DNA of 64,000 bases from an uncultured Bacteroidales bacterium (GTDB lineage: Bacteria > Bacteroidota > Bacteroidia > Bacteroidales > F082), in assembly GCA_946187645.1 (NCBI GenBank), contig CAMHRP010000020.1:1780-65779 (forward strand), in the 5' to 3' direction. Each line of letters begins with the position of its first letter. Within the stretch, counting starts at the first letter, position 1. The translations under genes were made by a program, and so were the position numbers. This document shows positions 1 to 64,000 of the stretch, piece after piece. A model generated the notes under the pieces. That model did no database searches, was not told where the DNA came from, and was given only the letters and a program-made list of their open reading frames with translations.

Positions 1-75
1 CGCAGTGATTACGCCTGCATGAACGGTATTGTGCCCGAGCTCATCATCGATAAGTTAAGCCCTTACTTGAAATGA
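1..75 (+). CDS. 3' end of an unidentified upstream CDS (partial, ...IDKLSPYLK*)
   Basis: Frame 1 is open from the window edge to TGA at 73-75. The stop overlaps the next start codon as ATGA (72-75). Too short to name. Confidence 0.4.
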   Translation, partial: RSDYACMNGIVPELIIDKLSPYLK

Positions 76-767
76 GTGCCTCCCCAATTGCCGCCATGTT
101 CGACCGCATCTCACCCAAATACGATGCGCTCAACCACCTGCTTTCCCTTTATATAGATAAGGTGTGGCGACGGAAGACCGCCAAAACTGTCGCGAAAAGC
201 CAGCCGAAAACCATTTTAGACCTCGCCACGGGAACAGCTGACTTGGCCATTGCCATGGCGAAACGCAATCCACAAGCCCATATCATCGGCATGGACATCT
301 CCGAAATGATGTTGGAAATTGGCAAAGCCAAAACCACGAAACAACACATCGAAAGCCAAGTTGAATTGCGCCTTGGCGACGCAGCCGCATTGCCTTTTGA
401 AAGCGACAGCTTCGATGCCGTCACAGTGGCTTTCGGCGTACGTAACTTTGAGAACTTGGAACAAGGTCTTTCGGAAATCCATCGCGTCTTGAAGCCCAAT
501 GGCCGGGCAGTCATATTGGAGTTTTCGATGCCTGAAAGGTTTCCTATCAAACAACTTTACGCTTTGTATTTCAAGCATCTGCTTCCCGCCATAGGAAAAG
601 CCGTTTCAAAAGACGGGAATGCCTATTCTTATCTTCCGTTGTCGGTGGAACGATTTCCGAAGCCCAAGGTTTTTCTTCGGATGCTGGCTGAAAAGGGACT
701 GGAAAACGGCATGGCAAAACCATTATCTTTTGGTATTGTCACCCTCTACACGGCCGAAAAGCAATAA
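72..767 (+). CDS. ubiE: demethylmenaquinone / ubiquinone methyltransferase (UbiE/MenG)
   Basis: 231 aa. N-terminal FDRISPKYDALNHLLS plus SAM motif ILDLATGTADLA and the C-terminal pattern typical of the UbiE/MenG family. Confidence 0.9.
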   Translation: MSASPIAAMFDRISPKYDALNHLLSLYIDKVWRRKTAKTVAKSQPKTILDLATGTADLAIAMAKRNPQAHIIGMDISEMMLEIGKAKTTKQHIESQVELRLGDAAALPFESDSFDAVTVAFGVRNFENLEQGLSEIHRVLKPNGRAVILEFSMPERFPIKQLYALYFKHLLPAIGKAVSKDGNAYSYLPLSVERFPKPKVFLRMLAEKGLENGMAKPLSFGIVTLYTAEKQ

Positions 768-786
768 AACGTATTCCTTTTTTTCC

Positions 787-794
787 TATTTTTG
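787..794 (+). promoter_or_regulatory. Bacteroidota sigma-A -7 box (TAnnTTTG)
   Basis: TATTTTTG about 65 nt upstream of the 859 start. Confidence 0.5.
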
Positions 795-858
795 CAGCCG
801 TTACCATGCAATAAAAGCAGGGGGATCTCGTTTAACACATGTCTAAAACTATTGCATC

Positions 859-1671
859 TTGAAAAAAGCATTGAAAATACTGGCTGTTGCGTTGTTGCTC
901 GCCGCAACGGTAATCCCCGTCCAAGCCCAACGCAGAGTCGTACACTACTTGCCTAAATACGAGCAAGAGCCCTATCATTTCGGTTTTCTTCTGGCTTTCA
1001 ACGAAATGATGTATACGGTAAAGACAGTAGAGAATTACCAGAACAAGATTCAGTCTGCCAATTCTTGGCCGGTAGTCAATTGGCCTACGCATCTATTCAC
1101 ACAATCAGAGACAAAATGCATTTACGTATACAACATTGAGACCCAACAAACACCGGGCTTCACAGTAGGCATCATTGGCAGCAAGCGTCTAGGTCGCTAT
1201 TTCGACCTGCGTTTCATCCCCTCCTTGAGCTTTAGTGAACGACGTTTGGACTATACGCTTATGTTGGAAGGAAACAACGGTGCTACATACATGCATAAAT
1301 TTACCAAGTCTATTGGCACCACTTTCGTGGAGTTCCCCCTCAACATCAAATACCGTTCGAAACGCTATAACAACATTGGAGCTTATGTCTTTGGAGGTGT
1401 TAATCCGAAACTCGATTTAGCCTCACAAAAAGACAACAAAGAAAACATCAACGGTCAGGAATTCATCAACAACTTGGTTACCAAGCGTTTCGACTTCGCT
1501 GCTGAGCTCGGTGTAGGTTTCGATATCTACAACCAATGGTTCAAGATGGGCATAGAAGTCAAGATGAGCTATGGTTTACTTGACATTGTAAAGGATGAAG
1601 CGTTCATTTACACGGCCCCCATTGAAAAACTCCGTAACAAGTTGTTCCAAGTTTCATTTTTATTTGAATAA
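859..1671 (+). CDS. porT: PorT/SprT-family outer-membrane beta-barrel protein (T9SS associated)
   Basis: 270 aa with a signal peptide (..VIPVQAQ) and the LPKYEQEPYHFGFLLAFN motif characteristic of PorT/SprT. Alternating beta-strand pattern, C-terminal aromatic residue, and position downstream of ubiE. Confidence 0.6.
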   Translation: MKKALKILAVALLLAATVIPVQAQRRVVHYLPKYEQEPYHFGFLLAFNEMMYTVKTVENYQNKIQSANSWPVVNWPTHLFTQSETKCIYVYNIETQQTPGFTVGIIGSKRLGRYFDLRFIPSLSFSERRLDYTLMLEGNNGATYMHKFTKSIGTTFVEFPLNIKYRSKRYNNIGAYVFGGVNPKLDLASQKDNKENINGQEFINNLVTKRFDFAAELGVGFDIYNQWFKMGIEVKMSYGLLDIVKDEAFIYTAPIEKLRNKLFQVSFLFE

Positions 1672-1761
1672 TTATAATTATATACCAAATTAAAAATCAA
1701 TAAATTACAAAAAAGTTGAGATTTTTTTCAACTAAATCATTGGAGATATCGATTTTTTCTC

Positions 1762-1769
1762 TACTTTTG
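1762..1769 (+). promoter_or_regulatory. -7 box (TACTTTTG) for tRNA-Glu
   Basis: TAnnTTTG 24 nt upstream of the tRNA 5' end. Confidence 0.55.
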
Positions 1770-1792
1770 CAGCGTCAAAAATGACACGAAGT

Positions 1793-1869
1793 GGTCTCTT
1801 CGTCTAGTCTGGTCAGGACGTCAGGTTTTCATCCTGGTAACTCGGGTTCAAATCCCGGAGAGACTACCA
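1793..1869 (+). tRNA. tRNA-Glu (anticodon TTC), CCA encoded
   Basis: A cloverleaf can be drawn by hand: acceptor GGTCTCT/AGAGACT, D arm GTCT..GGAC, anticodon stem TCAGG/CCTGG with loop TTTTCAT, T arm TCGGG-TTCAAAT-CCCGG, then ACCA. Confidence 0.9.
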
Positions 1870-1873
1870 ACCA

Positions 1874-1899
1874 AGCCCGCCAAATCAGCGGGCTTTTTT
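1874..1899 (+). terminator. intrinsic terminator after tRNA-Glu
   Basis: AGCCCGC-caaatca-GCGGGCT followed by TTTTTT. Confidence 0.8.
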
Positions 1900-1917
1900 A
1901 TTGTCAATTATAGTGCT

Positions 1918-2883
1918 ATGAACAAGCTACAAGTCGTCGTCAGCAACCAATACGACCCTTTCCTCAATCGCGCTGTCGAACAGTATCTCACTGACAACCA
2001 AGAGGAAGACATTACCACTATGTATCTCTGGAAAAACCAGCAGACCGTCGTCATCGGTTACAACCAAAACCCTTATTCGGAGTGCAATGTCAAGTTGCTC
2101 CTCGATGAAGGCGGTCACCTCATGCGGCGAGGCACAGGAGGCGGTGCTGTGTATCACGACTTGGGCAACATCAACTTCTCGTTTATAGTGGACAAACCAT
2201 TGTACGATGTTCGGAAGCAACTCTCCGTCATCCAGGATGCGCTCCTCTCCTACGGTTTGCAAACCGAAATCTCGGGGCGCAACGACCTCACCTACGACGG
2301 ACGCAAGTTCAGCGGCAACGCATTCGCGAAAGGTCAGAAAAACAACCTGCACCACGGCACCATCCTCATCAAGACCGATGGAGAGATGATGCAACGTTAC
2401 CTTATCGTCGACAAAGCCAAACTTTTGAAAAACGGCGTGAAAAGTGTGGCCTCAAGAGTCATCAACCTCAGCGAAGTTGTGTCAAAACTGACTTCCGAGA
2501 ACATCAAACAGCCTCTGATTGCCTCGTTTGAGAAGGTTTACAGTGACAAGGCAGAAATGCTAGACTTCGACACTTTTATTAATAATAGAGAAGTGCAAGC
2601 CATCAAGGACCACATTGCATCAAACGATTTCCTTTTCGGCCGTTGGAAGCAATTCAAAACCTCGAAAAAAGCCCGTTTCCCTTGGGGTGGCGTGGAAATC
2701 GCGCTGCAAGTCGATGAAGCTAATGCTATCATCAAAAACATTCAAATCGCATCGGATTGTCTTGAGCCCGAGACCATCCAACTGGCCGAACAATTATTGC
2801 ATGGTGCGTCCACCAAAACCACACCCGAGCTCGATTCCGATAACGAAATCCTTCGAGACATCATTAACTTAATTTACGGCTGA
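1918..2883 (+). CDS. lplA: lipoate-protein ligase
   Basis: 321 aa. MYLWKNQQTVVIGYNQNP, RRGTGGGAVYHDLGNINFSF and GRKFSGNAF motifs of LplA/LplJ. Confidence 0.85.
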   Translation: MNKLQVVVSNQYDPFLNRAVEQYLTDNQEEDITTMYLWKNQQTVVIGYNQNPYSECNVKLLLDEGGHLMRRGTGGGAVYHDLGNINFSFIVDKPLYDVRKQLSVIQDALLSYGLQTEISGRNDLTYDGRKFSGNAFAKGQKNNLHHGTILIKTDGEMMQRYLIVDKAKLLKNGVKSVASRVINLSEVVSKLTSENIKQPLIASFEKVYSDKAEMLDFDTFINNREVQAIKDHIASNDFLFGRWKQFKTSKKARFPWGGVEIALQVDEANAIIKNIQIASDCLEPETIQLAEQLLHGASTKTTPELDSDNEILRDIINLIYG

Positions 2884-2894
2884 ATAAAAAACTG

Positions 2895-2902
2895 TATTTT
2901 TG
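2895..2902 (+). promoter_or_regulatory. -7 box (TATTTTTG)
   Basis: TAnnTTTG upstream of miaB. It argues for the ATG at 2944 rather than the TTG at 2911 used in the ORF track. Confidence 0.5.
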
Positions 2903-2943
2903 CAGCCTGATTGAACAAACACCAACTTTCAACTGATAACCGA

Positions 2944-4329
2944 ATGAAATACTATCTTCTCCCCTTAGGCTGCCAGATGAACTTGAGCGACACGGAACGT
3001 GTGCGCACAGTACTCAACGGCTTGGGTTTCGTGCAAACGGAAAACGAAGACGAAGCCACCATTCTCGGCATCATCGCCTGCTCGGTACGCCAGAAAGGCA
3101 TCGACAAGGTGTATGGCCGCATCGAGAAATGGAACGCCATGAAGAACCGCCAAAACGTCATCACCTTCGTGTCGGGCTGCATCCTGCCCGCCGACCGCCT
3201 GCGTTTCCTCAAGCTCTTTGACTTGGTCTTCGCCATGAACGAGCTGCCCAACTTCCCGGATATGATCCGCCAATACGGCATCGTCACCCCAGCCTCGTTG
3301 CACTTTGGAGAAGAAATTGAATTCCAGCCCGTTGTCAAGCCGTTGGTGCCATTGTTCCACAAGGACGACAAGATTAACCCTTCGGCCAACATGGACAAGT
3401 TCTGGGCCATCACACCCACACAAACCTCCACTTTCGAGGCCTTCATCCCAATTCAGAACGGCTGCAACAAATTCTGCACCTATTGTGCTGTACCTTACAC
3501 CCGTGGTCGCGAGGTGTCGCGTCCCTCGAAAGAGATTTTGGCAGAGCTGAAGGATTTGGTTGAGAAAGGTTACAAGAGCATCACTTTGCTCGGACAAAAC
3601 GTCAACTCCTACGGCCTCGACAAGAAAGGCGAAGAGATTGACTTTGCGGAGCTGTTGCGCCGCGTGGGTGAGTTCGGCAAGGCTTCCGGCAAGGAGTTTT
3701 GGGTGTATTACACCGCGCCACATCCCCGCGACATGAAAGACGACGTCATCGAGGTGATGGCGCAATACGACTGCCTCGGCAAGCAGATCCACATCCCCAT
3801 CCAATCGGGCGACGAGAACATGTTGCAACGCATGAACCGCCACCATGATTTGGCCACCTACCGCCATATCATTCAAACCATCCGAGAGAAACTGCCCACC
3901 GCCACCATTTTCACCGACATCATTGTGGGCTTCACCCACGAGACCGAAGAGGAGTTTGAAAACACGCGCAAGGCTATGGAAGAGTTCAAATACAACATGG
4001 CATTCATCGCGCAGTACAGTGTACGTCCAGGCGCTGTGGCCTCGGAATGGGACGATGACGTGCCGAAGGAAGTGAAGCGTGAGCGTTACCACCGCCTCAC
4101 TGAGGAACTGATGAAACACAGCCTTGTTTACAACCAAGGTCTCATCGGGAAGACTGTCAAGATGCTAGTAGAGAGCCAGGACCGCAAGGACGGCTACCTC
4201 ACCGGCCATACTGAAGGTAAGATTGTAATACGCTTCGCCTCGAAAGACACTAGTCTTATTGGACAGATTGTGAATGTCAAGGTGACTTCGGCTTCGCCGT
4301 TATCAATTGAAGGAGAGTTGATGGGATGA
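2944..4329 (+). CDS. miaB: tRNA-i6A37 methylthiotransferase (radical SAM MTTase, MiaB type)
   Basis: UPF0004 N-domain (LGCQMNLSDTE), radical-SAM CNKFCTYCAVPYTRG, C-terminal TRAM domain. Confidence 0.8.
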   Translation: MKYYLLPLGCQMNLSDTERVRTVLNGLGFVQTENEDEATILGIIACSVRQKGIDKVYGRIEKWNAMKNRQNVITFVSGCILPADRLRFLKLFDLVFAMNELPNFPDMIRQYGIVTPASLHFGEEIEFQPVVKPLVPLFHKDDKINPSANMDKFWAITPTQTSTFEAFIPIQNGCNKFCTYCAVPYTRGREVSRPSKEILAELKDLVEKGYKSITLLGQNVNSYGLDKKGEEIDFAELLRRVGEFGKASGKEFWVYYTAPHPRDMKDDVIEVMAQYDCLGKQIHIPIQSGDENMLQRMNRHHDLATYRHIIQTIREKLPTATIFTDIIVGFTHETEEEFENTRKAMEEFKYNMAFIAQYSVRPGAVASEWDDDVPKEVKRERYHRLTEELMKHSLVYNQGLIGKTVKMLVESQDRKDGYLTGHTEGKIVIRFASKDTSLIGQIVNVKVTSASPLSIEGELMG

Positions 4330-5621
4330 GAAGGATTGCCTTCAAAACTTTAGGTTGCCGAGTGAACCTCTATGAAACCGATGCTTTGGCGTCGCGGTTC
4401 AAGGCGGAAGGTTATGAGATTGCTGACGACGATAGCACCGCTGACATTTTCGTTGTGAACACCTGTACCGTCACCAATACGAGCGACCAAAAGTGCCGTC
4501 AGGCCATCCGACAGATTAGACGCAAGCACCCAGAGGCTTTGATTGCCGTTACCGGGTGCATGGTCAACCATAGGAAAGAGGAGTTACTGCAATCGGGCAT
4601 CGCTGATTATGTCATCGACAACGAGCGCAAAGCCGCCTTGTTCGACATCATCAACGAACATTTCCGCACGGGTCACAGCGACCCCGAAGGCTTCGACCGC
4701 GACCTGTTCAGCTACCGACCCGCTTTTGACACCTTCCACACCCGCAGCCTCATCAAAATCCACGACGGCTGCAACAACTTCTGCTCCTATTGCATCATCC
4801 CGATGGTGCGTGGAAGGGCAACGAGTCGTCCCGCTGAGGACATCTATGACAATGTTCGCAAAGTCGTAAGCCATGGTTTCAAGGAAGTTGTATTGACGGG
4901 GGTCAACATGGGACGATACCAATTTGAGGGCACTAATTTTGAGCAACTTGTAGAAAACATTCTGGAACTCGAAGGCGACTTCCGTGTCCGCGTTTCCTCC
5001 ATCGAGCCCGACCGGTTCAGTGACCGTTTTTTGCAGCTCTTCCAGCACGAGAAACTTGCACCCCACATGCACATCTGCCTGCAAAGCGGTTCCGACGACA
5101 CCTTGAAACGGATGCACCGCTTTTATACCGTCGCCCAGTTCCGAGACATGTGCCAACGCATCAAGGCCTTCCGTCCCAACTTCAACCTCACCACCGACAT
5201 CATCGTGGGTTTTCCAGGCGAAACCGAAACCACTTTCAAGGAAAGTTGTGACTTTGCGAAGGAAATCGGCTTCAGCCACATCCATACCTTCAAATATTCA
5301 GTGCGCACAGGAACAAAGGCCGCCGTAATGCCCGACCAAATTCCAGAAAAGGTGAAAACCGAACGTAGCGAAGTCATGCGGCAGATTTCCTTGGAAAACA
5401 AAACCAAGTATTATGAATCGATGCAAGGCCGAAATCAAAGGATGCTAATCGAACGCATCGACAGCAAAGGAGTGGCACGAGGCTATGGCGAAAACTACAT
5501 CCCCATCACCCTCAACGCTAAAGATTTGGAGAAAAACACCTTTATTAATATTAGGTTAGACGAAATCATACGCCGAGACAATGAAGAAAAGATGGCATTT
5601 ATCGGAAAATCAACAAATTAA
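4326..5621 (+). CDS. mtaB: tRNA t6A37 methylthiotransferase (MtaB type)
   Basis: FKTLGCRVNLYETDA, CNNFCSYCIIPMVRG. The start overlaps the miaB stop (ATGA at 4326-4329). Confidence 0.8.
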   Translation: MRRIAFKTLGCRVNLYETDALASRFKAEGYEIADDDSTADIFVVNTCTVTNTSDQKCRQAIRQIRRKHPEALIAVTGCMVNHRKEELLQSGIADYVIDNERKAALFDIINEHFRTGHSDPEGFDRDLFSYRPAFDTFHTRSLIKIHDGCNNFCSYCIIPMVRGRATSRPAEDIYDNVRKVVSHGFKEVVLTGVNMGRYQFEGTNFEQLVENILELEGDFRVRVSSIEPDRFSDRFLQLFQHEKLAPHMHICLQSGSDDTLKRMHRFYTVAQFRDMCQRIKAFRPNFNLTTDIIVGFPGETETTFKESCDFAKEIGFSHIHTFKYSVRTGTKAAVMPDQIPEKVKTERSEVMRQISLENKTKYYESMQGRNQRMLIERIDSKGVARGYGENYIPITLNAKDLEKNTFINIRLDEIIRRDNEEKMAFIGKSTN

Positions 5622-5674
5622 ACATTTTTGATTAAAAAATTCTTCTTTTTGGGTCTTAATTCGGAGAAAAGTTG

Positions 5675-5682
5675 TAATTTTG
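5675..5682 (+). promoter_or_regulatory. -7 box (TAATTTTG) for rpsT
   Basis: TAnnTTTG 45 nt upstream of the ATG. Confidence 0.5.
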
Positions 5683-5726
5683 CAGCCCGATTTAAGAAGA
5701 ATTAAAGCAAAAAAGGAATAAAAGAT

Positions 5727-5981
5727 ATGGCAAATCACAAAGATGCATTAAAGAGAATTCGTCAGACTGAAAAGAGACGTTTGCACAACCGTTACTACGC
5801 CAAGAACATGCGTAACGAAGTGAAGAAATTCAGGGCTTTAACCAGCAAGTCGGAAGCTGAAGGTCAACTTTCGAAGTTGTTCTCCATCATCGACAAGGTG
5901 GCCAAGCGTGGTATTATCCACAAGAACAAAGCCGCCAACCTGAAGTCGAAGCTGTCGAAGTTCACAGCAAAATTGGCATAA
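5727..5981 (+). CDS. rpsT: 30S ribosomal protein S20
   Basis: 84 aa, MANHKDALKRIRQTEKRRLHNR..., typical bS20. Confidence 0.95.
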   Translation: MANHKDALKRIRQTEKRRLHNRYYAKNMRNEVKKFRALTSKSEAEGQLSKLFSIIDKVAKRGIIHKNKAANLKSKLSKFTAKLA

Positions 5982-6008
5982 TTGGAAGTTTTATTCATAC
6001 ATGTTGGT

Positions 6009-6040
6009 GCCTCTTCTACACAGTGGAAGAGGCTTTTTTG
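6009..6040 (+). terminator. intrinsic terminator after rpsT
   Basis: GCCTCTTC-loop-GAAGAGGC followed by TTTTTT. Confidence 0.8.
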
Positions 6041-6095
6041 GTTGAGGTAATCCCAAAATGATTATCTTTACCGCCCGAAACAAAACATTTCAGCC

Positions 6096-6791
6096 ATGAC
6101 CGAGAAAAAATCCATCAAGGAATGGGCTGCCGACGACCGCCCGCGCGAGAAAATGATGTCGAAAGGCAAGATTGCACTCAGCAATGCTGAATTATTGGCC
6201 ATACTTTTACGTGTAGGGAAGGAAGGCATGTCGGCAGTGGATGTGGCCCGTGCGCTCCTCGACAGCGTCGGCAACAACCTCATCACGCTATCTAACCTCA
6301 CTATTGACGACTTGACCCAACACGACGGCATCGGCGAAGCCAAGGCCATCACCATCTTAGCGGCACTTGAGCTTGGTAAACGCCGTCGCGCAGCAGAGGC
6401 CAGTCTGCCTTCTGAGGTAAAAGACTCGAAAGACTCCTTTGAGCGGTTTCTTCCTTACATTGACGACATGAGGCAAGAGCATTTCTTGGTCATGTATCTC
6501 AACCAAAGCAATCATGTGCTGAAAGTGGAATGCATCAGCAATGGGGGTACCACTACCGTCATTGCCGACCCAAAAATCATCTTCAAAAACGCCTTAAACC
6601 TCAATGCCACATGCATCGTTTTGGGTCACAACCACCCTTCAGGCAATCCACGCCCCAGTGAAGACGATCGGCAACTGACGAAAAAACTGATTGCCGCCGG
6701 CAAACTCCTAGACATCAATGTCATCGACCATATCATCATTGGCAACGAACGTTATCACAGTTTCCGCGACCACGGAGAAATGACCCTCTGA
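6096..6791 (+). CDS. radC: RadC-family JAB/MPN domain protein
   Basis: 231 aa with an HhH region and the JAMM motif GHNHPSGNPRPSEDD. Confidence 0.9.
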   Translation: MTEKKSIKEWAADDRPREKMMSKGKIALSNAELLAILLRVGKEGMSAVDVARALLDSVGNNLITLSNLTIDDLTQHDGIGEAKAITILAALELGKRRRAAEASLPSEVKDSKDSFERFLPYIDDMRQEHFLVMYLNQSNHVLKVECISNGGTTTVIADPKIIFKNALNLNATCIVLGHNHPSGNPRPSEDDRQLTKKLIAAGKLLDINVIDHIIIGNERYHSFRDHGEMTL

Positions 6792-6805
6792 AACGCAAAC
6801 CTCCC

Positions 6806-7948
6806 ATGAAACTCGTAACCATCATCGGGGCAAGACCCCAAATCATCAAGGCTGCCGCATTGAGCCGCGCCATCAGGAACCACTATGCGAATCAGATACA
6901 GGAAGTCATCGTCCACACAGGACAGCATTATGACGACAACATGTCGGAGGTGTTTTTTGACGAGTTGCAGATCCCAAGTCCCGACTACAACCTTCACGTC
7001 GGATCGGCCTCGCACGGTGTGCAGACCGCACGCATGACTGAAGGCATCGAGGCCATATTAATAAAGGAGCAGCCTGATTTCATTGTGCTCTACGGCGACA
7101 CCAACTCCACTTTGGCTGGTGCCGTGGCCGCTGCCAAGATTCACGTGCCTATCGTCCACATAGAGGCGGGACTGCGCTCGTTCAACAAAGCCATGCCCGA
7201 AGAGATCAACCGAATCGTTTGCGACCACTGCTCCACCCTGCTCTTCACCCCAACCAAAGCTGGATTGGATAATCTGAAGCACGAAGGATTCCCTATGGAT
7301 AACAACGGACCTTTTACCATTGACAATCCGAAGGTGTACCTTTGTGGAGACATCATGTATGACAACAGTCTGTATTTCGCCGACATCGCAGAGGAGAAAA
7401 CCGACATCATCAAGCGATTGGCATTAAACGACAAGCCTTATATCTTGGCCACCATCCATCGCGACAGTAACACCGACCATCCCGAAAGGCTCAGTGCCAT
7501 CTTCAGAAGCATCATAAAACTATCCGAAGAATGTCAAGTCGTGCTGCCGCTACATCCAAGGACAGCAAAGCTCTCGAAAACCAACCTCGATGAAAACTTC
7601 CAAAAACAAATCTTCAGTTGTCAAAACATCAAGCTCATTCCGCCTGTATCGTTTTTGGAGATGATTGCCTTGGAACGCCATGCACAACTCATTATGACCG
7701 ACTCGGGCGGCGTGCAAAAGGAAGCCTATTTCTTCAAAAAGCCAGGCATCATCCTGCGTCCCGAAACGGAATGGATTGAAATCGTGGAAACAGGCAACGC
7801 CATCCTCGCCGATGCCAATGAGGACCACATCATGGAGGCTTGGCAGCATTTTAAAGGCAATCCACCTATTGATTTTCCGAAGATTTTTGGCGATGGCCAT
7901 GCTGCCGAGTTTGTGCTCGACAAAATTATTTCTTTCAAAGTGTTGTAG
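6806..7948 (+). CDS. wecB: UDP-N-acetylglucosamine 2-epimerase (non-hydrolysing)
   Basis: MKLVTIIGARPQIIKAA..., HTGQHYD, GDTNSTLAG and DSGGVQKEA motifs. Confidence 0.9.
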   Translation: MKLVTIIGARPQIIKAAALSRAIRNHYANQIQEVIVHTGQHYDDNMSEVFFDELQIPSPDYNLHVGSASHGVQTARMTEGIEAILIKEQPDFIVLYGDTNSTLAGAVAAAKIHVPIVHIEAGLRSFNKAMPEEINRIVCDHCSTLLFTPTKAGLDNLKHEGFPMDNNGPFTIDNPKVYLCGDIMYDNSLYFADIAEEKTDIIKRLALNDKPYILATIHRDSNTDHPERLSAIFRSIIKLSEECQVVLPLHPRTAKLSKTNLDENFQKQIFSCQNIKLIPPVSFLEMIALERHAQLIMTDSGGVQKEAYFFKKPGIILRPETEWIEIVETGNAILADANEDHIMEAWQHFKGNPPIDFPKIFGDGHAAEFVLDKIISFKVL

Positions 7949-7964
7949 ATTAAGAAAAAAGTAG

Positions 7965-7972
7965 TACTTTTG
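7965..7972 (+). promoter_or_regulatory. -7 box (TACTTTTG) for the rpsF-rpsR-rplI operon
   Basis: TAnnTTTG 63 nt upstream of rpsF. Confidence 0.5.
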
Positions 7973-8034
7973 CACCCACGATTTCAGAATCGTAGTATTA
8001 AACATTAATCACTTAATAATCAATCAATTCAGTT

Positions 8035-8385
8035 ATGAATCAGTACGAAACCGTTTTCATTTTAACTCCCGTTTTGTCTGACGAACAGATGAAGGAAGCG
8101 GTAAAGAAGTATGAAGATCATCTGACCAATAATGGTGCAGAGATTGTTCATGAAGAGAACTGGGGCATGCGCAAGCTTGCCTATCCTATCCAAAAGAAGT
8201 CCACGGGCTTTTACCAACTCATTGAGTACAAGGCCGAGGGTAATGTAATCGCCGATGTCGAAACCGAACTGAAGCGTGACGAGCGCATCTTGCGCTTCCT
8301 CACCGTGAAGCTCGACAAGCACGCTATTGCCTACAACGAGAAGAAACGCAAGAAAGCCGAAGCTGCCGCTGAAGCCCAAGCTTAA
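8035..8385 (+). CDS. rpsF: 30S ribosomal protein S6
   Basis: [18 protein letters not shown]...[10 protein letters not shown]. Confidence 0.95.
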
Positions 8386-8411
8386 TGTTGAACAATTAAA
8401 AATCGAAGAAA

Positions 8412-8687
8412 ATGGCACAAGTGAACAATAACAACGACATCAAATATCTGACTCCCATTGCGGTCGATACCAAGAGAAAGAAATACTGCCGCTTCAAGAA
8501 GAACCGCATCAAGTACATCGACTACAAAGATGCCGACTTCTTGCTGAAGTTCGTCAACGAGCAGGGTAAGATCCTGCCTCGCCGTATCACCGGCACTTCA
8601 ACGAAATACCAGCGCAAGGTTGCCCAAGCCGTCAAGCGTGCCCGCCACCTCGCCCTGATGCCATTCGTAGCAGATTGTTTGAAATAA
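8412..8687 (+). CDS. rpsR: 30S ribosomal protein S18
   Basis: KKYCRF...IDYKD...LPRRITG...[19 protein letters not shown]. Confidence 0.95.
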
Positions 8688-8705
8688 TTTGAAGGAGGAC
8701 AACAC

Positions 8706-9155
8706 ATGGATATCATTCTGAAACAAGACGTCATCAACTTAGGATATAAGAACGACATCGTCAACGTGAAGCCCGGCTACGGCCGCAATTTCCTCATCCC
8801 GCAGGGTCTCGCCATCCTCGCCACCGAGCGTAACCGCAAGATCTTGGCCGAAGAGATGCGCCAACAGGCTCACAAGGAACAAAAAATCAAGGACGAAGCC
8901 ACCGAGAAAGCCAAGGCTTTGGAAGGCCTGAAGCTGCAAATCCCCGCCAAGGCTGCTGCCACGGGTAAGATTTTCGGTTCGGTCAACACCATCATGATTG
9001 CTAACGCCATCAAGGAAGCCACCGGCATCGAAGTGGATCGCAAGCACATCGTCCTCAACGAAGACGCCATCAAGGAAGTGGGCGACTACACCGCCAAGAT
9101 TAAACTCCATAAAGAAGTTGCAGTTGACATTAACTTCAACGTCTTTGCCGAATAA
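8706..9155 (+). CDS. rplI: 50S ribosomal protein L9
   Basis: MDIILKQDVINLGYKNDIVNVKPGYGRNFLIPQG. Confidence 0.95.
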   Translation: MDIILKQDVINLGYKNDIVNVKPGYGRNFLIPQGLAILATERNRKILAEEMRQQAHKEQKIKDEATEKAKALEGLKLQIPAKAAATGKIFGSVNTIMIANAIKEATGIEVDRKHIVLNEDAIKEVGDYTAKIKLHKEVAVDINFNVFAE

Positions 9156-9182
9156 TAGGATAAACTTTTTCATAATTTTTGG

Positions 9183-9214
9183 GGCTGTCTCTTCATCGAG
9201 ACAGCCTATTTTTT
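9183..9214 (+). terminator. intrinsic terminator after rplI
   Basis: GGCTGTCTC-ttcatc-GAGACAGCC followed by TATTTTTT. Confidence 0.8.
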
Positions 9215-9215
9215 G

Positions 9216-9223
9216 TACTTTTG
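9216..9223 (+). promoter_or_regulatory. -7 box (TACTTTTG); the ATG follows 6 nt later (near-leaderless)
   Basis: TAnnTTTG ends at 9223 and the ATG is at 9230. Confidence 0.5.
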
Positions 9224-9229
9224 CGCGAA

Positions 9230-9964
9230 ATGATCACCAAAAACACCATAAAGCAGATTGCCTCGCTCAGGCAGCAGAAGTTCCGCAAAGAATTGGGACT
9301 CTTCGTTGTGGAAGGGCGCAAAATGACGGAAGAACTGCTCCACTCCGATTTCAAGACCGTAGGACTTTATGCCACTGAGGCATTCCTGAAGGATTATCCA
9401 TCTTTCACCTCTGCCGAACCCGTCAGCGAGGTGCAGATGCAACAGATGAGCGGACTCGACACGCCTCCAGGCATCCTTGCTGTGGTGAAAATACCAAAAC
9501 AAGGCGACATCAATACGCAATCTCGCTACGTGCTGGCCTTGGATGGCATAGCCAACCCAGGCAACATGGGCACACTCATCCGTACAGCGGAATGGTTTGG
9601 CATCCGTGATGTGGTGTGTAGCTCCGATTGCGTGGAGCTATGGAATCCCAAGGTGGTGCAAGCCACGATGGGCTCACTGTTTAGGGTGAAAGTTTGGTCG
9701 ACCGACCTTGTAGCCCATCTTCGCAATGCAAAAAACGAAGGCAAAGCCGTTTATGGTGCCCTACTCGAAGGGAAGAATCTGTTTCAACTAAAGGAAAAGC
9801 CCGAAGGCATCATTGTTGTGGGGAGTGAATCACATGGCATCCGAGCTGATGTGTTGCCCTGCGTCACGCATCCGATTACCATTCCGCATGTTGGAGGGAG
9901 TGAAACCGAGTCGCTGAATGCTGCCGTGGCAGGTGCCATTATCATGGCGGAGATGACAAGATAA
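9230..9964 (+). CDS. TrmH/SpoU-family RNA 2'-O-methyltransferase
   Basis: SpoU substrate-binding N-domain plus the SPOUT motifs GNMGTLIRTA, VVGSESHGI and ESLNAAVAGAI. The start is moved to 9230 because 9179-9229 contains the rplI terminator and the promoter. Confidence 0.8.
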   Translation: MITKNTIKQIASLRQQKFRKELGLFVVEGRKMTEELLHSDFKTVGLYATEAFLKDYPSFTSAEPVSEVQMQQMSGLDTPPGILAVVKIPKQGDINTQSRYVLALDGIANPGNMGTLIRTAEWFGIRDVVCSSDCVELWNPKVVQATMGSLFRVKVWSTDLVAHLRNAKNEGKAVYGALLEGKNLFQLKEKPEGIIVVGSESHGIRADVLPCVTHPITIPHVGGSETESLNAAVAGAIIMAEMTR

Positions 9965-9968
9965 ACAC

Positions 9969-10406
9969 TTACAAGCTGATCAGCTCACACTTAATATTTC
10001 GCTCATCATCTGTTTCGCCGTGCCGAATCTCCACGCGGATATACTTTTCGGGCAACAGTGGCTCTATCATCTCGGGCCACTCAATGAGGCAGAGGTTGCC
10101 GCTGTCGAAATAGTTCTCAAAACCGATGTCGTAAGCTTCTTCCAATTTCTTAATACGATAGAAGTCAAAATGATAGACCGACTCTCCTTCCTCTGTGACA
10201 TACTCATTCACGATGGCGAAAGTCGGGCTGTTCACCTCATCGGTAACACCCATTCTGTGGCAGAGGTTCTTAATTAAAGTGGTCTTTCCAGCACCCATAG
10301 AGCCGTAAAACGCGATAATGTCGGCCTCTTCACGCAATGAAATCAAGTATTCTGAAACCTCACCCAAGGCTTCCACATTGCTTATTTTGAATTGTCTATC
10401 CTTCAT
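9969..10406 (-). CDS. tsaE: tRNA t6A biosynthesis ATPase TsaE
   Basis: FYGSMGAGKTTLIK P-loop, SPTFAIVNEY, HFDFYR. The second ATG is preferred as the start. Confidence 0.85.
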   Translation of the reverse strand: MKDRQFKISNVEALGEVSEYLISLREEADIIAFYGSMGAGKTTLIKNLCHRMGVTDEVNSPTFAIVNEYVTEEGESVYHFDFYRIKKLEEAYDIGFENYFDSGNLCLIEWPEMIEPLLPEKYIRVEIRHGETDDERNIKCELISL

Positions 10407-10444
10407 GGCAAATGATTTTCGCCGCAAAGATAGTGATTTTGTTT

Positions 10445-10532
10445 CACGCAGAATCCGCAGAAATCGCAGAGGCCTTTCTGACGCATACTATTCGTCGCTT
10501 TGTGCTTCATATAGTTCTGCGAATTCTGCGTG
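10445..10532. repeat. long imperfect hairpin whose arms carry short tandem sub-repeats (GCAGAA units)
   Basis: CACGCAGAATCCGCAGAA (10445-10462) pairs with TTCTGCGAATTCTGCGTG (10515-10532) at 17 of 18 positions. GCAGA recurs every 9 nt in the arm. It lies just 3' of the porX stop. Confidence 0.7.
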
Positions 10533-10541
10533 TCAAAACAA

Positions 10542-12095
10542 TCACTTCGCCGTGAGATGCGTCACCGGAATCAGCATTTCGTTCATGGAGATGCCACCGT
10601 GCTGGAAGGTGTTGCGGTAGTAACTCACATAGTAGTTGTAGTTGTTCGGGTAAGCGAAGAAGTCGCTCTCACCTGCAAAGACAAAGGTCGTGCTGAGGTT
10701 GGCCTTGGGCAAGAAAATCTTCTCGGGGTCTTTCACCTCGAAGACTTCTTTCGGGTTATATTTCAGATTCTTGCCGTACTTGTAACGAAGGTTGGTGTTC
10801 ACCTCGCGGTCGCCGAGGATGCGGACAGGTTTCTCGACGTAGGTGGAGCCGTGGTCGGTAGTGATAATCATGTCGCAACCCTTCTCGGCGATGAAACGCA
10901 TCATGTCGAAGAGGCTGGAATGCTCGAACCACGAGTACATCAGTGAGCGATAGGCTTCCTCATCGTCGGCCAGTTCGCGGATGATTTCCATCTCGGTGCG
11001 GGCGTGCGATAGCATGTCAACGAAGTTATATACTATAACATTCAGCTTATTGGGCATCAAGTTGGCCATCTGCTCATAGAGTTTCTTGCCCGCCTGCAAG
11101 TTCAACACCTTATTATAGGAGTACTTGATATTCTTGCCGAAACGCTTTAGCTGTTCGCCGAGAAGCTCGCCTTCAAACTGGTTCTTCGTGCCTTCGTCCT
11201 CCTCATCCACCCACCATTTCGGGTAGCGACGGCGGATTTCCAAGGGCATTAGTCCTGCAAAGAGCGAATTGCGGGCATATTGCGTCGTGGTGGGCAAGAT
11301 ACTGTAGTAGATGTCGTCAGCCTCCACGCGGAAATAAGTCTCAATCAGCGGTTGGATGGCCTTCCATTGGTCGTAGCGCAGGTTATCGATGACAATGAGG
11401 AACAACGGTTTGTCGCTGCCATCGAGGCGCGGAATCACCTTGTCGCGCACCACGGTATGTGACATGACGGGTTTCTCTGACTTGCCTTGGATCCAATCCA
11501 CATAATTGCGTTCGATATAACGCGTAAACTGTGTGTTGGCCTCTTGTTTTTGGTCAGCGAGGATACCTTTGATGCCCTCGTCGGTCGATTTTTGCAATTC
11601 CAATTCCCAACGCACCAAGTTCTTATATAGTTCAACCCACTCATCGAAATTCAGGTTGTTGTTGAGGTCCATGCTGATTTTGCGGAACTCTTGTTGGTAA
11701 CTCATCGTCGACTTCTCGTCGCGAAGTTTCTTGTTCTCGAGGTTACGTTTCAGCGAAAGCAAGATCTGGTTCGGATTGACAGGTTTAATCAGATAATCCG
11801 CAATATTAGAACCAATTGCGTCTTCCATAATGCGTTCCTCCTCGCTCTTGGTAATCATCACCACGGGCAGGTTAGGATACTCTCGTTTGATGACTTCGAG
11901 GGCTTCGATGCCCGAAATTCCCGGCATCTGTTCATCAAGAAATACAATATCGAAATGGCGTTGGCGCACGAGGTCGATGGCATCGGAACCGTTGTTGGCC
12001 GTAACTACTTCATAGCCTTTTTGTTCCAAAAACATGATATGGGGCTTCAGGAGATCTATCTCGTCGTCGGCCCAAAGGATTGTGGTTTTGTCCAT
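10542..12095 (-). CDS. porX: PorX-like response regulator: CheY receiver plus PglZ (alkaline-phosphatase superfamily) domain
   Basis: 517 aa. N-terminal receiver (ILWADDE...FLDEQMPG...), C-terminal PglZ-type domain (LFLIVIDNLRYDQW ... TTDHGS). The length and architecture match T9SS PorX. Confidence 0.75.
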   Translation of the reverse strand: MDKTTILWADDEIDLLKPHIMFLEQKGYEVVTANNGSDAIDLVRQRHFDIVFLDEQMPGISGIEALEVIKREYPNLPVVMITKSEEERIMEDAIGSNIADYLIKPVNPNQILLSLKRNLENKKLRDEKSTMSYQQEFRKISMDLNNNLNFDEWVELYKNLVRWELELQKSTDEGIKGILADQKQEANTQFTRYIERNYVDWIQGKSEKPVMSHTVVRDKVIPRLDGSDKPLFLIVIDNLRYDQWKAIQPLIETYFRVEADDIYYSILPTTTQYARNSLFAGLMPLEIRRRYPKWWVDEEDEGTKNQFEGELLGEQLKRFGKNIKYSYNKVLNLQAGKKLYEQMANLMPNKLNVIVYNFVDMLSHARTEMEIIRELADDEEAYRSLMYSWFEHSSLFDMMRFIAEKGCDMIITTDHGSTYVEKPVRILGDREVNTNLRYKYGKNLKYNPKEVFEVKDPEKIFLPKANLSTTFVFAGESDFFAYPNNYNYYVSYYRNTFQHGGISMNEMLIPVTHLTAK

Positions 12096-12167
12096 AGATT
12101 AAGCGTTTATGGATATGAAACGCAAGAATACGTTTTTTGTTATAAAAGAATGAACTTTTTTGGGAAC

Positions 12168-12233
12168 GCTTTCAGAAAGCATAGATTCCAGCCATCCCAC
12201 AATTCCGCGCAGGAATGACATGTTTCTGAAAGC
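12168..12233. repeat. REP-like palindromic element, copy a (ATAGATTCC...GGAATGACA core with inverted flanks)
   Basis: Core at 12181-12220, flanked by GCTTTCAGAAAGC / TGTTTCTGAAAGC. Confidence 0.7.
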
Positions 12234-12265
12234 TGATTATACAGTTTTAAACGCACAACCTTCAA

Positions 12266-12304
12266 TGTCATTCCAACGAAGAAAGTGGGCTGGCGGGAAT
12301 CTAT
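12266..12304. repeat. REP-like palindromic element, copy b (inverted orientation)
   Basis: TGTCATTCCAACGAAGAAAGTGGGCTGGCGGGAATCTAT. Its reverse complement aligns with copies a and c. Confidence 0.7.
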
Positions 12305-12358
12305 TGGAGGTCGTGCGTTTGACTTACTTTCCTAAAGCTGATTAAACGAAAAAAGCAT

Positions 12359-12366
12359 TACCTTTG
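12359..12366 (+). promoter_or_regulatory. -7 box (TACCTTTG)
   Basis: TAnnTTTG 19 nt upstream of the ATG at 12385. Confidence 0.45.
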
Positions 12367-12384
12367 CGGCAAAATTTGCGGCAC

Positions 12385-13623
12385 ATGGCAAGCGCATCCA
12401 ACAAAAAGAAAATCTTCAACGACCCCATCTATGGCTTCGTCAGCATCCCCGACGAACTGCATTTCGACATTATAGAACACCCTTATTTCCAACGGCTTAG
12501 GCGCATCAAACAGGTCAGCATGACCAATCTGGTGTATCCAGGCGCCAACCACACCCGTTTTGCCCACAGCCTTGGCGCCATGCATCTGATGCGACGCGCC
12601 ATACAACTGTTGCGTGGCAAGGGTTATGAGATTACGGATGAGGAACTGGAAGCCGCTTCCATTGCCATCCTGCTCCATGACAGCGGTCACGGACCGTTTT
12701 CTCACACTTTGGAGAACAGCATTGTTCATGGCATCTCGCACGAGGAGCTCTCGTTGAAGGTGATGCAGAAATTCAATGCCATCCATGAAAATCGTTTGGA
12801 CATGGCCATCGAGATCTTTACTGGAAAGTATTTCAAAGGTTTTCTTACCAAACTCATTTCCAGCCAGTTGGATGTCGACCGCATCGACTATCTGAAGCGT
12901 GACAGTTTCTTCACCGGTGTGGCCGAAGGCAGTGTGAACGCAGAGCGTTTGTTGGAGATGATGGATGTGGTCGACAACGACTTGGCCATTGAAGCCAAGG
13001 GCATCTATTCCGTGGAGAGTTTCATCGTGGCGCGCCGTATCATGTATTGGCAAGTGTATATGCACAAGGCCGTGTTGAGTGCCGAGTATATGCTGCGTAA
13101 TATCCTGAAACGCGCCAAGATGCTCAGTGCGGAACGCGACTTGTTTGCCACCCCTGCCCTGTCGTTCTTCCTCAAGAACCAGCACCCATTCGACGATGGT
13201 CACGACCCCGATTTCGTCCTCGACCAGTTCTGCCAGTTGGACGACTACGACGTGATGACCGCCGTGAAAGCCTGGCGCAACGACCAAGACCGTGTGCTTT
13301 CAGAGCTTTGCAGGAGATTGACTGACAGGCATTTGTTCAGAATCGAAATGCAAGAAGATGCCTTTGACCCGAACTACATCAACGACCTCCGCCAAAGGAT
13401 CGCACAACTTTACGGCTGGTCGCAAGAGGAGGCGGATTTCTTGCTTTTACAAGGCGTTTCGTCGAACCACGCCTATCATCCGAATAAGTCCGCCATCAAC
13501 ATTTTATACAAAGACGGCACCATGAAAGACATCAGCGAAGCTTCCGACCAACTGAATATTTCGGTGCTTTCGCAGCCCGTGGTGAAGCATTTCATTTGCT
13601 ATCCGAAGGAGTTGGAGCTATAA
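12385..13623 (+). CDS. HD-domain phosphohydrolase (COG1078 / SAMHD1-like dNTPase family)
   Basis: FNDPIYGFV...HPYFQRLRRIKQ...NHTRFAHSLG...LLHDSGHGPFSH...DVDRIDYLKRD. Confidence 0.8.
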   Translation: MASASNKKKIFNDPIYGFVSIPDELHFDIIEHPYFQRLRRIKQVSMTNLVYPGANHTRFAHSLGAMHLMRRAIQLLRGKGYEITDEELEAASIAILLHDSGHGPFSHTLENSIVHGISHEELSLKVMQKFNAIHENRLDMAIEIFTGKYFKGFLTKLISSQLDVDRIDYLKRDSFFTGVAEGSVNAERLLEMMDVVDNDLAIEAKGIYSVESFIVARRIMYWQVYMHKAVLSAEYMLRNILKRAKMLSAERDLFATPALSFFLKNQHPFDDGHDPDFVLDQFCQLDDYDVMTAVKAWRNDQDRVLSELCRRLTDRHLFRIEMQEDAFDPNYINDLRQRIAQLYGWSQEEADFLLLQGVSSNHAYHPNKSAINILYKDGTMKDISEASDQLNISVLSQPVVKHFICYPKELEL

Positions 13624-13628
13624 ACACC

Positions 13629-13681
13629 GCAGGCATAGATTCCCGTTCACCCACAAACCTTCGTTGGGATGACAAGCCTGC
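13629..13681. repeat. REP-like palindromic element, copy c
   Basis: GCAGGC-ATAGATTCCCGTTCACCCACAAACCTTCGTTGGGATGACA-A-GCCTGC between two convergent genes. Confidence 0.7.
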
Positions 13682-14140
13682 TTAGAGCCGTTGATTCATC
13701 GCTTTAGCTCTCTTTTTCGAATCTTCCATCACTTCCAAAGCCTGCTGTTGCAAGAAGCGCTCTTCCTCCGTTTCAGGTTCAAGTGTGATGCCGTGCGGGC
13801 GGGAATGGTGATTTTCATCCAAATAGGAGAAGGTAGCGAAGCCGTCGGCGGCAATCTTTTCTGGCTCGCGGCTGCGGTACATCTTCGTGTAAACAGTCAA
13901 TGTGCTGCGTCCCACGGAAATGACTTTACTCTCGAAAGTGACGATGTCGCCCGCAAAAATCGGGAACTTGAAGTCAATGCCGTGAAGGACGAGAAGGACG
14001 GTGTCTTTCGTGTCAACATATTGCGCCACAGCGAAATAAGAGCTCTCTAAAAAGTATTCGGAACAACGACCTGCAAAGAAGGTTTGGTGGTGGTTGAGGT
14101 CGGCGAGTTTGATTAATCTTTGGGAATAGGTTGCTTTCAT
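13682..14140 (-). CDS. acyl-CoA thioesterase (hotdog fold, YciA-like)
   Basis: 152 aa. NHHQTFFAGRC..., VLHGIDFKFPIFAGD. Confidence 0.8.
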   Translation of the reverse strand: MKATYSQRLIKLADLNHHQTFFAGRCSEYFLESSYFAVAQYVDTKDTVLLVLHGIDFKFPIFAGDIVTFESKVISVGRSTLTVYTKMYRSREPEKIAADGFATFSYLDENHHSRPHGITLEPETEEERFLQQQALEVMEDSKKRAKAMNQRL

Positions 14141-14179
14141 ATCAGTTGTTTAGTTGTTTAGTTGCTCAGTTATTCAGTT
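14141..14179 (-). repeat. A/C-rich tandem-octamer 5' leader (gene sense: CAACTGAATAACTGAGCAACTAAACAACTAAACAACTGAT-ATG)
   Basis: Plus-strand CAGTTGTT/TAGTTGTT/TAGTTGCT/CAGTTATT units directly abut the thioesterase start codon. Confidence 0.6.
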
Positions 14180-14260
14180 GGCTTATGGCTCATGGCTTAT
14201 GGCCGATGGCTGCCCCAATGTGGTGGCAAGCCATGGGCCATTGGCCATAGGCTATAGGCT
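14180..14260. repeat. long imperfect hairpin with heptamer-repeat arms (GGCTYAT units)
   Basis: GGCTTAT GGCTCAT GGCTTAT GGCCGAT GGCT ... loop ... GGCAAGCCATGGGCCATTGGCCATAGGCTATAGGC. It overlaps the last codons of the MBL gene. Confidence 0.7.
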
Positions 14261-15025
14261 ATTTGGTATTTTTATCTTCAAACCATCGTAAGCTAACATC
14301 ATACCGTCGGGGAGTTCGCGGTTGACTTCGGCGGCAAGGCCCATACTGTGGCTGCAATGCGTGAACCAGGTCTTCTTCGCTCCCACCCTACGGGAAATCC
14401 CAATCGCCTCATCCAATGTGAGATGCGAATAATGCTTTTTCTTTTGCAGCGCTTCAATAATCAGGTATTCAACGCCTTGCAATTTCCCAATCGCCTCCTC
14501 GGAAATCTCGCTCAGGTCGGTGACATAAGCGAAATTGCTAATGCGGAAGGCATAACAAGTCAAGGTGAAATGCTTCAGTCTTATTGGGATGATGTGCAAA
14601 TCGCCAAAGTCAAAAGGCGTTTCATCAAGGCGGTGAATGTCATAAGTTGGAGCACCTGGATAGGGATGTTCCTCAAAAGCATAGGAATACTCACGCTTGA
14701 TTTCGGGAAGAGCCGTGTCGGCCACAAATAGCGTCATGGGCTTTTTCTGCATGAAAATGTAGGGGCGTAAATCATCTAGTCCGCCAATATGGTCCTTATG
14801 TTCGTGCGAGATAATCACCGCGTCAAGTTTAGTGATGTTTTCACGCAACATTTGCTGGCGGAAGTCGGGGCCGGCATCCACAGCCACCGTCACTTGATCT
14901 GTCTGAATCAGAATAGAGGTACGGAGTCGCTTGTCGCGCGGGTCCTTGGACTGGCACACGGGACAATTGCAGCCAATGACAGGTACACCTTGCGAAGTAC
15001 CGCTTCCTAAAATAGTAACAATCAT
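14252..15025 (-). CDS. MBL-fold metallo-hydrolase (PhnP-like)
   Basis: ILGSGTSQGVPVIGCNCPVC and the HEHKDH metal motif. Confidence 0.85.
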   Translation of the reverse strand: MIVTILGSGTSQGVPVIGCNCPVCQSKDPRDKRLRTSILIQTDQVTVAVDAGPDFRQQMLRENITKLDAVIISHEHKDHIGGLDDLRPYIFMQKKPMTLFVADTALPEIKREYSYAFEEHPYPGAPTYDIHRLDETPFDFGDLHIIPIRLKHFTLTCYAFRISNFAYVTDLSEISEEAIGKLQGVEYLIIEALQKKKHYSHLTLDEAIGISRRVGAKKTWFTHCSHSMGLAAEVNRELPDGMMLAYDGLKIKIPNSL

Positions 15026-15124
15026 ATCTTTAGTTTTCTACAGCATCAAAAAATGCCGCTTCAAAATAATACTGCAAAATTAGCGTTTTTTGAGCAAAAA
15101 TCCTGCTATCTCATAGAATTTCCC

Positions 15125-15132
15125 TACATTTG
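15125..15132 (+). promoter_or_regulatory. -7 box (TACATTTG); the ATG follows 4 nt later
   Basis: TAnnTTTG ends at 15132 and the ATG is at 15137. Confidence 0.45.
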
Positions 15133-15136
15133 CAGC

Positions 15137-15682
15137 ATGAAAATCACTTCTTATCTTAGAAACAGAGCTTTTAAACGTGCCTTTGAGCAGTTTCTAGCCG
15201 AAAAGACCGCAGCGAAAATGCCCGACCTTCAAAGGACTAACTCGGTTTTAATCATCCTTGACGAGCACGACAAAAGCATACATAAAAACATCGAAAGCAG
15301 TGTGAAAGCCTTGTTTGGCGTTGGCCGTTGCGGTTTTATCATCCTCTGCAACCAGATGTCGGACACCATCCTTCAAAGCGACCTCTACTGCGAAATCACA
15401 CCAAAGGATTTTGGCTTCATGAGTGTGCTGAAACCCGACAAGCATGAATTCATCAAAAAGATGCCTTACAGCACGATGATCATCAACATGGCTGGCAAGA
15501 ATGCCGAAATCAGCGACTACCTTTGCACGCTGCCAAAATCGGATTTCAGAATCAGCTTCCAGCAAAGCCTTAATGTCGGCATCTATGACTTGGTTATTGA
15601 AAACCCAAGAGGCACCGACCCCGTTTCAAACATCCATGTCCTTCACAATTATTTGAAGGCTTTGGCAGGACAGCAATCATAA
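15137..15682 (+). CDS. hypothetical protein (conserved position upstream of dapA)
   Basis: 182-aa ORF with normal codon usage and no motif I recognise. The start is chosen after the promoter box. Confidence 0.55.
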   Translation: MKITSYLRNRAFKRAFEQFLAEKTAAKMPDLQRTNSVLIILDEHDKSIHKNIESSVKALFGVGRCGFIILCNQMSDTILQSDLYCEITPKDFGFMSVLKPDKHEFIKKMPYSTMIINMAGKNAEISDYLCTLPKSDFRISFQQSLNVGIYDLVIENPRGTDPVSNIHVLHNYLKALAGQQS

Positions 15683-15697
15683 ACTTGAAAAAAAATA

Positions 15698-16585
15698 ATG
15701 AAACACAATCCATTTAAAGGTACGGGCATTGCCCTTATCACTCCTTTCAAGAAGGACCACTCCATTGATATCGAATCTTTAATCAAAATCGTCAACCATG
15801 TCATTGACAATGGAGCCGACTTCTTGGTCGTCTTAGGTACCACTTCCGAAGCGCCCACCCTCACTTCTGAAGAGAAGAATCTGGTAATCAACACGATATT
15901 AAAGGCAAACAATGGTCGTTTACCTATCTTGCTTGGCATGGGAGGCAACAATACGCAAGCCGTCATTGAAGCCATCAAAGCCCAAAACTTCGACGGCATC
16001 CAAGGCATTTTGAGTGTCGTGCCCTATTATAACAAACCCAACCAGCGTGGCATGAAAGCCCATTTCGAGGCTATCGCCGATGCTAGTCCTGTGCCAGTCG
16101 TGGTCTACAATGTGCCAGGACGCGTGGGTGTCAACTTGCAAGCTGCCACCTGTGTGGAATTGGCCCAACATCCCAACATCATCGCTGTGAAGGAGGCCTC
16201 TGGCAACTTGCAGCAAATCATGGAGATTTTGCGAGACAAACCCACTGACTTTGACGTGCTATCTGGTGACGATGGTATCACCCAGCCCTTGATGGCCCTT
16301 GGCGCACAGGGTGTAATTTCGGTGGCGGCCAACGCCTACACCAAGCCTTTCAGCCGCATGATGAAAGCCATGAGGGAAGGCCAAGCAGAAGAAGCATTGC
16401 GTCTGCATTACGCCATGCTCCGCATGAACCAACTCATCTTTGCCGATGGCAATCCTGCTGGCATCAAATGTTTGATGAGCATAATGGGCTTGTGTGAAAA
16501 TGTATTGCGTTTACCCTTAGTGTCCGTGAACGAAAAGGTGGAGACGGACATTATTGAAGAATGGAAACAATTAAAAGACAAATAA
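15698..16585 (+). CDS. dapA: 4-hydroxy-tetrahydrodipicolinate synthase
   Basis: GTGIALITPF..., VLGTTSE, YNVPGR, KEASG. Confidence 0.95.
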   Translation: MKHNPFKGTGIALITPFKKDHSIDIESLIKIVNHVIDNGADFLVVLGTTSEAPTLTSEEKNLVINTILKANNGRLPILLGMGGNNTQAVIEAIKAQNFDGIQGILSVVPYYNKPNQRGMKAHFEAIADASPVPVVVYNVPGRVGVNLQAATCVELAQHPNIIAVKEASGNLQQIMEILRDKPTDFDVLSGDDGITQPLMALGAQGVISVAANAYTKPFSRMMKAMREGQAEEALRLHYAMLRMNQLIFADGNPAGIKCLMSIMGLCENVLRLPLVSVNEKVETDIIEEWKQLKDK

Positions 16586-16596
16586 ATAACAATAAA

Positions 16597-19140
16597 ATGA
16601 AGGTTTTACGCTATTTTATCATCCTGCTTGCCACTGTGATTTGTGGCAATCTATTCGCGCAGAAAAGCCAGCAGGAATTAAACCAACTCATGCAAGAACG
16701 CAACGAGTACTATTTTACTTTTTGTTTGAACGGCAACGACGACTTGAAAGCCATTGCCCAAACCATTTCCGTCGACCGCGTTGACGGCAATGTGGTGACC
16801 GCTTACGCCAACAACAAGGATTTTGCCTGTTTTATGAAACTCGGATACGAAGTTACGCTTCAAACTCCGCCTTCCATGCTGGAGAAAGTCGCTATGTGGG
16901 ACGGCAGCAACCGCGCCGAATACGATTGGGACAGCTACCCGACCTATCAGGCATACGAAGACATGATGTTTGAATTCCAGACCAACCATCCCGACAAATG
17001 CGAGATTATCACCCTCGGCACGTTGCCCAGTGGCCGCAAAATCATGATTGCGCACCTCAACAACGGCACAGGAGAAGGCAAGCCCAAGTTCCTTTACACT
17101 TCGACCATCCATGGCGACGAGACCACGGGATGGATTCTGATGCTCCGCCTTATTGACTACCTGCTCGAGAATCCGGACGAACCTGAAGTTCAGACCGTGA
17201 TGAATAACATCGACCTCTACATCGGGCCCAATGCCAATCCTGACGGTACCTACCACGGTGGCAACAATACAGTAAACGGAGCCACAAGAGAAAACGCCAA
17301 CGGTGTAGACATGAACCGCAACTATGCCGACCCACATGGAAGTCCTCACCCCGATGGTTATGAATACCAAACCGAAACCCAATGGTTCATGGACTTTGCC
17401 GCTGAAATCCCCTTTGTGATGGGTGCCAACTATCACGGCGGCGCTGAAGTAATGAACTACCCTTGGGACAACACCTATACCTTTCATGCCGACGACGCCT
17501 GGTATCAGATGATTTGCCATGAATATGCTGACCTCACCCATCAGGTCAATCCTAATTACATGAATGACTACAACAACGGCATCACCAATGGAGCACAATG
17601 GTACATGATTGGCGGAGGCCGTCAGGACTATATGAACGGCTATGCCCAATGCCGCGAGTTGACTATCGAATGCTCGAACACGAAATTGCCTTCCGGCAGT
17701 CAACTTCCCAATTTCTGGAATTACAACAAGGAATCTATCTTTGCTTTCATGAATCAATGCTTATACGGCATTCATGGCACTGTGACCGACAAGGCCAACA
17801 ACCAACCCCTCAACGCCACCATCACCATCACCAACCACGATGACGCGTTCTCTGTCGTTGAAAGCCATTTGCCTGCGGGCGACTACCACCGTCCCATCAA
17901 AGGCGGCACCTATGACGTGACCTACGCCTGCAATGGTTATTATCCTCAGACCTTCACCATCACGGTGGATGACTACGAAACAGTTATTCAAGATGTCCAA
18001 CTTGAAGCGGGCGAAGGTCTTATCCCCGATTTCACCGCCAACATGACCAATGTAGCCCCTGGCGGCAGTGTCAACTTCACAGACAACACTTGGGGTGCTA
18101 ACCTCGTCAGCTGGGAATGGACGTTTGAAGGTGGTGAGCCCGCCACTTCCAATGTACAACATCCTACCGGCATCACCTATAACCAAATCGGCACTTATGA
18201 TGTCTCACTGACCGTCACTAACGGAGAGGGTCAGACTGAAACCATCATCAAGCACAACTTCATCACCGTGAGCGAATCGTACAACATTCAGAACGGCACC
18301 GTAACCACCTGCAATGCTATGTTTTATGATGACGGCGGCCCGAACAGCAACTATCACGACCGCAAAGATTACACCATGACCTTCATGCCCGCTACTCCTG
18401 GCGGATTCATCGAAGCTGTCTTCACGGAGTTCAGCACGGAAGACGGATGGGACCACATGTACATCTACGATGGCACCGACGCCTCTGCCACCCTGATTGG
18501 TGACTTCACAGGAAGCAACTCTCCCGGTACCATCACCGCCACCAATGCCGAAGGTGCCCTGACTTTCCATTTCATTTCCGACTATAACACGAACTCTTCT
18601 GGCTGGATAGCTTCGATACATTGCGCGGGAATACCATCCGAGCCGATTGAATTGGAGGTCTTCGCCGACCCGGAAACCATCCATGAAGAAGAGAGCACAC
18701 TGTTGAGCGTTTATGCTACTGGAGGAGACGGCAACTACACCTACCGTTGGGAGCCCTCTGACATGGTAACCGACCCTGAGGCACAATTCACCAATTCCGT
18801 TCCCTTGTCAAGCAACCAAGTCTTTACTGTGACTGTCACCGATGGCGAAGGCAACACTGAAAGTGCCGAAATCCAAGTCGTTGTCATCCCAGGAGTCAAT
18901 GTCGATGAAAACCAGACGGATCAGATTCAAGTCTATCCCAACCCAAGCAAGGGCAACTTCACTATCGAAGTCGCCGAACCCATCCGTTTTGAGCTTTACA
19001 ACAGCCTCGGACAACTTATCATCGCAGGTCAAAAAGACGGAGGCTCAATCCAGATCCAAACCCAACAGGAAAAAGGTGTATATTTCCTCCGCATTATCGG
19101 CGAAAACGAAAGCAGAATCCAAAAACTCGTTATCGAATAA
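16597..19140 (+). CDS. M14 zinc carboxypeptidase with PKD, CUB-like and T9SS C-terminal sorting domains
   Basis: Signal peptide, HGDETTG and YHGGAEVMNYPWD zinc ligand motifs, PKD (WEWTFEGGEP...YDVSLTVTN), CUB-like (FYDDGGPNSNY...MYIYDG...), CTD (VYPNPSKGNFTIE...GVYFLRI). Confidence 0.85.
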   Translation: MKVLRYFIILLATVICGNLFAQKSQQELNQLMQERNEYYFTFCLNGNDDLKAIAQTISVDRVDGNVVTAYANNKDFACFMKLGYEVTLQTPPSMLEKVAMWDGSNRAEYDWDSYPTYQAYEDMMFEFQTNHPDKCEIITLGTLPSGRKIMIAHLNNGTGEGKPKFLYTSTIHGDETTGWILMLRLIDYLLENPDEPEVQTVMNNIDLYIGPNANPDGTYHGGNNTVNGATRENANGVDMNRNYADPHGSPHPDGYEYQTETQWFMDFAAEIPFVMGANYHGGAEVMNYPWDNTYTFHADDAWYQMICHEYADLTHQVNPNYMNDYNNGITNGAQWYMIGGGRQDYMNGYAQCRELTIECSNTKLPSGSQLPNFWNYNKESIFAFMNQCLYGIHGTVTDKANNQPLNATITITNHDDAFSVVESHLPAGDYHRPIKGGTYDVTYACNGYYPQTFTITVDDYETVIQDVQLEAGEGLIPDFTANMTNVAPGGSVNFTDNTWGANLVSWEWTFEGGEPATSNVQHPTGITYNQIGTYDVSLTVTNGEGQTETIIKHNFITVSESYNIQNGTVTTCNAMFYDDGGPNSNYHDRKDYTMTFMPATPGGFIEAVFTEFSTEDGWDHMYIYDGTDASATLIGDFTGSNSPGTITATNAEGALTFHFISDYNTNSSGWIASIHCAGIPSEPIELEVFADPETIHEEESTLLSVYATGGDGNYTYRWEPSDMVTDPEAQFTNSVPLSSNQVFTVTVTDGEGNTESAEIQVVVIPGVNVDENQTDQIQVYPNPSKGNFTIEVAEPIRFELYNSLGQLIIAGQKDGGSIQIQTQQEKGVYFLRIIGENESRIQKLVIE

Positions 19141-19148
19141 AGCTATAA

Positions 19149-21455
19149 ATGAGATATTTGCGGCATTTCTTGTTCATCCTAGTCGTGACAGTATGCGGAA
19201 ACCTCACGGCCCAAAGCAGCCAAAACGACTTGGAGCAACTCATGCGTAGCCGTGGGGAGTATTATTTTACCCTCACGGTCAGCCAACCCTCAGAAATCCA
19301 AGCCGTCAGCGACCTTTGCTCCGTTGACGGCACCGATGGCCGAACCATAGTATGCTTTGCCAACCAAAACGAGTATGAGATTTTGCTCGAAAAAGGCTAT
19401 CAGCCTCATTTGCTGGCCCCACCCTCGTTGCTCGAAACGCCCATCATGTGGGACGGCAGCCAGCGTGAGACCTACGATTGGGACGCTTATCCTACTTACG
19501 AGGCTTACGAAAATATGATGCAGCAGTTTGCCGCTGAGCACCCCGACCGTTGCACCTATTTTGAACTTGGCACCTTGGCCAGCGGGCGCAAACTCATGTT
19601 CTGTCGCATCAACAACGGGCAAGCCGACGGCAAGCCGAAGTTCCTCTACACCTCGACCATGCACGGCAACGAAACGACCGGTTTCATGCTGATGCTCCGC
19701 CTCATCGACGAACTTTGCTCAAGCAATGACGACCGCATTTTAAACTTAGTCAACAACTTGGACATCTTCATCTGCCCCAACACCAACCCCGACGGCACCT
19801 ATTACGGTGGCAACCACAGCGTATCTGGTGCTCGCCGCAACAATGCCAATGACCTCGACCTTAACCGTCACTATCCCGACTTCGACAAAGGTCCCCACCC
19901 CGACAATGAATGGTGCTATCAAGATGAGACCCTATGGTTGATGAACCTTGCGCAAGACTACAAGTTCACCATGGCTGCCAACTTTCATACTGGCTCCGAA
20001 GTGGTGAACTATCCTTGGGACACCCATCCCTCGCTCCACGCCGACGATGATTGGTGGAAATTGGTCTGCCACGAATACGCCGACCAATGCCACGAATGGG
20101 ACACCAACTACATGAACATGCAGCACCAAGACGCTGATCATGGTATCATCAACGGTTACCAATGGTACACCATTTCGGGCAGCCGTCAGGACTACATGAA
20201 CTACTATGCCCAATGCCGCGAAGTGACGATTGAGACCTCCAACGTTTACATCCCCAATGCCTCGACGATGCCCATGTACTGGAATTACAACCACAACAGC
20301 ATGTTGAGCTACATGGAGCAGTGCCTCAATGGCATACACGGCACCATCACCGATGCCGAAACAGGCGAGGCGATTGAAGCCACCATCAGCATTGAGGGGC
20401 ACGACCATCATGGTTCGGAAGTGAGTTCACATCTGCCAGCGGGCGACTATCACCGACCCATCAAAGGTGGCACCTACGCCGTCACCTATTCAGCCTATGG
20501 CTATGAACCTCAAACGATCACCCTCACCGTAAACGACAACGAGGCCATCACACAAGATGTGCAACTTACACCTATCTCCGACACCCCTGTGCTGGCCAAC
20601 TTTGAAGCCGAAAGGGAATTGCTCACAGTGGGGGCGTCAATGAAGTTCAGAGACCACAGCCAAGGGTTGCGCATCGTCAGCTGGGCATGGCAGTTTGAAG
20701 GCGGCACACCAGCCACCTCTACTGAGCGTAATCCTGTTGTGACCTACGAAGAGTCTGGGACATTCGATGTCACGCTCACTGTTACCGACGCCAGCGGGCA
20801 AACCCATACCATCACGAAAAACGAGTGTATGGATGTCTACCACGCCATTCCCATGCACAATGCAGACATCACCCTTCCCGATTGTCGAGGGTTATTGCTA
20901 CCCTCCGGTGGCGACTGCGGGCATTATGGAGGCAATGAGAACTACAAACTGACCATACGCCCTGATAGCAGCGGCAAGTATGTCAGCGTCACTTTCCTTA
21001 AGTTCAAGACCCAACCTAACGCTGACGTGCTTTCCATCTATGACGGCGCCTCCATAAACTGCCCACTCATCGGCAGGTACTCGGGTTCGGAGCTGCCCGA
21101 CAGCATCACGGCGACCAATCCCTTAGGTGCCTTGACCTTCACATTCAGTTCCGACACCTACATCAACTTCTTCGGTTGGTTGGCCACGTTAACCTGCATC
21201 GGAGGAGAATCTGTAGATGAAAACTTTGCCGAGCGTGCCTTGGTCTATCCTAACCCATGCAAGAACAGCTTCACGATTGAGGCCGATGAATACTCCAACT
21301 ATAAGCTATACAACAGCATCGGGCAACTCATCCAATCGGGAAGCTACCAAGGCAAGACCGAGATTGACACCCATTGTCTGCTTCAAGGCATCTATTTCCT
21401 AGTACTCAATGGTGAAAGCGGGAACCGAGTCGAAAAACTGGTCATAGAAAAATAA
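19149..21455 (+). CDS. M14 zinc carboxypeptidase paralog (PKD, CUB-like, T9SS CTD)
   Basis: Same architecture as the upstream gene (HGNETTG, FHTGSEVVNYPWD, WAWQFEGGTP, VYPNPCKNSFTIE...GIYFLVL), 8 nt downstream of it. Confidence 0.85.
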   Translation: MRYLRHFLFILVVTVCGNLTAQSSQNDLEQLMRSRGEYYFTLTVSQPSEIQAVSDLCSVDGTDGRTIVCFANQNEYEILLEKGYQPHLLAPPSLLETPIMWDGSQRETYDWDAYPTYEAYENMMQQFAAEHPDRCTYFELGTLASGRKLMFCRINNGQADGKPKFLYTSTMHGNETTGFMLMLRLIDELCSSNDDRILNLVNNLDIFICPNTNPDGTYYGGNHSVSGARRNNANDLDLNRHYPDFDKGPHPDNEWCYQDETLWLMNLAQDYKFTMAANFHTGSEVVNYPWDTHPSLHADDDWWKLVCHEYADQCHEWDTNYMNMQHQDADHGIINGYQWYTISGSRQDYMNYYAQCREVTIETSNVYIPNASTMPMYWNYNHNSMLSYMEQCLNGIHGTITDAETGEAIEATISIEGHDHHGSEVSSHLPAGDYHRPIKGGTYAVTYSAYGYEPQTITLTVNDNEAITQDVQLTPISDTPVLANFEAERELLTVGASMKFRDHSQGLRIVSWAWQFEGGTPATSTERNPVVTYEESGTFDVTLTVTDASGQTHTITKNECMDVYHAIPMHNADITLPDCRGLLLPSGGDCGHYGGNENYKLTIRPDSSGKYVSVTFLKFKTQPNADVLSIYDGASINCPLIGRYSGSELPDSITATNPLGALTFTFSSDTYINFFGWLATLTCIGGESVDENFAERALVYPNPCKNSFTIEADEYSNYKLYNSIGQLIQSGSYQGKTEIDTHCLLQGIYFLVLNGESGNRVEKLVIEK

Positions 21456-21490
21456 TAGGGGAAAACACTCGTTAATAACACAAAAATGAG

Positions 21491-21498
21491 TAATTTTG
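21491..21498 (+). promoter_or_regulatory. -7 box (TAATTTTG) for bamD
   Basis: TAnnTTTG 7 nt before the ATG at 21506. Confidence 0.5.
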
Positions 21499-21505
21499 CA
21501 GCCCG

Positions 21506-22303
21506 ATGAAAAATAGACTTTTGATATTGTCACTTTTGGCTTTTGTAGCCTTCACCTCATGCAACGACTTCAACCGTTTGGTGAAAAGCACCGACAACGA
21601 GATGAAGTACGAAGTTGCGGTAGACTATTACGAGCGAGGCGACTACAACCATGCCCTGCAGCTGTTTGACCTGCTGCAAGCCTCGTTCCGCAACACCCCG
21701 AGAGGTGAATCCATCACTTACAAGACCGCCTTGTGCTATTATCATCAGGACGACTATGAAATCGCGGGCTACTACTTCAACCGTTTCGTTCAGACCTATC
21801 CCTTTTCCAAAGACGCCGAAAAAGCCGCTTTCATGCAAGCCTATTGCAGCTATTTGCTTTCGCCAGAACCTGGATTGGACCAAACCAACACGTTCAATGC
21901 CATCAAACAACTGAACAACTTCGCCGAACGGTATCCCAACAGCGACAGTCTTAATCGCGTCAACCAACTGCTGACCAACCTCAACGACAAATTGGAGGAA
22001 AAAGACTACAACATCTGCCGATTGTTTTACCGCATGGAGAACTACAGTGCGGCTATCACCTCGTTTGAGAACATGCTGAAGAAGTATCCCAACACCACAC
22101 ACCGCGAGGAAATCATTTTCGACATGGCCAAAACCTATTACGACTATGCCGAGAACAGCGTGGCCGAAAAACAGCGTGAGCGTTATGAGTCGTGCATCGA
22201 ACAATGCAATGCACTCTCTTATCTCTATCCAGAGAGCAAACACTTCAACGATGTCCAAAACATCGCTACCAAAGCAAGAAAGAAATTAGAAAACATCAAA
22301 TAA
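21506..22303 (+). CDS. bamD: outer membrane protein assembly factor BamD (TPR lipoprotein)
   Basis: Lipobox FTSC and TPR-like repeats (YYERGDYNHALQLFD...). Confidence 0.8.
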   Translation: MKNRLLILSLLAFVAFTSCNDFNRLVKSTDNEMKYEVAVDYYERGDYNHALQLFDLLQASFRNTPRGESITYKTALCYYHQDDYEIAGYYFNRFVQTYPFSKDAEKAAFMQAYCSYLLSPEPGLDQTNTFNAIKQLNNFAERYPNSDSLNRVNQLLTNLNDKLEEKDYNICRLFYRMENYSAAITSFENMLKKYPNTTHREEIIFDMAKTYYDYAENSVAEKQRERYESCIEQCNALSYLYPESKHFNDVQNIATKARKKLENIK

Positions 22304-22305
22304 CC

Positions 22306-22644
22306 ATGGATTTCAAGAAAATCAAAACGGAAACGACGGTTGTCACCCGTCAGAAAGACCAGTTCTACAAAGGCACCGGCAACATCTACGAGACCGTGGC
22401 CATCCTGTCCATCAGAGCCAACCAGATTGCTTCTGAGATGAAGGCTGAACTCAACGAAAAAATTGAGTCGTTCGCCTCGGCCACCAACGACAGTCTGGAA
22501 GAAGTGTTCGAAAACAAGGAACAAATCGAAATCGCCAAGTTCTACGAACGTCTACCCAAGCCCACGTTGATTGCCATCCACGAATTCCTTCACGACCAGA
22601 TCTACTTCCGCAATCCCGCAAAAGAGAATCAGGAAGCATTCTGA
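22306..22644 (+). CDS. RNA polymerase omega-like (Rpb6/RpoZ family) protein
   Basis: 112 aa, NIYETVAILSIRANQI motif, conserved position after bamD. The ORF-track N-terminal extension overlaps bamD and is rejected. Confidence 0.65.
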   Translation: MDFKKIKTETTVVTRQKDQFYKGTGNIYETVAILSIRANQIASEMKAELNEKIESFASATNDSLEEVFENKEQIEIAKFYERLPKPTLIAIHEFLHDQIYFRNPAKENQEAF

Positions 22645-22672
22645 TCCAAGACCACGAAAAAAGGGAGAAGCC

Positions 22673-23590
22673 ATGAAAAGACACTTTGCTACACTAATCA
22701 CATTTATCTGCTGCCTGCTGAGCTTCAACACCATGCAAGCCCAGGAGCTGCAATGCGATGTGCGTGTCAGTTCTGCCAAGATTCCTGGCAGCGACAAGAC
22801 CATCTACCAAAACCTGCAGACCTCTCTCTTTGAGTTCATCAACAACACGAAATTCACGGAAATCAACTTCAGGCAAGCGGAAAAAATCGAATGCTCCATA
22901 CTCGTGGACATGCTCACCAGAGAGAACAACAACTTCACGGCTGAAATCAATGTGGCATTACGCCGTCCGGTCTACAAGACGAACTACAGCACCCCGTTGT
23001 TCAACTACATCGACCGCAAGTTCTTCTTCGAGTATACCGACGGACAGACCCTCGACTTCAACCCCAGCACCTACATTTCCAACATTACAAGTACCATTGG
23101 GTTTTACGTGTATGTCATGCTGGGTCTCGACTTCGACAGTTTCTCCCCCAACGGAGGCGACCCCTTCTTTGCCATCGCTGAGACGATTGCCAACGCCGCA
23201 CCACAAGATGTAGGGGCTGATAACGGATGGAGTTCATCAGGTCGCCAAAACCGTCACGCCATCATCAGTGACATCAACAATGCAACCTACCAGCCTTTGC
23301 GCCAGTTCCTTTATGACTATCACCGCACCGGCTTGGATGTGATGGCTGAGCACCCAGATCAAGGCCGCGAAGCCATACTCGGCGCTATCTCCAACCTCAG
23401 AGCAGTGTATGACCGCAACCCCATGTGCTACTTCCTGCAGCTCATCATCGAGAGCAAACGCGATGAAATCATCCAAGTCTTCTCGCAAGGCGAGATGAAA
23501 ATCAGAACCGAAGCCGCCAACATCCTGAAAGCCATCGACCCCTCACAATCGTCGAGATACGATGAGATGCTGCAAAACAAAGGCTTCTAA
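22673..23590 (+). CDS. DUF4835-family protein (possibly the family now annotated as T9SS PorD)
   Basis: Signal peptide ..NTMQAQ, then ELQCDVRVSSAKIPGSDKTIYQNLQTSLFEFINNTKFT, typical of DUF4835. Confidence 0.75.
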   Translation: MKRHFATLITFICCLLSFNTMQAQELQCDVRVSSAKIPGSDKTIYQNLQTSLFEFINNTKFTEINFRQAEKIECSILVDMLTRENNNFTAEINVALRRPVYKTNYSTPLFNYIDRKFFFEYTDGQTLDFNPSTYISNITSTIGFYVYVMLGLDFDSFSPNGGDPFFAIAETIANAAPQDVGADNGWSSSGRQNRHAIISDINNATYQPLRQFLYDYHRTGLDVMAEHPDQGREAILGAISNLRAVYDRNPMCYFLQLIIESKRDEIIQVFSQGEMKIRTEAANILKAIDPSQSSRYDEMLQNKGF

Positions 23591-23604
23591 CAAGTCCTTC
23601 TTCA

Positions 23605-25257
23605 ATGCTCAAGCAACTGCACATCAGTAATTACGCCCTGATTGACGAACTGAGTGTCGGTTTTGAGATAGGTTTCAATGTCATTACCGGCGAAACTGGC
23701 GCGGGCAAGTCCATCCTGCTCGGCGCCTTGGGTTTTGCCTTGGGCGACCGTGCCGACACCGGGGTGCTCTACGACAAGGACAAAAAATGCGTGGTGGAAG
23801 CCCAATTTGCGTTGGATGACGAAAACCTGAAGCCCCTGTTTGAGGAAAATGACCTCGACTTTGAGGCCGAGTGCATCTTTCGCCGTGAACTCAACCCGCA
23901 GAAGAAAAGCCGAGCTTTCATAAACGACACACCCGTGGCCTTGCAGACCATGAAAGAGATTGGAAGCCAACTGGTCGACATCCACTCGCAGCACGACTCC
24001 CTCCTACTCACCGATGCCGATTTCCAACTGAAGCTGTTGGACGAAATCGCGCAAAATAGCGAGTTGCTGGCCGAATACCAGACCGAATACGGCCACTACA
24101 ATGCCCTCAAGCGCAAGCTGAACGAGCTGAAGGATATGGCGACCAAAAACACTGCCGAGAACGACTACCTGAAATTCCAGTTGGACGAACTCGACAAAGC
24201 CGACCTGAAGGAAGGCGAATATGCCGACATCGAACAGACCCTCAGCGTGATGGAGAATGCAGAGGAAATCAAGACCTTGCTCGTCACCGCCAACGGGCTG
24301 ATGGACGACTCGGAGAACGCCATCTTGGGACAAGTCAACGCACTGACCTCAACGCTGCAAAGGATGAAGCACCTGTTGCCCGACACCGAGGAGTTGGCCG
24401 AACGCGTCGAGAACCTAAAGGTGGAGCTGAAAGACATCGCCTACGACCTACGCCGCAAGGAAGACGAGACCCAATTCGACGAAGGGCAGCTGCAAAGCCT
24501 TCAGGAACGCTACGACCTGCTCAGCCGCCTGATGATGAAACACCGCGTCGGCAGTTTTGAGGAGCTCATCGCCTTGCGCGACAGCCTGAAGGAAAAGGTG
24601 AATGCCTTCGAGAATATCGACGAGGCCATCGCCCAAGCCGAAAAAGAGCTGAAAACCTGCGAAAAACAACTATCGAGGCTTGCCAAGGCGCTGCACGACA
24701 AACGTTGCCAAGCCGCAGTGGCTTTTGGCGAGAAAGTCATGGTATTGGTACGGCAGTTGGCCATGCCCTTTGCCCAGTTCCAAGTCAGCGTGGAAAGCCA
24801 AGCCAACTTTGGCAGCAAGGGCAGTGACGAAATCCGTTTCCTCTTCTCCGCCAATAAAGGCATTGCCCCCGACGACATCCGCCGTGTGGCCTCAGGCGGC
24901 GAGCTTTCCCGCCTGATGCTCTCCATCAAGAGTGCCGTTTCGGACTACAACTACATCCCTACCCTTATCTTCGACGAAATCGACACGGGCGTTTCGGGCG
25001 AAGTGGCTGCCAAAATCGGAGGCATCATGCGGCAGATGGGCAACGCGTTGCAACTCATCTCCATCACCCACCTGCCCCAGGTGGCCAGTCAGGCCGAGCA
25101 CCATTACTTCATCTACAAGGACAACGAAGGCGAACGCACACAATCGCACATTCGCCTGTTGGATTCCAAGGAGCGCATCCAGGAAATCGCCAAGATGCTC
25201 AGCAATGACCAAGTCACGCCTGAAGCGATAAAGGCTGCTGAAGTACTTATAAAATAA
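23605..25257 (+). CDS. recN: DNA repair protein RecN
   Basis: MLKQLHISNYALID...ITGETGAGKSIL, coiled-coil middle, C-terminal SGGELSRLMLS...IFDEIDTG. Confidence 0.95.
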   Translation: MLKQLHISNYALIDELSVGFEIGFNVITGETGAGKSILLGALGFALGDRADTGVLYDKDKKCVVEAQFALDDENLKPLFEENDLDFEAECIFRRELNPQKKSRAFINDTPVALQTMKEIGSQLVDIHSQHDSLLLTDADFQLKLLDEIAQNSELLAEYQTEYGHYNALKRKLNELKDMATKNTAENDYLKFQLDELDKADLKEGEYADIEQTLSVMENAEEIKTLLVTANGLMDDSENAILGQVNALTSTLQRMKHLLPDTEELAERVENLKVELKDIAYDLRRKEDETQFDEGQLQSLQERYDLLSRLMMKHRVGSFEELIALRDSLKEKVNAFENIDEAIAQAEKELKTCEKQLSRLAKALHDKRCQAAVAFGEKVMVLVRQLAMPFAQFQVSVESQANFGSKGSDEIRFLFSANKGIAPDDIRRVASGGELSRLMLSIKSAVSDYNYIPTLIFDEIDTGVSGEVAAKIGGIMRQMGNALQLISITHLPQVASQAEHHYFIYKDNEGERTQSHIRLLDSKERIQEIAKMLSNDQVTPEAIKAAEVLIK

Positions 25258-25339
25258 TAATTCCGTTTCATACAATATTTTTCCTGTTTTGCTGTTAAAA
25301 TAGCGAATATCGATATTGTATCATCAAAACACCCATCCA

Positions 25340-26563
25340 ATGAAAAAGATTATTTTGATTGCCATCGCTGTCATGATGGTATTAGTAAGCTGCAAAAAAG
25401 AGCCCAAAGCTAACGACAACCCAAGAGCTGACATCCAATTGACCAATACCGAGAGACAGTTGGTCAGCGACAACAACGACTTCGCCTTCAACCTTTTCCG
25501 CACTGCACAAAACGAGGGGAGCCAAATCATTTCGCCACTGAGCATCACCTACTCGTTGGGAATGCTCAACAACGGAGCTGTCGGCCAAACCCAACAGGAA
25601 ATCAATACCGTACTTGGTTTTGGCGACACTGGAGCGGATGCCATCAATGACTTCTGCAAAAAGATGCTTACCGAGGCACCTTCCCTCGATAAAATGACCA
25701 AGGTGATGATTGCCAACACCATCTTTGTCAACAGTGGCCAAGGCTACGAGCTGAAACCTCCTTTCGTGGAAAAAGCCAACACCTATTACGATGCCAAGCC
25801 CGAATCGCGCGACTTCAAAGACGGCCGTACACTCGATGTCATCAACCAATGGGCCAGCGACCACACCGAACTAATGATCAAGAAAGCCCTTGAGGAAAAC
25901 GAATTCTATCCCGAGGCGGTGAGTTATCTGCTCAATGCCATCTATTTCAAAGGTGAATGGAGCATGAAATTCAAAAAGAACGAGACCAAGGATGAGCCCT
26001 TCAACAATGGCAACAAGGTGCCGATGATGCATCAGGAATGTGAACTCTCCTATGCTGACAACGACACCTACCAATCACTCAACCTGCCCTACGGCAACGG
26101 TGCCTATTGCATGACCGTCATGCTGCCACACGAAGGCAAGACCACAGATGACATCCTTAGCCAATTGAACGGACAAAGCTGGAATGATAACCTCCATCAG
26201 ATGTACACCCACATCGTCGACGTAAAACTTCCCCGTTTCGAGACCAACACCAACTTGAATTTGGTGGAAATCATGTCAAGACTTGGTATGCCGACTGCTT
26301 TTGCCCCCAACCAAGCCCAATTCGACGAGTTTTGCAACGTTCCCACTTATATCGAACTCATGAAACAAGTGGCCAAAATAAAATTGGATGAAGAAGGCAC
26401 TGAGGCTGCTGCAGTTACGGTAACAGGCATGACCAACACTTCTGTTGGAGAAGAGCCAGAGCTGCCCTACGCCGTGTTTCACGCCGATCGTAGCTTTCTC
26501 TATGTAATCAGCGAGCAATCAACAGGGGCCATTTTCTTCATCGGAAAATACACTGGGAAATAA
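25340..26563 (+). CDS. serpin-family protease inhibitor, lipoprotein (miropin-like)
   Basis: Lipobox LVSC, serpin core (ISPLSITYSLGMLNNGA, NAIYFKGEW), hinge EEGTEAAAVT and C-terminal FHADRSFLY. Confidence 0.9.
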   Translation: MKKIILIAIAVMMVLVSCKKEPKANDNPRADIQLTNTERQLVSDNNDFAFNLFRTAQNEGSQIISPLSITYSLGMLNNGAVGQTQQEINTVLGFGDTGADAINDFCKKMLTEAPSLDKMTKVMIANTIFVNSGQGYELKPPFVEKANTYYDAKPESRDFKDGRTLDVINQWASDHTELMIKKALEENEFYPEAVSYLLNAIYFKGEWSMKFKKNETKDEPFNNGNKVPMMHQECELSYADNDTYQSLNLPYGNGAYCMTVMLPHEGKTTDDILSQLNGQSWNDNLHQMYTHIVDVKLPRFETNTNLNLVEIMSRLGMPTAFAPNQAQFDEFCNVPTYIELMKQVAKIKLDEEGTEAAAVTVTGMTNTSVGEEPELPYAVFHADRSFLYVISEQSTGAIFFIGKYTGK

Positions 26564-26585
26564 TCCTCAACGACTCCTGAACACG

Positions 26586-26627
26586 ACAGAAAACGCTGCC
26601 AAATGATAGTTTGACAGCGTTTTCTGT
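26586..26627. terminator. bidirectional terminator between the convergent serpin and C10 protease genes
   Basis: ACAGAAAACGCTG-loop-CAGCGTTTTCTGT, a perfect 13-bp stem. Confidence 0.7.
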
Positions 26628-26647
26628 GTATTTCCTTCTAGGAAGCC

Positions 26648-28933
26648 CTAGTTCTGTTTAATCAACTTCACCGTGGTAACGGCATCATTCTCATCCACAA
26701 TACGGACGAAATACAAGCCTTGTGGCCAAGTTGCCACTTCGACTGTATTGTTCGCTCCTTGATACACCATTTGTCCCAAGACATCAAATGCCTTGATTTC
26801 CTTGATTTTGCCTTCGATAGTGAATCGATCCGAGGCAGGATTAGGATAAAGCATCGGATGGGAGGTGCTTTCCGAAACCGATGTCACTTCGACCGTTACC
26901 GATGAAGGATCCGATTCACAATACTCGTTTGGACGCTCGTAAGTCACAAGCACGATATATTCCGTAGCACCGATCTCATTAGAGGCATCAAAATACGACC
27001 TCTGTGATGGATCTTCAATTTCAGCAATCACGGAAGGAGCATCATTCTCCTTTCTCAGTATTATATAACTCTGGAACTCATCGGTTCGGCCTTCCCAATC
27101 CCAAGTCAACAGAGCACCAAATTCATCACTGCCATTCCACTGGTAAGTACCATTCAAATTAGAAACAGGCGGACAACCCATCGTACAATTAATCTCGTAT
27201 TCGGTGATAACACCCACCTCGGGATAACCATTTGAGGCCACAATCAAGTTGTCGTCCCAGTCATAAATCTCGTATGACACTTCAGAAAGGCTACCATGTG
27301 AATAGCATGTGTTGTCGTAAGTCCAAAAGAAAGTAGCGGTCTGGTATTTCGGCACGGGCACAATCAACGAGGCGGAACCTCCATCCCACAAGCCCACTCG
27401 CTGCGAGACCTTGCCGTCCTCGTCAAGCACAGCGATGAATGACATGTCCCAGCCGTTACCACCCGCATCGGACAACTCAAAACGCAAGTCACAATTGGTC
27501 CCCACCAACACGGTGTCGCGAGCCACCTTGCTCATCCCAGCAGCGTTCACTGAATACACCGTATAATAATATGTGCCATACTCAAGACCATAATCATCAA
27601 AATAAACCGCCTCGTCTGTCACATCGGTCATCATCTCAACCACTTCACCATCGCGCATGATGACAATTGTATCAATCTTCGAAAGAGCAGTCCCATTACG
27701 GGTTTCATAGACGGGATTGAAGGTCAGTTCCACCTCTCCATGATCGAAAACGGCACGAGCCTCTATGTTCTCCACCGCCTTTGGAGCATCATAATAATCG
27801 TCGGCAGGATGCAGGTTAAAGACAGCATTGTGATACCAGGGGAAGGAATAGAATGTCAAATAAAAACCATCAATGGTGTAATAGCCATTGTCAAAACCTG
27901 CCCAGCCCCAGTTGAGGTGGAACATATAGAAATCGTCATAGCCATCAAGCACATAGGCGTGACCTCCCGCATCCCCTTGTGAAGCATAATAGAGGGGCAT
28001 TCCTGCATCTAAGTTATCGACCAGATCTTCTTCCCATTGGAATGAGTCATACTGATAACGGTGTTGCAAGTCAGGGCTATACCTAAAATACTCTTGCATG
28101 CTCGGACCCACATTCTCCGAGTAGGCACCGCTAGCATTGGCACCATAGCCCATGTCGACACTCACACCAGCATGGTATTCCAGCAAAGCCGTGGCATCCA
28201 CCTCCGACTGCGGGCTGGCAAAGTCGAGGAAGTCGGGCATCAGCTCAAAGCGGTAGGTTGCCTCACCGAAATTGGCCTCTTGCCAGCCATAATTGCCGTA
28301 ATTGCTATTGGCATTATAGCCATGACTGCCCTGACCGTGACGCGGCCATTCCCAATAGCGCATGATTTGGCTCATCGTATTGGCCACACAGCCCGACTTG
28401 CAATGTCCACTGTAGACTGAATTGGGGTCTTCGGGAGCCATGTTGTTGTAAAGGTCGGTCTGGTTCCAGATGGAAGACAAAAGCGGCTCTACACTGCGAT
28501 TGGCTCTCCGACTGCTCAATTTACCGGTTTCGGCAAGGCTGTTCCAGTCGGCAACGGCCTGTTCGGTACGCTCGTCATTGTTGGCGAACATCTGGCTGAA
28601 GCCTGCCTTGTAGTTGTCGAAGAAAGTCATCAGACCATCGGGGAGTTGTGGGGTGAAATTGCTTTCGGTGGAATAGCCCAAGATGGGTTTGGCTCGGTCG
28701 TCGGCACTGACGATGACGAAGCCCTTCGGCTGGACCGCGAAGACATAAAAGGCCGCCTGGCCATTGTCAGCGCAGGCCGTGTAAACCAAATCAGCCTTGG
28801 CCGACCTGATTTCAGTGTTGGTGTTCATAAACTTGATGCCCAGCGACTTGGCTGTATTGACATCAACGGGTTTGGCTTGAAGTCCGCCGAAAAACAGCGT
28901 GACCATCAGAAAGAATACAAATGTACGTTTCAT
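26648..28933 (-). CDS. C10-family (streptopain-like) cysteine peptidase with T9SS C-terminal sorting domain
   Basis: Signal peptide from MKRTFVFFLMV, Spi-like pro-domain, catalytic Cys context SGCVANTMSQIMRYW, His context GGHAYVLDGYD...HLNWGWAG, CTD LYPNPASDRFTIE...GLYFVRI. Confidence 0.85.
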   Translation of the reverse strand: MKRTFVFFLMVTLFFGGLQAKPVDVNTAKSLGIKFMNTNTEIRSAKADLVYTACADNGQAAFYVFAVQPKGFVIVSADDRAKPILGYSTESNFTPQLPDGLMTFFDNYKAGFSQMFANNDERTEQAVADWNSLAETGKLSSRRANRSVEPLLSSIWNQTDLYNNMAPEDPNSVYSGHCKSGCVANTMSQIMRYWEWPRHGQGSHGYNANSNYGNYGWQEANFGEATYRFELMPDFLDFASPQSEVDATALLEYHAGVSVDMGYGANASGAYSENVGPSMQEYFRYSPDLQHRYQYDSFQWEEDLVDNLDAGMPLYYASQGDAGGHAYVLDGYDDFYMFHLNWGWAGFDNGYYTIDGFYLTFYSFPWYHNAVFNLHPADDYYDAPKAVENIEARAVFDHGEVELTFNPVYETRNGTALSKIDTIVIMRDGEVVEMMTDVTDEAVYFDDYGLEYGTYYYTVYSVNAAGMSKVARDTVLVGTNCDLRFELSDAGGNGWDMSFIAVLDEDGKVSQRVGLWDGGSASLIVPVPKYQTATFFWTYDNTCYSHGSLSEVSYEIYDWDDNLIVASNGYPEVGVITEYEINCTMGCPPVSNLNGTYQWNGSDEFGALLTWDWEGRTDEFQSYIILRKENDAPSVIAEIEDPSQRSYFDASNEIGATEYIVLVTYERPNEYCESDPSSVTVEVTSVSESTSHPMLYPNPASDRFTIEGKIKEIKAFDVLGQMVYQGANNTVEVATWPQGLYFVRIVDENDAVTTVKLIKQN

Positions 28934-28958
28934 GATACTAGAATTTTTTGTTATTAGG

Positions 28959-29324
28959 TTAATTATCAGTATTCTGCACCAAAACGAAAGTGTTATTGTC
29001 GTTTTCCTTTGGCACATATCCTTGGTTATAAACAAAGTGATAGACGGCACCAGCCTTGGTCGTGTAAGTACTCGTAAAGTACTTGAAGTCAAAGCCTTTC
29101 TCGTTCAGTTGTTGGCGGGTAGCGAAGCCTTTTCCGTTGGGATTCAGCTCCGTCAGGATATTATGGTTACGGGCCAAGATGCCGTTGATTTTCCGAATTA
29201 CGTTGACTTGTTTGTGTGTTTTCTCGTAGTTGTAGCTGTTGCGGCACGAGTCGCAGCAAAACTTCTTGTCGAGGCGACCGATTAAAGGCTCACCACAGTA
29301 TAGGCATTTTCTTTTTTCGTCCAT
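28959..29324 (-). CDS. Zn-ribbon protein (DUF2116-like)
   Basis: CLYCGEPL...KKFCCDSCR four-Cys ribbon at the N-terminus, 121 aa. Confidence 0.6.
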   Translation of the reverse strand: MDEKRKCLYCGEPLIGRLDKKFCCDSCRNSYNYEKTHKQVNVIRKINGILARNHNILTELNPNGKGFATRQQLNEKGFDFKYFTSTYTTKAGAVYHFVYNQGYVPKENDNNTFVLVQNTDN

Positions 29325-29327
29325 GAA

Positions 29328-29363
29328 TGTTGAATTGTTGATTGTTTAATTGTTTAATTGTTG
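29328..29363 (-). repeat. G-free 36-nt leader repeat, copy 1 (gene sense CAACAATTAAACAATTAAACAATCAACAATTCAACA)
   Basis: It fills the whole spacer between the DUF4159 stop and the next start. It matches 34785-34820 at 35 of 36 positions, in the same orientation relative to the downstream gene. Confidence 0.85.
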
Positions 29364-30011
29364 TTATTTGGTGAAGACATATCGTAAGATATTTGCGCCC
29401 ATCTTAAGGGCTTTTTCGCGCGTCTCTTGCGAGTCGTGGTGAACGCGTTGGTCTTCCCAGCCATCGCCGAGGTCGCATTCGTAGGTGAAGATACAAACAA
29501 TTCTACCTTCGTAAATCAAAGCGAAGAGTTGAGGCGGTTTGTTGTCATGTTCATGAATCTTCGGCAAGCCATTCGGGAAGGCATACGGCTTTTGGAATAT
29601 CTCATGCGTGTAAGGCAGTTCCACAAAGTCCAATTCGGGGAACACCTTTTTCATCTGAGGCTCGATGTATTGGCGGATGCCATAGTTGTCGTCGATGTGC
29701 AGGAAACCGCCAGCCAGCATGTAGTTGCGCAGGTTTTGCGCCTCGGCGGCATCGAAGATCACATTGCCGTGACCCGTCATGTAGACATAGGGATAGTTGA
29801 ACAAGTCAGGAGACGACGGTTCTACCGTCGGCACATTGGGATTGATGTCGGTGCCGATCTCTTGGTTGCAGAAACGCACCAAGTTGGGCAATGAGGTCGG
29901 GTTGCCGTACCAGTCCCCTCCCCCACGGTATTTCAGCAAAGCGATGTTGAGTTGCTGGGCTGAGGCAACGAACGAGAAGGACAGCAATATGGCAATCAAC
30001 AATTTCTTCAT
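29364..30011 (-). CDS. DUF4159 domain protein
   Basis: Signal peptide MKKLLIAILLSFSFVASAQ, KYRGGGDWYGNPTSLPNL, MTGHGN...GGFLHIDDNYG. The ORF-track extension to 30242 overlaps rsmE and is rejected. Confidence 0.8.
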   Translation of the reverse strand: MKKLLIAILLSFSFVASAQQLNIALLKYRGGGDWYGNPTSLPNLVRFCNQEIGTDINPNVPTVEPSSPDLFNYPYVYMTGHGNVIFDAAEAQNLRNYMLAGGFLHIDDNYGIRQYIEPQMKKVFPELDFVELPYTHEIFQKPYAFPNGLPKIHEHDNKPPQLFALIYEGRIVCIFTYECDLGDGWEDQRVHHDSQETREKALKMGANILRYVFTK

Positions 30012-30066
30012 TTCAGCGTATTTCTTTTTATCAAGAATTTCAGAATTAGAGAAGTTTCTTTTTGAA

Positions 30067-30810
30067 TTATTTTGAATTAGAGGCAAAATTGCTGGCAATT
30101 TTGCCCTTAATCTGGTTGATGAGTTGAATGGTGTGACAAGCCACGATAGCGGCCGTCTCTGTACGCAATCGTGCTTCGCCCAAGCTGCACGGAACGAAGC
30201 CGTTCTTCTTGGCCAAGGCCACTTCCTCAGGACTGAAGTCACCTTCGGGGCCTATGAGCACCAAGGCGTTTTCACCTTTATTATATAAGTCGCAGAGGCA
30301 GTCTTTCACGTCGTCGTCAATCCAGGCGATGAACTTTTGTCCCTCGAAGGGTTGCTTCACCAATTTGTCGAACGGCACCAAATCCTCCACCTTCGGAAGG
30401 CGCGACTTGATGCTCTGCTTCATGGCCGCTATCATCACCTTTTGGAAGCGTTCCACGTTGGCAGCGCGACGCTCGGAATGATAGGAAGTGAACAGTTTTA
30501 CCTTGTCGATGCCGATTTCAGTAGCTTTCTCCAAAAACCACTCCGTACGCTCGTTGAGTTTGGTTGGTGCGATGGCGATTTCAAGGGTGAAGCCCCAGTG
30601 GTCATACCCTTTGCGCTGGTTCGTCAGGTTGACGGTGGCCCGCTTGGGCAAAGCCTCCACCAACTCGGCATCGAAGAGATAGCCTTCGCCGTTGGTGACG
30701 CAGAAATGCTCACCCTCGGTCATGCGCAGCACCTTGACGCAGTGCTTCGACTCGTCCTCGGGAAGGGTCGTCAGGCCTTCAGTGGCATTGGGTATGTAGA
30801 AAACATTCAA
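30067..30810 (-). CDS. rsmE: 16S rRNA (uracil1498-N3)-methyltransferase
   Basis: PUA-like N-domain (HCVKVLRM..GE) and SPOUT C-domain (LIGPEGDFSPEE...LGEARLRTETA). Confidence 0.9.
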   Translation of the reverse strand: MNVFYIPNATEGLTTLPEDESKHCVKVLRMTEGEHFCVTNGEGYLFDAELVEALPKRATVNLTNQRKGYDHWGFTLEIAIAPTKLNERTEWFLEKATEIGIDKVKLFTSYHSERRAANVERFQKVMIAAMKQSIKSRLPKVEDLVPFDKLVKQPFEGQKFIAWIDDDVKDCLCDLYNKGENALVLIGPEGDFSPEEVALAKKNGFVPCSLGEARLRTETAAIVACHTIQLINQIKGKIASNFASNSK

Positions 30811-30887
30811 GGATTCAAAGATTTAAATTTAAAGATTAAAAGATTCGGGGGCTTGCGCAATTTTGAATTTTGATATTAAATTATGAA

Positions 30888-32699
30888 TTACATCCTATTC
30901 GGCATACCAATACCCAGCAATTCTGACGCATTGCGCAGCAAGGCGGCCACCATGTCGCACACCTGCAAGCGGAACATGCGGCGGTCGGCATCGGGCTCCT
31001 TCAGGATGCTGCACTCTTGGTAGAACTGGTTGAATTCCTTGGCGAGGTCGAAGATGAAGTTGGCAATCATCGCGGGGCTACGGTTTTCGGCGGCTTGGTT
31101 CAGCACCATCGGCCAGCCGTACATCATCACGATGATTTCTTTCTCCTTGGGCTGCAAGTCGCTGACTTTTACCTCGCTTTCGAGCTTGATGCCTTGTTCC
31201 TCAGCCTTGCGCAGCACCGAGCAGATACGGGCGTGGGTGTATTGCACAAACGGGCCCGTGTTGCCGTTGAAGTCGATGGACTCCTCAGGATTGAAGAGCA
31301 TGGTCTTCTTCGGGTCGACCTTGAGGATGAAATACTTCAAGGCACCCAGTCCGATGGTATGATAGAGTTTGTCGGCCTCCTCGGGCGAAAGGTCTTTGGC
31401 CTTGCCGAGTTCGTCGGAGACGGCCTTGGCCGTGGCCACCATCTCATCCATGAGGTCGTCGGCATCGACCACAGTGCCCTCGCGCGACTTCATCTTACCA
31501 TTGGGCAGTTCGACCATGCCGTAGGAAAGGTGCTCAATGTCATTACCCCACTCGCGACCGAGACGCACCAAAACGCGCTTCAGCACATCGAAGTGGTAGA
31601 TTTGCTCGTTACCCACGACATAAATCAGCTTCTCTGGGTCGTATTCCTTGACACGCAGTTGGGCGGTGCCAAGGTCTTGGGTCATATAGACCGAGGTGCC
31701 GTCGCGGCGGAGCAGGAGCTTCTCATCCAAACCCTCGTCGCGGAGGTCGCACCACACGGAGTTGTCATCGCGGCGATAGAGCACGCCTTTTTCGAGACCT
31801 TCCTGCACCAATGCCTTACCCAGCAGATAGGTCTGTGATTCGTAGTAAATCTTCTCAAAGGATACACCCATACGCTTGTAGGTCACATCGAAGCCGTCGT
31901 ACACCCATTGGTTCATGGTCTCCCACAGGTGGCGAACTTCTGGGTCATTGGCTTCCCATTTCACCAACATCTCGCGTGCTTCCTGCATCAGCTTAGACTC
32001 AGCTTCGGCCTTGGCCTTGGCTTCTTCCTTGGCTTTCTCGTCCAAGGTGTCGTAATCGGCAGGCAGCAAGGATTTCACCTCTTCTTTGAACTTCTTGTCG
32101 AACAGCACATAGAAGTCACCGATGAGATGGTCGCCCTTCTTGCCCGTCGACTCGGGCGTGCAGCCGTTGCCCCACTTCAGCCAGGCCAACATGCTCTTGC
32201 AGATGTGGATGCCACGGTCGTTGACCAAGTTGACACGCACCACTCTCTTGCCATTGGCTTTCATTATTTCGGAGACACTCCAGCCAAGAAGGTTATTACG
32301 GATATGGCCCAAATGCAAGGGCTTGTTCGTGTTGGGCGAGGAATACTCGATGACCACATTTTTGCCTGAAACAGGTTTGCGGCCAAACTCACGGTTCTCG
32401 TGATTCACCTTGAAGAAATCCATCCAGAACTTATCGGAAATCAACAGGTTAAGGAATCCTTTCACCACATTAAACTTGGCGATCATGTCTGATTCCTTGA
32501 TCATCTCGGCACCCATCTCGTTGGCTAATTGTTCGGGATTGCGACCCGCCAATTTCACGAAGGGGAACACCACGATGGTCATGTCGCCTTCAAACTCAGG
32601 GCGCGTCTTCTGGAAATTCACCTGCTGCACAGGCGGTTCCTGTCCGTATAAGGTCTTGAACGACTTTATGAATAATTCTCTTAGTACTTGTTCTAACAT
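30888..32699 (-). CDS. argS: arginine--tRNA ligase
   Basis: 603 aa. SSPNTNKPLHLGHIRN (HIGH), the KMKSREG (KMSK-like) motif, C-terminal anticodon-binding domain ending ..NRM. Confidence 0.95.
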   Translation of the reverse strand: MLEQVLRELFIKSFKTLYGQEPPVQQVNFQKTRPEFEGDMTIVVFPFVKLAGRNPEQLANEMGAEMIKESDMIAKFNVVKGFLNLLISDKFWMDFFKVNHENREFGRKPVSGKNVVIEYSSPNTNKPLHLGHIRNNLLGWSVSEIMKANGKRVVRVNLVNDRGIHICKSMLAWLKWGNGCTPESTGKKGDHLIGDFYVLFDKKFKEEVKSLLPADYDTLDEKAKEEAKAKAEAESKLMQEAREMLVKWEANDPEVRHLWETMNQWVYDGFDVTYKRMGVSFEKIYYESQTYLLGKALVQEGLEKGVLYRRDDNSVWCDLRDEGLDEKLLLRRDGTSVYMTQDLGTAQLRVKEYDPEKLIYVVGNEQIYHFDVLKRVLVRLGREWGNDIEHLSYGMVELPNGKMKSREGTVVDADDLMDEMVATAKAVSDELGKAKDLSPEEADKLYHTIGLGALKYFILKVDPKKTMLFNPEESIDFNGNTGPFVQYTHARICSVLRKAEEQGIKLESEVKVSDLQPKEKEIIVMMYGWPMVLNQAAENRSPAMIANFIFDLAKEFNQFYQECSILKEPDADRRMFRLQVCDMVAALLRNASELLGIGMPNRM

Positions 32700-32813
32700 A
32701 ACCTAATATTTTACATTGGTGCAAAAGTAGTAAATAAGCCCCAAATGTGTAACAAAAAACAAGGAAAAAAATGAGACTTAAAACGCATTCATTCTCCATA
32801 AGCAAATATTTTG

Positions 32814-32821
32814 TATTTTTG
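32814..32821 (+). promoter_or_regulatory. -7 box (TATTTTTG)
   Basis: TAnnTTTG 19 nt before the ATG at 32841. Confidence 0.45.
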
Positions 32822-32840
32822 TCACCTCAATAGAAACATC

Positions 32841-33491
32841 ATGGAAAATCCGAAATTCGTTATCGCCATCAACCGCGAGTTCGGCTCGGGTGGCAGAGAG
32901 ATTGCCTACAAACTCGGCGAGCTGCTCAATGTCAATGTATACGACAAGGCCATTCTTGACACCTTAACCAACAAGTTCAACCTGACCGTTGAGGAAATGC
33001 AGCGCATCAAAGCTGCCAAACCTAACTGGTGGAATGAGTTCTGCCGGTTCTATCAACAGTTCGGTGCAGCTGGGCGGGGTGGATACACACCGCAAGAAGA
33101 CCGAGAGGTGACCTCGCAACAGATCTACCTTGCCGAGACGCAAATACTCCGCGACCTGGCCTCGCAGGAATCATGCGTCATCATCGGGCGTTCAGGATTC
33201 CATATTTTCAGAAACCATCCTTATGCCATGAGAATCTTCTTCATCGCCGACAGAAAAGCCCGTGTGAAACGCGTCATGGAAAAGTTTGCCTTGGACGAGG
33301 ACGCTGCCAGCATGCGCATCGATAAGATCGACGATGCTCGCGACACCTACACACAGACTGTCGCTGGCGTGTCGCGTTACGATGCCCGCAACTACGACTT
33401 CGTATTCAACGTCACCCAGTTCCCCACCGACCTTGTGGCGCAGTTTCTCGCCGACAACATCAGGAAGAAGTATCCGTTCATAGTGAAATGA
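32841..33491 (+). CDS. cytidylate kinase-like family protein
   Basis: INREFGSGGREIA P-loop variant typical of this family. Confidence 0.75.
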   Translation: MENPKFVIAINREFGSGGREIAYKLGELLNVNVYDKAILDTLTNKFNLTVEEMQRIKAAKPNWWNEFCRFYQQFGAAGRGGYTPQEDREVTSQQIYLAETQILRDLASQESCVIIGRSGFHIFRNHPYAMRIFFIADRKARVKRVMEKFALDEDAASMRIDKIDDARDTYTQTVAGVSRYDARNYDFVFNVTQFPTDLVAQFLADNIRKKYPFIVK

Positions 33492-33630
33492 GCTAAGATC
33501 GACCGAAATTGAAGATATACCGATAATTCCATTGTCTTTGACTATTTGAAAGCCCCGTTATGAAAGAAAATGTAATTCATTTATTATTTCTTTTTTCTTC
33601 ATAAACTCACCATCAAACCGAAAACTTTCC

Positions 33631-33638
33631 TATCTTTG
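33631..33638 (+). promoter_or_regulatory. -7 box (TATCTTTG) of the pyrBI leader
   Basis: TAnnTTTG 7 nt before the leader ATG at 33646. Confidence 0.5.
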
Positions 33639-33645
33639 CAGTCCG

Positions 33646-33789
33646 ATGAGATACTTAAACAAGCCATCGGAAAAGATTATCACCACGGAATCAAAGGGTT
33701 CCACAAAATTGAATTTCCTACTTTTTCATATTGACGGTCACATTGTCGACCGTCTTTTTTTTGCCAAGTTCAACAAACTAAATCGATAA
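33646..33789 (+). CDS. putative pyrBI leader peptide (47 aa)
   Basis: ATG...TAA ORF ([47 protein letters not shown]) that reads through the attenuator hairpin and ends 4 nt before the pyrB ATG. Confidence 0.45.
33733..33762 (+). terminator. attenuator: intrinsic terminator inside the pyrBI leader
   Basis: GACGGTC-acattgtc-GACCGTC followed by TTTTTTTT, preceded by T-rich CTACTTTTTCATATT. Confidence 0.6.
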
Positions 33790-33793
33790 GCCT

Positions 33794-34714
33794 ATGTCAA
33801 TTTCACTGAAAAACCGCAGCCTGATTTCCATCAGCGACTACACGCCTGAAGAAATCTGCCATGTCCTCGACATCGCCGAGGACTTCGAGAAAAACCCGCA
33901 CCAGAACCTGCTGAACGGGCGCATCATCGCCTCGCTCTTCTTCGAGCCTTCCACCCGTACGCGCCTGAGCTTCGAGACCGCCATCCAGCTCTTGGGCGGC
34001 AACGTCATCGGCTTCAGCAGCACCGCCGGAACGAGCATCCAGAAGGGCGAATCCCTTGCCGACACCATCACCATGGTGGCCAGCTATGCCGACCTTATCG
34101 TTATGCGTAACCCCATTGAAGGCTCGGCACGCTTTGCCTCTGAAGTGTCGAAGGTGCCGGTCATCAACGCGGGCGACGGTGCCAACCAACACCCCACCCA
34201 GTGCATGCTCGACCTCTACAGCATCCGCAAGACGCAAGGCACACTTGAGAACCTTGAGATTACCCTCGTCGGCGACCTGAAATACGGCCGCACCGTCCAC
34301 AGCCTCGTGGAGGCCATGTGCAACTTCAACGCAAAGTTCAACCTCGTCTCGCCCGTCGAGCTGAAACTGCCGAGCGTGGTGAAGCAACACATCAAGGACC
34401 GCAACCTCGAATACCACCAGTACACCGAGCTGGAGGACGCCATCCCCCACTCCGACATCATCTACATGACCCGCATACAGCGCGAACGCTTCCCCGATCC
34501 CGAGGAATACGAGAAGGTGAAGAACTCTTATGTGCTGCGCAACGCCATGCTGGAGAACTCCAAACCCAACTGCCGTGTGCTGCACCCGCTGCCGCGCGTC
34601 AACGAGATCCACGTGGACGTCGACGCCAATCCGAAAGCCTACTACTTCCAACAGGCGCAAAATGGCGTGTATGCCCGTCAAGCACTTATAGCATCCATCC
34701 TTGGACTAAAATGA
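33794..34714 (+). CDS. pyrB: aspartate carbamoyltransferase catalytic subunit
   Basis: [17 protein letters not shown] and HPLPR motifs. Confidence 0.95.
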
Positions 34715-34784
34715 TACAAGTCGGCGTTTCGACAGGCTCAACGACCTTAGCTTATGCAGGTCCCTGAGCCTGTCGAAGGGCCGT

Positions 34785-34820
34785 CAACAATTAAACAATT
34801 AAACAACCAACAATTCAACA
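34785..34820 (+). repeat. G-free 36-nt leader repeat, copy 2 (CAACAATTAAACAATTAAACAACCAACAATTCAACA)
   Basis: It ends 10 nt upstream of the pyrI ATG and matches copy 1 at 35 of 36 positions. Confidence 0.85.
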
Positions 34821-34830
34821 TATAGCAGAC

Positions 34831-35298
34831 ATGGAAAAAAAGAAAGAACTGACCGTGAGCGCCATTGAGAATGGCACCGTCATCGACCATATCCCCGCCG
34901 ACAAAGTGTTCCAAGTCGTCAAGATCCTAGGCTTGGAGAAAGTCAGCAACCCCGTGTATTTCGGCACCAATGTGGAGAGCAAGAAATACGGCACCAAGGG
35001 CTTCATCAAAGTCTCCAACAAGTACTTCGAGCCCGAAGACGTGAACAAGATTGCCCTCGTCGCCCCCACCGCCTCCATCATCGAAATCAAGGACTTCGAG
35101 GTCATCAGGAAGCAGACCGTGACCATCCCGGATCGCATCGAGCACATCGTGAAGTGCTTCAATCCGAACTGCGTCACCAACAAGGAACATGACGTGCCGA
35201 CCAAATTCACCGTCATCAAGGACGCGCAGGGCAACATCAAGCTGCACTGCCACTATTGCGAAAAGAACACCACACAAGATAAGTTGGAATTCATCTGA
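34831..35298 (+). CDS. pyrI: aspartate carbamoyltransferase regulatory subunit
   Basis: VSAIENGTVIDHIP and the C-terminal Zn domain CFNPNC...CHYC. Confidence 0.95.
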   Translation: MEKKKELTVSAIENGTVIDHIPADKVFQVVKILGLEKVSNPVYFGTNVESKKYGTKGFIKVSNKYFEPEDVNKIALVAPTASIIEIKDFEVIRKQTVTIPDRIEHIVKCFNPNCVTNKEHDVPTKFTVIKDAQGNIKLHCHYCEKNTTQDKLEFI

Positions 35299-35303
35299 TT
35301 TTT

Positions 35304-35403
35304 ACCATGACTATTGACCATGACAATGACCATTTCAGCCCATGGTGTGGAAATCGGCCTCCAAGGTGTCGCTGTCATAGTTATGGTCAGTGGTCATAGT
35401 CAA
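35304..35403. repeat. long imperfect hairpin with TGACCAT/TGACAA sub-repeat arms
   Basis: ACCATGACTATTGACCATGACAATGACCAT ... GCTGTCATAGTTATGGTCAGTGGTCATAGTCAA between pyrI and lemA. Confidence 0.65.
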
Positions 35404-35417
35404 CGAAAACACTACTC

Positions 35418-35999
35418 ATGAAAAAAACAGGAATTATCATCGCCATCATTGTGGGTGTCATCCTCATTTGGGGCATCGGTGCCTACAATAGTTTCGTGAA
35501 GAAACAGGAGGCCATGACCACGGCTTGGGGGCAGGTGGAGAACGTCTACCAGCGCCGTGCCGACCTCGTGCCTAACCTCGTCTCCGTGGTGAAGAACTAC
35601 TCGGAATACGAGCAAGGCACCTTGATTGCCGTGACCGAAGCCCGTGCCCAGAAAGCCGCTGCCACCACGGTCAACATCGAGAACTACACCGAGAGTGAAC
35701 TGAAGGACTTCCAAGCCACACAAGACGAATTGGGCGAATCACTGAACCGCCTCATCGTCTCCATAGAGAACTACCCCGACCTGAAAGCCAACGAGGAATA
35801 CCTCACCTTGCAGGCGCAACTGGCGGGCTGCGAGAACCGCATCCTGACGGAACGCAATCGTTTCAACGAAGCCGCCAAGGCTTACAACCAAAGCATCCGC
35901 AAGTTTCCAGGCAACCTGATTGCCAACATGTTCGGTTTCGAAAAACGGCCTTATTTCGAGGCTGACGAAGGGGCCAACAGGGTGCCGGAAACGTTTTGA
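35418..35999 (+). CDS. lemA: LemA family protein
   Basis: N-terminal TM helix, YNSFVKKQEAMTTAWGQVENVYQRRADLVPNLV, RNRFNEAAKAYN. Confidence 0.9.
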   Translation: MKKTGIIIAIIVGVILIWGIGAYNSFVKKQEAMTTAWGQVENVYQRRADLVPNLVSVVKNYSEYEQGTLIAVTEARAQKAAATTVNIENYTESELKDFQATQDELGESLNRLIVSIENYPDLKANEEYLTLQAQLAGCENRILTERNRFNEAAKAYNQSIRKFPGNLIANMFGFEKRPYFEADEGANRVPETF

Positions 36000-36021
36000 G
36001 CGGCTCTTACATTAAAACAGA

Positions 36022-36060
36022 ATCGGGCGGAATCCTAATGGGTTTCGCCCGATTTTTTTT
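36022..36060 (+). terminator. intrinsic terminator after lemA (last core feature before the island)
   Basis: ATCGGGCG-loop-CGCCCGAT followed by TTTTTTTT. Confidence 0.8.
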
Positions 36061-36198
36061 CAAAAAGTTTGACTGCATTTGAAAAAACAATTTGTCAAAT
36101 CACCGCAATTTGCGGTGCAAATGAAGATTTTTCGCCGCATAGTCACAGACAATCCGCACCTTCGTCAACGGGCTTTGGAAACCTCTACAACAAGGTAA

Positions 36199-37473
36199 CT
36201 AATCTTTCAAACACCCGATAGGCACAACAAACACTCCGTCTTCACGGCGGTAGGCATACATTCCCACGCCCACCAGCACCATCATGAACGACGGCTCTTT
36301 CATCTTCTCCGTGTCAATCTTACCCGAAAGATTTATCAATGATGCTGCACCTTCATTGATGAGGTCGTCGCCACCCAGCTTTATCTCAACCAGACCGTAA
36401 CGGCCATCCCTCAAATGTACAACTGCGTCACATTCCAGCCCGTTCTTGTCCCTGAAGTGATACACCTTGCCATTAAGAGCCTCGGCATAAGCTCGGAGGT
36501 CTCGCACAGCCAGCGTCTCATACATCAAACCAAATGTGTTCAAATCGTTTACCAAGTCTCGAGGGCCTATGCCCAATGCAGCCGTGGCAATCGAGGGGTC
36601 GGTAAAATACCGCGTGTCGCTCGTCCGTATCGCCGTCTTGCTCCGCAAGTTGGGATTCCATGCCTCGCTGTCCTCAACCACAAAAATCTCTTTCAATGCC
36701 TTGATGTACGATGCGATGGTGTCTTCCGACAAAGCGTCCGACTCATTCGCAATCATGTCTGCCCTGATGGTGCCGCACGATGCTTGGCTGCCTTGGTTTC
36801 GCGCCAGTGAGCGCAACAGGCGGTGAACCCTAACGGGGTCGCGATCCACACCGTCCACCTTCGAGATATCACGTTTCTCTACCGCCTCCACGTAGTCAAA
36901 CGCCTGGTCTAAAGCTATCTCGTTTTCCATCCCCACCGCCAATGGCCATCCTCCGCGGCAGGTCAAGAATGCAAGCTGCTCAATGGACATGTCGTTGACA
37001 GCACCAATCTGTTCGGGTGACTCGAACAATTCAGCCAGTGACACCTCGCCGGTCGATTCTTGCGACTCCCAAAGGCTCATGGGGCGCATCCTCAGCCACC
37101 CAATGCGTCCTGTTCCCGAGTGAACCACCTTACTCATGTCGGCTGGAACGGCTGAGCCAGTCAGAATAAACTGACCCAGCGGGCCGTGGTCTGATTCAAA
37201 ACGAATGCTGTCCCACAACTGAGGGGTAATTTGCCATTCATCAATAAGCCGGGGAAACTCACCTTTCAACAGCAGTTTCGGGTTCAGCGATGCCATTTTG
37301 ATGTTCTGGTCAACCATACCAGTTTCCGTCATATACTTCACACTCTTGGCAATCTGCTCCGCCGTAGTAGTCTTTCCGCACCATTTGGCACCTTCGATAA
37401 GCACAGCCCCTTTGCCTGCCAACTTACGCTCTAACAGCCTGTCAGCTATCCTTTTTTTATAGGTCTTATCCAT
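36199..37473 (-). CDS. AAA+ ATPase with C-terminal DUF4143 (COG1373-type ATP-binding protein), paralog 1
   Basis: VLIEGAKWCGKTTTA Walker A and the C-terminal ECDAVVHL...GLVEIKLG nuclease-fold-like motif. The start is set at MDKTYKK after the -7 box. Confidence 0.8.
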   Translation of the reverse strand: MDKTYKKRIADRLLERKLAGKGAVLIEGAKWCGKTTTAEQIAKSVKYMTETGMVDQNIKMASLNPKLLLKGEFPRLIDEWQITPQLWDSIRFESDHGPLGQFILTGSAVPADMSKVVHSGTGRIGWLRMRPMSLWESQESTGEVSLAELFESPEQIGAVNDMSIEQLAFLTCRGGWPLAVGMENEIALDQAFDYVEAVEKRDISKVDGVDRDPVRVHRLLRSLARNQGSQASCGTIRADMIANESDALSEDTIASYIKALKEIFVVEDSEAWNPNLRSKTAIRTSDTRYFTDPSIATAALGIGPRDLVNDLNTFGLMYETLAVRDLRAYAEALNGKVYHFRDKNGLECDAVVHLRDGRYGLVEIKLGGDDLINEGAASLINLSGKIDTEKMKEPSFMMVLVGVGMYAYRREDGVFVVPIGCLKD

Positions 37474-37496
37474 ACTTTTTTGTTTGAATTGCGTTG

Positions 37497-37504
37497 CAAA
37501 GATA
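37497..37504 (-). promoter_or_regulatory. -7 box (TATCTTTG on the minus strand) for ATPase paralog 1
   Basis: Reverse complement of CAAAGATA, 23 nt upstream of the ATG at 37473. Confidence 0.5.
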
Positions 37505-37521
37505 TGGATTTTCTTTTTGCG

Positions 37522-37586
37522 TTCACCCGTTTGGCTAAAATTCATTCACCTGTTTGGCCAAAAATCATTCACCCATTTGGCCAAAT
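37522..37586. repeat. three tandem 23-bp repeats, each carrying a TTTGGCCAAA-type palindrome
   Basis: TTCACCCGTTTGGCTAAAA / TTCACCTGTTTGGCCAAAA / TTCACCCATTTGGCCAAAT at 37522, 37545 and 37568, just upstream of the ATPase promoter. Confidence 0.8.
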
Positions 37587-37790
37587 ACCGTTCGCCCAAA
37601 GAGGTCGCACCTTAACCCGATTCAAGTTTTGCAAGCCCATTTTATTTGCCCAATGTGGCGTTGAAGATGTCAGCCTGTCGCTATACCGTTCCTCGCTGAT
37701 GAGGTTGCAGAACTCGATGTAGTCCATACGGAAGTTGTCGAATCGTTCTCTAATTGACAATCCTTTGCCAAACATCAGCAGTCCGGCCAT
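37569..37790 (-). pseudogene. possible remnant of an AlbA_2-type (Schlafen-like) gene
   Basis: The 73-aa ORF starts MAGLLMFGKG, resembling the AGLMYFAK segment of the 41341-42801 protein. The rest is not convincing. Confidence 0.25.
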
Positions 37791-37902
37791 CGTCAGGCCC
37801 TTTTTGCCTGTGAGTTGAATCTGAGTCCTACCCCCTTTAAATACCGAACGCTGTTTTCTCGCATATTTTTGTAAATCAACAAACAGATTTCAAAAAAAAC
37901 AG

Positions 37903-37910
37903 TAATTTTG
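37903..37910 (+). promoter_or_regulatory. -7 box (TAATTTTG) for the Panacea pair
   Basis: TAnnTTTG 25 nt before the ATG at 37936. Confidence 0.5.
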
Positions 37911-37935
37911 CAGCGTGACAGTAATAAGACAATCC

Positions 37936-38532
37936 ATGATTTCGAATTTGGGATTACAGGTAAATGCAAACAAGATAGGTGCATTGCTCGAATATATCTG
38001 CAGCCAGATGCCGCAGATTCATTTGCGCAAGTTACTGAAAGTAATATACCTCATGGACGAGAAATCCGTGCAGATGCGAGCCATTCCGCTAACATGGCTT
38101 GACTATTACGCATGGAAGAAAGGTCCTGTGGCTCCAAGCATTTATGAAGTCAAGGATGGCGCTTTTGCAAATTTTGTGACATGTGTCAAAGAAGATGATG
38201 GCAAATGGCATGTGTCTGCCAACAAGACGAATCCCTACGCTATCGACCAAGATTTGAAGGGCTTTAGCGAATACGAAATGGACATCATCAATAGTGTGAT
38301 TGCCTATTGTAAGGACAAGTCAGCCGATGACTTGACTGACGAGACGCACAGCGAAGACTCGTTGTGGTCGCAAACAGTGTCGCAACATCATATCACTTTC
38401 GATGAGACTGGCCGTTCAGAATACCCGATTTGTCTTAACGACTTGAACGATGCCGAAGGAAAGGAAATCTATGCTGAAGCATTGGATAGCATTATGATGC
38501 AGGCTTCTCTTAATTCGGCACTCCATGTTTGA
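37936..38532 (+). CDS. Panacea (DUF4065, SocA/GepA-like) domain antitoxin candidate
   Basis: LRKLLKVIYLMDEKSVQMRAIPLTWLDYYAWKKGPVAPSIYE and FSEYEMDIINSVIAYCKDKSADDLTDETHSEDSLW match the two conserved blocks of DUF4065. Confidence 0.8.
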   Translation: MISNLGLQVNANKIGALLEYICSQMPQIHLRKLLKVIYLMDEKSVQMRAIPLTWLDYYAWKKGPVAPSIYEVKDGAFANFVTCVKEDDGKWHVSANKTNPYAIDQDLKGFSEYEMDIINSVIAYCKDKSADDLTDETHSEDSLWSQTVSQHHITFDETGRSEYPICLNDLNDAEGKEIYAEALDSIMMQASLNSALHV

Positions 38533-38995
38533 ACCCGGCACTGTCACATACGGATTTGCCAAAAACATAAACAATCCCAAATACAAATACGCCATCAGCA
38601 TATTTAGGGATGAAGATGTGCAGGTTGTCATTCATTTCACGACCAGCCAAAGACGTGCAGGTGTCCCCGACAATCAGATAAAACACGGCATCAACCGTGA
38701 CGCAGACGGCCAAGTGGTGTCGTATGTGTTTGAACCCGAAGTAGAGATTGGTGACATTCCAACGGGCGGTCGTTTTTGCTTTCCTGTCCGCACGGTCATG
38801 CAGTTCGACTATGGCTTTCTACGCGGCGATGACTGGAGCTTGCAGCAACAGTTTGACGATTTGGAAGTCAAATGTCATTTGGACAGAGAAGAGTACCTTA
38901 ATCTGGTCTACGCCATGTATTGCAGCAAGCGCACACCGACCGAATACAAGCCTTACTTGGAGAAGGTGCTTGAAGAGGCGTATGGTTCTAAATAG
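38525..38995 (+). CDS. hypothetical protein, candidate cognate toxin of the Panacea antitoxin
   Basis: 156 aa. The start overlaps the upstream stop by 8 nt (ATGTTTGA). No motif I recognise. Confidence 0.6.
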   Translation: MFEPGTVTYGFAKNINNPKYKYAISIFRDEDVQVVIHFTTSQRRAGVPDNQIKHGINRDADGQVVSYVFEPEVEIGDIPTGGRFCFPVRTVMQFDYGFLRGDDWSLQQQFDDLEVKCHLDREEYLNLVYAMYCSKRTPTEYKPYLEKVLEEAYGSK

Positions 38996-39044
38996 GCAAT
39001 GTTTTAAGTAGTTGATTGTTATATTTGGGATTGGCGAATGGTGT

Positions 39045-39178
39045 TTACTTCTTAATCCCATACTTCCTGTTTTTATACTCCCCTTCCACCTCAAGGATGC
39101 CTTCGTCCATGAGCTGTTTGTGATGGTCATTTTCTCAGGCTTCTCTCCGTTCATCGAAGCTATCAGTTCAAAAACCAA
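39045..39178 (-). pseudogene. internally deleted copy of the small wHTH gene (copy 1)
   Basis: It starts MVFELIASMNGEKPEKMTI (compare MVFEPIASMNEEEPDKTTI at 41274). The HTH-coding middle is missing, and the 3' end (CTTCTTAATCCCATACTTCCTG...) is homologous but out of frame. Confidence 0.6.
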
Positions 39179-39262
39179 AAGCCTTAACCCTTATGCCCAA
39201 TCCGAAGATAAAACGACTTATACTATCCGCATTTTCTAATACTTTCAATATGCATAATGCAT

Positions 39263-40612
39263 TCAAAGCAGAGGCGTCATATATAAAGGAAGATACACGA
39301 TGCCTTCTTGCACTTTCAGGTCTGATGTGTGAAGCACATAGGGTGTTGCAACCTGTTTCGAGAATTTGTTGATGAACTTTTCTAACGAGGTGGTTACATA
39401 ACGGTTGGTTGATTTAACTTCTATCGGACAGATATTGTGCCGGTTGGTGAGGTCGGGTTTGGGAATGAGGAAATCGATTTCCATGCGGTTTTCAGCCGAC
39501 TTACGGTCCGAGTTGGAGTAGAAATACAGTTTGTGACCCGAAACGCGCAGCATTTGCGCCACCAAATTCTCAACCAACATTCCCTTATTGATCTCCAATT
39601 TATTGAGAATAAGCTTTCTATATAGCTGGTCTCTGGCGAGTATTCTCTCGTCGAAAGCGTGGGAAACCAGCAGTCCTGTGTCGCCGAAATAGCATTTGAA
39701 GGTGGTACGTTTGCGGTTGAGTCTCAATCCAATGTCGGGTGCTGTGGTATTGTAGCACAGGTTGACTACGCAAGCATCGTTAAGCCAAAAGAAAGCATCT
39801 TCATAATCCCTCATCCGAGCGCCTTTTTGCAGGGATGCCAGCTTGAATTTCTTCTCGTGTTGCTGCAATTGTGCAGGTATTTCGTCAAATATGCTCGTCA
39901 CTTTCGACTCGGCTTTGGTGGCATACTTGCTGATGTCGTTGCGATAAAGCTGAAGGATGCCACGCTTGGTTTCGTCAACAATGTCAAAATCCCTTGTCTC
40001 CACAAATGCCTCCACGGCTTGGGGCATTCCGCCCACTATCATGTATTGGCGGAGATAGTCTAACGTCTTGCGGTGCAAGCTGCCCATGGGTTCAAGGCGG
40101 TCGAATTGCCGACGTATGAAATCCATAGTCATATCATCGCCCAAAGCCCACAGAAACTCCTCAAAATCCATGGGAAACATCTCAATCCGTTGTTCCTCGG
40201 AGGGAATCACGATGTCGATCACGTTTTTCTTGATAGAAACTAGCGACCCGGTTTCGATGAAGTCGTAGCGTCCGTCTTTCACCAAGTATTTGATGGCGGC
40301 TCTCGCTTTAGGGTATTGCTGAACCTCATCGAAAATGATTAGCGATTCGCGCGGGTAGAGCCTAACTCCAAAGTATAAGGAAAGACGCAGGAAAAACTCG
40401 TCACGGTTTGGAAGGTAATGTTCGAAGACATTCAGCAGTTCCTCGTCCATGTCGTTAAAATCCACAAGGATATAGGACTTGTATTCGTTTTTTCCGAACG
40501 CATCCACAATATAGCTCTTGCCGATGCGCCTTGCGCCTTCAATCAACAATGCAGTCTTTCCTTGTTTTTCGTTTTTCCATCGCAGTAGCTCCTGGTAGAT
40601 TTTTCTTTTCAT
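39263..40612 (-). CDS. AAA+ ATPase with C-terminal DUF4143, paralog 2
   Basis: LLIEGARRIGKSY Walker A, IIFDEVQ Walker B, C-terminal EIDFLI...ICPIEVKS motif. Confidence 0.8.
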   Translation of the reverse strand: MKRKIYQELLRWKNEKQGKTALLIEGARRIGKSYIVDAFGKNEYKSYILVDFNDMDEELLNVFEHYLPNRDEFFLRLSLYFGVRLYPRESLIIFDEVQQYPKARAAIKYLVKDGRYDFIETGSLVSIKKNVIDIVIPSEEQRIEMFPMDFEEFLWALGDDMTMDFIRRQFDRLEPMGSLHRKTLDYLRQYMIVGGMPQAVEAFVETRDFDIVDETKRGILQLYRNDISKYATKAESKVTSIFDEIPAQLQQHEKKFKLASLQKGARMRDYEDAFFWLNDACVVNLCYNTTAPDIGLRLNRKRTTFKCYFGDTGLLVSHAFDERILARDQLYRKLILNKLEINKGMLVENLVAQMLRVSGHKLYFYSNSDRKSAENRMEIDFLIPKPDLTNRHNICPIEVKSTNRYVTTSLEKFINKFSKQVATPYVLHTSDLKVQEGIVYLPLYMTPLL

Positions 40613-40628
40613 GACAATCAGCGTTTTG

Positions 40629-40715
40629 CACCTTTTCAAGAGATAAACAAACCTATTTTATACACCTTTTCAAGAGATAAACGAGGTTGATCCTACACCT
40701 TTTCAAGGGATAATC
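40629..40715. repeat. three direct 20-nt repeats (CACCTTTTCAAGRGATAAHC) spaced 33-34 bp apart
   Basis: Copies at 40629, 40663 and 40696, immediately upstream of the ATPase paralog 2 start (40612). Confidence 0.8.
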
Positions 40716-40998
40716 GGGAGCAAAGAAACAAAAAATCCTGGAATTTTGTGATTTTTTCGCCTCAAAACAACGGAATTTTGTGAAATGACCATTTGATGCC
40801 AAGGTTGTTCCGCCTTTTTGCGATTATTATTTATGTCAGAAAACGGCAGGTATCAACGCGGTAATTTGCCGCCATTTTCGCGCTTATTTGTCCACGAAAC
40901 GCTTTTTTTTTCATTTCGTGGAGGATTATGACGCACTATTTTGTCCAAAGTATGCCAATTGTAGAGGGGCGTAAATGAAAATTTTTCGCCGCATTATC

Positions 40999-41274
40999 TT
41001 AAAACACGACTTGCTTAATCCTATACTTCCTGCTTTTATACTCCCCCTCCACCTCAAGGATGCCTTCATCCACGAGTTGTTTGAGATAGTCGCGGGTCCT
41101 TGAGGACTTGAGTCCGATGGCTTTCGAAATGGATTTTGCGTCAGAAATCACGTTATCGGCGATAAAATTGATGATTTGTCGCCGATTTTCTTCATTTCGA
41201 TTTCGATTTTTGGATTTTATGGTCGTTTTATCAGGCTCCTCTTCGTTCATCGAAGCTATCGGTTCGAATACCAA
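40999..41274 (-). CDS. small winged-helix transcriptional regulator (intact copy 2)
   Basis: 91 aa. RRQIINFIADNVISDAKSISKAIGLKSSRTRDYLKQLVDEGILEVEGE is a wHTH pattern. Confidence 0.7.
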   Translation of the reverse strand: MVFEPIASMNEEEPDKTTIKSKNRNRNEENRRQIINFIADNVISDAKSISKAIGLKSSRTRDYLKQLVDEGILEVEGEYKSRKYRIKQVVF

Positions 41275-41340
41275 ATACTTGCAGAATGGGCACGAAAAGC
41301 TCTATTATGCATGTCCTTTTAAGGCTGCAAATATATTTTT

Positions 41341-42801
41341 TCAATTATGGTCACCTATCACTTCCCAATGTCCATTCTTGCGGCCACCAATACGCTTCAA
41401 CACCCTATATTGCTGCAATCGACCAATGTTGTACTTAACACCATCCTCGGTAATGCCGTCGATAGCCTCAGCCACTTCCTGTCGGGTTGCTGTCGGATGT
41501 TCTTGCAGGTATTTTAAGATTTCCTTTTGGGTAGTTGTCAAAGGCTTTTGGGTAGTAATTTCGCTCTTTTGGGTAGTGGATTCATCCTTTTGGGTAGCGG
41601 AAATCAGCTCTTCATTGGCCTTTTGGGTAGTGGTTTCGTCCTTTTGGGTAGTCCTCCAAATGCGAGCAATGAACTGATTGCCGTCGGGACGGTCTATCAG
41701 TTCCACGTCACAATTCTCAGCCATCACTCGCGGAATGCCCGAGCCAAGTCCCCTGTAGGGCATCGTCTTGGATCCAAATTGTGCCAGTTGGGGATTGCGT
41801 GGGTCTGAATTGCCGAGCAGGATTTCATCTATGGTTTGTCCGTCTGGCAAACAACCAGGATTCACAATCTCAACCCTGTTGTCAAAGACAAGCAACCTAA
41901 TGGCTGCTGGCTTTAGAAGGTCCAGATGCACCAATGCGTTCTGGACAAGTTCTTGCAATACCACCTCTGAAATCTCCAAATCTCCTTCGCTGTTGAATGA
42001 CTGGCCATTTTGCGGACGGCTCAAACAAGACTTCAACCATCGCATTGCGTCCTCATACATCTCAGGGATGGTTCCCGTAATGTCGCGACTGTCACGATAA
42101 TGTGTGCCACCGATGTGATTCCCCACAAACCATACCGCTTTGATGCAATGTTGGGGACGAAACATCTGAGGCTCCTTGGCAAAATACATCAGTCCTGCAA
42201 TGGTAAGCCGTCCAAGTTCATCTGTGATGTGTGCATTCTTCAGAATCGTTGGGACTGGGATATTGAACTCGTCAACCCTCTTTCCGAAAACCTTGTTGAA
42301 GTATTCGTCAAGAGCCTTTGTGTCAATGTCAGCCTCGCTACTACCGTCAACACCTTCCTCGTCTGCCTGGTATTGATGTGACTTCTGGAAAAGCCTGCGA
42401 ATCTCGGCGTTTTCCGTAACACGACGTTTGTCGGCGCCTTGCTTTACCCAGATATTACCTGACAAATCTTTGTATGGCTTGTAATCACCACTCTTCACGT
42501 AGGCCACCAGATAGGCCTGTCCATCATGTTTCAGTGTTTCAGTTTCAATATAGATGGTCGGCCTCACATGGTCATTGGCAGTATTGCCCAATTCGCGTGA
42601 AGTATATTGCAGCTGTTCGTAAGTGAGTCCCACCATTCTGCCTGTCTTATCCTCGGCACCAAACACAATGGTGCCTCCGTGTGTGTTGGCAAAAGCCACC
42701 AACTCTTCTGCAATCTGTTTTGGAGTGGTGAATTCCAACTTAAACTGCACAGTGGTGTTTTCACCCAAACTGCATAATTCAACAAGTTCTTGCTCTGTCA
42801 T
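41341..42801 (-). CDS. AlbA_2 (Schlafen-like) plus HATPase_c_4 plus C-terminal wHTH protein (the type often annotated RecG-like ATP-binding protein)
   Basis: N-terminal ENTTVQFKLEF...ELVAFANTHGGTIVFG, central ELVQNALVH...NPG, a TTQK repeat linker, and C-terminal ILKYLQEHPTATRQEVA. Confidence 0.75.
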   Translation of the reverse strand: MTEQELVELCSLGENTTVQFKLEFTTPKQIAEELVAFANTHGGTIVFGAEDKTGRMVGLTYEQLQYTSRELGNTANDHVRPTIYIETETLKHDGQAYLVAYVKSGDYKPYKDLSGNIWVKQGADKRRVTENAEIRRLFQKSHQYQADEEGVDGSSEADIDTKALDEYFNKVFGKRVDEFNIPVPTILKNAHITDELGRLTIAGLMYFAKEPQMFRPQHCIKAVWFVGNHIGGTHYRDSRDITGTIPEMYEDAMRWLKSCLSRPQNGQSFNSEGDLEISEVVLQELVQNALVHLDLLKPAAIRLLVFDNRVEIVNPGCLPDGQTIDEILLGNSDPRNPQLAQFGSKTMPYRGLGSGIPRVMAENCDVELIDRPDGNQFIARIWRTTQKDETTTQKANEELISATQKDESTTQKSEITTQKPLTTTQKEILKYLQEHPTATRQEVAEAIDGITEDGVKYNIGRLQQYRVLKRIGGRKNGHWEVIGDHN

Positions 42802-42914
42802 ACGATTCCGATTTCTGTTTTTCAGCCCACAAAGTTACAACTTTTACACAAACCTGTCATTTCGTGGATTAAGTAGATGAACATATTTAGTTTACACAAA
42901 AGGCAAGAGGATTT

Positions 42915-42990
42915 GGCAGTCAGCGGTCAGCCATCAGCAGTCAGCCCTAGTGCTACCAAGCTGATAGCTGACGGCTGATAGCTTACAGCC
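42915..42990. repeat. long imperfect hairpin with heptamer-repeat arms (CAGCNGT units)
   Basis: GGCAGT CAGCGGT CAGCCAT CAGCAGT CAGC ... GCTGATAGCTGACGGCTGATAGCTTACAGCC, about 24 of 31 positions pairing. Confidence 0.7.
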
Positions 42991-43067
42991 AAGTTAATTT
43001 TAAGCGATTAATTACTTCCAATTACTTTTCAGCAACTCTACACCAAATTCCCATCCAATCCAGCCAT

Positions 43068-43310
43068 TCACTTCTTAATCCTATACTTCCTGTTTTTATA
43101 CTCCCCCTCCACCTCAAGGATGCCTTCCTCCACGAGTTGTTTGAGATAGTCGCGGGTCCTTGAGGGCTTGAGTCCGATGGCTTTCGAAATGGATTTTGCG
43201 TCTGAAATCCCGTTATCGGCGATAAAACTGATGATTTGTCGCCGATTTTCTTCATTTCGATTTCGATTTTTGGGTTTTATTGACGTTTTATCAGAATGGT
43301 CTTGTAGCTT
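43068..43310 (-). pseudogene. 5'-truncated copy of the small wHTH gene (copy 3)
   Basis: The frame is intact from ..KPKNRNRNEENRRQIISFIADNGISDAKSISKAIGLKPSRTRDYLKQLVEEGILEVEGEYKNRKYRIKK*. There is no in-frame ATG, and an upstream in-frame stop sits near 43313. It is nearly identical to copy 2 at the DNA level. Confidence 0.55.
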
Positions 43311-43598
43311 TTAATTGTGGTGCAAAGAAAAAAGACAAAAACGTATAGGGTCTCGTTTATATCAAAAGTTGGGATTCTCAATAAAAAACGAAGCCCCCCC
43401 TGGTGCGCTGAACTAATGGGAAGCGAGGGAGGTCATATTAAATGCAAAAATATACATAAAACCACACAAACAACCATAAATGACATTTTTTTGTCATTTT
43501 TCGCCATCAAATTTCACTATTTGAAATGTTTCCCCATCTATCCCATGCCCCTCCGCATGTGATTTTTTATCCTTTTCCATTTTTATTCATATTTTCCC

Positions 43599-43606
43599 TA
43601 TCTTTG
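43599..43606 (+). promoter_or_regulatory. -7 box (TATCTTTG) about 270 nt upstream of the SNF2 gene
   Basis: This is the only TAnnTTTG box I found between 43320 and 43875. It is followed by the inverted repeat CTTGTCTT...AAGACAAG. Confidence 0.4.
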
Positions 43607-43874
43607 CCTTGTCTTTCGCAAATGCAAAAGCGCAAGACAAGACATATTGGCAAAATAGATAGTAGTATCTAATTCCAAGAAGTTCAACACATACAATCTT
43701 CCAACAAATGCTACGGACTTCGAGGAGTGGGGATACGCCTTTAGGCGTACCCTTTCCTTATTCGTTCCGTGGCAGGGTTTTCCGGAAGATTGTCCCAGTG
43801 TTGAAGCGATCAAGGTTAAGGGTGCGCTTCTTTTATGCCGATAAGTCATCGAGATACAATGAACAATCTTCCGA

Positions 43875-46800
43875 ATGATGATTCAAGTCGGCAACATAAT
43901 TCAAAACCTGATTCCTTCCGAATCTGTTATCGTTACCAAGGTGCAGCCCTTGGGCAGTCACTTTTCCATCAGCTACAAAGGCGTGAACACCAACAAGGCC
44001 AGCAGCGTCATCATCGATGCCGCCAAGCTGGAAACGCTGGAGGTCGTTGCCGACGAAGGCAAGTTCAACTTCAAGGGCAACCCTGAGAAGTTCAAACTCT
44101 TCGCCGAGGCCGAGCGCATCAAGACGGCATACCAGTTCGACCCGCTCTTTGCCATCAACTGCAGCGTGGTCGACCCGCTACCGCATCAGGTGGAGGCCGT
44201 CTATAAGTTCCTATTGCCGCAGCCGAGAATCCGTTTCCTCTTGGCCGACGACACTGGTGCTGGTAAGACCATCATGACAGGTCTGCTCATCAAGGAAATG
44301 CTCATGCGCAAGATGGTCGAGCGCATTCTCATTGTCACGCCCGGTGGCCTCACCAAGCAATGGCAGGAGGATGAAATGGGCGTGAAGTTCAATCTGCCCT
44401 TCACCTTGGTCAATAGCCAAGTCTTCAATTCCGACCCCACCATCTTCCAAACCCACGACCGTTTGGTGGCTTCCATAGACCTCATTTGTCGCGACAAATA
44501 CATGAAGGTGCTCGAAAACACCAACTGGGACTTGGTCATCTTCGATGAGGCACACAAGCTATCGGCTTACGAATACGGTCTGAAGACCTATCGGTCGCGA
44601 AGATACGAGGCCGCTTTCATGCTCTCGCAACGATGCGAGCATGTCCTTCTTCTAACCGCTACGCCCCACCGTGGCCGCCAAGACACATTCAAGCGTCTGC
44701 TCCAGCTGTTGGATGAAGACATCTTCGCTACTGCCGACATCGCTGCCGACCGCGTCAAGGAACTCAGCCAAGACGGCCTGAACAAGTTCTTCATCCGTCG
44801 TCTGAAAGAGGACATGAAAGACTGGGAGGGCAACCCACTCTATGTGAAGCGTTCCACCAGAACGGTTTCCTACCAGCTGACACCCGAGGAAAAGAAACTC
44901 TACGATGCGGTTACCAAGTACCTCACCAAGCGCAAAGAAGAAGCCATCTCCACCAAAAACATCCATGTCACCCTTGCCCTCGCTGTCATGCAGCGTCGTT
45001 TGGTCAGCTCCATCTATGCCATCAAGAACACCTTGCAGCGCCGTTGGACGGCTTTGCAAGAGCTGGTCGATGAGCTTGACCGCAACCCAGCCCTTTGGTC
45101 TCAGAAGGAAAAGTTGGAAGAGCTTGTGGACTACGATAATGTGGATGACTACGAAGACCTTGATGACGACGAGAAGGATGCCTTGGATGCCATCCTTTGC
45201 GACCCCAAGAAACTGAAATGGTTCACCACGGCTTCAAGCCCCAAGGAGTTGAAGCATGAGGCACAGGAGGTGAAGACACTCTATGAGATGGCCAACAACC
45301 TCTATATGCAGAATCAAGAGGAAAAGAAATATCAGGAGTTGAAGCATCTGCTGAAGAGCCAAGGCGTTGTTGACGGCGAAAAGCTGGTGCTTTTCACTGA
45401 ACACAAGGACACCCTGCTTTATCTTCAAGACCGCCTGAAAAACAACGGCTACAAAGTCACCACCATCCACGGTGGCATGTCGGTTGATGAGCGTCGCGAG
45501 TCTCAAGTCAAGTTTATGACCGACCAGGCGCAAATCCTCATCGCTACCGATGCCGCTGGTGAGGGTATCAACCTGCAGTTCTGCCGACTGCTCATCAACT
45601 GGGACATCCCGTGGAACCCCAACCGACTGGAGCAGCGCATGGGGCGTGTCCACCGTTATGGCCAAAAACGCGATGTCCTCGTCTTCAATATGGTTGCCGA
45701 CAACACCCGCGAAGGTCAGGTGCTGGCCAAGTTGTTACAGAAACTTGACAACATCCGCGAGGACTTGGGCGACGACCGCGTCTATGATGTCATTCAAGAT
45801 GTGCTGAAAGGCATTTCCCTCGAAGACATCATCTCCTCGGTCTTCAATGGCCAGCCCACTCAGTTTGATGCTTTCATCGACCAGGACAAAGACCAAATCC
45901 GCGACCTCTTCAAGAAGAAAATCGAGGAAAACACCAAGTCGATGGCCATCAGCAAGGTCGATTTCAAGGATGCCCAACTGCTGAAGGAAGACTCCGATGA
46001 AAAACGGCTCCAGCCTATCTACATCCGCCTCTTCTTCGAAAAGGCGTTCCGTTATCTTGGTGGCGAGTATGAGCAAGTCAAAGAGGGCATCTATCGCATC
46101 AACAAGGTGCCTGCCGTGATTTCCGACCGCCTCCGCGACAACTACAAGATTTACTCCGACAATGTCACGAAGCTGCTTTTCTGCTTCGACAAGCATATCT
46201 TCCTCGACTATAGCAACGCCAGTTCCCTCATGGGCAAGGCGCACTACATCAACCCGGGCAATCCGCTTTTCGATTGCTTGGTCGATACCGTTCGCGACCT
46301 CTATCGAGACGAGATGATGAAGGGCACCGTCTTGGTTTCGCCCGACGATAGGGATGCCTATCTGGCCTTCTATGTCAAGAACCAAATCACCGACAACCGT
46401 CCTTCCAAGGAAGGCGACAATGTGGCCAACGAGAATCTGGCTTTGGTGTGTAAGGATTCGGATGGCAACTTCTCCGTCACCTCTCCCGCCAAACTGATCG
46501 ACCTCGACATCCCGACGCAATACGCCAAGGAAATCACACCGCCCGAAGTGGAGGACGAGCAGGATGTCATGGCTTGGTCGTTTGAGAAGATTGCCATGCC
46601 GCTCTTCGAGAGCACCAAGCAGAAGGTGGAGGAAGACAACGAAGCCCGTCGCCAGTATCTCGAAGAAGCCTTCAATCGGGTGATTGAAGACTTGGACGGT
46701 GAAATCAACGAGCTTCAAGGCAAGACCTTGATGAACGACAACGAAAAGCTTCAGGAGAAGCTGCAACGCAAATATGCCCTGCGGTATCAGGCAGAGCAAA

Positions 46801-47309
46801 AGCGACAGGAAAGGCTTCACAGCCTCGAAAAGATGGTGGAGTTGCAACAGCGCACCCCCGAGGTACTAGGCTGCGCCTATGTCGTGCCGCTCAACCAAAT
46901 GGAATACAAAAGCCATTTCGGCATGAGCCGAGACGACGAGGTGGAAGCCATCGCCATGAACGAAGCCATGAAATACGAAAAGCAAGAAGGACGCATCCCC
47001 ACCGATGTCTCAAAGGACAATGTGGGCTACGACATCCGCAGCACTGCAACCGATGGGCAGAAACGCTACATCGAAGTGAAAGGCCGTGCCGCCACCGATG
47101 GCGTGATGCTCTCCGAAAACGAGTGGAACCGCCTCACCCAATTGGGCAAGCGCGCTTGGCTCTACATCGTCACCGACTGCAAAACCCATCCCACCCTACA
47201 TATCATCAACGACCCAGGCAACACCCTCGATTTCGAAAAGACCGTCAAGGGCGTTCAGTATTACCTCCCGCTCGAAGAGTGGAAAGCACATGAAAATCTA
47301 AACCAATGA
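43875..47309 (+). CDS. SNF2-family helicase with C-terminal DUF3883 (restriction-endonuclease-like) domain
   Basis: LLADDTGAGKT, VIFDEAHKL, LLTATP, ATDAAGEGINLQ, QRMGRVHRYGQ. C-terminal GYDIRS..RYIEVKGRA..LSENEW..WLYIVTDC. Confidence 0.9.
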   Translation: MMIQVGNIIQNLIPSESVIVTKVQPLGSHFSISYKGVNTNKASSVIIDAAKLETLEVVADEGKFNFKGNPEKFKLFAEAERIKTAYQFDPLFAINCSVVDPLPHQVEAVYKFLLPQPRIRFLLADDTGAGKTIMTGLLIKEMLMRKMVERILIVTPGGLTKQWQEDEMGVKFNLPFTLVNSQVFNSDPTIFQTHDRLVASIDLICRDKYMKVLENTNWDLVIFDEAHKLSAYEYGLKTYRSRRYEAAFMLSQRCEHVLLLTATPHRGRQDTFKRLLQLLDEDIFATADIAADRVKELSQDGLNKFFIRRLKEDMKDWEGNPLYVKRSTRTVSYQLTPEEKKLYDAVTKYLTKRKEEAISTKNIHVTLALAVMQRRLVSSIYAIKNTLQRRWTALQELVDELDRNPALWSQKEKLEELVDYDNVDDYEDLDDDEKDALDAILCDPKKLKWFTTASSPKELKHEAQEVKTLYEMANNLYMQNQEEKKYQELKHLLKSQGVVDGEKLVLFTEHKDTLLYLQDRLKNNGYKVTTIHGGMSVDERRESQVKFMTDQAQILIATDAAGEGINLQFCRLLINWDIPWNPNRLEQRMGRVHRYGQKRDVLVFNMVADNTREGQVLAKLLQKLDNIREDLGDDRVYDVIQDVLKGISLEDIISSVFNGQPTQFDAFIDQDKDQIRDLFKKKIEENTKSMAISKVDFKDAQLLKEDSDEKRLQPIYIRLFFEKAFRYLGGEYEQVKEGIYRINKVPAVISDRLRDNYKIYSDNVTKLLFCFDKHIFLDYSNASSLMGKAHYINPGNPLFDCLVDTVRDLYRDEMMKGTVLVSPDDRDAYLAFYVKNQITDNRPSKEGDNVANENLALVCKDSDGNFSVTSPAKLIDLDIPTQYAKEITPPEVEDEQDVMAWSFEKIAMPLFESTKQKVEEDNEARRQYLEEAFNRVIEDLDGEINELQGKTLMNDNEKLQEKLQRKYALRYQAEQKRQERLHSLEKMVELQQRTPEVLGCAYVVPLNQMEYKSHFGMSRDDEVEAIAMNEAMKYEKQEGRIPTDVSKDNVGYDIRSTATDGQKRYIEVKGRAATDGVMLSENEWNRLTQLGKRAWLYIVTDCKTHPTLHIINDPGNTLDFEKTVKGVQYYLPLEEWKAHENLNQ

Positions 47310-50300
47310 AAGCAAAGAAACTCATAGAAGTGGCCATGCCGATTAAGGAGATTTCGGCAGAGAGCGTCCGCGACAAGTCGATTCGTCACGGTCATATTTC
47401 AACCCTGCACCTGTGGTGGGCGCGTCGTCCCTTGCCCGTGTGTCGTGCCGTGGTGTTCGCCAGCCTTGTGCCCGACCCCTTGGATGAGCACTGCCCGCAA
47501 GCCTTCAAAGACGCTGTGGCCGACTTGCTCAAAAGCGATACCTACAAACCCTACGACGACATCCCCTATACTACGGTCGTTGACAAGATGGACGACACCC
47601 CTCGTCACCGTCTGATGATGTTCATCGGCAAGTTCTCCGACAAATGCCAGAAGAACATGAATGCCGGAAAAGCCACTTCACCTGCCGAACAGCTTTCTGC
47701 TGGTTCTCTTATCAAGTGGGAGAACAAGAACAACGAGGCGGTGCTGGGCATTGCCCGTAAGTTGATTTGGGTGGCTTACAACGCCGACAAAGACGCTTCG
47801 CTTTCGTATGAGCGGTTGAGCAAGGACTTCGACCATGCCTATTCAGCCATCCATGAGGCCGAAAAAGCCCTTTATGAGTTGACCGACCGTCACAAGGCAA
47901 CACCCGAAGTGCAGCAGGCCGAAGCCCGTTTGCAAAAAGCCATTGATGATTTCCAGCAGCGTATGCCCAGCGTATTCGACCCCTTCGCGGGTGGAGGTGC
48001 CATCCCACTCGAAGCCGCCCGTTTGGGCTGCCGCAGCTATGGCAACGACATCAATCCTGTGGCGCACATCATCGAGCGTGGTTCTGCCGAATTCCCTCAA
48101 AAGTACGGCAAGCCTATTCGTTATACCGAAACCGAGTTTCGCCGCATCTATGGCAAAGAAGGCGTAGATATGTTGGCCGAAAAAGGCTTTGCCTTCTTCG
48201 ATGGCTTTGTTGAGATTCCCAACCGTCTGGCTTGGGATGTGGAGTTCTATGCCAAACGCATCCTTCGCGAAACTGAAAAGGAAGTGGGGTGGATGTATCC
48301 AGCGGACGAAAATGGGAATAAGCCTATTGCATTTTATTGGGTGAGAACAGCTAAATGCTCAAATCCTAGTTGTGGGGCTATTGTTCCAATGTTAAAAGGC
48401 TTTGATTTAGTGCATACTAACTCTAAACAGTTTTATTTAGATCCGACAATTGAAGGCAAGAGCATTAGTTTTTCAATTAAACAAGGAAGAAGTTCATCAT
48501 CAAGTTGGAATAATCGTGGAAATGTTACATGTCCTTGTTGTGGAAGCCTTACGAGTGTGGGCCAAGTAAAAGAACAATCCAAAAAGAATCGACTTTCACC
48601 AATTCTAGTTGCTACTATCTACGAAACAAATAATGGGAAAAAGTATGGAATACCTACAGCAAAGCAAATCAAAGTGCTTTCAACCCCCATTGAAGTTATA
48701 GATAGGCCAACGGAAAGTATGCAACGAAATTCAAATGGTGGTGATACCTTTCCTTGGGGATTTACAAAATGGGGCGATTTGTTTTCAGATAGGCAATTAT
48801 TCATGCTCTCTCATTTTGTCAACCAAATTAAAGGAATTGGACGATTATTGGATGATGAAAAATATGGGAATATCATCGAGACCTATTTAGCTCTTTGGTT
48901 TGATAGAATTGCTTTAATTAACACTTCATTTAGTAGGTATGATACAAGTAGAGAAAATGTACAACATATGTACAATCGTCAAGCTATTGCCATGGTTTCA
49001 GATTATCCTGAATCTAATCCTTTTTGCGACAGTTCAGGCTGTGCTCTAAATCAGTTGGATTGGGTATTAAGATATATAGAATCTGAAAGCCCTAATTCAT
49101 ATAGTGCCAACTTTGCTAATGCTTCTAGTGGAGATAAAGAACAATTCGAAAAGAAACAACTATCAGTTGTGGTTACTGACCCTCCTTATTATGATGCCAT
49201 TGCTTACGGCGATATATCAGATTTTTTCTATATCTGGATGAAAAAGATTTTGTGCGAAATATATCCACTGAATTTTGCAACCCCACTTACCCCAAAGACT
49301 GAAGAATGTACTGCGTTAAGACACCATCATAATGACAATGAAACTGAAGCGAAAAAACACTTTGAAAACAAATTGACTGACATTTTCGATGCAATTGAGA
49401 GACAAACTTCTGATGTGGTAAGTATTATGTTTGCTCATCAAAGCACAGAGGCGTGGACTACACTTTGCAATTCCATCTTGAATGCTAGGATGAATATTAC
49501 AGGTAGTTGGCCAATGGATACCGAATTGGCCAATAGAACTTTAGCTATATCAAGTTCCGCTTTGGAGTCCTCCGTCACCGTTTCTTGTCGTCCATCCCAG
49601 CGTCAAGGCTTTGCAGAATACAAGGAGGTGAAGAAAGCCATCGAAAAGAATGTGAAGGAAGAAGTGAACAAACTCTACGACTTAGGCTTCCGTGATGCCG
49701 ACTTGCTCACAGCTTGCTTCGGTCAGGCCGTTAGTGAGTTTGGCAAATACGAGGTGGTCGAAAAGAGCAACGGCGACCTTGTGTCAGTAGCTGAATTGCT
49801 CGAACTAGCTCGAGAAGCAGCCTTTAATGCCTTGCTCGAAGGAGTCGAAGGTGACAATTTTACCAAGTTCTATATTGGATGGCTTCGATTAAATGGTATG
49901 AAAGAAACTGACTACGATGATGTCACCAAGTTCACCCGCGTCGGCCTGCCTATCGATGTCAAGGAAGTCTTCAGCCAAGGTCTGCTGGTCAAGGAGCCGA
50001 GTGGCAACAAACAACATCTGGCCACTGCCGCCGAGCACCTCGAAGGCGACCACATTGCTGGCACCCGTGCCACCGATTTGCTCATCGACCAAGCCCACCG
50101 AGCTATCTTGATTTATAAGGACGGAAACCGTGCCGCCCTGCTGAAACTGCTACGCGACATCAACGCCCAAGATGCCAACGCTTCCTTCTGGAGGCTCTTG
50201 GCTTCCTTGAAAGAGCTGTTGCCCGCCTGCGATGACTTAAAGCAAGTCCAAGGCTTGCTACAAAACGGCGAAGACCTCCGTCAATCCAGCCGTCAGACCG

Positions 50301-50338
50301 AACAACCCACATCTACCCAAACAACAATCGAGTTCTAA
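47306..50338 (+). CDS. DUF1156-domain DNA methyltransferase with Zn ribbon (COG1743 type)
   Basis: N-terminal IRHGHISTLHLWWARRPL, SAM motif FDPFAGGGAIPLEA (47975-), CSNPSC...CPCCGS, motif IV VVTDPPYYD (DPPY at 49178-49189). The start overlaps the helicase stop (ATGA). Confidence 0.9.
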   Translation: MKAKKLIEVAMPIKEISAESVRDKSIRHGHISTLHLWWARRPLPVCRAVVFASLVPDPLDEHCPQAFKDAVADLLKSDTYKPYDDIPYTTVVDKMDDTPRHRLMMFIGKFSDKCQKNMNAGKATSPAEQLSAGSLIKWENKNNEAVLGIARKLIWVAYNADKDASLSYERLSKDFDHAYSAIHEAEKALYELTDRHKATPEVQQAEARLQKAIDDFQQRMPSVFDPFAGGGAIPLEAARLGCRSYGNDINPVAHIIERGSAEFPQKYGKPIRYTETEFRRIYGKEGVDMLAEKGFAFFDGFVEIPNRLAWDVEFYAKRILRETEKEVGWMYPADENGNKPIAFYWVRTAKCSNPSCGAIVPMLKGFDLVHTNSKQFYLDPTIEGKSISFSIKQGRSSSSSWNNRGNVTCPCCGSLTSVGQVKEQSKKNRLSPILVATIYETNNGKKYGIPTAKQIKVLSTPIEVIDRPTESMQRNSNGGDTFPWGFTKWGDLFSDRQLFMLSHFVNQIKGIGRLLDDEKYGNIIETYLALWFDRIALINTSFSRYDTSRENVQHMYNRQAIAMVSDYPESNPFCDSSGCALNQLDWVLRYIESESPNSYSANFANASSGDKEQFEKKQLSVVVTDPPYYDAIAYGDISDFFYIWMKKILCEIYPLNFATPLTPKTEECTALRHHHNDNETEAKKHFENKLTDIFDAIERQTSDVVSIMFAHQSTEAWTTLCNSILNARMNITGSWPMDTELANRTLAISSSALESSVTVSCRPSQRQGFAEYKEVKKAIEKNVKEEVNKLYDLGFRDADLLTACFGQAVSEFGKYEVVEKSNGDLVSVAELLELAREAAFNALLEGVEGDNFTKFYIGWLRLNGMKETDYDDVTKFTRVGLPIDVKEVFSQGLLVKEPSGNKQHLATAAEHLEGDHIAGTRATDLLIDQAHRAILIYKDGNRAALLKLLRDINAQDANASFWRLLASLKELLPACDDLKQVQGLLQNGEDLRQSSRQTEQPTSTQTTIEF

Positions 50339-50410
50339 CCCCCAGCGTCCCGCGTCCCTTTGTCCCGCGTCCCGCATCCAAAATAACGAACAACAAAATA
50401 CCATCGAGAT

Positions 50411-53400
50411 ATGAATGAGAATGTATTCAAAGCTTTAGGCGTTTTCCTCGAGACTATGCGTCCTTATGTGGTCAGCATCTTGCAGAAGTATTTTCCCAAC
50501 GAGCCATGGGAAGGCGTGATGTTTGCCAAGCTCAGCGCCGATAAGCAGGCTTCATGGAACCGTAATGCAAAAGAAATGCAAAAGACCGGGGCACCAAGCA
50601 TGGGTCTCATCGACTTTAGCAACCTCACTTCTTTTGCTTTCAGCTTCAAGGAGTTGCTGGTAAAGGAATTTGGCGAATCCAAGCAGGCCAACAAGTTCAT
50701 CAGCTATGTGCAAGAGCTTGAAGACACCCGCAACAAGTGCCAGCACTACCAGTCTATTGATGAGGACGAAATTGTCCGCACCTATAGCAACATCAAGATG
50801 GTGGCGCGTCTCATTGGCGATGATGACCTCTACGACGAGGTGACCCGCATTTCCGCTCCCAAGGCCAAGCCCGTGGAGCAGCCATCCGTCAAGACTATTG
50901 AGGTGCGTCCTGAATCCATTATAGATGACAATAGCCAAGTGACGCCGTGGTTTGCCAATGTCATTCCCCACTACGACATCAGCCGTTCCATTCTCGATGA
51001 GTCCATCTTTGCCGCCAACCTCGGTGATGTGGCTATGGGTACAGCTCCCGAGGTCTATACCAACTCGGCATCCTTCTTTGAAAAAACCTATGTCACTCAC
51101 GGTCTGCGCGACATCGCCACCCGTGTGGTCACCGCCTTGAATGGTGGAGTGACCGAAAACCGCGTCATCTCCCTGAAGACAGGTTTTGGCGGTGGTAAGA
51201 CCCATACCCTCATCACGCTTTACCATATCGTCAAATGCGGCTCCAAAATGGCTACGATGGAGTCGTGCCGCGACTTACTCAAAGAAGGCTTGGTGCCTGA
51301 GTTCGACAACGCCAAGGTCGCTGTCTTCACCAACAACACCACCGATGTGGCGCAAGGTCGCCAAACCGACGACGGCCTTACCATCAACACCATCTGGGGC
51401 GAAATTGCCTATCAACTGGGAGGCGTTGAGGCCTACAAGGTGGTGGAAGAAAACGACCGAGAACGCATTGCTCCTTCGAGTGGCGTCTTCCAGCCCATCC
51501 TCGAAACCACCAAGCCAGCCATGATTCTCATTGATGAGCTGGCCGACTATTGCGTCAAGGCTTCAGCCAAAAAAGTGGGCGCAGGCAACCTCTATTCCCA
51601 GACGCTCAGTTTCGTGCAAACGCTCACCGAGATGGTCTCTTCCGTGTCCAGATGCCTTCTCATTGTCACCTTGCCCGAAAGCGTCGTAGAAGTCGCTTCT
51701 ACCGCCATCGGCCAGGACATTCTCACTTCGCTGGAACAGCGCGTGATTCGTGTTGGCTCTGCCATCAAACCCATCGAGGACGAAGAAGTGTTTGAGGTGG
51801 TGCGCCGCCGTTTGTTCGACGAGATTAAGGACTATACTGTGGTTGACGATGTGGCGCGTCGCTACCAGCGCATGTACCACAACCGTTACAACGACCTTCC
51901 GGCGCAGAGCGACAACAATGCCTACGCCGACAAGATTCGCAAGTCTTATCCCTTCCATCCCGAGTTGATTGAGATGTTCCGCTTGCGTTGGGGCAGCGAC
52001 CCCCATTTCCAACGCACCCGTGGCGTGTTGCGCCTCTTGGCCTCAATAGTTCAAGATTTGTGGCGTCGCCGCCAAAATCTGACTGGAACCCAATCCTTGA
52101 TACATACCAGCGACATCAATCTTGAAAACTTGCCCACACTCACAGGCACCATCACCAACCTGATGGGAAGCCAGTGGGAAACCGTCATGCACGCCGATGT
52201 CTATGGCTCTGCCAGCAATGCCTTTAAGATTGATTCCAACGAAATGGGTTCCAACACTGGCCTTTACAGCCTGACGCAAGGCATTGCAAATACCATCCTT
52301 TTGGCATCCATCGGTACTTTTGCCAAAAATGGTGTCACAATCAAAGAGCTGAAACTCTGTATGTTGAAACCCAACGCCTTCAACCATAACGACATTGATG
52401 GGGCTTTGAACAAGTACGAACAAGTGGCTCATTATCTCCACTATTCTACTATCGGCGAGAAGCGATATTGGTTCCACTCCAAGCCCAACATCAATATCAT
52501 CTTGAATCAGGCCAAGAACGAAATTAACGACGATGAAAAACGCACCGAAATCGTCAGGCGTTTGAAGAACAGTTGCTCCTTCATCCCCGACCTGAATGTG
52601 TTGATAGCACCTACAGGCGACATCCCCGAGCAGAAGTCGCTCACCTTGGTTTTGATGGGACCAGAATACGCAGTTCCGATTGACAGGCTGAATGCTCCCG
52701 TCGAAAGCTATGTGAAAACCAATTCGCTGAAGCGTGGCGAGGCCGACCGCCTCTATCGAAACACAATGTTTTATCTGGTCTGCTCCGAGCAAGGCAAGTC
52801 CAACCTTGACGGCAAAATGCGCGACTACTTGGGCTGTGTCAAGGTGCAGAATGTCTATTCTGCTTCCATCGAGAAAGACCAGAGGGATGAAATCCAAAAG
52901 CGTAAGGATGCTTTCGACAAGGAAGCCTTCGATGCATTGGTTCAAGCCTACGCCGTAGTGTTACGCTACACCTTCGACAAGGGCATCCTCCGTTACGATG
53001 TGAAAAACTATGCCTCCGATTTCTCGTCACAGGTCATGCAAAACATCCTTCCCGAGCTGAAAGAGGAAGAGTGGCTGCTCGATGCTGTGGGTCGTGGTGT
53101 CTTGGCCAACAACAACCTACTGCCAACGGGTGAGAATCCCATCCGTGTCAAGGACTTCTATGAAGCCTTCTTAAAGTTCGACGACAAGCCGATGATTACT
53201 GGCTCCGAAGCCATCATCCAAACCATCAACCGCTATTGTTCCGAGGGTTTGTTCAATGTGGCATCGGGCGAAAAAGGCAATTACGACAAGGTGTATAGCA
53301 AAGAAAGAGTCCCGTTCCTCAATGTCACCGACCCCGATTATTGGTTGGTCGACAAGAGCATAACCAAGGAAGAGCCAGCTCCAACACAACCTACTGAACC

Positions 53401-53695
53401 CGACCCAACACCCAATCCAACACCTCCGACAGGAACTGGCGGCGAACCCGAGCCAACACCTGGCGGCACGAAGCACTACAAGAAAATCAAAATCAGTGGT
53501 AGTGTCCCCAAGGAGCAATGGACGCAACTGTGGACAAGCTTCCTCGTCCCCTTGAAGGACAACGGCCTGCACATCACCGTCGAGTTCGAAGCTCAGACCA
53601 CATCCAAAAACCCCTTGGACGAAAACTCCCATGTCATCAAATGCGTCAAGGAGTCTGCCGCACAACTTGGACTGGATTTTAAGGCAGAAGAATAA
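50411..53695 (+). CDS. DUF499-type AAA ATPase (COG1483) with N-terminal HEPN-like module
   Basis: TRNKCQHY (R107-x4-H112, nt 50729-50746) in a helical N-terminal ~140 aa. Walker A GFGGGKTHT, Walker B MILIDELADY, P/T-rich linker and a small C-terminal domain. Confidence 0.85.
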   Translation: MNENVFKALGVFLETMRPYVVSILQKYFPNEPWEGVMFAKLSADKQASWNRNAKEMQKTGAPSMGLIDFSNLTSFAFSFKELLVKEFGESKQANKFISYVQELEDTRNKCQHYQSIDEDEIVRTYSNIKMVARLIGDDDLYDEVTRISAPKAKPVEQPSVKTIEVRPESIIDDNSQVTPWFANVIPHYDISRSILDESIFAANLGDVAMGTAPEVYTNSASFFEKTYVTHGLRDIATRVVTALNGGVTENRVISLKTGFGGGKTHTLITLYHIVKCGSKMATMESCRDLLKEGLVPEFDNAKVAVFTNNTTDVAQGRQTDDGLTINTIWGEIAYQLGGVEAYKVVEENDRERIAPSSGVFQPILETTKPAMILIDELADYCVKASAKKVGAGNLYSQTLSFVQTLTEMVSSVSRCLLIVTLPESVVEVASTAIGQDILTSLEQRVIRVGSAIKPIEDEEVFEVVRRRLFDEIKDYTVVDDVARRYQRMYHNRYNDLPAQSDNNAYADKIRKSYPFHPELIEMFRLRWGSDPHFQRTRGVLRLLASIVQDLWRRRQNLTGTQSLIHTSDINLENLPTLTGTITNLMGSQWETVMHADVYGSASNAFKIDSNEMGSNTGLYSLTQGIANTILLASIGTFAKNGVTIKELKLCMLKPNAFNHNDIDGALNKYEQVAHYLHYSTIGEKRYWFHSKPNINIILNQAKNEINDDEKRTEIVRRLKNSCSFIPDLNVLIAPTGDIPEQKSLTLVLMGPEYAVPIDRLNAPVESYVKTNSLKRGEADRLYRNTMFYLVCSEQGKSNLDGKMRDYLGCVKVQNVYSASIEKDQRDEIQKRKDAFDKEAFDALVQAYAVVLRYTFDKGILRYDVKNYASDFSSQVMQNILPELKEEEWLLDAVGRGVLANNNLLPTGENPIRVKDFYEAFLKFDDKPMITGSEAIIQTINRYCSEGLFNVASGEKGNYDKVYSKERVPFLNVTDPDYWLVDKSITKEEPAPTQPTEPDPTPNPTPPTGTGGEPEPTPGGTKHYKKIKISGSVPKEQWTQLWTSFLVPLKDNGLHITVEFEAQTTSKNPLDENSHVIKCVKESAAQLGLDFKAEE

Positions 53696-54010
53696 ATGAG
53701 ATAAATAGGACAGCCCTGTCTCGATGCCCCGAAGGGGCGATAGCTACCACGGAGGCAGTCGGTGTGAATCCCTGCCGAAATGATAAACAATAAGAACACC
53801 TTCGACCAACCTGATGTCGTCAAGTATGAGCAGGAGCGGGGCTTGGTGGGATTGATGGCGACGGATAAACAATAGGGTTGTTGTGAAGATAGAGGAGTTG
53901 ATGGAGTTGAGTTTATTGTTTCTTTAGAGTGAAAGTTTGAGTTTAAAGGTAATAAACAGTAGTTTTAATCCGAACCTCAGAGATTGTATGTTTGTTTCAC
54001 TTTAATTCTA

Positions 54011-54018
54011 TATATTTG
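54011..54018 (+). promoter_or_regulatory. -7 box (TATATTTG) dedicated to the low-GC two-gene cassette
   Basis: TAnnTTTG 50 nt before the ATG at 54069. Confidence 0.5.
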
Positions 54019-54068
54019 CAATCTCAAAAGTGGTCCATAATAGTATTGTTTTTAATAAATGTATAAAG

Positions 54069-55241
54069 ATGAAATTAAATAATTTATTAATTTTACACGA
54101 CAAGAGAACTAATTGTATTTCTGTCTCTGCTACAACGGGAATTAAAGAGTATATTGCATGGTTTGAGGAATATGGCAAACAGAATAAGTTAGATGAACAA
54201 AGAACAGTGCTGAATACACGTTCTGGAAATATGATTCGTCATCGGTTAATTGAAGATCTAAAACAAGGTGCGCTTATACCACCATTGGTTATCGGTCTGG
54301 CTTTAAATGAGATGCCAAAATTGGAAAATGATGCTGATGTGAATGATGTTTTTGAAGCGAACAAAAGTGAAGCAACTGTTATTGACGGTATGCAACGCTC
54401 AGAGGCTTTGTCACAGGCTCTTCGTGAAAACTCGCAAATTGCTGATAGCACATTAAGGATAGATTTATGGATTGCTAAAGATACGGTTAGTCTAATTTAT
54501 AGGATGCTTGTCTTGAATACAGGACAAGTTCCATGGGACGTTAAAAGGCAAATGGAGGTAATTTACAAGCCTCTCGTTTCAGAGATAAGAAATAACGTGC
54601 CCAATATTAAGATTATCGTAAAAAACGATAATGAACGACGTACTGGACCTGGTGAATACCAAGCATCAAATATGATAGAATTGTTCATCGCTTTTACGAG
54701 TCGCAAAGAGATTGTATCACCTACTGAGCGTATAGCGGATGATTTTATTCGTTTGGATGTGGCAGATATGGCGGGGCAACCTGGAGTGTCGGAATTATTT
54801 TATAGAACTATCAGAATGATGGTCCAATTAGATTCTGCTTTTTCGAAATACCAAGGCACTGCTCAGTATGAAGAATCAGATCTCTTCAAAACAGGGAAAG
54901 ATATTTTCTCAAAGGTTACGGCACAGGTGGGTTTTGTTGTTGCTGTGGCGCAAAAAGTGATAGGAATGCCGGGAATGAATGAAAGAGACCAAGAGTTTCA
55001 AAACAGAACTATCATAGAGGTGGAAAAAAAAATCGAGCGGATCTGCGATAAAGTTTCAAAACTATCAGACGAAAAACTTGCTACATTTATGGCTTTTGAC
55101 TATTTGAATGAGCAAATCAGGAAATTGCCAACAAAAAAAATCGGCAATGCTCAAAGAGAATTTTTCAAGGCTGCTTTCAGAGCACTAATAGATACAACAA
55201 ATGATGTTGATAATTTATCATTTGCCTGGTTGGCATATTAA
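54069..55241 (+). CDS. ParB/Srx-fold protein of the DndB/DGQHR/DUF262 type
   Basis: QRTVLNTRSGNMIRHRLIEDLKQGALIPPLVIGLAL, ATVIDGMQRSEAL (DGMQR at 54384-54398), YRMLVLNTGQVPW, then a long helical C-terminal half. Low GC. Confidence 0.6.
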   Translation: MKLNNLLILHDKRTNCISVSATTGIKEYIAWFEEYGKQNKLDEQRTVLNTRSGNMIRHRLIEDLKQGALIPPLVIGLALNEMPKLENDADVNDVFEANKSEATVIDGMQRSEALSQALRENSQIADSTLRIDLWIAKDTVSLIYRMLVLNTGQVPWDVKRQMEVIYKPLVSEIRNNVPNIKIIVKNDNERRTGPGEYQASNMIELFIAFTSRKEIVSPTERIADDFIRLDVADMAGQPGVSELFYRTIRMMVQLDSAFSKYQGTAQYEESDLFKTGKDIFSKVTAQVGFVVAVAQKVIGMPGMNERDQEFQNRTIIEVEKKIERICDKVSKLSDEKLATFMAFDYLNEQIRKLPTKKIGNAQREFFKAAFRALIDTTNDVDNLSFAWLAY

Positions 55242-55246
55242 ACAAA

Positions 55247-56317
55247 ATGAGTAGAAGCGTGAACAAATCTCTAAAGCCTATTGTTGAATATCTAGCTAAC
55301 CGTATTCCTGAAATAACGGATACGAATAATTTCCAGATTTTTCTTAATGAAATCGAGTATGATCGAATAGAAAATAATAAAACAAGAAAACTGGCATCGT
55401 TTCGTCCAGACCCTAATAGATGCACGGCATTATATATTTGCGATGACAATTATTATTTTATTGAGTCAGGTTTTCCTGAATTATCAGATACTCCTGATTA
55501 CATCGGTGTAGATAATGAACAAGTGCTAGATTTGTATTATTTATATATCGCTGAGAATAAAATAGAAGCAAAAGAAGAATTAGATTCCGCATATATTTAT
55601 GATAGGGTCTTTAATGGAGATCCTATTCAGTATGAAACGTTGAGAGAGATATATCCATTGATTAGCATATATAAGGTATCTTGTGACGTAGATGTTCGTG
55701 CCATTACAAACGAACAAGCAAATAGCATACTTAAGAAGCTTACCCTAAAATATATTTGTCTTACATATCAGGTTCAATCCACAGATATTGTTAAACTATC
55801 AAAACAAACAATTGTTCTATTTTCTCAGATTTCTGACCAAAAGGATGACAACATCCCGATAGATAATGTGCTTCGGAGCATTTTGGCTTATCAATGGCAA
55901 TTTGTATTTTTGGATTTATATCGTTGTATAGAAAGACTTTCAGTGATCGGATGGGTCCATGATTATTCTCAATATTTCCAAACAGGTTTGTCGAAAGAGG
56001 AAATGTTTAATAGAATAAAAAAACGTGAAATGAAATATAATGAGGGCGAGATTTTGGATCATTTATTCACTCTATTAGATAACGACACGAAAATGTCTTT
56101 AGCAAGTATTACAAAAAAAAATGCGGCTTCTTTTATCTATAGTCAACGTAATGGAATAGTTCATTATCAAAAAACAGATATTAATCATAGTGATACTGAA
56201 TGGAATACTATAATTGTGTTTTTGCTTAATGCCATAATACAACTGTATAACAACTTGTCTGATGATATAAATGATTTAGGCGATATAGAATACTCAAGAA
56301 ATAAAACAGTGATGTAA
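55247..56317 (+). CDS. hypothetical protein with C-terminal HEPN-like R-x4-H motif
   Basis: 356 aa, 5 nt after the upstream stop. IYSQRNGIVHYQK (R301..H306, nt 56147-56164) is flanked by predicted helices (WQFVFLDLYRCIERL, EWNTIIVFLLNAIIQLY). The N-terminal 200 aa are unrecognisable to me. Confidence 0.6.
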   Translation: MSRSVNKSLKPIVEYLANRIPEITDTNNFQIFLNEIEYDRIENNKTRKLASFRPDPNRCTALYICDDNYYFIESGFPELSDTPDYIGVDNEQVLDLYYLYIAENKIEAKEELDSAYIYDRVFNGDPIQYETLREIYPLISIYKVSCDVDVRAITNEQANSILKKLTLKYICLTYQVQSTDIVKLSKQTIVLFSQISDQKDDNIPIDNVLRSILAYQWQFVFLDLYRCIERLSVIGWVHDYSQYFQTGLSKEEMFNRIKKREMKYNEGEILDHLFTLLDNDTKMSLASITKKNAASFIYSQRNGIVHYQKTDINHSDTEWNTIIVFLLNAIIQLYNNLSDDINDLGDIEYSRNKTVM

Positions 56318-56657
56318 TTGAAAACTAAAGCGAAATCAATCTAGAAATTGCATTTTAATTTTTTTATCATCTTGAAAAACGAGTTCAATATTTGCCTTGA
56401 GGTTGCGTTATTATTGGTCGTAGCTATTGATTCTAAATATGTTGACAAGTTTCCGAAGGGATGACATGCCTGCTGCACTGGTTCCAAAATGGAACAGGTG
56501 AGGCTGTTTTCGCGTGGAGTGCGGGAACGCCAAACCTTGACTGGGTTGGGCGCGCGGGCCACGGCCGACATGGCGGGGAAGTGTCCGCTTTGTGTGTTGG
56601 GTCCGATGATGTCGGCCTTGATTCTTCGGTTCCTTCTCATCAAGGAGAAGGAACAAG

Positions 56658-56817
56658 AAAACCGCAGCCACAGATGCCCACCATCGCACAGTCCAGCATC
56701 GGCATGACATGGCTGCTGGCTGGTGACTCGGAGCGATGACATGGCTGCTGCAACACCCCCGAAAAAGAAAAAAAGCCTATCCTCTTGCGGGTTCATGGAA
56801 AAGATGTATTTTTGCGG
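56658..56817. repeat. dispersed repeat element, copy 1 (about 160 bp, contains 2x ATGACATGGCTGCTG and a -7 box)
   Basis: It aligns with 57152-57310 at roughly 90% identity by eye. TATTTTTG at 56807-56814. Confidence 0.8.
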
Positions 56818-56893
56818 TGTCGTTCCGGCACGTTAAGGACGTACAGCGTCACGACCTGAAAGGGCAGCAGATAGCACCGGAAGACGAAAAACA

Positions 56894-56940
56894 TTGGCGG
56901 TTAGGGCCTAAACAGGTTGTTAACCGCCAATTTTTGTTTT
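56894..56940. terminator. perfect 10-bp hairpin with T-run (possibly bidirectional)
   Basis: TTGGCGGTTA-loop-TAACCGCCAA followed by TTTTTGTTTT, with A-rich sequence on the 5' side. Confidence 0.6.
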
Positions 56941-57081
56941 ATAGAAAGTCTTCATGGCCAACCTTTTCCTTCCCATGCGAGTGCATTCCACATAATAGTA
57001 TTCTTTTTCTAATGACCTACGATAGACAACTGTGTCGGGATATTTCCCTTGTACGATTTCGTCAGCGCCAGCAATAATCAT
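56920..57081 (-). CDS. possible small protein or gene remnant (53 aa)
   Basis: MIIAGADEIVQGKYPDTVVYRRSLEKEYYYVECTRMGRKRLAMKTFYKTKIGG. The composition is protein-like, it lies downstream of repeat copy 2 and ends in the hairpin. No family recognised. Confidence 0.3.
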   Translation of the reverse strand: MIIAGADEIVQGKYPDTVVYRRSLEKEYYYVECTRMGRKRLAMKTFYKTKIGG

Positions 57082-57091
57082 AGGAATAAGG

Positions 57092-57310
57092 CTGTAGTCG
57101 TTTGTTGTCGTTTGCCGTCGGATATGGTGTTGAAAAAGAGATAAATACAATAAACCGCAGCCATAGATGCCCGCCATCGCACAAACCCACGTCGGCATGA
57201 CATGGCTGCTGGCTGGTGACTCGGAGCGATGACATGGCAGCTGCAACACCCCCGAAAAAGAAAAAAACTTATCCTCTTGCGGGTTCATGGAAAAGTTGTA
57301 ATTTTGCAGG
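57092..57310. repeat. dispersed repeat element, copy 2 (full length, about 219 bp)
   Basis: The 5' part matches copy 3 (57985-58103) and the 3' part matches copy 1. TAATTTTG at 57299-57306. Confidence 0.8.
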
Positions 57311-57407
57311 CAGAAATAAGTCAGGAATCAGGTATGACTTTCCGAAAGTCCGCGCGGTGGCCTATCGTTTCAGTACGACTTACCTCCTGCATTCTGCGGC
57401 AAACCAT

Positions 57408-57466
57408 ACGGATGGAATTAGGATGAGAGAACACCGGAACAGGACTCTTTAGATTCCATCCGTTTT
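57408..57466. terminator. perfect 11-bp hairpin with short T-run
   Basis: ACGGATGGAAT-34 nt-ATTCCATCCGT followed by TTTT, 7 nt from the stop of the 57473-57904 gene. Confidence 0.55.
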
Positions 57467-57472
57467 CTATTG

Positions 57473-57904
57473 TCATGCCTGAATGACAGTAATACAGTAT
57501 TGTACTTTGTCTTTGGTTCGTCTTACTATACCGACCATCAGTTTGACTTCACCAACACCAGGGAGATCATATTTCATCCACAATAGTTTGTTGAATTGCT
57601 TTTGATTTTTGTCTTTAATCTTGGCTTTTACTGTTCGATACTTCTTTGCCATTGTTAAGATGGAATCCAATTGGAGTACTGCCAAGGTGGAAAGATAGCT
57701 TTTCGCCGCTTGATGACTGGTCTCATCTATTGAGACAAATCTAATATTGATGAAGTCCTTCAGAGACAGTTTGAACCTTTTCAGTGACGGGTTCTTCTTT
57801 TTCCAATCTTGATAAAATTGCCAAATGATTTGTTTCCTGATCTTGAAATCTTCTTTGCCATCGCCTGACGGAATCTCAATAGTTTTGTTGTCTTGCGCTT
57901 CCAT
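57473..57904 (-). CDS. hypothetical protein (143 aa, lysine-rich)
   Basis: Clean ORF preceded by a CATCTTTG promoter-like box and followed by a hairpin. No motif I can name with confidence. Confidence 0.6.
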   Translation of the reverse strand: MEAQDNKTIEIPSGDGKEDFKIRKQIIWQFYQDWKKKNPSLKRFKLSLKDFINIRFVSIDETSHQAAKSYLSTLAVLQLDSILTMAKKYRTVKAKIKDKNQKQFNKLLWMKYDLPGVGEVKLMVGIVRRTKDKVQYCITVIQA

Positions 57905-57984
57905 AATAGATATGAATTATCGTTCTCGCTGCAAAGATGAAAACTCTGTCAAGATAAAGACGTTGATTAAACGTTTGTTGTCGA

Positions 57985-58103
57985 CTGTAGTCGTTTGCTG
58001 TCGTTTGCTGTCGGATATAGTGTTGAAAAAGAGATAAATACAATAAACCGCAGCCATAGATACCCGCCATCGCACAAACCCACGTCGGCATGACATGGCT
58101 GCT
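57985..58103. repeat. dispersed repeat element, copy 3 (3'-truncated)
   Basis: CTGTAGTCGTTTGCTGTCGTTTGCTGTCGGATATAGTGTTGAAAAAGAGATAAATACAATAAACCGCAGCCATAGATACCCGCC...ATGACATGGCTGCT matches copy 2. Confidence 0.8.
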
Positions 58104-58420
58104 TCGCTCTATATCATCTGACTTCATGACTTGGTATCCATTTAACCACGACCGCTTTCACGGAATGCTGAAGTTGCTGCCCATACACCCCATCCTTCAC
58201 GTTTCTGAACCCCATAGTCTTTTAAGTTGAGATATGGGTGTAAAAAAGTTGAGATATGGGTCTTAACCTTTCGTGCACTCTCAGCTCCCGCTTTAGTTTG
58301 CATCTCCCAACTTTTAACTGCTAACTGAACAACTTTCAGCATTAACAGGAGGGGAGAATATTGTGACGTAAATGACAAAAAAATTTTTGTTTTTATGTTT
58401 GTAAAAATACAAATATGTTG

Positions 58421-58428
58421 TATTTTTG
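58421..58428 (+). promoter_or_regulatory. -7 box (TATTTTTG) pointing into the palindrome-rich region
   Basis: TAnnTTTG with no convincing ORF downstream. Confidence 0.4.
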
Positions 58429-58567
58429 CAAACCAATAGTCCAAAGGAACAATCACAAACTTGAAAACTCCTGCGAGCATCGACAACTGCAGGAGCGTAA
58501 TACTATGCCCTGTCGGTTTGCAAACGCGGAGTCCTTTGGTTTTCTCGACCTTTTCACACGTGCGAAC

Positions 58568-58702
58568 GGACGGAAAAAAACGTGGATCCCTCTTTTTGCA
58601 ATGCAAAAAGCCAGACCAGCGTCTTGCTGCGCCTTTTTGCACATGCAAATGGACGGAAAAAACCACGGATGTCCTTTTTTGCAATGCAAAAAGCCAGTCC
58701 AA
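58568..58702. repeat. two about 52-nt direct repeats (83-bp period), each with a TTTTTGCA-A-TGCAAAAA palindrome, plus a third TTTGCA-CA-TGCAAA palindrome between them
   Basis: GGACGGAAAAAAACGTGGATCCCTCTTTTTGCAATGCAAAAAGCCAGACCAG (58568-) versus GGACGGAAAAAACCACGGATGTCCTTTTTTGCAATGCAAAAAGCCAGTCCAA (58651-). Palindromes at 58593-58609, 58636-58649 and 58676-58692. Confidence 0.8.
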
Positions 58703-58853
58703 TGGTTTTGTCGACCTTTTCGCAATAAAAACGGGCAGAGGTGAGGACAGAAGTATAGGTTAGGAAAGTTGTAGGCTATTCTTATTGTATTTATCCGTCT
58801 AAACTGCACAAATCTGGTGCAATCTTCAATTATCCCAAATACTAAATCGACAA

Positions 58854-59663
58854 TCAATCTTGTACATCAGAAGAAACCGGCTTTTTCTTCCCAAACAACC
58901 ACTCAAACAACCCCGGTGTAGAAAAAGCCGCATCCCAACATACATGACCCATTTCGGGATAAGTGACCAGAATGGCCTCTTTGCTTCCGACTTCTTTCAA
59001 TACATTATACATCTGTATGCTCCGCGAAGGCATGACCACCTCATCGAGCAAACCATGAAAGATATAAACGGGCACATCTTTCATAGCCTCGGCGTATGCC
59101 GGGTCTCCCCCACCGCAGATGGCAATAGCCGCCGCAAACCTCTCCGGCCAACGTTGCAAGGCATCCCAAGTGCCAAAACCTCCCATGGAAATGCCGCAAA
59201 TGTAAACTTGAGTCGAATCCACGACACCAACATCAATTAGGCTGTCAAGCACGGCCATCACGCCACGCAGCTCTGACGTGGTCATGCTGTCCATCGTGTG
59301 CTCTGGCAAGCTCCAATCGGTATTCGCCCAGCGTCTGTCATTTGGGCATTGCGGAGCCATCAACAGGAAGGGATAACGGTTTGTCACGGTGTCGTCAAGG
59401 AAATACTTGATGCAATGCTTCAACTGCATACAATTGTCGTTGCCGCGTTCTCCTGCACCATGCAGGAAGATGACCAAAGGCAAGGCTTCAGTCATCGTAT
59501 CGGCTTTCTCTGAGCGATAGAGTCGAAACGGAAGCGTATCATTGCCTTCGATGTGATGACGGGCTTCAAACAGGCTTGTATCGGGCAATTGATTTTCGTT
59601 TTCTTGAGCCAACAAAAGAGGGCCGACCATCAACGTTAGCAGTAAAAAGAGGTTATGTTTCAT
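58854..59663 (-). CDS. alpha/beta hydrolase (carboxylesterase / prolyl-oligopeptidase-family esterase), secreted
   Basis: Signal peptide, LVIFLHGAGERGNDN, and the nucleophile elbow GISMGG. Confidence 0.85.
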   Translation of the reverse strand: MKHNLFLLLTLMVGPLLLAQENENQLPDTSLFEARHHIEGNDTLPFRLYRSEKADTMTEALPLVIFLHGAGERGNDNCMQLKHCIKYFLDDTVTNRYPFLLMAPQCPNDRRWANTDWSLPEHTMDSMTTSELRGVMAVLDSLIDVGVVDSTQVYICGISMGGFGTWDALQRWPERFAAAIAICGGGDPAYAEAMKDVPVYIFHGLLDEVVMPSRSIQMYNVLKEVGSKEAILVTYPEMGHVCWDAAFSTPGLFEWLFGKKKPVSSDVQD

Positions 59664-59701
59664 TGCATTACAGATGCTTATGTTTACGAAATCGACCGCC
59701 T

Positions 59702-59724
59702 ATAGATTCCCAAAGGGAATGACA
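59702..59724. repeat. REP-like palindromic element, short copy d
   Basis: ATAGATTCCCAAAGGGAATGACA. Confidence 0.6.
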
Positions 59725-59759
59725 TAGACGGCCGATTTCATAATGACACGTGATGTTGA

Positions 59760-60071
59760 TCAAGCCTGTGCAGTAGGCGTGCCCATCGGGAACTGGGCGA
59801 CATTGCTGCCCACATCCTGGATGGTGCCAAACTGCTGCTCGTATTTGGCGATATTGTCGGCCAAAGCCTTGTAGAGACGCTTGGCGTTCAAGGGGTTCAA
59901 AATCACTCTTGAGCGGACTTTCGCCTTAGGTGTGCCAGGCATCATCTGGGCGAAGTCGACGATAAATTCATTGGGCGAGTGGGTGATGATGGCGAGATTG
60001 GAGTATTTGCCCTCGGCCACTTCGTCGCTGATTTCAATATTCAGTTGGTTTTTCTGATTGTTGTTTTCCAT
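59760..60071 (-). CDS. DUF3467 domain protein
   Basis: YSNLAIITHSPNEFIVDFAQMMPG... and the conserved position downstream of rpoC in Bacteroidota. Confidence 0.85.
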   Translation of the reverse strand: MENNNQKNQLNIEISDEVAEGKYSNLAIITHSPNEFIVDFAQMMPGTPKAKVRSRVILNPLNAKRLYKALADNIAKYEQQFGTIQDVGSNVAQFPMGTPTAQA

Positions 60072-60085
60072 AATGTTATTTTATT

Positions 60086-60117
60086 AAAAAGCGGGGACAA
60101 CCATTGGCCGTCCCCGC
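60086..60117 (-). terminator. intrinsic terminator after rpoC
   Basis: Minus strand: GCGGGGAC-ggccaatggtt-GTCCCCGC followed by TTTTT. Confidence 0.75.
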
Positions 60118-60132
60118 TCAGTTCAACACTTG

Positions 60133-63100
60133 TTAGAGAGCGGCCTTTTCTTGCATCTCCTCGTATTCTTCACGAGAGCCCACAATCAAGTCCTCATACT
60201 CACGCAGACCTGTGCCGGCAGGAATCTTGTGACCGACGATCACGTTCTCCTTCATGCCGAGCAGGAAGTCGCTCTTGGCTGCGATGGCGGCGTTGGTCAG
60301 CACCTTGGTGGTCTCCTGGAAGGAGGCAGCCGAGATGAAGCTGTCGGTAGCCAAAGCAGCACGGGTGATACCTTGCAGCACCTGGGTAGCCGTTGCCGGA
60401 CGAGCAGGACGCACCGTCGGCAGGGTCAAGTCCTTACGCTTCAAGGCTGACTCTTCCTCGCGCAGCTTCATGGCCGAAACAATTTCGCCCTTCTGCAACT
60501 TTTCGGAAGCGCCATTGTCCTCAACAAAGAACTTACCGTAGATGTCGTCGTTCTCCTCTTGGAAGGTCAGCTTATTGACCAGCTCGCCTTGCAAGAAGCG
60601 GGTGTCGCCTGGATCGAGGATCTCGACCTTACGCATCATCTGACGCACGATGACCTCAAAGTGCTTGTCGTTGATGACCACACCTTGTTGACGGTACACG
60701 CTCTGAGCCTCGTTGACGATGTATTCCTGCACCTTCATCGGGCCCATGATGGCCAAGATGCTGGCCGGTGTGATGACACCTTCCGAAAGCGGCTGACCAG
60801 CTTTCACGAAGTCGTTCTCTTGAGCCAGAATCTGCTTCGAGGTCGGGATGAGGTAACGCTTCTCCTCGCCCGTCTTGGCAGTGACCACGACCTCACGGTT
60901 ACCACGCTTCAGTTTCTTCTCAAGGTGGACAATACCATCGATTTCGGAAACGATGGCTGGGTCGATGGAGTTACGGGCTTCAAACAGCTCTTGCACACGC
61001 GGCAAACCACCCGTGATATCACCGCCACCAGAAACGTTACGCGGGATACGCACCAATTGGTCACCAGCGGTGATGGCATCGCCTTCGCCAACGATAACGT
61101 GGGCATCAACGGGCAAGTCATAAGAGACCAAAATCTCGCCATTTTCATCAACGATATCGATGAGCGGGTTCTTGGCGCCTCTCTTACCTTCGATGATGAC
61201 TCGCTCAATGAAGCCAGTCTCAGCGATGGTCTCATTACGATAGGTCACACCTTCAATCACGTTCTCGAAGCGAACCTTACCACTGTGCTCAGAAATGATG
61301 GTGGCATTGTAAGGATCCCATTCGCAAATCTTGTCGCCTTTCTTCACCTGATCGCCAGACTTGAAGAACAACTTGGCACCATAAGGAATGATGGTCGTCA
61401 TCAAAACGACATCGGTATGGTTGTCATGCAGCTTCAATTCAGCCGAACGACCGATGACAATCTGATACTTGTCACCTTCCTTGTCGACTTCAACGGAACG
61501 GAGCTCATCGATTTCGAGATAGCCATCATACTTGGCTTCAGTGCTGTTGGCCACCAGGCCCTTCGAAGCCTTACCACCAGAGTGGAAGGTACGCAGGGTC
61601 AGCTGGGTGCCAGGCTCACCGATGGACTGAGCGGCGATGACGCCCACAGCCTCACCTTTCTGCACCAGCTTGCTCGACGACAAGTTACGGCCGTAGCAGT
61701 TGGCACACACGCCGCGCTTCGACTCGCAAGTCAGCACGGAACGGATTTCAACGCTCTCCAACGGCGATTCGTCAATGGCCTCGGCGAGGGCTTCGTTAAG
61801 CTCTTGACCACTGGCAGCGATGAGTTCGCCCGTCTGAGGATGGAACACATCGTGCAAGGCCACACGGCCAAGGATACGGTCATATAATAAGGAGTGCTTG
61901 CCAGGTTCTTTGATTTCTTCACCACGCGAGATGGTCATACCACGGAGTGTGCCGCAGTCCTTCTCGGTAATGATGACATCGTGAGCCACGTCGACCAGAC
62001 GACGGGTCAAGTAACCAGCGTCAGCGGTCTTCAGAGCGGTATCAGCCAAACCCTTACGGGCACCGTGGGTGGAGATGAAGTACTCCAACACGGACAGACC
62101 TTCCTGGAAGTTCGACAGAATCGGGTTCTCAATGATTTCGGAGCCGCCTGAACCAGCCTTCATAGGCTTGGCCATCAGACCTCTCATACCACAAAGCTGT
62201 GACACCTGAGCCTCTGAACCACGAGCACCAGAGTGCAGCATCATATACACCGGGTTGAAGCCTTGGTCGTCGCTCGACAACACCTTCATCACCTCTTGGG
62301 TGAGCTTGGCGTTGACGTCGGTCCAAAGGTCAACGATTTGGTTATAACGCTCGTTGGGACCCATGAAGCCCATCTTTTCGAACTCACGAATCTCAGCGGC
62401 CTTCGAGTTAGCATCAGAGATGAGGTTGCTCTTCATCTGGGGAACAAGGACGTTACCCAAGTTGAACGACAAACCTCCTTTATAGGCTTGATAGTAACCC
62501 ATGTTCTTGATGTCGTCAAGGAACTTGGTTGTGACGGCAGTGCCTTCCATACGCACCATGTCGCCGACGATGCTACGGAGTGACTTCTTCGTCAACAGCT
62601 CGTTGATGAAGCCAAAGTCATCGGGAACCACTTGGTTGAAGATGACACGACCCACGGTGGTCTCGACGAGCTTGGTAACAAGCTGGTCGTTCTCGCGCAC
62701 TTTGACGCGCACCTTGATGACGGCGTGCATATCGGCACGGCCTTCGTTGTGGGCGATGATCACCTCTTCCGGTGAATAGAATGACATGCCCTCGCCCTTC
62801 ACGGGATGCTCAGGCGTGCTCTTACGCGGCTTGGTAATGTAGTACAGACCCAAAACCATGTCCTGCGAAGGCAGCGTGATAGGAGCACCATTCGAAGGAT
62901 TCAGGATGTTATGCGAAGCCAGCATCAGAATCTGAGCTTCCAACACAGCGGCATTGCCCAGCGGTACGTGGACAGCCATCTGGTCACCGTCGAAGTCAGC
63001 GTTGAATGCCGTACATACCAAGGGGTGCAGACGGATGGCTTTACCTTCGATGAGCTTCGGCTGGAAGGCCTGGATACCCAGACGGTGCAGCGTAGGAGCA

Positions 63101-64000
63101 CGGTTCAGCAGTATCGGGTGACCTTTCAGGATATTTTCGAGGATGTCCCAAACGACGGGATCCTTGCGGTCGACAATCTTCTTGGCCGACTTCACGGTCT
63201 TGACGATGCCGCGCTCGATGAGCTTGCGGATCACGAACGGCTTGAACAGCTCGGCGGCCATGTCCTTAGGCAGACCGCATTCGTTCATGTTCAAGTCAGG
63301 ACCAACCACGATAACGGAACGGCCAGAGTAGTCAACACGTTTACCGAGCAGGTTTTGACGGAAACGACCTTGCTTACCTTTCAGGCTGTCGCTCAACGAC
63401 TTCAGCGGACGGTTCGAGTCGGTCTTCACCGCGCTCGACTTACGTGAGTTGTCGAACAACGAGTCGACGGCCTCCTGCAGCATACGCTTCTCGTTACGCA
63501 TGATGACGTCAGGAGCGTTGATTTCAATCAAACGCTTCAGACGGTTGTTACGGATAATGACACGACGATAGAGGTCGTTCAAGTCGGAAGTGGCGAAACG
63601 GCCGCCATCCAACGGGACGAGCGGGCGCAACTCTGGAGGAATCACGGGCACCACCTTCACAATCATCCACTCGGGACGGTTCTCGATGTGCGTGTTGGCC
63701 TCGCGGAAAGCCTCGAACACCTGCAAACGCTTCAGCAGGTCCTGCTTACGCTGTTGTGCCTTCACCTCATTGGCTTCGGCACGCAGGCGATTGGCCTCTT
63801 CATCGATATTCAGGCGGGAAAGGAGGTCATAAATGGCCTCAGCACCCATCTTGGCGATGAACTTGTTCGGGTCGTCCTCAGGGAGATATTGGTTCTCAAT
63901 CGGAACCATTTCCATAAGGTCGAGGTATTCTTCCTCGGTAAGGAATTCGAGCTTCGACACCTTACGGCCTTCGTTGTCATTCGGGATGGCTTGGCCTTCC
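60133..64000 (-). CDS. rpoC: DNA-directed RNA polymerase subunit beta' (partial; N-terminus lies beyond the window)
   Basis: [12 protein letters not shown] catalytic motif, trigger-loop and bridge-helix regions. The frame stays open to the window edge. Confidence 0.97.

Follow-up and report, generated by a model that had tools for sequence, protein, structure and literature searches.

The window, a stretch of 64,000 nucleotides from an uncultured Bacteroidales bacterium, carries a two-gene cassette that is a real, conserved toxin–antitoxin (TA)-type pair. A Panacea-domain antitoxin candidate, PanA, is encoded directly ahead of a toxin candidate, PanT, and the pairing of Panacea with a MazF-like partner has already been described. 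The cassette is probably, though not overwhelmingly so, a mobile type II TA-like (PanAT) module in which PanT is a divergent, enlarged MazF-fold RNase with predicted toxicity. The surrounding DNA is a defense island of gut or rumen Bacteroidales that also encodes two PDC-S01 ATPases, a Schlafen/AlbA_2 protein, HmaABC, and DzbA.

Organization of the cassette

The elements of the cassette are collected in Table I. Both the promoter box and the overlapping reading frames listed there had been pointed out in an earlier note on this DNA, and both are present as described. An alternative panA start (GTG 37915) would give a product of 205 aa; the 198-aa form is the version on record, in a 290-member cluster. 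Taken at sequence level, the overlap implies that panA and panT would be co-transcribed, possibly with translational coupling.

Table I. Features of the panA–panT cassette (window coordinates)
Feature	Coordinates	Strand	Description
Upstream (promoter) part of cassette	37799..37935	+	Homology to loci L012–L014
-7 promoter box TAATTTTG	37903..37910	+	Fits Bacteroidetes consensus TAnnTTTG; putative promoter
panA	37936..38532	+	198-aa antitoxin candidate; ATG 37936, TGA 38530–38532
Overlap ATGTTTGA	38525..38532	+	8 nt; panT start and panA stop; read from the sequence
panT	38525..38995	+	156-aa toxin candidate (putative)

The cassette spans approximately 1.2 kb, and its closest relatives, loci L012–L014, are about 95% identical to it in nucleotide sequence. 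Homology to these loci begins at 37799–37802 and stops at 38994–38995, which is the panT stop codon; the flanks on either side differ. Measured against the same 95%-identical loci, dN/dS is 0.11–0.14 for panA and 0.08–0.10 for panT, and both are therefore real genes under purifying selection.

The 3′ end of the putative -7 box lies 25 nt ahead of the panA ATG. TAnnTTTG occurs 53 times in the window, which exceeds the expectation of 33.6 ± 5.3. Of 33 related loci, 31 have such a box at a distance of 17–74 nt ahead of panA, and it is the sole upstream element conserved among diverged relatives. There is no -33 TTTG at canonical spacing from the box, and neither a conserved nor a convincing operator palindrome was found near the panA promoter. 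A scan for sigma-70 promoters and intrinsic terminators did not rise above shuffled sequence on the + strand, and such a scan is uninformative for Bacteroidetes.

Conservation and asymmetric decay of the pair

A genome collection was scanned for related loci with a sequence alignment. In 35 of the first 38 loci, panT is complete or nearly complete and panA lies immediately upstream on the same strand. The two genes also adjoin one another in four distant members (approximately 20–25% identity) and on four IMG/VR viral contigs. Every intact PanT homolog found has a Panacea gene directly upstream, an adjacency that extends across 20–97% identity, and no intact panT without panA occurs among the loci examined. 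The genes either overlap, by as much as 22 nt, or are separated by no more than 12 nt. The flanks are unrelated between loci, and include dnaN/RNase T, glycosyltransferases, epimerases, a primase/AAA_25 mobile element, and prophage genes. In spacing, conserved adjacency, and differing flanks, the cassette matches the PanAT pairs defined by Kurata et al. (2022). The identities of PanA and PanT to the window pair also co-vary, with r = 0.95 over 27 distinct pairs. The earlier note had proposed a PanA-type antitoxin gene overlapping a dedicated downstream partner, and had made conservation of the two as neighbors elsewhere a check on that proposal; the conserved adjacency, in unrelated contexts, backs it.

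Where the pair is damaged, it is panT that is affected. The gene is frameshifted in L022 and L036 and cut down to its last 28 codons in L037, and panA is intact in all three loci. Frameshifts of the type seen in L022 and L036 could be errors of the MAG assemblies. Because panT breaks beside an intact panA and never the reverse, the asymmetric decay is the pattern expected of a toxin, and argues at the level of sequence that unopposed PanT would be harmful.

It is possible, though unlikely, that the conserved module is not a growth-arresting TA system in its host, and is instead an infection-activated phage-sensing pair, or that PanT is a non-toxic RNA-binding partner of PanA. The position of the cassette in a defense island and the presence of relatives on prophages would suit such a role, as would the proposal of Ernits et al. 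that Panacea is a sensor domain (PMC10440598), and Kurata et al. found 8 of 25 PanTs tested to be non-toxic in E. coli, one MazF-like protein among them (PMC8832971). The asymmetric decay of panT beside intact panA and the conservation of the putative catalytic dyad of PanT (see below) both speak against it. It also overlaps with the preferred TA-like module, as a TA pair that acts in defense is still a TA pair.

PanT is predicted to have a MazF/PemK fold

Searches of Pfam, NCBIfam, PADLOC, and PHROGs place PanT in no family, and Pfam likewise gives none for 81 family representatives. Neither the window protein nor any of these 81 representatives matches PF02452 (PemK_toxin) at E ≤ 1, whereas seven bona fide MazF/Kid sequences used as a positive control match at E 1e-10 to 1e-38. 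The same sequences are without a Pfam match to CcdB (PF01845). Searching PanT and its profiles against PDB sequences returned no MazF, only noise (CFAP36, PflB, and AlfA), and a Pfam match of PanT to Phage_portal_2 (E 0.12) was put down to chance. At the 50% identity level, the family comprises 142 representatives, all approximately 145–165 aa in length. Almost all derive from Bacteroidales metagenomes of gut and rumen or from the associated phages, and nearly all are unnamed metagenomic proteins; no RefSeq or UniRef members were among the homologs found. A cluster look-up for NCBI accessions gave a single MAG accession each for the toxin family and the PanA cluster. In a separate MazF profile search, nearly all of the matches listed (at least 120) were Bacillus-type NdoA/EndoA orthologs, and the template was not deepened.

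Structure prediction places PanT firmly in the MazF/PemK fold. Independent AF2 models were obtained for the window protein (model 1, pLDDT 94.4) and from a 25%-identical family member (model 2, pLDDT 86). Foldseek searches of the PDB with model 1 gave MazF structures as the top 11 matches (probability 0.66–1.0; target-normalized TM 0.54–0.66; best E 7e-3), and with model 2 gave MazF, EndoA, or MoxT as the top 34 (best E 5.4e-4); the E-values are modest, and TM normalized to the query is just 0.4–0.5, because one third of PanT lies outside the MazF core. The best viral match of model 1 is a PemK-like protein. Predicted PanT comprises an SH3-like barrel with MazF strand order and a C-terminal helix, which corresponds at fold level to the CcdB/MazF superfamily. 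Two elements are added to this core: an insertion of approximately 25 aa (residues ~43–66), in which H54-G55 is invariant, and a further helix at the C-terminus (residues 139–153).

Aligning the PanT family with MazF in hhalign gave a score of 17.8 (P 0.028) with a probability of only 1.8%. A column-shuffled null scored 9.1 ± 1.7 with a maximum of 15.5, such that 0 of 200 shuffles reached the observed value. The register covers the full topology over 97 columns, and places K21 on R29 and T39/T40 on T52/T53. By this weak profile–profile alignment, K21 and T40 are matched to the MazF catalytic residues R29 and T52, with Lys mostly replacing Arg. Both positions are strongly conserved among the 81 representatives: position 21 is always basic (72 Lys, 9 Arg), and position 40 is Thr in 76 and Ser in three (79/81). 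The models suggest that the PanT family is an enlarged, sequence-divergent form of the MazF fold with putative RNase activity.

The claim of the earlier note that the 156-aa product belongs to no recognizable toxin family holds for sequence models, which miss PanT, but not for predicted structure, where two models place it in the MazF/PemK fold. Its description of the partner as unclassifiable, a new toxin, and of unknown mechanism finds no support, given the predicted fold, the conserved putative catalytic positions, and the published pairing (PMC8832971). The Foldseek comparison that it recommended puts MazF first for two models.

As CcdB and MazF have a fold in common, the same TA-like cassette could in principle encode a CcdB-like toxin that poisons DNA gyrase or another protein by binding, with no cutting of RNA, but this is improbable. 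A CcdB structure (7epi) does appear among the matches of model 1 (rank 18, E 0.4, target-normalized TM 0.57), and the Lys that stands in PanT for the catalytic Arg of MazF would be compatible with such a toxin. However, MazF ranks above CcdB for model 1, model 2 has no CcdB among its top 50 matches, and the Pfam search, as noted, gave no CcdB match. Furthermore, K/R21 together with T/S40-S41-Q42 mirrors the ‘R-P...(I/T)-T-S/Q’ motif of MazF/PemK, which CcdB lacks, and PanT ends in an additional, dissimilar helix where a CcdB-like toxin would have a gyrase-binding tail.

PanA, a Panacea antitoxin candidate

Residues 33–144 of PanA match the Pfam family SocA_Panacea (PF13274) with E 3.1e-19 and a score of 70.4 bits, above the gathering threshold of 25.7, and the match spans model positions 1–112 of 113, establishing membership of the family. 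PanA also matches phrog_1281 (E 6.6e-20). The PF13274 match confirms the two DUF4065 blocks recognized earlier in the 198-aa protein; these blocks, W.KGPV and LT..TH....LW, contain the columns Y57, G63, P64, V65, L133, H138, and W144, invariant in the subfamily alignment. The Panacea domain is followed by a C-terminal extension of approximately 50 aa, which ends in a helix motif conserved across the alignment, E/D-x-Y179-x-x-A182...Q-A-x-L-N.

Panacea is the only domain detected in PanA with Pfam, NCBIfam, PADLOC, and PHROGs, which reveal neither a DNA-binding nor a known neutralizing domain. PanA consequently differs from classical type II antitoxins, in which a DNA-binding domain autoregulates the operon. 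The absence of this domain is usual for ‘noNTD’ PanAs (Kurata et al. 2022, Dataset S1, PMC8832971). Stand-alone Panacea is able to neutralize directly, and other PanAs neutralize via C-terminal helices (PMC10440598).

The Pfam family takes its name from SocA, and PanA has a weak match to NCBIfam SocA (E 1.8e-7), which would accord with a SocAB-like type VI system in which PanA serves as a proteolytic adaptor to ClpXP and the toxin blocks the DnaN sliding clamp. Such a system is very improbable here. PanA scores only 31 bits with the SocA equivalog NF047745, for which the cut-off is 190, its partner has a predicted MazF fold, and SocB forms a separate cluster, T10, in the data of Kurata et al. 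(PMC8832971); the PanAT pairs tested act as type II complexes (PMC8832971).

That the 156-aa ORF is mis-called, or lies beside panA by chance and is no functional partner of it, is effectively refuted: the family is unannotated and its homologs are nearly all unnamed, but its many representatives of similar length, the low dN/dS of panT, the confident AF2 fold, and the adjacency to PanA across a wide range of identities and between unrelated flanks all contradict it.

Proposed mechanism

In the preferred TA-like module, a Bacteroidetes-type promoter, whose -7 box lies at 37903, would drive both genes. The antitoxin would be made first and, as the toxin start lies within the antitoxin stop, toxin synthesis would come after antitoxin synthesis. 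Going by its predicted fold, PanT may act as an endoribonuclease that needs no ribosome, cleaves mRNA or other RNA at specific sequences, and thereby arrests growth; K21 would stand in for MazF Arg29 and T39/T40 for MazF Thr52. The family-specific insertion with H54-G55 probably influences which substrates are cut, or supplies a third catalytic group. PanA would bind PanT directly. By analogy with the MazE tail on MazF, the likeliest contact is the PanA C-terminal helix (Y179/A182) lying over the RNA-binding face of PanT, and the Panacea core of PanA may offer an alternative; this interface is proposed from sequence conservation. The defense-island site and the relatives on temperate phages suggest that the likely role of the module is abortive-infection-type defense or stabilization of mobile DNA.

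A more far-reaching form of this proposal is quite doubtful. Here, PanT would represent an uncatalogued branch of the MazF superfold with Panacea-only partners, in which K21/T40 and H54-G55 make up an altered active site whose target or chemistry is non-canonical, for instance, a specific cut in a tRNA or rRNA. PanA would be a phage sensor, and the pair a gut-Bacteroidales abortive-infection system carried between the wHTH-repeat ‘slots’ of a defense island.

Comparison with known systems

The nearest counterparts are the MazF-like PanT clusters T5, T6, T8, and T25 of Kurata et al. (2022, PNAS), which are paired with Panacea antitoxins and of which two have been validated (PMC8832971). Their representatives are WP_076782181.1 for T5, WP_083201923.1 for T6, WP_073354223.1 for T8, and WP_026646888.1 for T25. 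The PanAs of Pseudomonas moraviensis and Bifidobacterium ruminantium form complexes with, and neutralize, MazF-like PanTs that are translation-inhibiting RNases (PMC8832971). In the same study, the MazF-like PanT of F. xanthum (T8) was non-toxic in E. coli, and that of C. bovis (T5) was toxic but was not rescued by its own PanA (PMC8832971). The cassette has in common with these pairs a Panacea antitoxin that lacks an N-terminal domain and is encoded first, a small downstream toxin gene that overlaps or lies within a few nt, a toxin that conserved-domain searches miss but whose resemblance to MazF shows in structure or profile comparisons, and a patchy, mobile distribution that includes prophages. 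The PanT family may be absent from the set of 20,209 genomes used by Kurata et al., because no RefSeq or UniRef members were found among its homologs.

The cassette adds a MazF-fold family that is uncatalogued by sequence (approximately 140 clusters at 50% identity, without a Pfam or NCBIfam model), its comparison with the published clusters T1–T88 being by description (Dataset S1 gives accessions) and not by sequence. It extends an already long list of Panacea partners, with a mechanism testable through K21, T40, and H54 of the toxin and the C-terminal helix of PanA. The current picture of TA biology is unaltered, because divergent MazF-like toxins paired with PanA had already been reported, with validation, in 2022. 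In practical terms, a recurrent ‘hypothetical protein’ of Bacteroidales defense islands can be better annotated, and the cassette is a candidate counter-selection or defense module for Bacteroides genetics.

MazEF and PemIK (Kis-Kid) resemble the cassette in toxin fold, order of secondary structure, basic and Thr catalytic positions, antitoxin-first operon, and presumed growth arrest by RNA cleavage. The antitoxin, however, is unrelated, being a Panacea protein without a DNA-binding domain where MazE is of the AbrB/SpoVT type, and the toxin is not matched by PF02452. Compared with canonical MazF, PanT is approximately 40–45 aa longer, has the H54-G55 insertion and the extra C-terminal helix, and mostly has Lys for the catalytic Arg. 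CcdAB shares the CcdB/MazF superfold of the toxin; its structural match is weaker than that of MazF, CcdB gives no sequence signal, and antitoxin and toxin C-terminus are different. The SocAB system of Caulobacter crescentus (type VI) has the SocA_Panacea antitoxin domain in common with the cassette; in contrast to SocB, the toxin here is predicted to be MazF-fold, and neutralization is expected to proceed by direct binding rather than by ClpXP-adaptor proteolysis.

PanT has a predicted MazF/PemK fold

The product of panT, the 156-aa toxin candidate, gave no match in Pfam, NCBIfam, PADLOC or PHROGs, and none of the 81 full-length representatives of its family matched Pfam. By eye, its N-terminal half is PemK/MazF-like [PG.v.yg...(K)-K-Y-a-I-s-i...v.i.f-T-T-S-Q]. 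The AlphaFold2 model of the window PanT (model 1; 36-sequence alignment, mean pLDDT 94.4, pTM 0.89) comprises seven strands and three helices, one of them short and the other two C-terminal. Its top 11 Foldseek matches in the PDB are MazF structures (probability 0.66–1.0, E from 7e-3, target-normalised TM 0.54–0.66), with M. tuberculosis MazF-mt3, MazF-mt1 and MazF-mt9, E. coli MazF and D. radiodurans MazF among them; CcdB appears only at rank 18, and the best match among viral models is annotated as PemK-like. As an independent replicate, P0117, a family member only 25% identical to the window PanT, was modelled from a different alignment (model 2, pLDDT 85.9). Its top 34 PDB matches are all MazF, EndoA or MoxT (best E 5.4e-4, target-normalised TM 0.50–0.65), with probabilities of 1.0 for the first 17 and 0.85–1.0 over all 34.

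The 81-member family alignment was also compared by hhalign with a MazF template built from seven textbook MazF/Kid/ChpBK sequences, each confirmed on PF02452 (E 1e-10 to 1e-38). The two align over 97 columns in full topological register (P 0.028), with a score of 17.8 against 9.1 ± 1.7 (maximum 15.5) for 200 column-shuffled templates and 10.2 for the reversed template. This register places PanT Lys21 on E. coli MazF Arg29, and Thr39/Thr40 on Thr52/Thr53; two E. coli MazF residues at these positions are essential for catalysis. Position 21 is always basic in the 81 representatives (Lys in 72, Arg in 9), and position 40 is Thr in 76 and Ser in 3, followed by Ser (71) and Gln (49). No polar positions in the family are more strongly conserved than these, and PanT plausibly keeps the MazF catalytic dyad. 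While MazF has a catalytic Arg, the PanT family mostly has Lys there, and two further features set it apart: an insertion of approximately 25 residues after the TTSQ strand, carrying His54-Gly55 (invariant in the close family; His in 51 and Gly in 74 of the 81 broad-family representatives), and an extra C-terminal helix.

PanT falls outside the PF02452 sequence model, and both predicted structures have the MazF/PemK fold. Taken together, the models, structure searches and profile alignment identify PanT as a divergent, enlarged MazF/PemK-fold protein, and we regard the fold assignment as very probably correct. The earlier note had described the 156-aa protein as belonging to no recognisable toxin family, which stands for the sequence models but not for the fold. 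Its further claim of a new toxin of unknown mechanism is not supported, as the structure search it had proposed placed MazF structures first for both models.

PanA and the organisation of the gene pair

The upstream gene, panA, encodes the antitoxin candidate, which matches Pfam SocA_Panacea (PF13274; residues 33–144, E 3.1e-19, 70.4 bits against a threshold of 25.7) end to end, and also phrog_1281. With the NCBIfam SocA equivalog (cut-off 190) its score is only 31 bits, and it is thus a Panacea protein but not SocA. Since PanA contains no HTH, PAD1, ZBD or Phd-C domain, it is classed as a stand-alone Panacea antitoxin. Members of this PanA subfamily carry an extension of approximately 50 residues after the Panacea domain, terminating in the motif E/D-x-Y179-x-x-A182...Q-A-x-L-N, which is kept even in the 25–30% identical partners of distant PanTs. 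We propose that this motif may be a toxin-binding element, by analogy with the C-terminal tail of MazE.

The two genes are co-directional and overlap by 8 nt, the panT ATG lying within ATGTTTGA. An alternative in-frame GTG at 37915 would lengthen PanA by seven residues; the 198-aa form is the version on record in a 290-member cluster (90% identity). The putative panA promoter matches the Bacteroidetes −7 element consensus, TAnnTTTG, known from Bacteroides promoters. It is overrepresented in the window, where shuffles give 33.6 ± 5.3 copies and the actual sequence has 53; most copies lie shortly before ORF starts, as fits a Bacteroidota genome. A copy is found 17–74 nt upstream of panA in 31/33 related loci, and where the upstream DNA of relatives has otherwise diverged, only the box is conserved, with constant spacing to the ATG. 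The Panacea gene, promoter box and overlap described in the earlier note are therefore all confirmed, as is the lack of a sequence-family match for the 156-aa product.

In the mechanism we propose, panA and panT would be transcribed from the −7 box, antitoxin first, the start of the toxin gene lying inside the stop of the antitoxin gene. PanT would arrest translation as a MazF-like endoribonuclease, and PanA would neutralise it through direct binding. We lean towards RNase activity as the toxic mechanism.

Features of the panAT region and defence island
Feature	Coordinates	Strand	Remarks
argS, pyrB, pyrI, lemA			Housekeeping genes left of panAT
DUF4143/AAA_14 ATPase	36199-37545	-	PADLOC candidate system PDC-S01, E 3e-59
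73-aa ORF (AGLLMFGKGLSIRERF...)	37569-37790	-	Just left of cassette
-7 box TAATTTTG	37903-37910	+	Matches TAnnTTTG; putative panA promoter
panA (ORF A)	37936-38532	+	198 aa; ATG 37936, TGA 38530-38532
panT (ORF B)	38525-38995	+	156 aa
Small winged-helix gene copies	39044-39179, 41007-41275, 43067-43303		Direct repeats, 84-94% identical
DUF4143/AAA_14 ATPase	39263-40639	-	PADLOC candidate system PDC-S01, E 3e-114
Direct repeats (TTTTGCACCTTTTCAAGAGATAAAC)	40624-40715		Three of ~25 nt, 33-34 nt apart
91-aa ORF	40999-41274	-	Intact-looking winged-helix copy
Schlafen AlbA_2 + HATPase_c_4 + wHTH protein	41341-42801	-
Repeats (CTTTTGGGTAG...)	41524-41651		Four copies, 21-nt spacing
HmaA	43875-47309		PADLOC E 5e-208; SNF2 + NOV_C
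HmaB	47306-50338		DUF1156 methylase, 8e-131
HmaC	50411-53695		DUF499, 2e-139; N-terminal Swt1-like HEPN domain
Dazbog DzbA homologue	54030-55241		5e-59
356-aa ORF	55247-56317		After DzbA homologue

Conservation and decay of the pair

At close range the PanT family comprises 64 clusters. An exhaustive profile search covering 1.84 billion proteins yields 142 representatives (50% identity level), with lengths of 145–165 aa in nearly all cases. Genomic members belong to Bacteroidales MAGs of gut, rumen and faecal origin (Paludibacteraceae, Bacteroidaceae, Muribaculaceae, Parabacteroides). The closest loci are in rumen "uncultured Bacteroidia" MAGs (RUG11296, RUG14460).

In 35 of the first 38 loci, a complete or near-complete panT immediately follows a same-strand Panacea gene, with an overlap or at most 12 nt between them; the arrangement recurs in four very distant members (~20–25% identity) and on four IMG/VR viral contigs. 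The flanks are unrelated between contexts (dnaN/RNase T; glycosyltransferases; sugar epimerases; a primase/AAA_25/DUF3853 mobile element; prophage tail, terminase and integrase genes), so panA and panT travel as a unit. Nucleotide homology of the closest relatives to the window covers only 37799–38995 and breaks off at the stop codon of panT; these limits define a 1.2-kb cassette comprising the promoter, panA and panT. PanA and PanT diverge from the window pair in step (correlation of identities r = 0.95, 27 distinct pairs), and dN/dS values of 0.08–0.14 show purifying selection on both genes.

Decay is confined to one side. Among the related loci, panT carries two frameshifts (L022), is frameshifted at the TTSQ motif (L036) or is cut down to its last 28 codons (L037), in each case beside an intact panA; L021 lacks panA and has just a dead remnant of panT, and an in-frame 20-residue deletion in L033 removes His54-Gly55. 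Intact panT without panA was found in none of the loci. Such a pattern would be expected were PanT harmful when unopposed, with the reservation that frameshifts in MAGs can be assembly errors. Conserved adjacency in unrelated flanks, co-divergence and one-sided decay support the earlier proposal of a toxin–antitoxin pair, and PanAT is likely to be a TA-like module.

Relation to known PanAT systems

Panacea antitoxins and 88 partner toxin clusters were defined by Kurata et al. 2022 (PMC8832971), whose Dataset S1 labels clusters T5 (87 mentions of its label), T6, T8 (52 mentions) and T25 as EndoA/PemK/MazF-like, mostly from HHpred for want of a conserved-domain match. Inhibition of translation by PanT and its neutralisation by PanA were validated for P. 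moraviensis (T6) and B. ruminantium (T25); the C. bovis T5 toxin was toxic without rescue, and the F. xanthum T8 toxin was non-toxic in E. coli (PMC8832971). The combination of PanA with a sequence-divergent MazF-fold toxin is therefore already known. Among sequence-diverse TA nodes, MazF/PemK is one of the folds that recur most often, and stand-alone Panacea antitoxins can neutralise directly, while other PanAs use appended C-terminal helices (Ernits et al. 2023, PMC10440598). None of the PanT family hits bears a RefSeq or UniRef name, and the lack of a RefSeq member suggests that the family was not sampled by Kurata et al.

Defence island and mobile context

From 36.2 kb onward the window contains a defence island, in which panAT lies between two divergent PDC-S01 ATPases. 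A complete Hma (helicase-methylase-ATPase) system follows, and the 356-aa ORF after the DzbA homologue could be DzbB. The cassettes of the island are separated by winged-helix repeats, of which the copy adjoining panT has an internal deletion of ~128 nt. The same repeat occurs on both sides of panAT in two related loci (L012 and L014), and a third (L013) has the order lemA, repeat, panAT and lacks the first ATPase. Its presence beside panAT in related genomes suggests that cassettes may be exchanged by recombination at these repeats.

The 73-aa ORF, without a Pfam match, resembles by eye an internal segment of proteins of the AlbA_2/Schlafen type (for example, that encoded at 41341–42801), and may be a gene remnant truncated upon arrival of the panAT cassette. 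The CTTTTGGGTAG repeats fall within the 3′ portion of the AlbA_2 gene and give its product a repeated TTQK peptide motif immediately ahead of the wHTH domain. The TTTTGCACCTTTTCAAGAGATAAAC repeats, located at and immediately upstream of the second ATPase gene's 5′ end, could be regulatory binding sites.

PanAT relatives are carried on (pro)phages: on a 60-kb IMG/VR viral contig (L047, IMGVR_UViG_3300045988_143585), one has a terminase-containing block on one side and, at the contig end, a tyrosine integrase on the other, and in L039 a pair adjoins Phage_tail_S and Clp-protease genes. The island and viral-contig settings fit a role in defence or mobile-element stabilisation.

In L005 (2275–3298; also L025, ~900–1500), a second, divergent PanA (197 aa) and a 145-aa PanT paralogue (E 2e-38 to the PanT family profile) lie ~1.5 kb upstream of the main pair, forming tandem paralogous cassettes that adjoin a DDE transposase. 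In a single case (L041, 2987–4396), a distant PanAT pair is immediately upstream of a Hen1-like RNA 3′-methyltransferase (Hen1_L and methyltransferase domains), an RNA-repair-type neighbour of interest given the predicted RNase toxin.

Follow-up and report, generated by a model that had tools for sequence, protein, structure and literature searches.

A compact Hma-type anti-phage operon preceded by a predicted structured leader in an uncultured Bacteroidales bacterium

The window analysed here is a 64,000-nucleotide stretch of DNA from an uncultured Bacteroidales bacterium, and it holds three large co-directional open reading frames of 1144, 1010 and 1094 aa, corresponding to hmaA, hmaB and hmaC. 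Upstream of hmaA lies a module of about 270 nt, made up of a putative promoter and a structured leader with covariation support. The features of the locus are as follows.

43599-43606, + strand: putative -7 promoter box of the Bacteroidetes type (TAnnTTTG; TATCTTTG), read from the sequence; start of the module
about 43608-43641, + strand: small covarying hairpin P1, upstream of the long hairpin
43657-43831, + strand: long imperfect hairpin of the 5' leader, from folding and covariation
43863-43872, + strand: second copy of ACAATCTTCC, a 5'-arm sequence whose first copy lies at 43693-43702; it stands shortly before the start of hmaA
43875-47309, + strand: hmaA, Swi2/Snf2 (SF2) translocase with a C-terminal NOV_C/DUF3883 PD-(D/E)XK nuclease (PADLOC, Pfam)
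47306-50338, + strand: hmaB, DUF1156 amino-methyltransferase with motif I, central target-recognition domain (TRD), motif IV, Cys4 ribbon and C-terminal domain (PADLOC, Pfam)
48200-49400, + strand: variable low-GC cassette in hmaB, aa ~300-700, covering the zinc ribbon, TRD and motif IV region
50411-53695, + strand: hmaC, multidomain protein with HEPN, linker, DUF499 AAA+, linker and small C-terminal alpha/beta domain (PADLOC, Pfam, AlphaFold2)

All three proteins were matched by the PADLOC models of the Hma system (HmaA, E 4.8e-208; HmaB, E 8e-131; HmaC, E 1.6e-139), with nearly full-length coverage of HmaA and coverage of most of the length of HmaB and HmaC. The name Hma dates from 2021, when the system was reported from 26 phyla (Payne et al., PMC8565338); the locus therefore belongs to a named system, and not to an unnamed and uncharacterised one as an earlier, sequence-only reading had proposed. 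That reading had also held that no mechanism or phage-challenge data exist, whereas phage, mutant and nuclease data are available for HmaA (PMC11232893). Its description of the operon was borne out: coordinates and translations confirm the three open reading frames, the 4-nt overlap of the hmaA stop and hmaB start (47306-47309), the 72-nt spacer between hmaB and hmaC (50339-50410) and every motif quoted, and Pfam agrees with its domain calls (NOV_C/SNF2/Helicase_C, DUF1156, HEPN_Swt1 and DUF499). As it had also noted, there is no DUF3780 gene, neither among open reading frames of at least 150 aa within about 8 kb nor inside the operon, where there is no room for one. Related loci L002, L003, L004 and L032-L034 have the three genes in the same compact arrangement, and this order is kept over a range of 41-96% HmaC identity. 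Taken together, these sequence comparisons indicate that the operon is an intact, compact and typical chromosomal copy of Hma. What is unusual about the locus is not its three large genes, which make up an ordinary Hma operon, but the conserved, strongly folded leader in front of them.

HmaA carries the Pfam domains SNF2-rel_dom, Helicase_C and NOV_C (the same as DUF3883), and RapA is its closest solved relative by sequence. The helicase motifs (DDTGAGKT, 125-132; DEAH, 224-227; motif VI, 587-597) and the nuclease module (GYDIRS, 1051-1056; IEVKGRA, 1066-1072; WLYIV, 1095-1099) are kept in relatives down to 60% identity, with the DEAH and D...E-x-K residues intact here and conserved in relatives. 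The open reading frame as first called stands, but its first ATG, at 43875, is not kept in relatives; conservation of the second ATG suggests that the true start of HmaA is probably 43878.

In HmaB (Pfam DUF1156, E 5.6e-23), an HLWWARRP motif lies at 35-42, the central TRD is flanked by motif I (FDPFAGGGA, 224-232, including F227AGGG) on its upstream side and by motif IV (D625PPY, 625-628) on its downstream side, and the Cys4 ribbon is formed at 351/356 and 409/411-412; motif I and DPPY are intact and conserved in relatives. The cassette differs from its surroundings in both composition and conservation, with a GC content of 0.35-0.41 compared to 0.50-0.56 over most of the remaining operon, and an amino acid identity to HmaB of L002 of 30-68% compared to mostly 82-96% in the flanks. 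In comparison with L002 and L003, HmaB identity fell to 30-59% over aa 351-550, whereas HmaA was 94% identical to both counterparts. In some relatives hmaB is split at the same point, near aa 321. On these grounds the target-recognition segment of HmaB is read as a low-GC mosaic cassette, and the pairing of a conserved HmaA with a variable HmaB TRD supports specificity set by the methyltransferase. The pattern resembles that of MtsD and the MtsC TRD in the MANTIS system (10.64898/2026.09.23.753747).

HmaC begins with a Swt1-like HEPN domain (aa 1-148; HEPN_Swt1, E 5.9e-10) and a disordered linker (152-171), followed by a BrxC-like DUF499 core (E 7.5e-41), an ORC/Cdc6-type AAA+ ATPase with winged-helix and alpha+beta domains, and by a Pro/Thr-rich linker (987-1019). 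The best PDB fold match of the AlphaFold2 model (mean pLDDT 81.4) was the BrxC N-terminal region (9zll, E 1.4e-6, probability 1.00). A search at E <= 1e-10 returned 2455 homologues, the best being 96% identical and from a Bacteroidales MAG; HEPN_Swt1 and DUF499 are both present in most of the 120 best of these. Across 120 homologues, R107, N108 and H112 (RNKCQH, 107-112) and D375/E376 of Walker B (LIDELADY, 373-380) are invariant, as are the Walker A residues (GFGGGKTHT, 258-266) apart from a single substitution at G261.

The upstream module was analysed by comparison of related loci. In 12 of them the -7 box is conserved as TATCTTTG, TATTTTTG, TAATTTTG or TACCTTTG, and beyond it on the upstream side the loci show no sequence relationship to one another; on the basis of the consensus known from Bacteroides, we infer that the box acts as a promoter. 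The long hairpin, with its apex of GGGGATACGCC-loop-GGCGTACCC at 43729-43753, has a minimum free energy of -92.6 kcal/mol, compared to -62.1 +/- 4.65 for shuffled sequences (z = -6.56). In an alignment of 11 sequences, 99.5% of cells were paired, compared to 36-51% with partners slid, and compensatory double changes were found at 8 pairs (23 cells, versus 7.3 +/- 1.9 cells in shuffles, with 0/500 as high, and 0-1 in slid controls). Scored with a covariance model, the sense strand reached 182-205 bits and the antisense strand 23-33 bits. The leader matched none of the Rfam families and was not found in the databases or literature searched. The second ACAATCTTCC copy is able to pair with the 3' arm GGAAGATTGT (43784-43793), replacing the first copy; this repeat occurs in 8 of the 11 close leader copies and is absent in L020, L029, L027 and the diverged L010, and a regulatory role for it is speculation. 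The leader module also stands in front of Type III and Type IIG restriction-modification operons, and a diverged form in front of an Ssp phosphorothioation operon; the leader is used by related gut bacteria before other DNA-modification-based defence operons. The structured leader probably controls expression, and in this lineage the operon would be transcribed from its own promoter through the long 5' leader.

Compared with described Hma systems, nothing essential differs here: the Snf2-NOV_C architecture, DUF1156 with a central TRD and a HEPN-DUF499 protein ending in a small alpha/beta domain are shared, as are gene order and strand, and DUF3780 is absent from both. This copy is without embedded genes, which about 63% of Hma systems have, and it has the lineage-specific leader where L034 has an HTH/WYL regulator upstream. 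A 2026 reclassification placed Hma as "Type-1 DUF499-centred BREX-related", proposed a restriction-modification-like model and reported the HEPN fusion in 1370 taxa (PMC12839542). The sister Type-2 system, MANTIS (Gao_RL, Gao_29; MtsA-D), was analysed mechanistically in a 2026 preprint, which gives its target motifs, structures and a model of restriction and describes hemimethylation. There, the DUF1156 methyltransferase is loaded by the DUF499 ATPase; MtsC methylates DNA adenines at N6, and its DNA-bound structure and 6-bp target sites were determined (10.64898/2026.09.23.753747). MANTIS shares with this locus the homologous ATPase and methyltransferase, an SF2 helicase-nuclease effector and a hypervariable TRD beside a conserved effector, and the spacing of the MtsC motifs (F241AGGG, D621PPY) is nearly equal to that of motifs I and IV in HmaB. 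However, the present operon lacks MtsB (DUF3780), has a C-terminal PD-(D/E)XK in place of an HKD/PLD nuclease, and carries HEPN on HmaC; the NCBIfam equivalogs for the Gao_RL proteins scored 161-201 bits against cut-offs of 1000-1200. DISARM DrmD models match HmaA strongly (E 4e-130), and DISARM, like Type III and Type ISP enzymes, also combines a Snf2-type motor with methylation self-marking; however, DrmA, DrmB (DUF1998) and DrmC are absent here, and the NCBIfam DrmD equivalog reached 391 bits, below its cut-off of 610. Type III enzymes resemble this system in that the methyltransferase supplies specificity, whereas the separate AAA+ loader ATPase seen here is lacking in Type III and Type ISP enzymes.

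At this locus, the family membership of the three proteins, their intact catalytic motifs and the operon organisation are established, and the steps of a mechanism can be proposed by homology to MANTIS and from the HmaA experiments. HmaC would load HmaB, as a monomeric N6-adenine methyltransferase, at a short, asymmetric site on DNA that the TRD of HmaB selects, and HmaB would methylate one strand of host sites and so mark self DNA. Where HmaB and HmaC have bound unmodified sites on incoming DNA, these sites would recruit or license HmaA, whose Snf2 motor would travel along the DNA while NOV_C nicks or cuts it. The HEPN RNase of HmaC would probably be a second effector of the abortive-infection type, set free once the ATPase detects an infection that restriction fails to stop; this role is pure inference. 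The restriction-modification-like character suggested by the sequence-only reading was judged correct, and the explanation taken as a whole, a HEPN-fused Type-1 Hma operon that has its own promoter and leader and works by the mechanism proposed, is considered somewhat probable. Two features of MANTIS count against it: methylation there requires MtsB, which has no counterpart here, and the effector is a PLD nuclease, for which in vitro cleavage was not demonstrated (10.64898/2026.09.23.753747).

HmaA may instead be a self-sufficient Nhi/Hna-type sensor and effector that senses phage replication or a DNA-structure feature and nicks DNA, with HmaB and HmaC as accessories that modulate or broaden its action or form a separate layer. 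In the one study of a Type-1 system, from 2024, Halomonas HmaA alone gave E. coli about 100-fold protection against T4, which depended on motif VI of the helicase and on the D/E/K residues of NOV_C, with a non-canonical abortive-infection phenotype; T4 from HmaB-overexpressing cells was restricted as before, and about 15-20% of hmaA genes have no hmaB or hmaC within 10 genes (PMC11232893). These findings are at odds with a simple restriction-modification model, although T4 DNA is hypermodified, which makes the HmaB test uninformative, and HmaC was absent from that test. Against self-sufficiency, the genes are closely linked here and coupled in translation, with conserved order, an expressed nuclease-translocase without self-protection would be hard to maintain, and a hypervariable TRD beside a conserved effector points to methyltransferase-directed specificity, as experiments on the homologous MANTIS proteins have shown; this explanation is considered unlikely.

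Less likely still is BREX-like exclusion without DNA cleavage, in which HmaB and HmaC would mark and read DNA while HmaA serves chiefly as a remodeller blocking phage replication, its nuclease being dispensable or a nickase for signalling. In its favour, the family is classed as BREX-related (PMC12839542), HmaC has a BrxC-like fold, HmaB has a weak PglXI match (PADLOC, E 6e-9), and the isolated NOV_C domain nicked supercoiled DNA with Mn2+ and left linear lambda DNA uncut (PMC11232893). The fold, the PglXI match and strong matches of the helicase to BrxHI/BrxHII (E 1e-99 to 1e-112) are points in common with Type-3 BREX (BrxC, PglXI, BrxHII). However, no PglZ, BrxA, BrxB or BrxL was found in the operon or the neighbouring open reading frames scanned, HmaB has the DUF1156 N-terminus, and the Type-3 BREX ATPase ends in a coiled coil where HmaC ends in the small alpha/beta domain (PMC12839542). 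The helicase here carries a predicted active nuclease with conserved D/E/K residues, and a quadruple nuclease mutant of HmaA lost all protection (PMC11232893). An RNA-acting system, with HmaB as a tRNA-type RNA methyltransferase, HEPN as main effector and HmaA as a RapA-like RNA-DNA or RNA-polymerase-associated motor, is suggested by the relationship to RapA, the invariant HEPN active site and the sole PDB sequence match of HmaB, a weak one to a tRNA m2,2G methyltransferase (E 0.0026), but is highly improbable given the DNA-methylating homolog MtsC, which shares DPPY, central TRD and motif spacing with HmaB, and given that about 44% of Type-1 systems are without HEPN (PMC12839542), which excludes HEPN as the core effector.

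The operon comprises three intact co-directional ORFs, and their boundaries and lengths were as the sequence-only reading had given them, including the 4-nt overlap between the hmaA stop and the hmaB start and the 72-nt spacer before hmaC, both of which are real by coordinates and sequence.

43875-47309, + strand: hmaA, 1144 aa
47306-50338, + strand: hmaB, 1010 aa
about 48200-49400, + strand: mosaic segment of hmaB (zinc ribbon, TRD and motif IV region), low in GC and in identity
50411-53695, + strand: hmaC, 1094 aa

All motifs quoted in that reading were found at their positions in the three proteins, and its domain calls were borne out by Pfam. HmaA matched SNF2-rel_dom, Helicase_C and NOV_C (PF13020, formerly DUF3883; E 1.2e-20, residues 1023-1111); HmaB matched DUF1156 (E 5.6e-23), with weak amino-methyltransferase matches; and HmaC matched HEPN_Swt1 (E 5.9e-10, residues 7-136) and DUF499 (E 7.5e-41). 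Across 120 aligned full-length HmaC homologues, the HEPN residues R107, N108 and H112 and the Walker B residues D375 and E376 were invariant, as was the Walker A GFGGGKTH save for one substitution at G261. Relatives down to 53-60% identity kept helicase motifs I, II and VI and the nuclease D...E-x-K (D1053, E1067, K1069) of HmaA, as well as motifs I and IV and the four zinc-ribbon cysteines of HmaB. The layout of HmaB is a DUF1156 N-terminus, motif I (227-231), a variable segment and DPPY (625-628). Close relatives conserve not the ATG at 43875 but the next one, at 43878, and this is probably the real hmaA start.

Hma (Helicase, Methylase, ATPase) dates from 2021, when Payne et al. defined it and reported 1,638 instances in 26 phyla (PMC8565338); of the 1,485 distinct systems counted in a 2024 preprint, 62.7% have other defence genes embedded between the hma genes. 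The PADLOC definition asks for one copy each of hmaA, hmaB and hmaC on the same strand, none a pseudogene, with <=3 embedded genes allowed between them. PADLOC profiles matched HmaA (PDLC00659, E 4.8e-208, residues 3-1114 on profile positions 7-1146 of 1176), HmaB (PDLC00661 and PDLC00660, E 8e-131 and 6.5e-130) and HmaC (PDLC00662, E 1.6e-139), and the three + strand ORFs have the gene organisation that this definition prescribes. The sequence-only reading had named mapping to a characterised and named system as what would undo its claim of novelty, and such a system is what the PADLOC models identified; its description of the operon as unnamed and lacking phage-challenge data was likewise out of date, Hma having been named in 2021 and HmaA tested against T4 in 2024.

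The same system is catalogued as Type-1 DUF499-centred BREX-related (BR). Its gene neighbourhood was first described in 2013, according to PMC12839542, and it is recorded in 2446 taxa, with a HEPN fusion in 1370 and a helicase-REase fusion in 79% (PMC12839542). The window operon shares this architecture, HEPN fusion included, in these features: HmaA combines a Snf2 helicase with a predicted C-terminal PD-(D/E)XK nuclease, HmaB is a DUF1156 methyltransferase with the TRD inside its core and is unaccompanied by a DUF3780 gene, and HmaC carries HEPN at the ATPase N-terminus, a Type-1 BR variant feature. The Type-1 BR helicase is also defined by an N-terminal TUDOR domain and an internal inactive REase domain, and the ATPase by a C-terminal RRM/ferredoxin-like domain (PMC12839542). 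An HmaC search returned 2455 homologues at E <= 1e-10, the best of them 96% identical, and both HEPN_Swt1 and DUF499 were present in most of the 120 best of the 2455; an exact-protein look-up of HmaC found no entry. Related genomic loci all had the same three-gene order; one comes from a Saprospiraceae MAG and the others from MAGs of uncultured Bacteroidales. More distant compact Hma copies were also recovered. The window operon is an ordinary Hma (Type-1 BR) system, already known and named. It is one more typical member of a family catalogued in more than 2400 taxa, with 96%-identical proteins in public MAGs, and its practical value is that of a clean, compact Type-1 operon free of embedded genes, a good test case for Type-1 BR/Hma.

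Because equivalog scores fell far below their cut-offs and DUF3780, PglZ and DUF1998 were absent, the locus was assigned to Type-1 BR/Hma and not to MANTIS (Gao_RL, the Type-2 BR sister system), BREX or DISARM. Membership in MANTIS was rejected on the features tested. No standalone DUF3780 (MtsB) gene lies in or beside the operon, in agreement with the sequence-only reading; the operon has no room for an extra gene, and none of the neighbouring ORFs scanned gave a match. The Gao_RL NCBIfam equivalogs scored 161.5 bits (NF042964, cut-off 1100), 177.5 bits (NF042963, cut-off 1000) and 200.8 bits (NF042962, cut-off 1200) against the operon proteins, and the MANTIS effector is an HKD/PLD nuclease-helicase, whereas the nuclease of HmaA is NOV_C and not PLD. 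DISARM was rejected with DrmD NF038317 at 390.7 bits against a cut-off of 610 and no DUF1998 (DrmB) protein nearby, and BREX with PglZ and BrxA/BrxB/BrxL not found in the three proteins or in the ORFs scanned at ~36-60 kb.

The AlphaFold2 model of HmaC, for which 61 sequences were used (mean pLDDT 81.4; local pLDDT just 51-75 in the C-terminal domain), has a predicted all-helical domain at residues 1-148. Among PDB folds the model matched best to BrxC of Acinetobacter BREX, in its N-terminal region (9zll; E 1.4e-6, probability 1.00, TM (target) 0.50), in keeping with the BrxC-like ORC/Cdc6 AAA+ core of Type-1 BR ATPases, and this match supports a relationship to BREX. PDB sequence searches detected no solved relative of HmaC and no Hma or MANTIS chain in the copy searched, and HmaB gave a marginal match only, to a tRNA methyltransferase. 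The nearest solved relative of HmaA was RapA, with an alignment running from HmaA residue ~85 onward; RapA carries N-terminal Tudor-like domains.

Comparison with two related contigs, L002 and L003, revealed uneven conservation along the operon. HmaA is 94% identical to both copies, while HmaC is 89% and HmaB 74% identical to those of L002, and 62% and 60%, respectively, to those of L003. The divergence of HmaB is concentrated at residues ~300-700, with 30-68% identity to L002 versus mostly 82-96% in the flanks, and GC is 0.35-0.41 at ~48200-49400 versus 0.50-0.56 over most of the remaining operon. Public proteins match this segment at 93% identity at best, and the next ones at only about 62%. 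This is the pattern expected of an exchangeable specificity cassette, and judging from the sequence the segment looks exchanged; the conserved HmaA beside a variable HmaB segment parallels what was observed for MtsD versus MtsC in MANTIS. In some relatives hmaB is present as two ORFs, with the break at the start of the variable segment, and hmaA is separated from it by an embedded AIPR gene. In the related contigs L005 and L006 (1719-13388; HmaA identity 66%), hmaB is split into a 321-aa DUF1156 ORF and a 687-aa ORF at the point where the variable cassette of the window begins, and an AIPR (abortive infection) gene lies between hmaA and hmaB. Many database HmaB entries are 630-700 aa long, suggesting that split or truncated forms are common.

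The MANTIS preprint of September 2026 is the best available guide to the probable mechanism of Hma. In MANTIS, MtsA, a DUF499 AAA+ protein, loads MtsC, a monomeric DUF1156 methyltransferase, on DNA, methylation of asymmetric 6-bp sites is confined to one strand, turnover is enabled by ATP hydrolysis, a partial TRD swap in MtsC changes both modification and restriction specificity, and the effector is a helicase-nuclease that acts best between inverted unmodified sites (10.64898/2026.09.23.753747). HmaB and MtsC share the same motif order at almost the same spacing (F227AGGG/D625PPY and F241AGGG/D621PPY). Family membership and intact active sites were found at the window locus itself, and we infer every mechanistic step. 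HmaC would load HmaB at a short asymmetric DNA site, so that host sites would end up hemimethylated; on incoming DNA, unmodified sites would license the HmaA motor-nickase, and the HEPN domain of HmaC may act as a back-up abortive effector.

The main rival, in which HmaA is an autonomous effector and HmaB and HmaC are accessory, is considered unlikely. It draws on the main evidence against the proposed mechanism, a test in which HmaA sufficed against T4 and HmaB over-expression did not shield T4 from restriction: HmaA of Halomonas meridiana alone protects E. coli, this protection needs helicase motif VI and the NOV_C D/E/K residues, and the isolated NOV_C domain nicks supercoiled DNA with Mn2+ (2024, PMC11232893). 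However, because T4 DNA is hypermodified and HmaC was absent from the test, the R-M-like model with HmaC-loaded HmaB is compatible with this result as well.

The operon lies within a defence island flanked by housekeeping genes (pyrB, pyrI and lemA at 33.8-36.0 kb; rpoC at 60.1-64.0 kb), and a gene for a T9SS-sorted C10 peptidase further upstream fits Bacteroidota. The island neighbours of the operon are as follows.

36199-37545, - strand, upstream: AAA_14/DUF4143 ATPase (PADLOC candidate PDC-S01), first of two
37915-38532, upstream: SocA/Panacea antitoxin-like gene, one of a gene pair
38525-38995: unannotated 156-aa ORF overlapping the 3' end of the SocA/Panacea gene
39263-40639, - strand, upstream: AAA_14/DUF4143 ATPase (PDC-S01), second of two
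41341-42801, - strand, upstream: Schlafen AlbA_2 + HATPase_c_4 + wHTH protein
54030-56317, + strand: low-GC (0.31-0.40) two-gene unit directly after hmaC

Homology among Hma loci ends exactly at the hmaC stop codon. The first gene after it is DzbA-like (Dazbog; PADLOC E 5e-59), with a weak GmrSD_N match, and the second is a 356-aa ORF with no match in Pfam, PADLOC or NCBIfam. For this unit, a promoter of its own is suggested by a TAnnTTTG box at ~54013-54020.

At the other end, homology among close Hma loci begins at an abrupt boundary ~315 nt upstream of hmaA, and the region so delimited contains a structured leader, the one item of the locus that may be new.

43560-43875, + strand: conserved stretch
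~43599-43850, + strand: leader module of ~270 nt, a Bacteroidetes-type promoter plus structured RNA
43599-43606, + strand: Bacteroidetes-type -7 box TAnnTTTG, at the leader start
between the -7 box and the long hairpin, + strand: small leader hairpin
43657-43831, + strand: imperfect hairpin of 175 nt with an invariant apex, GGGGAUACGCC-loop-GGCGUACCC

The leader folded at -92.6 kcal/mol versus -62.1 +/- 4.65 kcal/mol for shuffles (z = -6.56). In an alignment of 11 distinct copies, standard pairs were present in 99.5% of 604 cells, versus 36-51% when the partners were slid. Compensatory double changes affected 8 pairs (23 cells) among these copies; shuffled alignments gave 7.3 +/- 1.9 such cells, 0 of 500 reaching the observed value, and slid controls gave 0-1. 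The structure was assigned to the operon-strand transcript because the sense strand carries several invariant G-U pairs and scored 182-205 bits with the covariance model, versus 23-33 bits for the antisense strand. A U-run comes after the hairpin, and most copies repeat one arm beside the start codon, which makes attenuation and translational control both possible. In 8 of 11 close copies the 3' arm could instead pair with the 5'-arm sequence repeated at the start codon, and the arm repeat is absent from four of the contigs with leader copies (L020, L029, L027 and L010); alternate pairing is offered as a weak hypothesis. A coding function was rejected, as 1-2-nt indels between close copies break both candidate small ORFs, neither of which had a family match. 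A sigma-70 promoter and terminator scan, which does not cover Bacteroidetes promoters, gave counts equal to the shuffled expectation.

Metagenome contigs were scanned with the apex pattern, and the close leader copies recovered were 82-99% identical. They lie on contigs of related Bacteroidales, immediately before operons that are unrelated to one another.

Leader copies on related contigs, strand as listed
L002:2556-2730
L003:3265-3440
L020:8179-8352, Type III side
L018:9817-9993(-), Type III side
L026:2782-2958(-), Type III side
L029:6166-6338, Type III side
L027:6485-6658(-), Type IIG/specificity side
L023:2900-3073(-), Type IIG/specificity side
L016:1-148, Type IIG/specificity side
L010:1001-1187, diverged copy before SspBCD-PbeA

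The gene downstream of the leader was hmaA in L021, L022, L024, L025 and L003. A Type III mod/res operon followed it in L020, a Type III mod, assigned by similarity to the L020 mod gene, in L018, L026 and L029, and Type IIG or methyltransferase-specificity genes in L016, L023 and L027. The diverged copy in L010, with the same apex and compensatory arm changes, precedes sspB-sspC-sspD-pbeA. The operons observed behind the leader are all defence systems in which modification marks self DNA, in a small sample of ~13 loci where every copy but that of L010 belongs to closely related sequences; because the search was seeded on the leader itself, the breadth of these genes is not an unbiased estimate. 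No match to the leader was found in Rfam 15 at gathering or permissive thresholds, in the plasmid collection, the phage collection or viral contigs, or elsewhere in the window, and a keyword search of the literature on R-M leader RNAs of Bacteroides turned up no account of it.

The leader is absent upstream of the more distant Hma loci L004, L005 and L032-L034, and it is therefore not an intrinsic component of Hma. Our reading is of a lineage-specific promoter-plus-leader module, probably one that regulates modification-based defence operons. More tentatively, and short of being our favoured expectation, it may be a shared cis-regulatory RNA (e.g., an attenuator or a protein- or RNA-binding switch) for controlling or safely establishing newly acquired modification-based restriction systems in the host lineage. 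If one RNA does govern several unrelated modification-based defences in gut Bacteroidales, it would represent a new regulatory layer for defence systems, and the leader could be used as a sequence tag for finding further such systems.

In L034 (2166-3457, 13399-22711), HTH_3 and WYL/WCX regulator genes lie ahead of a distant compact Hma operon, and YjiT_N and YjiV_N/MZB helicase genes lie behind it; with HTH/WYL regulators in place of the leader, the regulation of Hma therefore differs between lineages. In the Type III Mods encoded by the first ORF after the leader (L020:8394-10325, L026, L018 and L029), the N-terminal ~190 aa are nearly identical and the catalytic/central region falls into two classes, IYIDPPYYF... 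and IYIDPPYNTGDD..., suggesting modular exchange there too.

Two short repeats were also observed. The 64-kb window holds exactly two copies of the 10-mer CATCGAGATA, at 43847-43856, 19 nt upstream of the hmaA ATG, and at 50402-50411, where it abuts the hmaC ATG; it is conserved only in part among relatives. The hmaB-hmaC spacer contains a direct repeat, two copies of GTCCCGCGTCCC (50347-50375), which is conserved in the related sequence L001, and in L002 the first copy carries changes.

Follow-up and report, generated by a model that had tools for sequence, protein, structure and literature searches.

The stretch of DNA analysed here (64,000 nucleotides, referred to as the window) carries a low-GC cassette of two genes behind a complete Hma defence operon. 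The main features of the region are the following:

43875–53695, + strand: complete Hma defence operon, directly 5' of the cassette (PADLOC and Pfam)
43875–47309, + strand: hmaA (PADLOC HmaA, E 4.8e-208; helicase)
47306–50338, + strand: hmaB (PADLOC HmaB, E 8.4e-131; DUF1156 methylase)
50411–53695, + strand: hmaC (PADLOC HmaC, E 1.6e-139; HEPN_Swt1 and DUF499 ATPase)
53880–56450, no strand: low-GC block of about 2.6 kb with the two genes of the cassette, their leader and trailer; the GC switch is visible at both ends
54011–54018, + strand: TATATTTG, candidate Bacteroidota-type -7 promoter box (TAnnTTTG), 51 nt 5' of the ATG
54069–55241, + strand: dzbA-like gene, 390 aa, with a predicted divergent DUF262/ParB-like NTPase N-domain and a C-terminal domain (PADLOC DzbA)
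55247–56317, + strand: dzbB-like gene, 356 aa, divergent subfamily (family profile and pairing)

The two open reading frames (54069–55241 and 55247–56317, + strand, separated by 5 nt) and the TAnnTTTG box were present at the positions given in a first-pass annotation of this DNA. Its remark on low GC was borne out by composition, with 34.2% for the gene pair vs 49.0% for the remaining window; GC ran at 0.30–0.40 over 53750–56250 vs about 0.47–0.56 in the flanks. The R-M-like operon that it had placed beside the pair is Hma, and the cassette begins 373 bp downstream of hmaC on the same strand. Genes of the dnd, ssp or dpd systems are absent from the flanks, as had been stated, and upstream the pair borders on HmaA, HmaB and HmaC.

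For the first gene, the mechanical ORF opens at GTG 54030, while 390 aa are counted from ATG 54069, a start supported by homologues that begin at the equivalent position (MKLSNIV...). The PADLOC model for DzbA (PDLC03835) matched protein 1 over its full length (E 4.8e-59, residues 8–387, profile 7–382 of 393), and phrog_27603 matched it with E 1.3e-104. Despite this PHROG family matching DzbA, tblastn of both proteins against a phage collection gave no match. Pfam GmrSD_N (DUF262, PF03235) matched protein 1 with E 4e-5 and 24.2 bits, the cut-off being 33.2, and 37 of 76 DzbA family members matched GmrSD_N and no other family at E ≤ 1e-3. The motifs EQR, PPLVIGLAL, VIDGMQRSEAL and LVLNTGQVPW, named at first pass, were all found in protein 1, and the residue numbers given for the two proteins (D106/R110 and R301/H306) were correct by translation. 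Within VIDGMQRSEAL lies

54384–54398, + strand: DGMQR (D106–R110), the DUF262 'DGQQR' nucleotide-hydrolysis motif (translation)

Residues D106, G107, Q109, and R110, together with Q44 and R45, were invariant across 76 DzbA sequences, and the four residues of the motif lay outside the pattern used to fish these sequences. The call of a ParB/DUF262-type DGxQR protein stood, with DUF262 matches recurring in the family. The likeness to DndB/DGQHR drawn alongside it failed, since scores were far under threshold and did not recur: DndB (PF14072 or TIGR03187) reached 16.3 bits vs 29.1, DGQHR reached 14.4 vs 58.85, and no DzbA family member matched DndB at E ≤ 1e-3. DUF1524 found no match in either window protein or in the 76 DzbA relatives, and sequence searches of the PDB with the subfamily, wide DzbB, and DzbA profiles returned no relatives. 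On the profile data, the domain predicted for DzbA is a divergent, ParB-like one of the DUF262 family and not DndB.

Protein 2, queried whole, had no match in Pfam, NCBIfam, PHROGs or PADLOC at standard thresholds, and the PADLOC DzbB model did not match it even at E ≤ 10. Its C-terminal 171 aa alone matched the DzbB model (PDLC03836) with E 2.5e-6 (profile 205–333 of 341); the subfamily consensus did so with E 9.1e-8 and the subfamily member P0011 with E 7e-6. PADLOC, proposed earlier as a check, recovered DzbA over its full length and DzbB by its C-terminal domain, but left protein 2 as a whole unmatched, so that such tools may miss the system. A profile of the protein-2 family retrieved 385 clusters, and PADLOC DzbB was matched by 103 of 136 tested relatives (best E 5e-14). 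Alignment of the subfamily with the B. cereus-type DzbB group by hhalign gave a probability of 85.4% (E 5.8e-6, 147 columns) and brought both motifs into register (FLDLYRCIERL/FMTLYQVIESL and YSQRNGIVHYQ/YKVRNTIVHRQ), leaving the following domain unaligned with Bacillus-type DzbB:

55247–55786, + strand: DzbB N-terminal alpha/beta domain, approximately residues 1–180, the fastest-evolving part (AF2 model)

Foldseek returned no match for this N-terminal domain in PDB or BFVD. A jackhmmer search from canonical B. cereus DzbB (PADLOC E 3.8e-48) recruited the window protein. By these comparisons protein 2 is a divergent DzbB, the detectable homology to DzbB residing in the C-terminal domain only. 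Its close homologues are rare: when 5.8 billion proteins were clustered at 90% identity they made up 12 clusters, all from metagenome and assembly sources.

A gene-neighbourhood census, suggested at first pass, disclosed that the genes for proteins 1 and 2 are adjacent in every related locus read, with homologues of protein 2 (12 close) directly following a DzbA homologue. The close subfamily is represented by 7 independent loci, which, like the window, look Bacteroidota-like; in each a DzbA of 385–386 aa (58–61% identical) stands directly upstream of DzbB, and the flanks of these seven all differ (AbiH plus TIR, YobI ATPase, PRTase plus RT, SNF2, and sugar genes). At least 119 DzbA loci were drawn from GTDB genomes with a hand-made pattern on the YRM..LNTGQ.P motif; that these motif residues never vary in the census follows from this choice and is not counted as evidence. 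Among the matches listed, the downstream ORF was DzbB-like in 84 of the 94 loci that have one; the other 10 ORFs were 60–184 aa long, and six of these were truncated where the retrieved sequence stopped. Patterns from the N-terminal part of DzbA, searched in genome and viral contigs, found no loci. None of the at least 119 GTDB loci held a close-subfamily member, the closest of the matches listed having 47% DzbA identity (L040). The dzbA-dzbB order is also kept in three plasmids, and the genes occur in defence islands and beside methylase or R-M genes, as on a B. cereus plasmid (L008) and a Roseobacter plasmid (L010). The two genes are co-inherited, the pairwise identities of DzbA and DzbB rising together (r = 0.84, Mantel 0/999), and DzbB identity is below DzbA identity in 99.9% of locus pairs, indicating that DzbB evolves much faster. 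The earlier view of a self-contained unit, probably acquired horizontally, is supported.

Dazbog comprises the DUF262 protein DzbA and DzbB, with Bacillus donors such as B. mycoides GOE9 (Millman et al. 2022). The cassette has the same gene order and similar protein sizes (~390 + ~360 aa), and its DzbB shares a homologous C-terminal domain with the motifs LY[RQ]xIE and YxxRNxxVH common to both. It differs in that the window DzbA is only ~25% identical to B. cereus DzbA, the N-terminal domain of the window DzbB cannot be aligned with that of Bacillus, and the whole window DzbB, from a rare subfamily, escapes the DzbB HMM. Judged by homology, the pair is a fast-diverged copy of an experimentally validated two-gene system, and so of a kind already known. 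The cassette is probably a divergent Dazbog (dzbA-dzbB), an autonomous mobile two-gene anti-phage module behind the Hma operon. The first-pass opinion that no characterised system has exactly this pair was wrong, as the two proteins match DzbA and DzbB of validated Dazbog. Canonical Bacillus Dazbog protects through abortive infection or an arrest of growth, the arrest being seen at high MOI, and turns toxic on expression of a phage DNA cytosine methylase alone; the methylase of phage SPR triggers this toxicity, and escaper phages lose methylation (10.1101/2022.08.27.505566). Abortive infection and methylase triggering are features of Bacillus Dazbog, the window pair being known from sequence alone.

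To evaluate the HEPN assignment made at first pass, we considered the C-terminal part of DzbB:

55802–56278, + strand: all-helical HEPN-like domain, approximately residues 186–344 (profile matches and AF2)
55916–55933, + strand: LYRCIE (Y225, R226, E229), upstream acidic/basic residues of the putative active site (translation)
56147–56164, + strand: RNGIVH (R301–H306), R-x4-H HEPN-type putative catalytic motif (translation)

Protein 2 contains IYSQRNGIVHYQK, as had been reported. E229 and R301 are invariant in 141 DzbB sequences, and conservation reaches 90% or more at Y225, R226, E266, Y298, N302, V305, H306, and W319; the upstream acidic residue departs from the typical HEPN E-x3-[KR] form. 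Among the matches listed, R-x4-H lies within the last 120 residues of all 70 complete DzbB partners, from many phyla, with RN in 56 of the 70 and RC, RS or RH in the others. The window motif fits the HEPN pattern R-x4-6-H, in which R is followed by a polar residue. The AF2 model of protein 2 built on 141 sequences has a pLDDT of 94.8; an earlier one, built on 13 sequences, reached a poor pLDDT of 62.8, and the Foldseek output from it was meaningless. In the good model, R301–V305 end the helix 293–305, H306 opens a loop, and a helix at 316–336 is next; extra helices at 250–283 fit the usual HEPN insert. This motif position agrees with the HEPN definition, in which the site closes core helix 3 and opens the loop towards helix 4 of an all-helical bundle (PMC3710099), the comparison covering the order of secondary structures, not 3D packing.

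HEPN_Apea was the best HEPN family for four C-domain queries, with 16.7–23.1 bits (E 1e-4 to 1e-2) under a cut-off of 24.4, and for the window fragment it ranked just behind LepB_GAP_N; Cas13a, CARF_HEPN, and HEPN_RiboL-PSP gave weaker profile matches. Nine of the 136 relatives matched HEPN_Apea, two HEPN_RiboL-PSP (weakly, E 5e-4), and three Cas13a, while HEPN_MAE_28990 matched no DzbB relative tested. Since the HEPN_RiboL-PSP and HEPN_Apea matches are below cut-off, DzbB is placed in neither named family. The Foldseek search of an AlphaFold model that had been proposed found no HEPN match for protein 2 among solved or viral structures (best E 0.46 in PDB and 0.07 in BFVD); the query was the whole protein, and short all-helical domains are hard for Foldseek, so this result lowers the HEPN claim but does not exclude it. 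Between the DzbB C-domain and HEPN_Swt1 of the window HmaC, hhalign aligned only the 16-column RNxxxH motif (3.6% probability), against a template of just 4 sequences because the short-query homologue search gave 3 proteins. Of the HEPN call for protein 2, then, the helical C-terminus and the conserved RNxxxH stand, while the profile matches are sub-threshold and Foldseek gave no support. A literature search found no paper linking Dazbog or DzbB to HEPN, and reviews up to 2026 still call the Dazbog mechanism unclear.

PADLOC-DB 2.0 contains PD-T4-2 models, and the window pair matches no PADLOC model except DzbA and DzbB. PD-T4-2, a validated multi-gene system from E. coli ECOR65 (Vassallo et al. 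2022), has the same domain logic when compared by domain descriptions alone, with a reported DUF262 component (PMC10952713, PMC12065111) and a reported HEPN component (10.1101/2024.10.26.620412; 10.64898/2026.02.22.705581); it too contradicts the opinion that no such pair had been characterised. HEPN genes in operons with ParB genes and sometimes methylase genes, namely RiboL-PSP-HEPN and MAE_28990, were recorded in the HEPN survey of Anantharaman et al. 2013 (PMC3710099), as the first-pass annotation had suggested, and, as the cassette appears to, they encode a HEPN protein beside a ParB-like one. GmrSD, BrxU, and SspE have the DUF262 ParB-like NTPase with DGxQR that is predicted for DzbA and the modified-DNA sensing role proposed for it, and BrxU and GmrSD-like genes lie in or beside BREX and Hma, as the window cassette lies beside Hma. 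These systems carry a DUF1524/HNH nuclease, which the window pair does not have, its effector candidate being the separate HEPN-like protein; they restrict directly, whereas canonical Dazbog works by abortive infection. Menshen (NsnABC) resembles the cassette in a DUF262/ParB-like first gene without DUF1524 and separate polymorphic effectors (PMC12065111); it has three genes including the ATPase NsnB, for which the cassette has no counterpart.

From these data we infer a DNA sensor paired with a HEPN RNase effector. The ParB-like DUF262 NTPase domain of DzbA would detect a foreign-type DNA modification, or the methylase activity producing it, comparable to the use of DUF262 in GmrSD, BrxU, and SspE. 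DzbA would then release or activate DzbB, whose HEPN-like C-terminal domain, probably dimeric, would cut cellular RNA and halt growth before the phage cycle is completed. The fast-evolving N-terminal domain of DzbB may mediate contact with the partner or the trigger. Beside Hma, the cassette could provide a second line against phages whose self-made DNA modification lets them evade methylation-dependent defence. For the overall scheme, in which DzbA senses modification and the HEPN-like RNase DzbB arrests growth, we see the chances of being right or wrong as balanced. Its extension to the whole family, with DzbB as HEPN RNase effector and DzbA as a DUF262 NTPase that switches the RNase on when it meets foreign-type methylation, is put forward more tentatively, at slightly less than an even chance.

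The main competitor reverses the roles: DzbA would be the toxic part (NTPase or nuclease) and DzbB an antitoxin-like check or sensor, its R-x4-H having a regulatory or sensory task, such as binding or processing RNA, instead of killing. A dzbB deletion could not be transformed, 'possibly due to toxicity', and was listed with the deletions of psyrA, shosA, and rmrA, which are antitoxins (Millman et al.); such possible toxicity allows this opposite polarity. ParB-like domains have also been treated as DNase domains in R-M contexts (PMC3710099), and the much faster evolution of DzbB than of DzbA is expected for a component contacting phage factors. However, DUF262 in GmrSD, BrxU, and SspE is an NTPase or sensor that needs a separate DUF1524 nuclease (PMC10952713), absent from the window pair. 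That R, N, H, and E are strictly kept in DzbB from one phylum to another speaks for a catalytic and not a purely structural site, and where a HEPN protein belongs to a toxin-antitoxin pair it is the toxin. Reversed polarity is thus unlikely in our estimate, and well behind an RNase effector in DzbB.

Direct restriction in the manner of type IV systems, in which a DzbA-DzbB complex recognises and cuts modified phage DNA and the host is neither killed nor arrested, appears very unlikely. Neither protein has a DUF1524/HNH or other recognisable DNase domain, the conserved DzbB site appears to be of the metal-independent RNase (HEPN) type, and canonical Dazbog arrests growth at high MOI and is made toxic by the methylase alone; these points weigh against the DUF262 lineage common to GmrSD, BrxU, and SspE, which attack modified DNA, the dependence of Dazbog on phage DNA methylation, and a position adjoining a methylation-based system, as for BrxU in BREX. 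Position also invites the view that the pair forms accessory (fourth and fifth) Hma subunits, given the strand shared with hmaC, the short distance of 373 bp from it and the like arrangement in another metagenome contig (L130, with 95.9% identity over 53184–57211); L130, however, is this locus again, from a close relative, and therefore not independent evidence. The whole protein 2, lacking matches at standard thresholds, would equally suit a new system unrelated to any described one. Both views are highly improbable and were largely refuted: the 7 subfamily loci and the at least 119 wider DzbA loci stand in unrelated contexts without Hma, and homology to DzbA and DzbB was obtained by several routes.

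The presence of an RNase-type (HEPN-like) motif in all 70 complete pairs is a testable clue to how Dazbog works, and the HEPN-effector reading, if true, would be the first mechanistic model for the system. R-x4-H/Glu in DzbB and DGxQR in DzbA offer two precise mutational handles on sensor vs killer. Standard HMM annotation misses the subfamily because DzbB evolves about twice as fast as DzbA; divergent Dazbog systems would then be under-counted, as DzbB outruns its HMM, and the prevalence of Dazbog may be underestimated particularly in poorly sampled lineages like that of the window. Behind the Hma operon, the cassette would add another case in which a modification-sensing system is coupled to a methylation-based one, and the two together would form a two-layer unit, a methylation-based defence plus a trap for self-methylating phages.

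Around the cassette, a hairpin 3' of hmaC was no better as a terminator than shuffled sequence (z = -1.27), scans for consensus terminators and sigma-70 promoters stayed at background level, and an Rfam search of the region gave no match. No convincing flanking direct repeats mark an insertion, one 17/18 repeat being unproven. The single box TATATTTG is a plausible promoter within chance expectation, so the cassette may or may not be transcribed independently; the AT-rich cassette and its immediate surroundings contain five further TAnnTTTG matches (53987, 55433, 55527, 55751, and 55905). Over the whole window TAnnTTTG is enriched, with 53 occurrences vs 33.6 +/- 5.3 expected, a signal that would fit a Bacteroidota-type genome.

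The low-GC cassette is a real feature: it belongs, as a divergent copy, to the known two-gene phage-defence system Dazbog (dzbA-dzbB). Both ORFs lie where the first-pass annotation had placed them, and every peptide motif it quoted was found on translation.

54011-54018, candidate promoter box of the TAnnTTTG type, TATATTTG
54069-55241, + strand, ORF 1 (protein 1), 390 aa counted from the ATG
54384-54398, + strand, DGMQR motif of protein 1, from translation
55247-56317, + strand, ORF 2 (protein 2), 356 aa, 5 nt from ORF 1
56147-56164, + strand, RNGIVH motif of protein 2, from translation

Homologues start at the corresponding residue, which supports the ATG at 54069 as the start. The low GC reported for the cassette was also borne out, with 34.2% in the gene pair against 49.0% for the remaining window, and 0.30-0.40 over 53750-56250 against ~0.5 in both flanks. 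A promoter of its own had been proposed as well; the box is present, but it is only plausible as a promoter because five other TAnnTTTG matches lie in or beside the AT-rich block holding the pair. Window-wide, the motif is enriched (53 matches vs 33.6 +/- 5.3 expected), which fits Bacteroidota-type promoter usage. An 18-nt direct repeat flanking the Dazbog genes (54036-54053, CATAATAGTATTGTTTTT; 56991-57008, CATAATAGTATTCTTTTT; 17/18 identical) may mark a past recombination event or have arisen by chance.

Protein 1 matched PADLOC DzbA along its entire length (E 4.8e-59) as well as PHROG 27603 (E 1.3e-104), while its Pfam matches to GmrSD_N (DUF262; 24.2 bits, cut-off 33.2) and DndB (16.3 bits) were weak. 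Dazbog was first reported in Millman et al. 2022, with DUF262 carried by DzbA. GmrSD_N was matched by 37 of 76 DzbA relatives (E <= 1e-3) and other families by none, so the N-terminal domain is probably a divergent DUF262 domain; of the earlier ParB/DUF262/DndB-like description the DUF262 part stands and the DndB part is not supported. Residues Gln-44, Arg-45, Asp-106, Gly-107, Gln-109, and Arg-110 are invariant across the 76 sequences. The YRM..LNTGQ.P residues are invariant by construction, and we discount them since this was the search pattern used to collect the sequences.

As a whole, protein 2 matched no PADLOC model, even with the threshold relaxed to E <= 10, and nothing in NCBIfam or PHROGs; its sole Pfam match was HEPN_Apea (E 0.051). 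A search of 5.8 billion clusters recovered 12 close homologues (37-95% identity), all from metagenome or assembly sources, and the resulting subfamily profile found 385 clusters at E <= 1e-3 among 1.84 billion representatives, mostly of 340-380 aa. PADLOC DzbB was matched by 103 of 136 tested profile relatives (best E 5e-14). It was also matched by a member of the close subfamily (P0011, E 7e-6) and by the C-terminal 171 residues of protein 2, at E 2.5e-6 over positions 205-333 of the 341 in the profile. With hhalign, the 13-sequence subfamily aligned to 15 B. cereus-type DzbB sequences over 147 columns (85.4% probability, E 5.8e-6), pairing FLDLYRCIERL with FMTLYQVIESL and YSQRNGIVHYQ with YKVRNTIVHRQ. 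In addition, protein 2 was recruited when jackhmmer was seeded with the canonical DzbB of a B. cereus plasmid (PADLOC E 3.8e-48). Together, these links identify protein 2 as a DzbB, although by sequence its N-terminal domain appears to have diverged past recognition. Protein 2 thus demonstrates that this Dazbog branch escapes current DzbB models. The first-pass view that the pair matches no experimentally characterised system known was therefore mistaken; the first-pass domain logic was largely right.

The two genes are neighbours in other genomes, a check proposed at first pass. A DzbA of 385-386 aa, 58-61% identical to protein 1, lies immediately 5' in all seven independent close-subfamily loci, and the flanks differ at each (AbiH and TIR, YobI ATPase, PRTase-CE and reverse transcriptase, radical-SAM and SNF2, polysaccharide genes). 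An eighth contig (L130) was not counted as independent because it carries the same Hma-Dazbog locus as the window (95.9% DNA identity). Scanning GTDB species genomes with a motif gave at least 119 loci in many phyla, all those listed encoding DzbA-like proteins. Among the matches listed, the dzbA 3' end fell within the fetched stretch in 104 loci and was followed by a same-strand ORF in 94; 84 of these ORFs belong to the DzbB superfamily, and the other ten are 60-184 aa long, six being clipped by the locus end. For 75 loci among the matches listed, DzbA and DzbB pairwise identities correlated (r = 0.84; Mantel, 0 of 999). Adjacency and correlation indicate that dzbA and dzbB travel together. 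In the same 75 loci, DzbB was less conserved than DzbA in 99.9% of comparisons (mean identity 18% vs 31%) and hence evolves at roughly double the rate.

About half of the DzbA loci L011-L129, among the matches listed, have DzbB partners that the window-derived profile did not detect and that jackhmmer from B. cereus DzbB found. These loci score ~200 bits with the A5 profile, and several of the partners carry RC...H instead of RN...H. Dazbog thus has at least two deep partner lineages.

The pair sits in a defence island. A complete Hma system of three large genes lies immediately 5' on the same strand, and two genes that closely precede Hma are in keeping with this setting.

39263-40639, - strand, AAA_14 + DUF4143 ATPase
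41341-42801, - strand, Schlafen AlbA_2 + HATPase_c_4 + wHTH protein
43875-47309, + strand, HmaA helicase (E 4.8e-208)
47306-50338, + strand, HmaB DUF1156 methylase (E 8.4e-131)
50411-53695, + strand, HmaC, HEPN_Swt1 + DUF499 ATPase (E 1.6e-139)

Short repeated elements and a PBECR3 toxin-domain fragment follow the pair on its 3' side. Methyltransferase or restriction-modification genes near plasmid-borne Dazbog pairs of canonical or proteobacterial type echo the Hma adjacency: dcm and NgoPII lie within a few kb on B. cereus plasmid NZ_CP053952, and a cytosine methyltransferase does so on Roseobacter plasmid NC_008388.

The C-terminal domain of DzbB is probably a HEPN-like RNase domain. Across 141 DzbB-superfamily sequences, Glu-229 and Arg-301 are invariant, and Tyr-225, Arg-226, Glu-266, Tyr-298, Asn-302, Val-305, His-306, Trp-319, and Tyr-334 are at least 90% conserved. 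All 70 complete DzbB partners among the census matches listed have R-x4-H within the last 120 residues, beginning RN in 56 and RC, RS, or RH in the others. The AlphaFold model of protein 2, from a deep alignment (pLDDT 94.8, pTM 0.92), predicts an alpha/beta N-terminal domain (~1-180) and an all-helical C-terminal domain, in which helix 293-305 ends with Arg-301 to Val-305 and His-306 starts the loop to a long helix (316-336). The HEPN survey describes this motif position and expects a polar residue after the Arg and an upstream acidic residue (PMC3710099). HEPN_Apea was the top HEPN family for three independent consensus C-domains and the window's own, all sub-threshold (16.7-23.1 bits, cut-off 24.4), and scattered DzbB relatives matched HEPN_Apea, HEPN_RiboL-PSP, and Cas13a models. 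Two results speak against a HEPN-like domain. Profile comparison with a shallow HmaC HEPN_Swt1 alignment matched the motif alone. A Foldseek search of the whole model, a check proposed at first pass, gave nothing significant in PDB or BFVD. The earlier HEPN-like call holds for the motif, the upstream Glu, and the helix-loop position but not for fold.

With homology, adjacency, co-inheritance, and conserved sites observed for the pair, the best-supported reading combines a DzbA modification sensor with a DzbB HEPN-like RNase effector, a division of labour that we infer. DzbA would act as a DUF262 NTPase-type sensor detecting foreign DNA modification and, once licensed, DzbB would arrest growth as an RNase. 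Beside Hma, Dazbog could penalize phages that dodge methylation-dependent defence through self-methylation. The methylase trigger and abortive-infection phenotype would be carried over by analogy from canonical Dazbog: the B. mycoides system turns toxic upon expression of the phage SPR cytosine methylase, escaping phages have lost CCGG methylation, and growth arrest follows at high MOI (Stokar-Avihail et al., 10.1101/2022.08.27.505566). In the main rival reading the roles are swapped: DzbA is the toxic component and DzbB restrains it. It is suggested by the dzbB deletion that was not transformable, 'possibly due to toxicity', listed alongside three known antitoxin deletions (Millman et al. 2022). 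Direct type IV restriction by the pair is unlikely because a DNase domain is absent.

Reviews of 2025-2026 still term the Dazbog mechanism unclear, and our literature search found no paper connecting Dazbog with HEPN; the sensor-effector reading offers a sharp family-wide hypothesis for this unsolved mechanism. HEPN-ParB neighbourhoods, mentioned at first pass, are on record: the 2013 survey lists HEPN families whose genes share operons with ParB and methylase genes and described the HEPN-DUF499 protein now called HmaC (PMC3710099). Another validated system, PD-T4-2, has a reported DUF262 component (PMC10952713, PMC12065111) and a reported HEPN component (10.1101/2024.10.26.620412; 10.64898/2026.02.22.705581).

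Within the HmaB ORF, whose ends have ~53% GC, the stretch 48250-49500 (GC 0.34-0.39) resembles an exchanged internal module and may be the target-recognition part. Region 56450-58110 resembles stacked repeated 5' gene ends with varying 3' cassettes, and its repeats matched no Rfam family. A ~119-nt repeat occurs there three times (56599-56717, 57092-57210, 57985-58103), and a 59-nt repeat (56757-56815, 57249-57307) encodes on the reverse strand a shared ORF start, MNPQED(R/K)(L/F)FF. One ORF with this type of start (56920-57288, - strand) carries the C-terminal PBECR3 fragment (Pfam E 8.4e-7, 29.3 bits; cut-off 30). A 143-aa ORF (57473-57904, - strand) without a Pfam match lies inside a second low-GC patch (~0.38-0.41). 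Further 3', an 83-nt unit is tandemly duplicated at 58549-58714 (73% identity), with related shorter repeats close by, in the intergenic region 5' of an alpha/beta-hydrolase gene (58854-59663).
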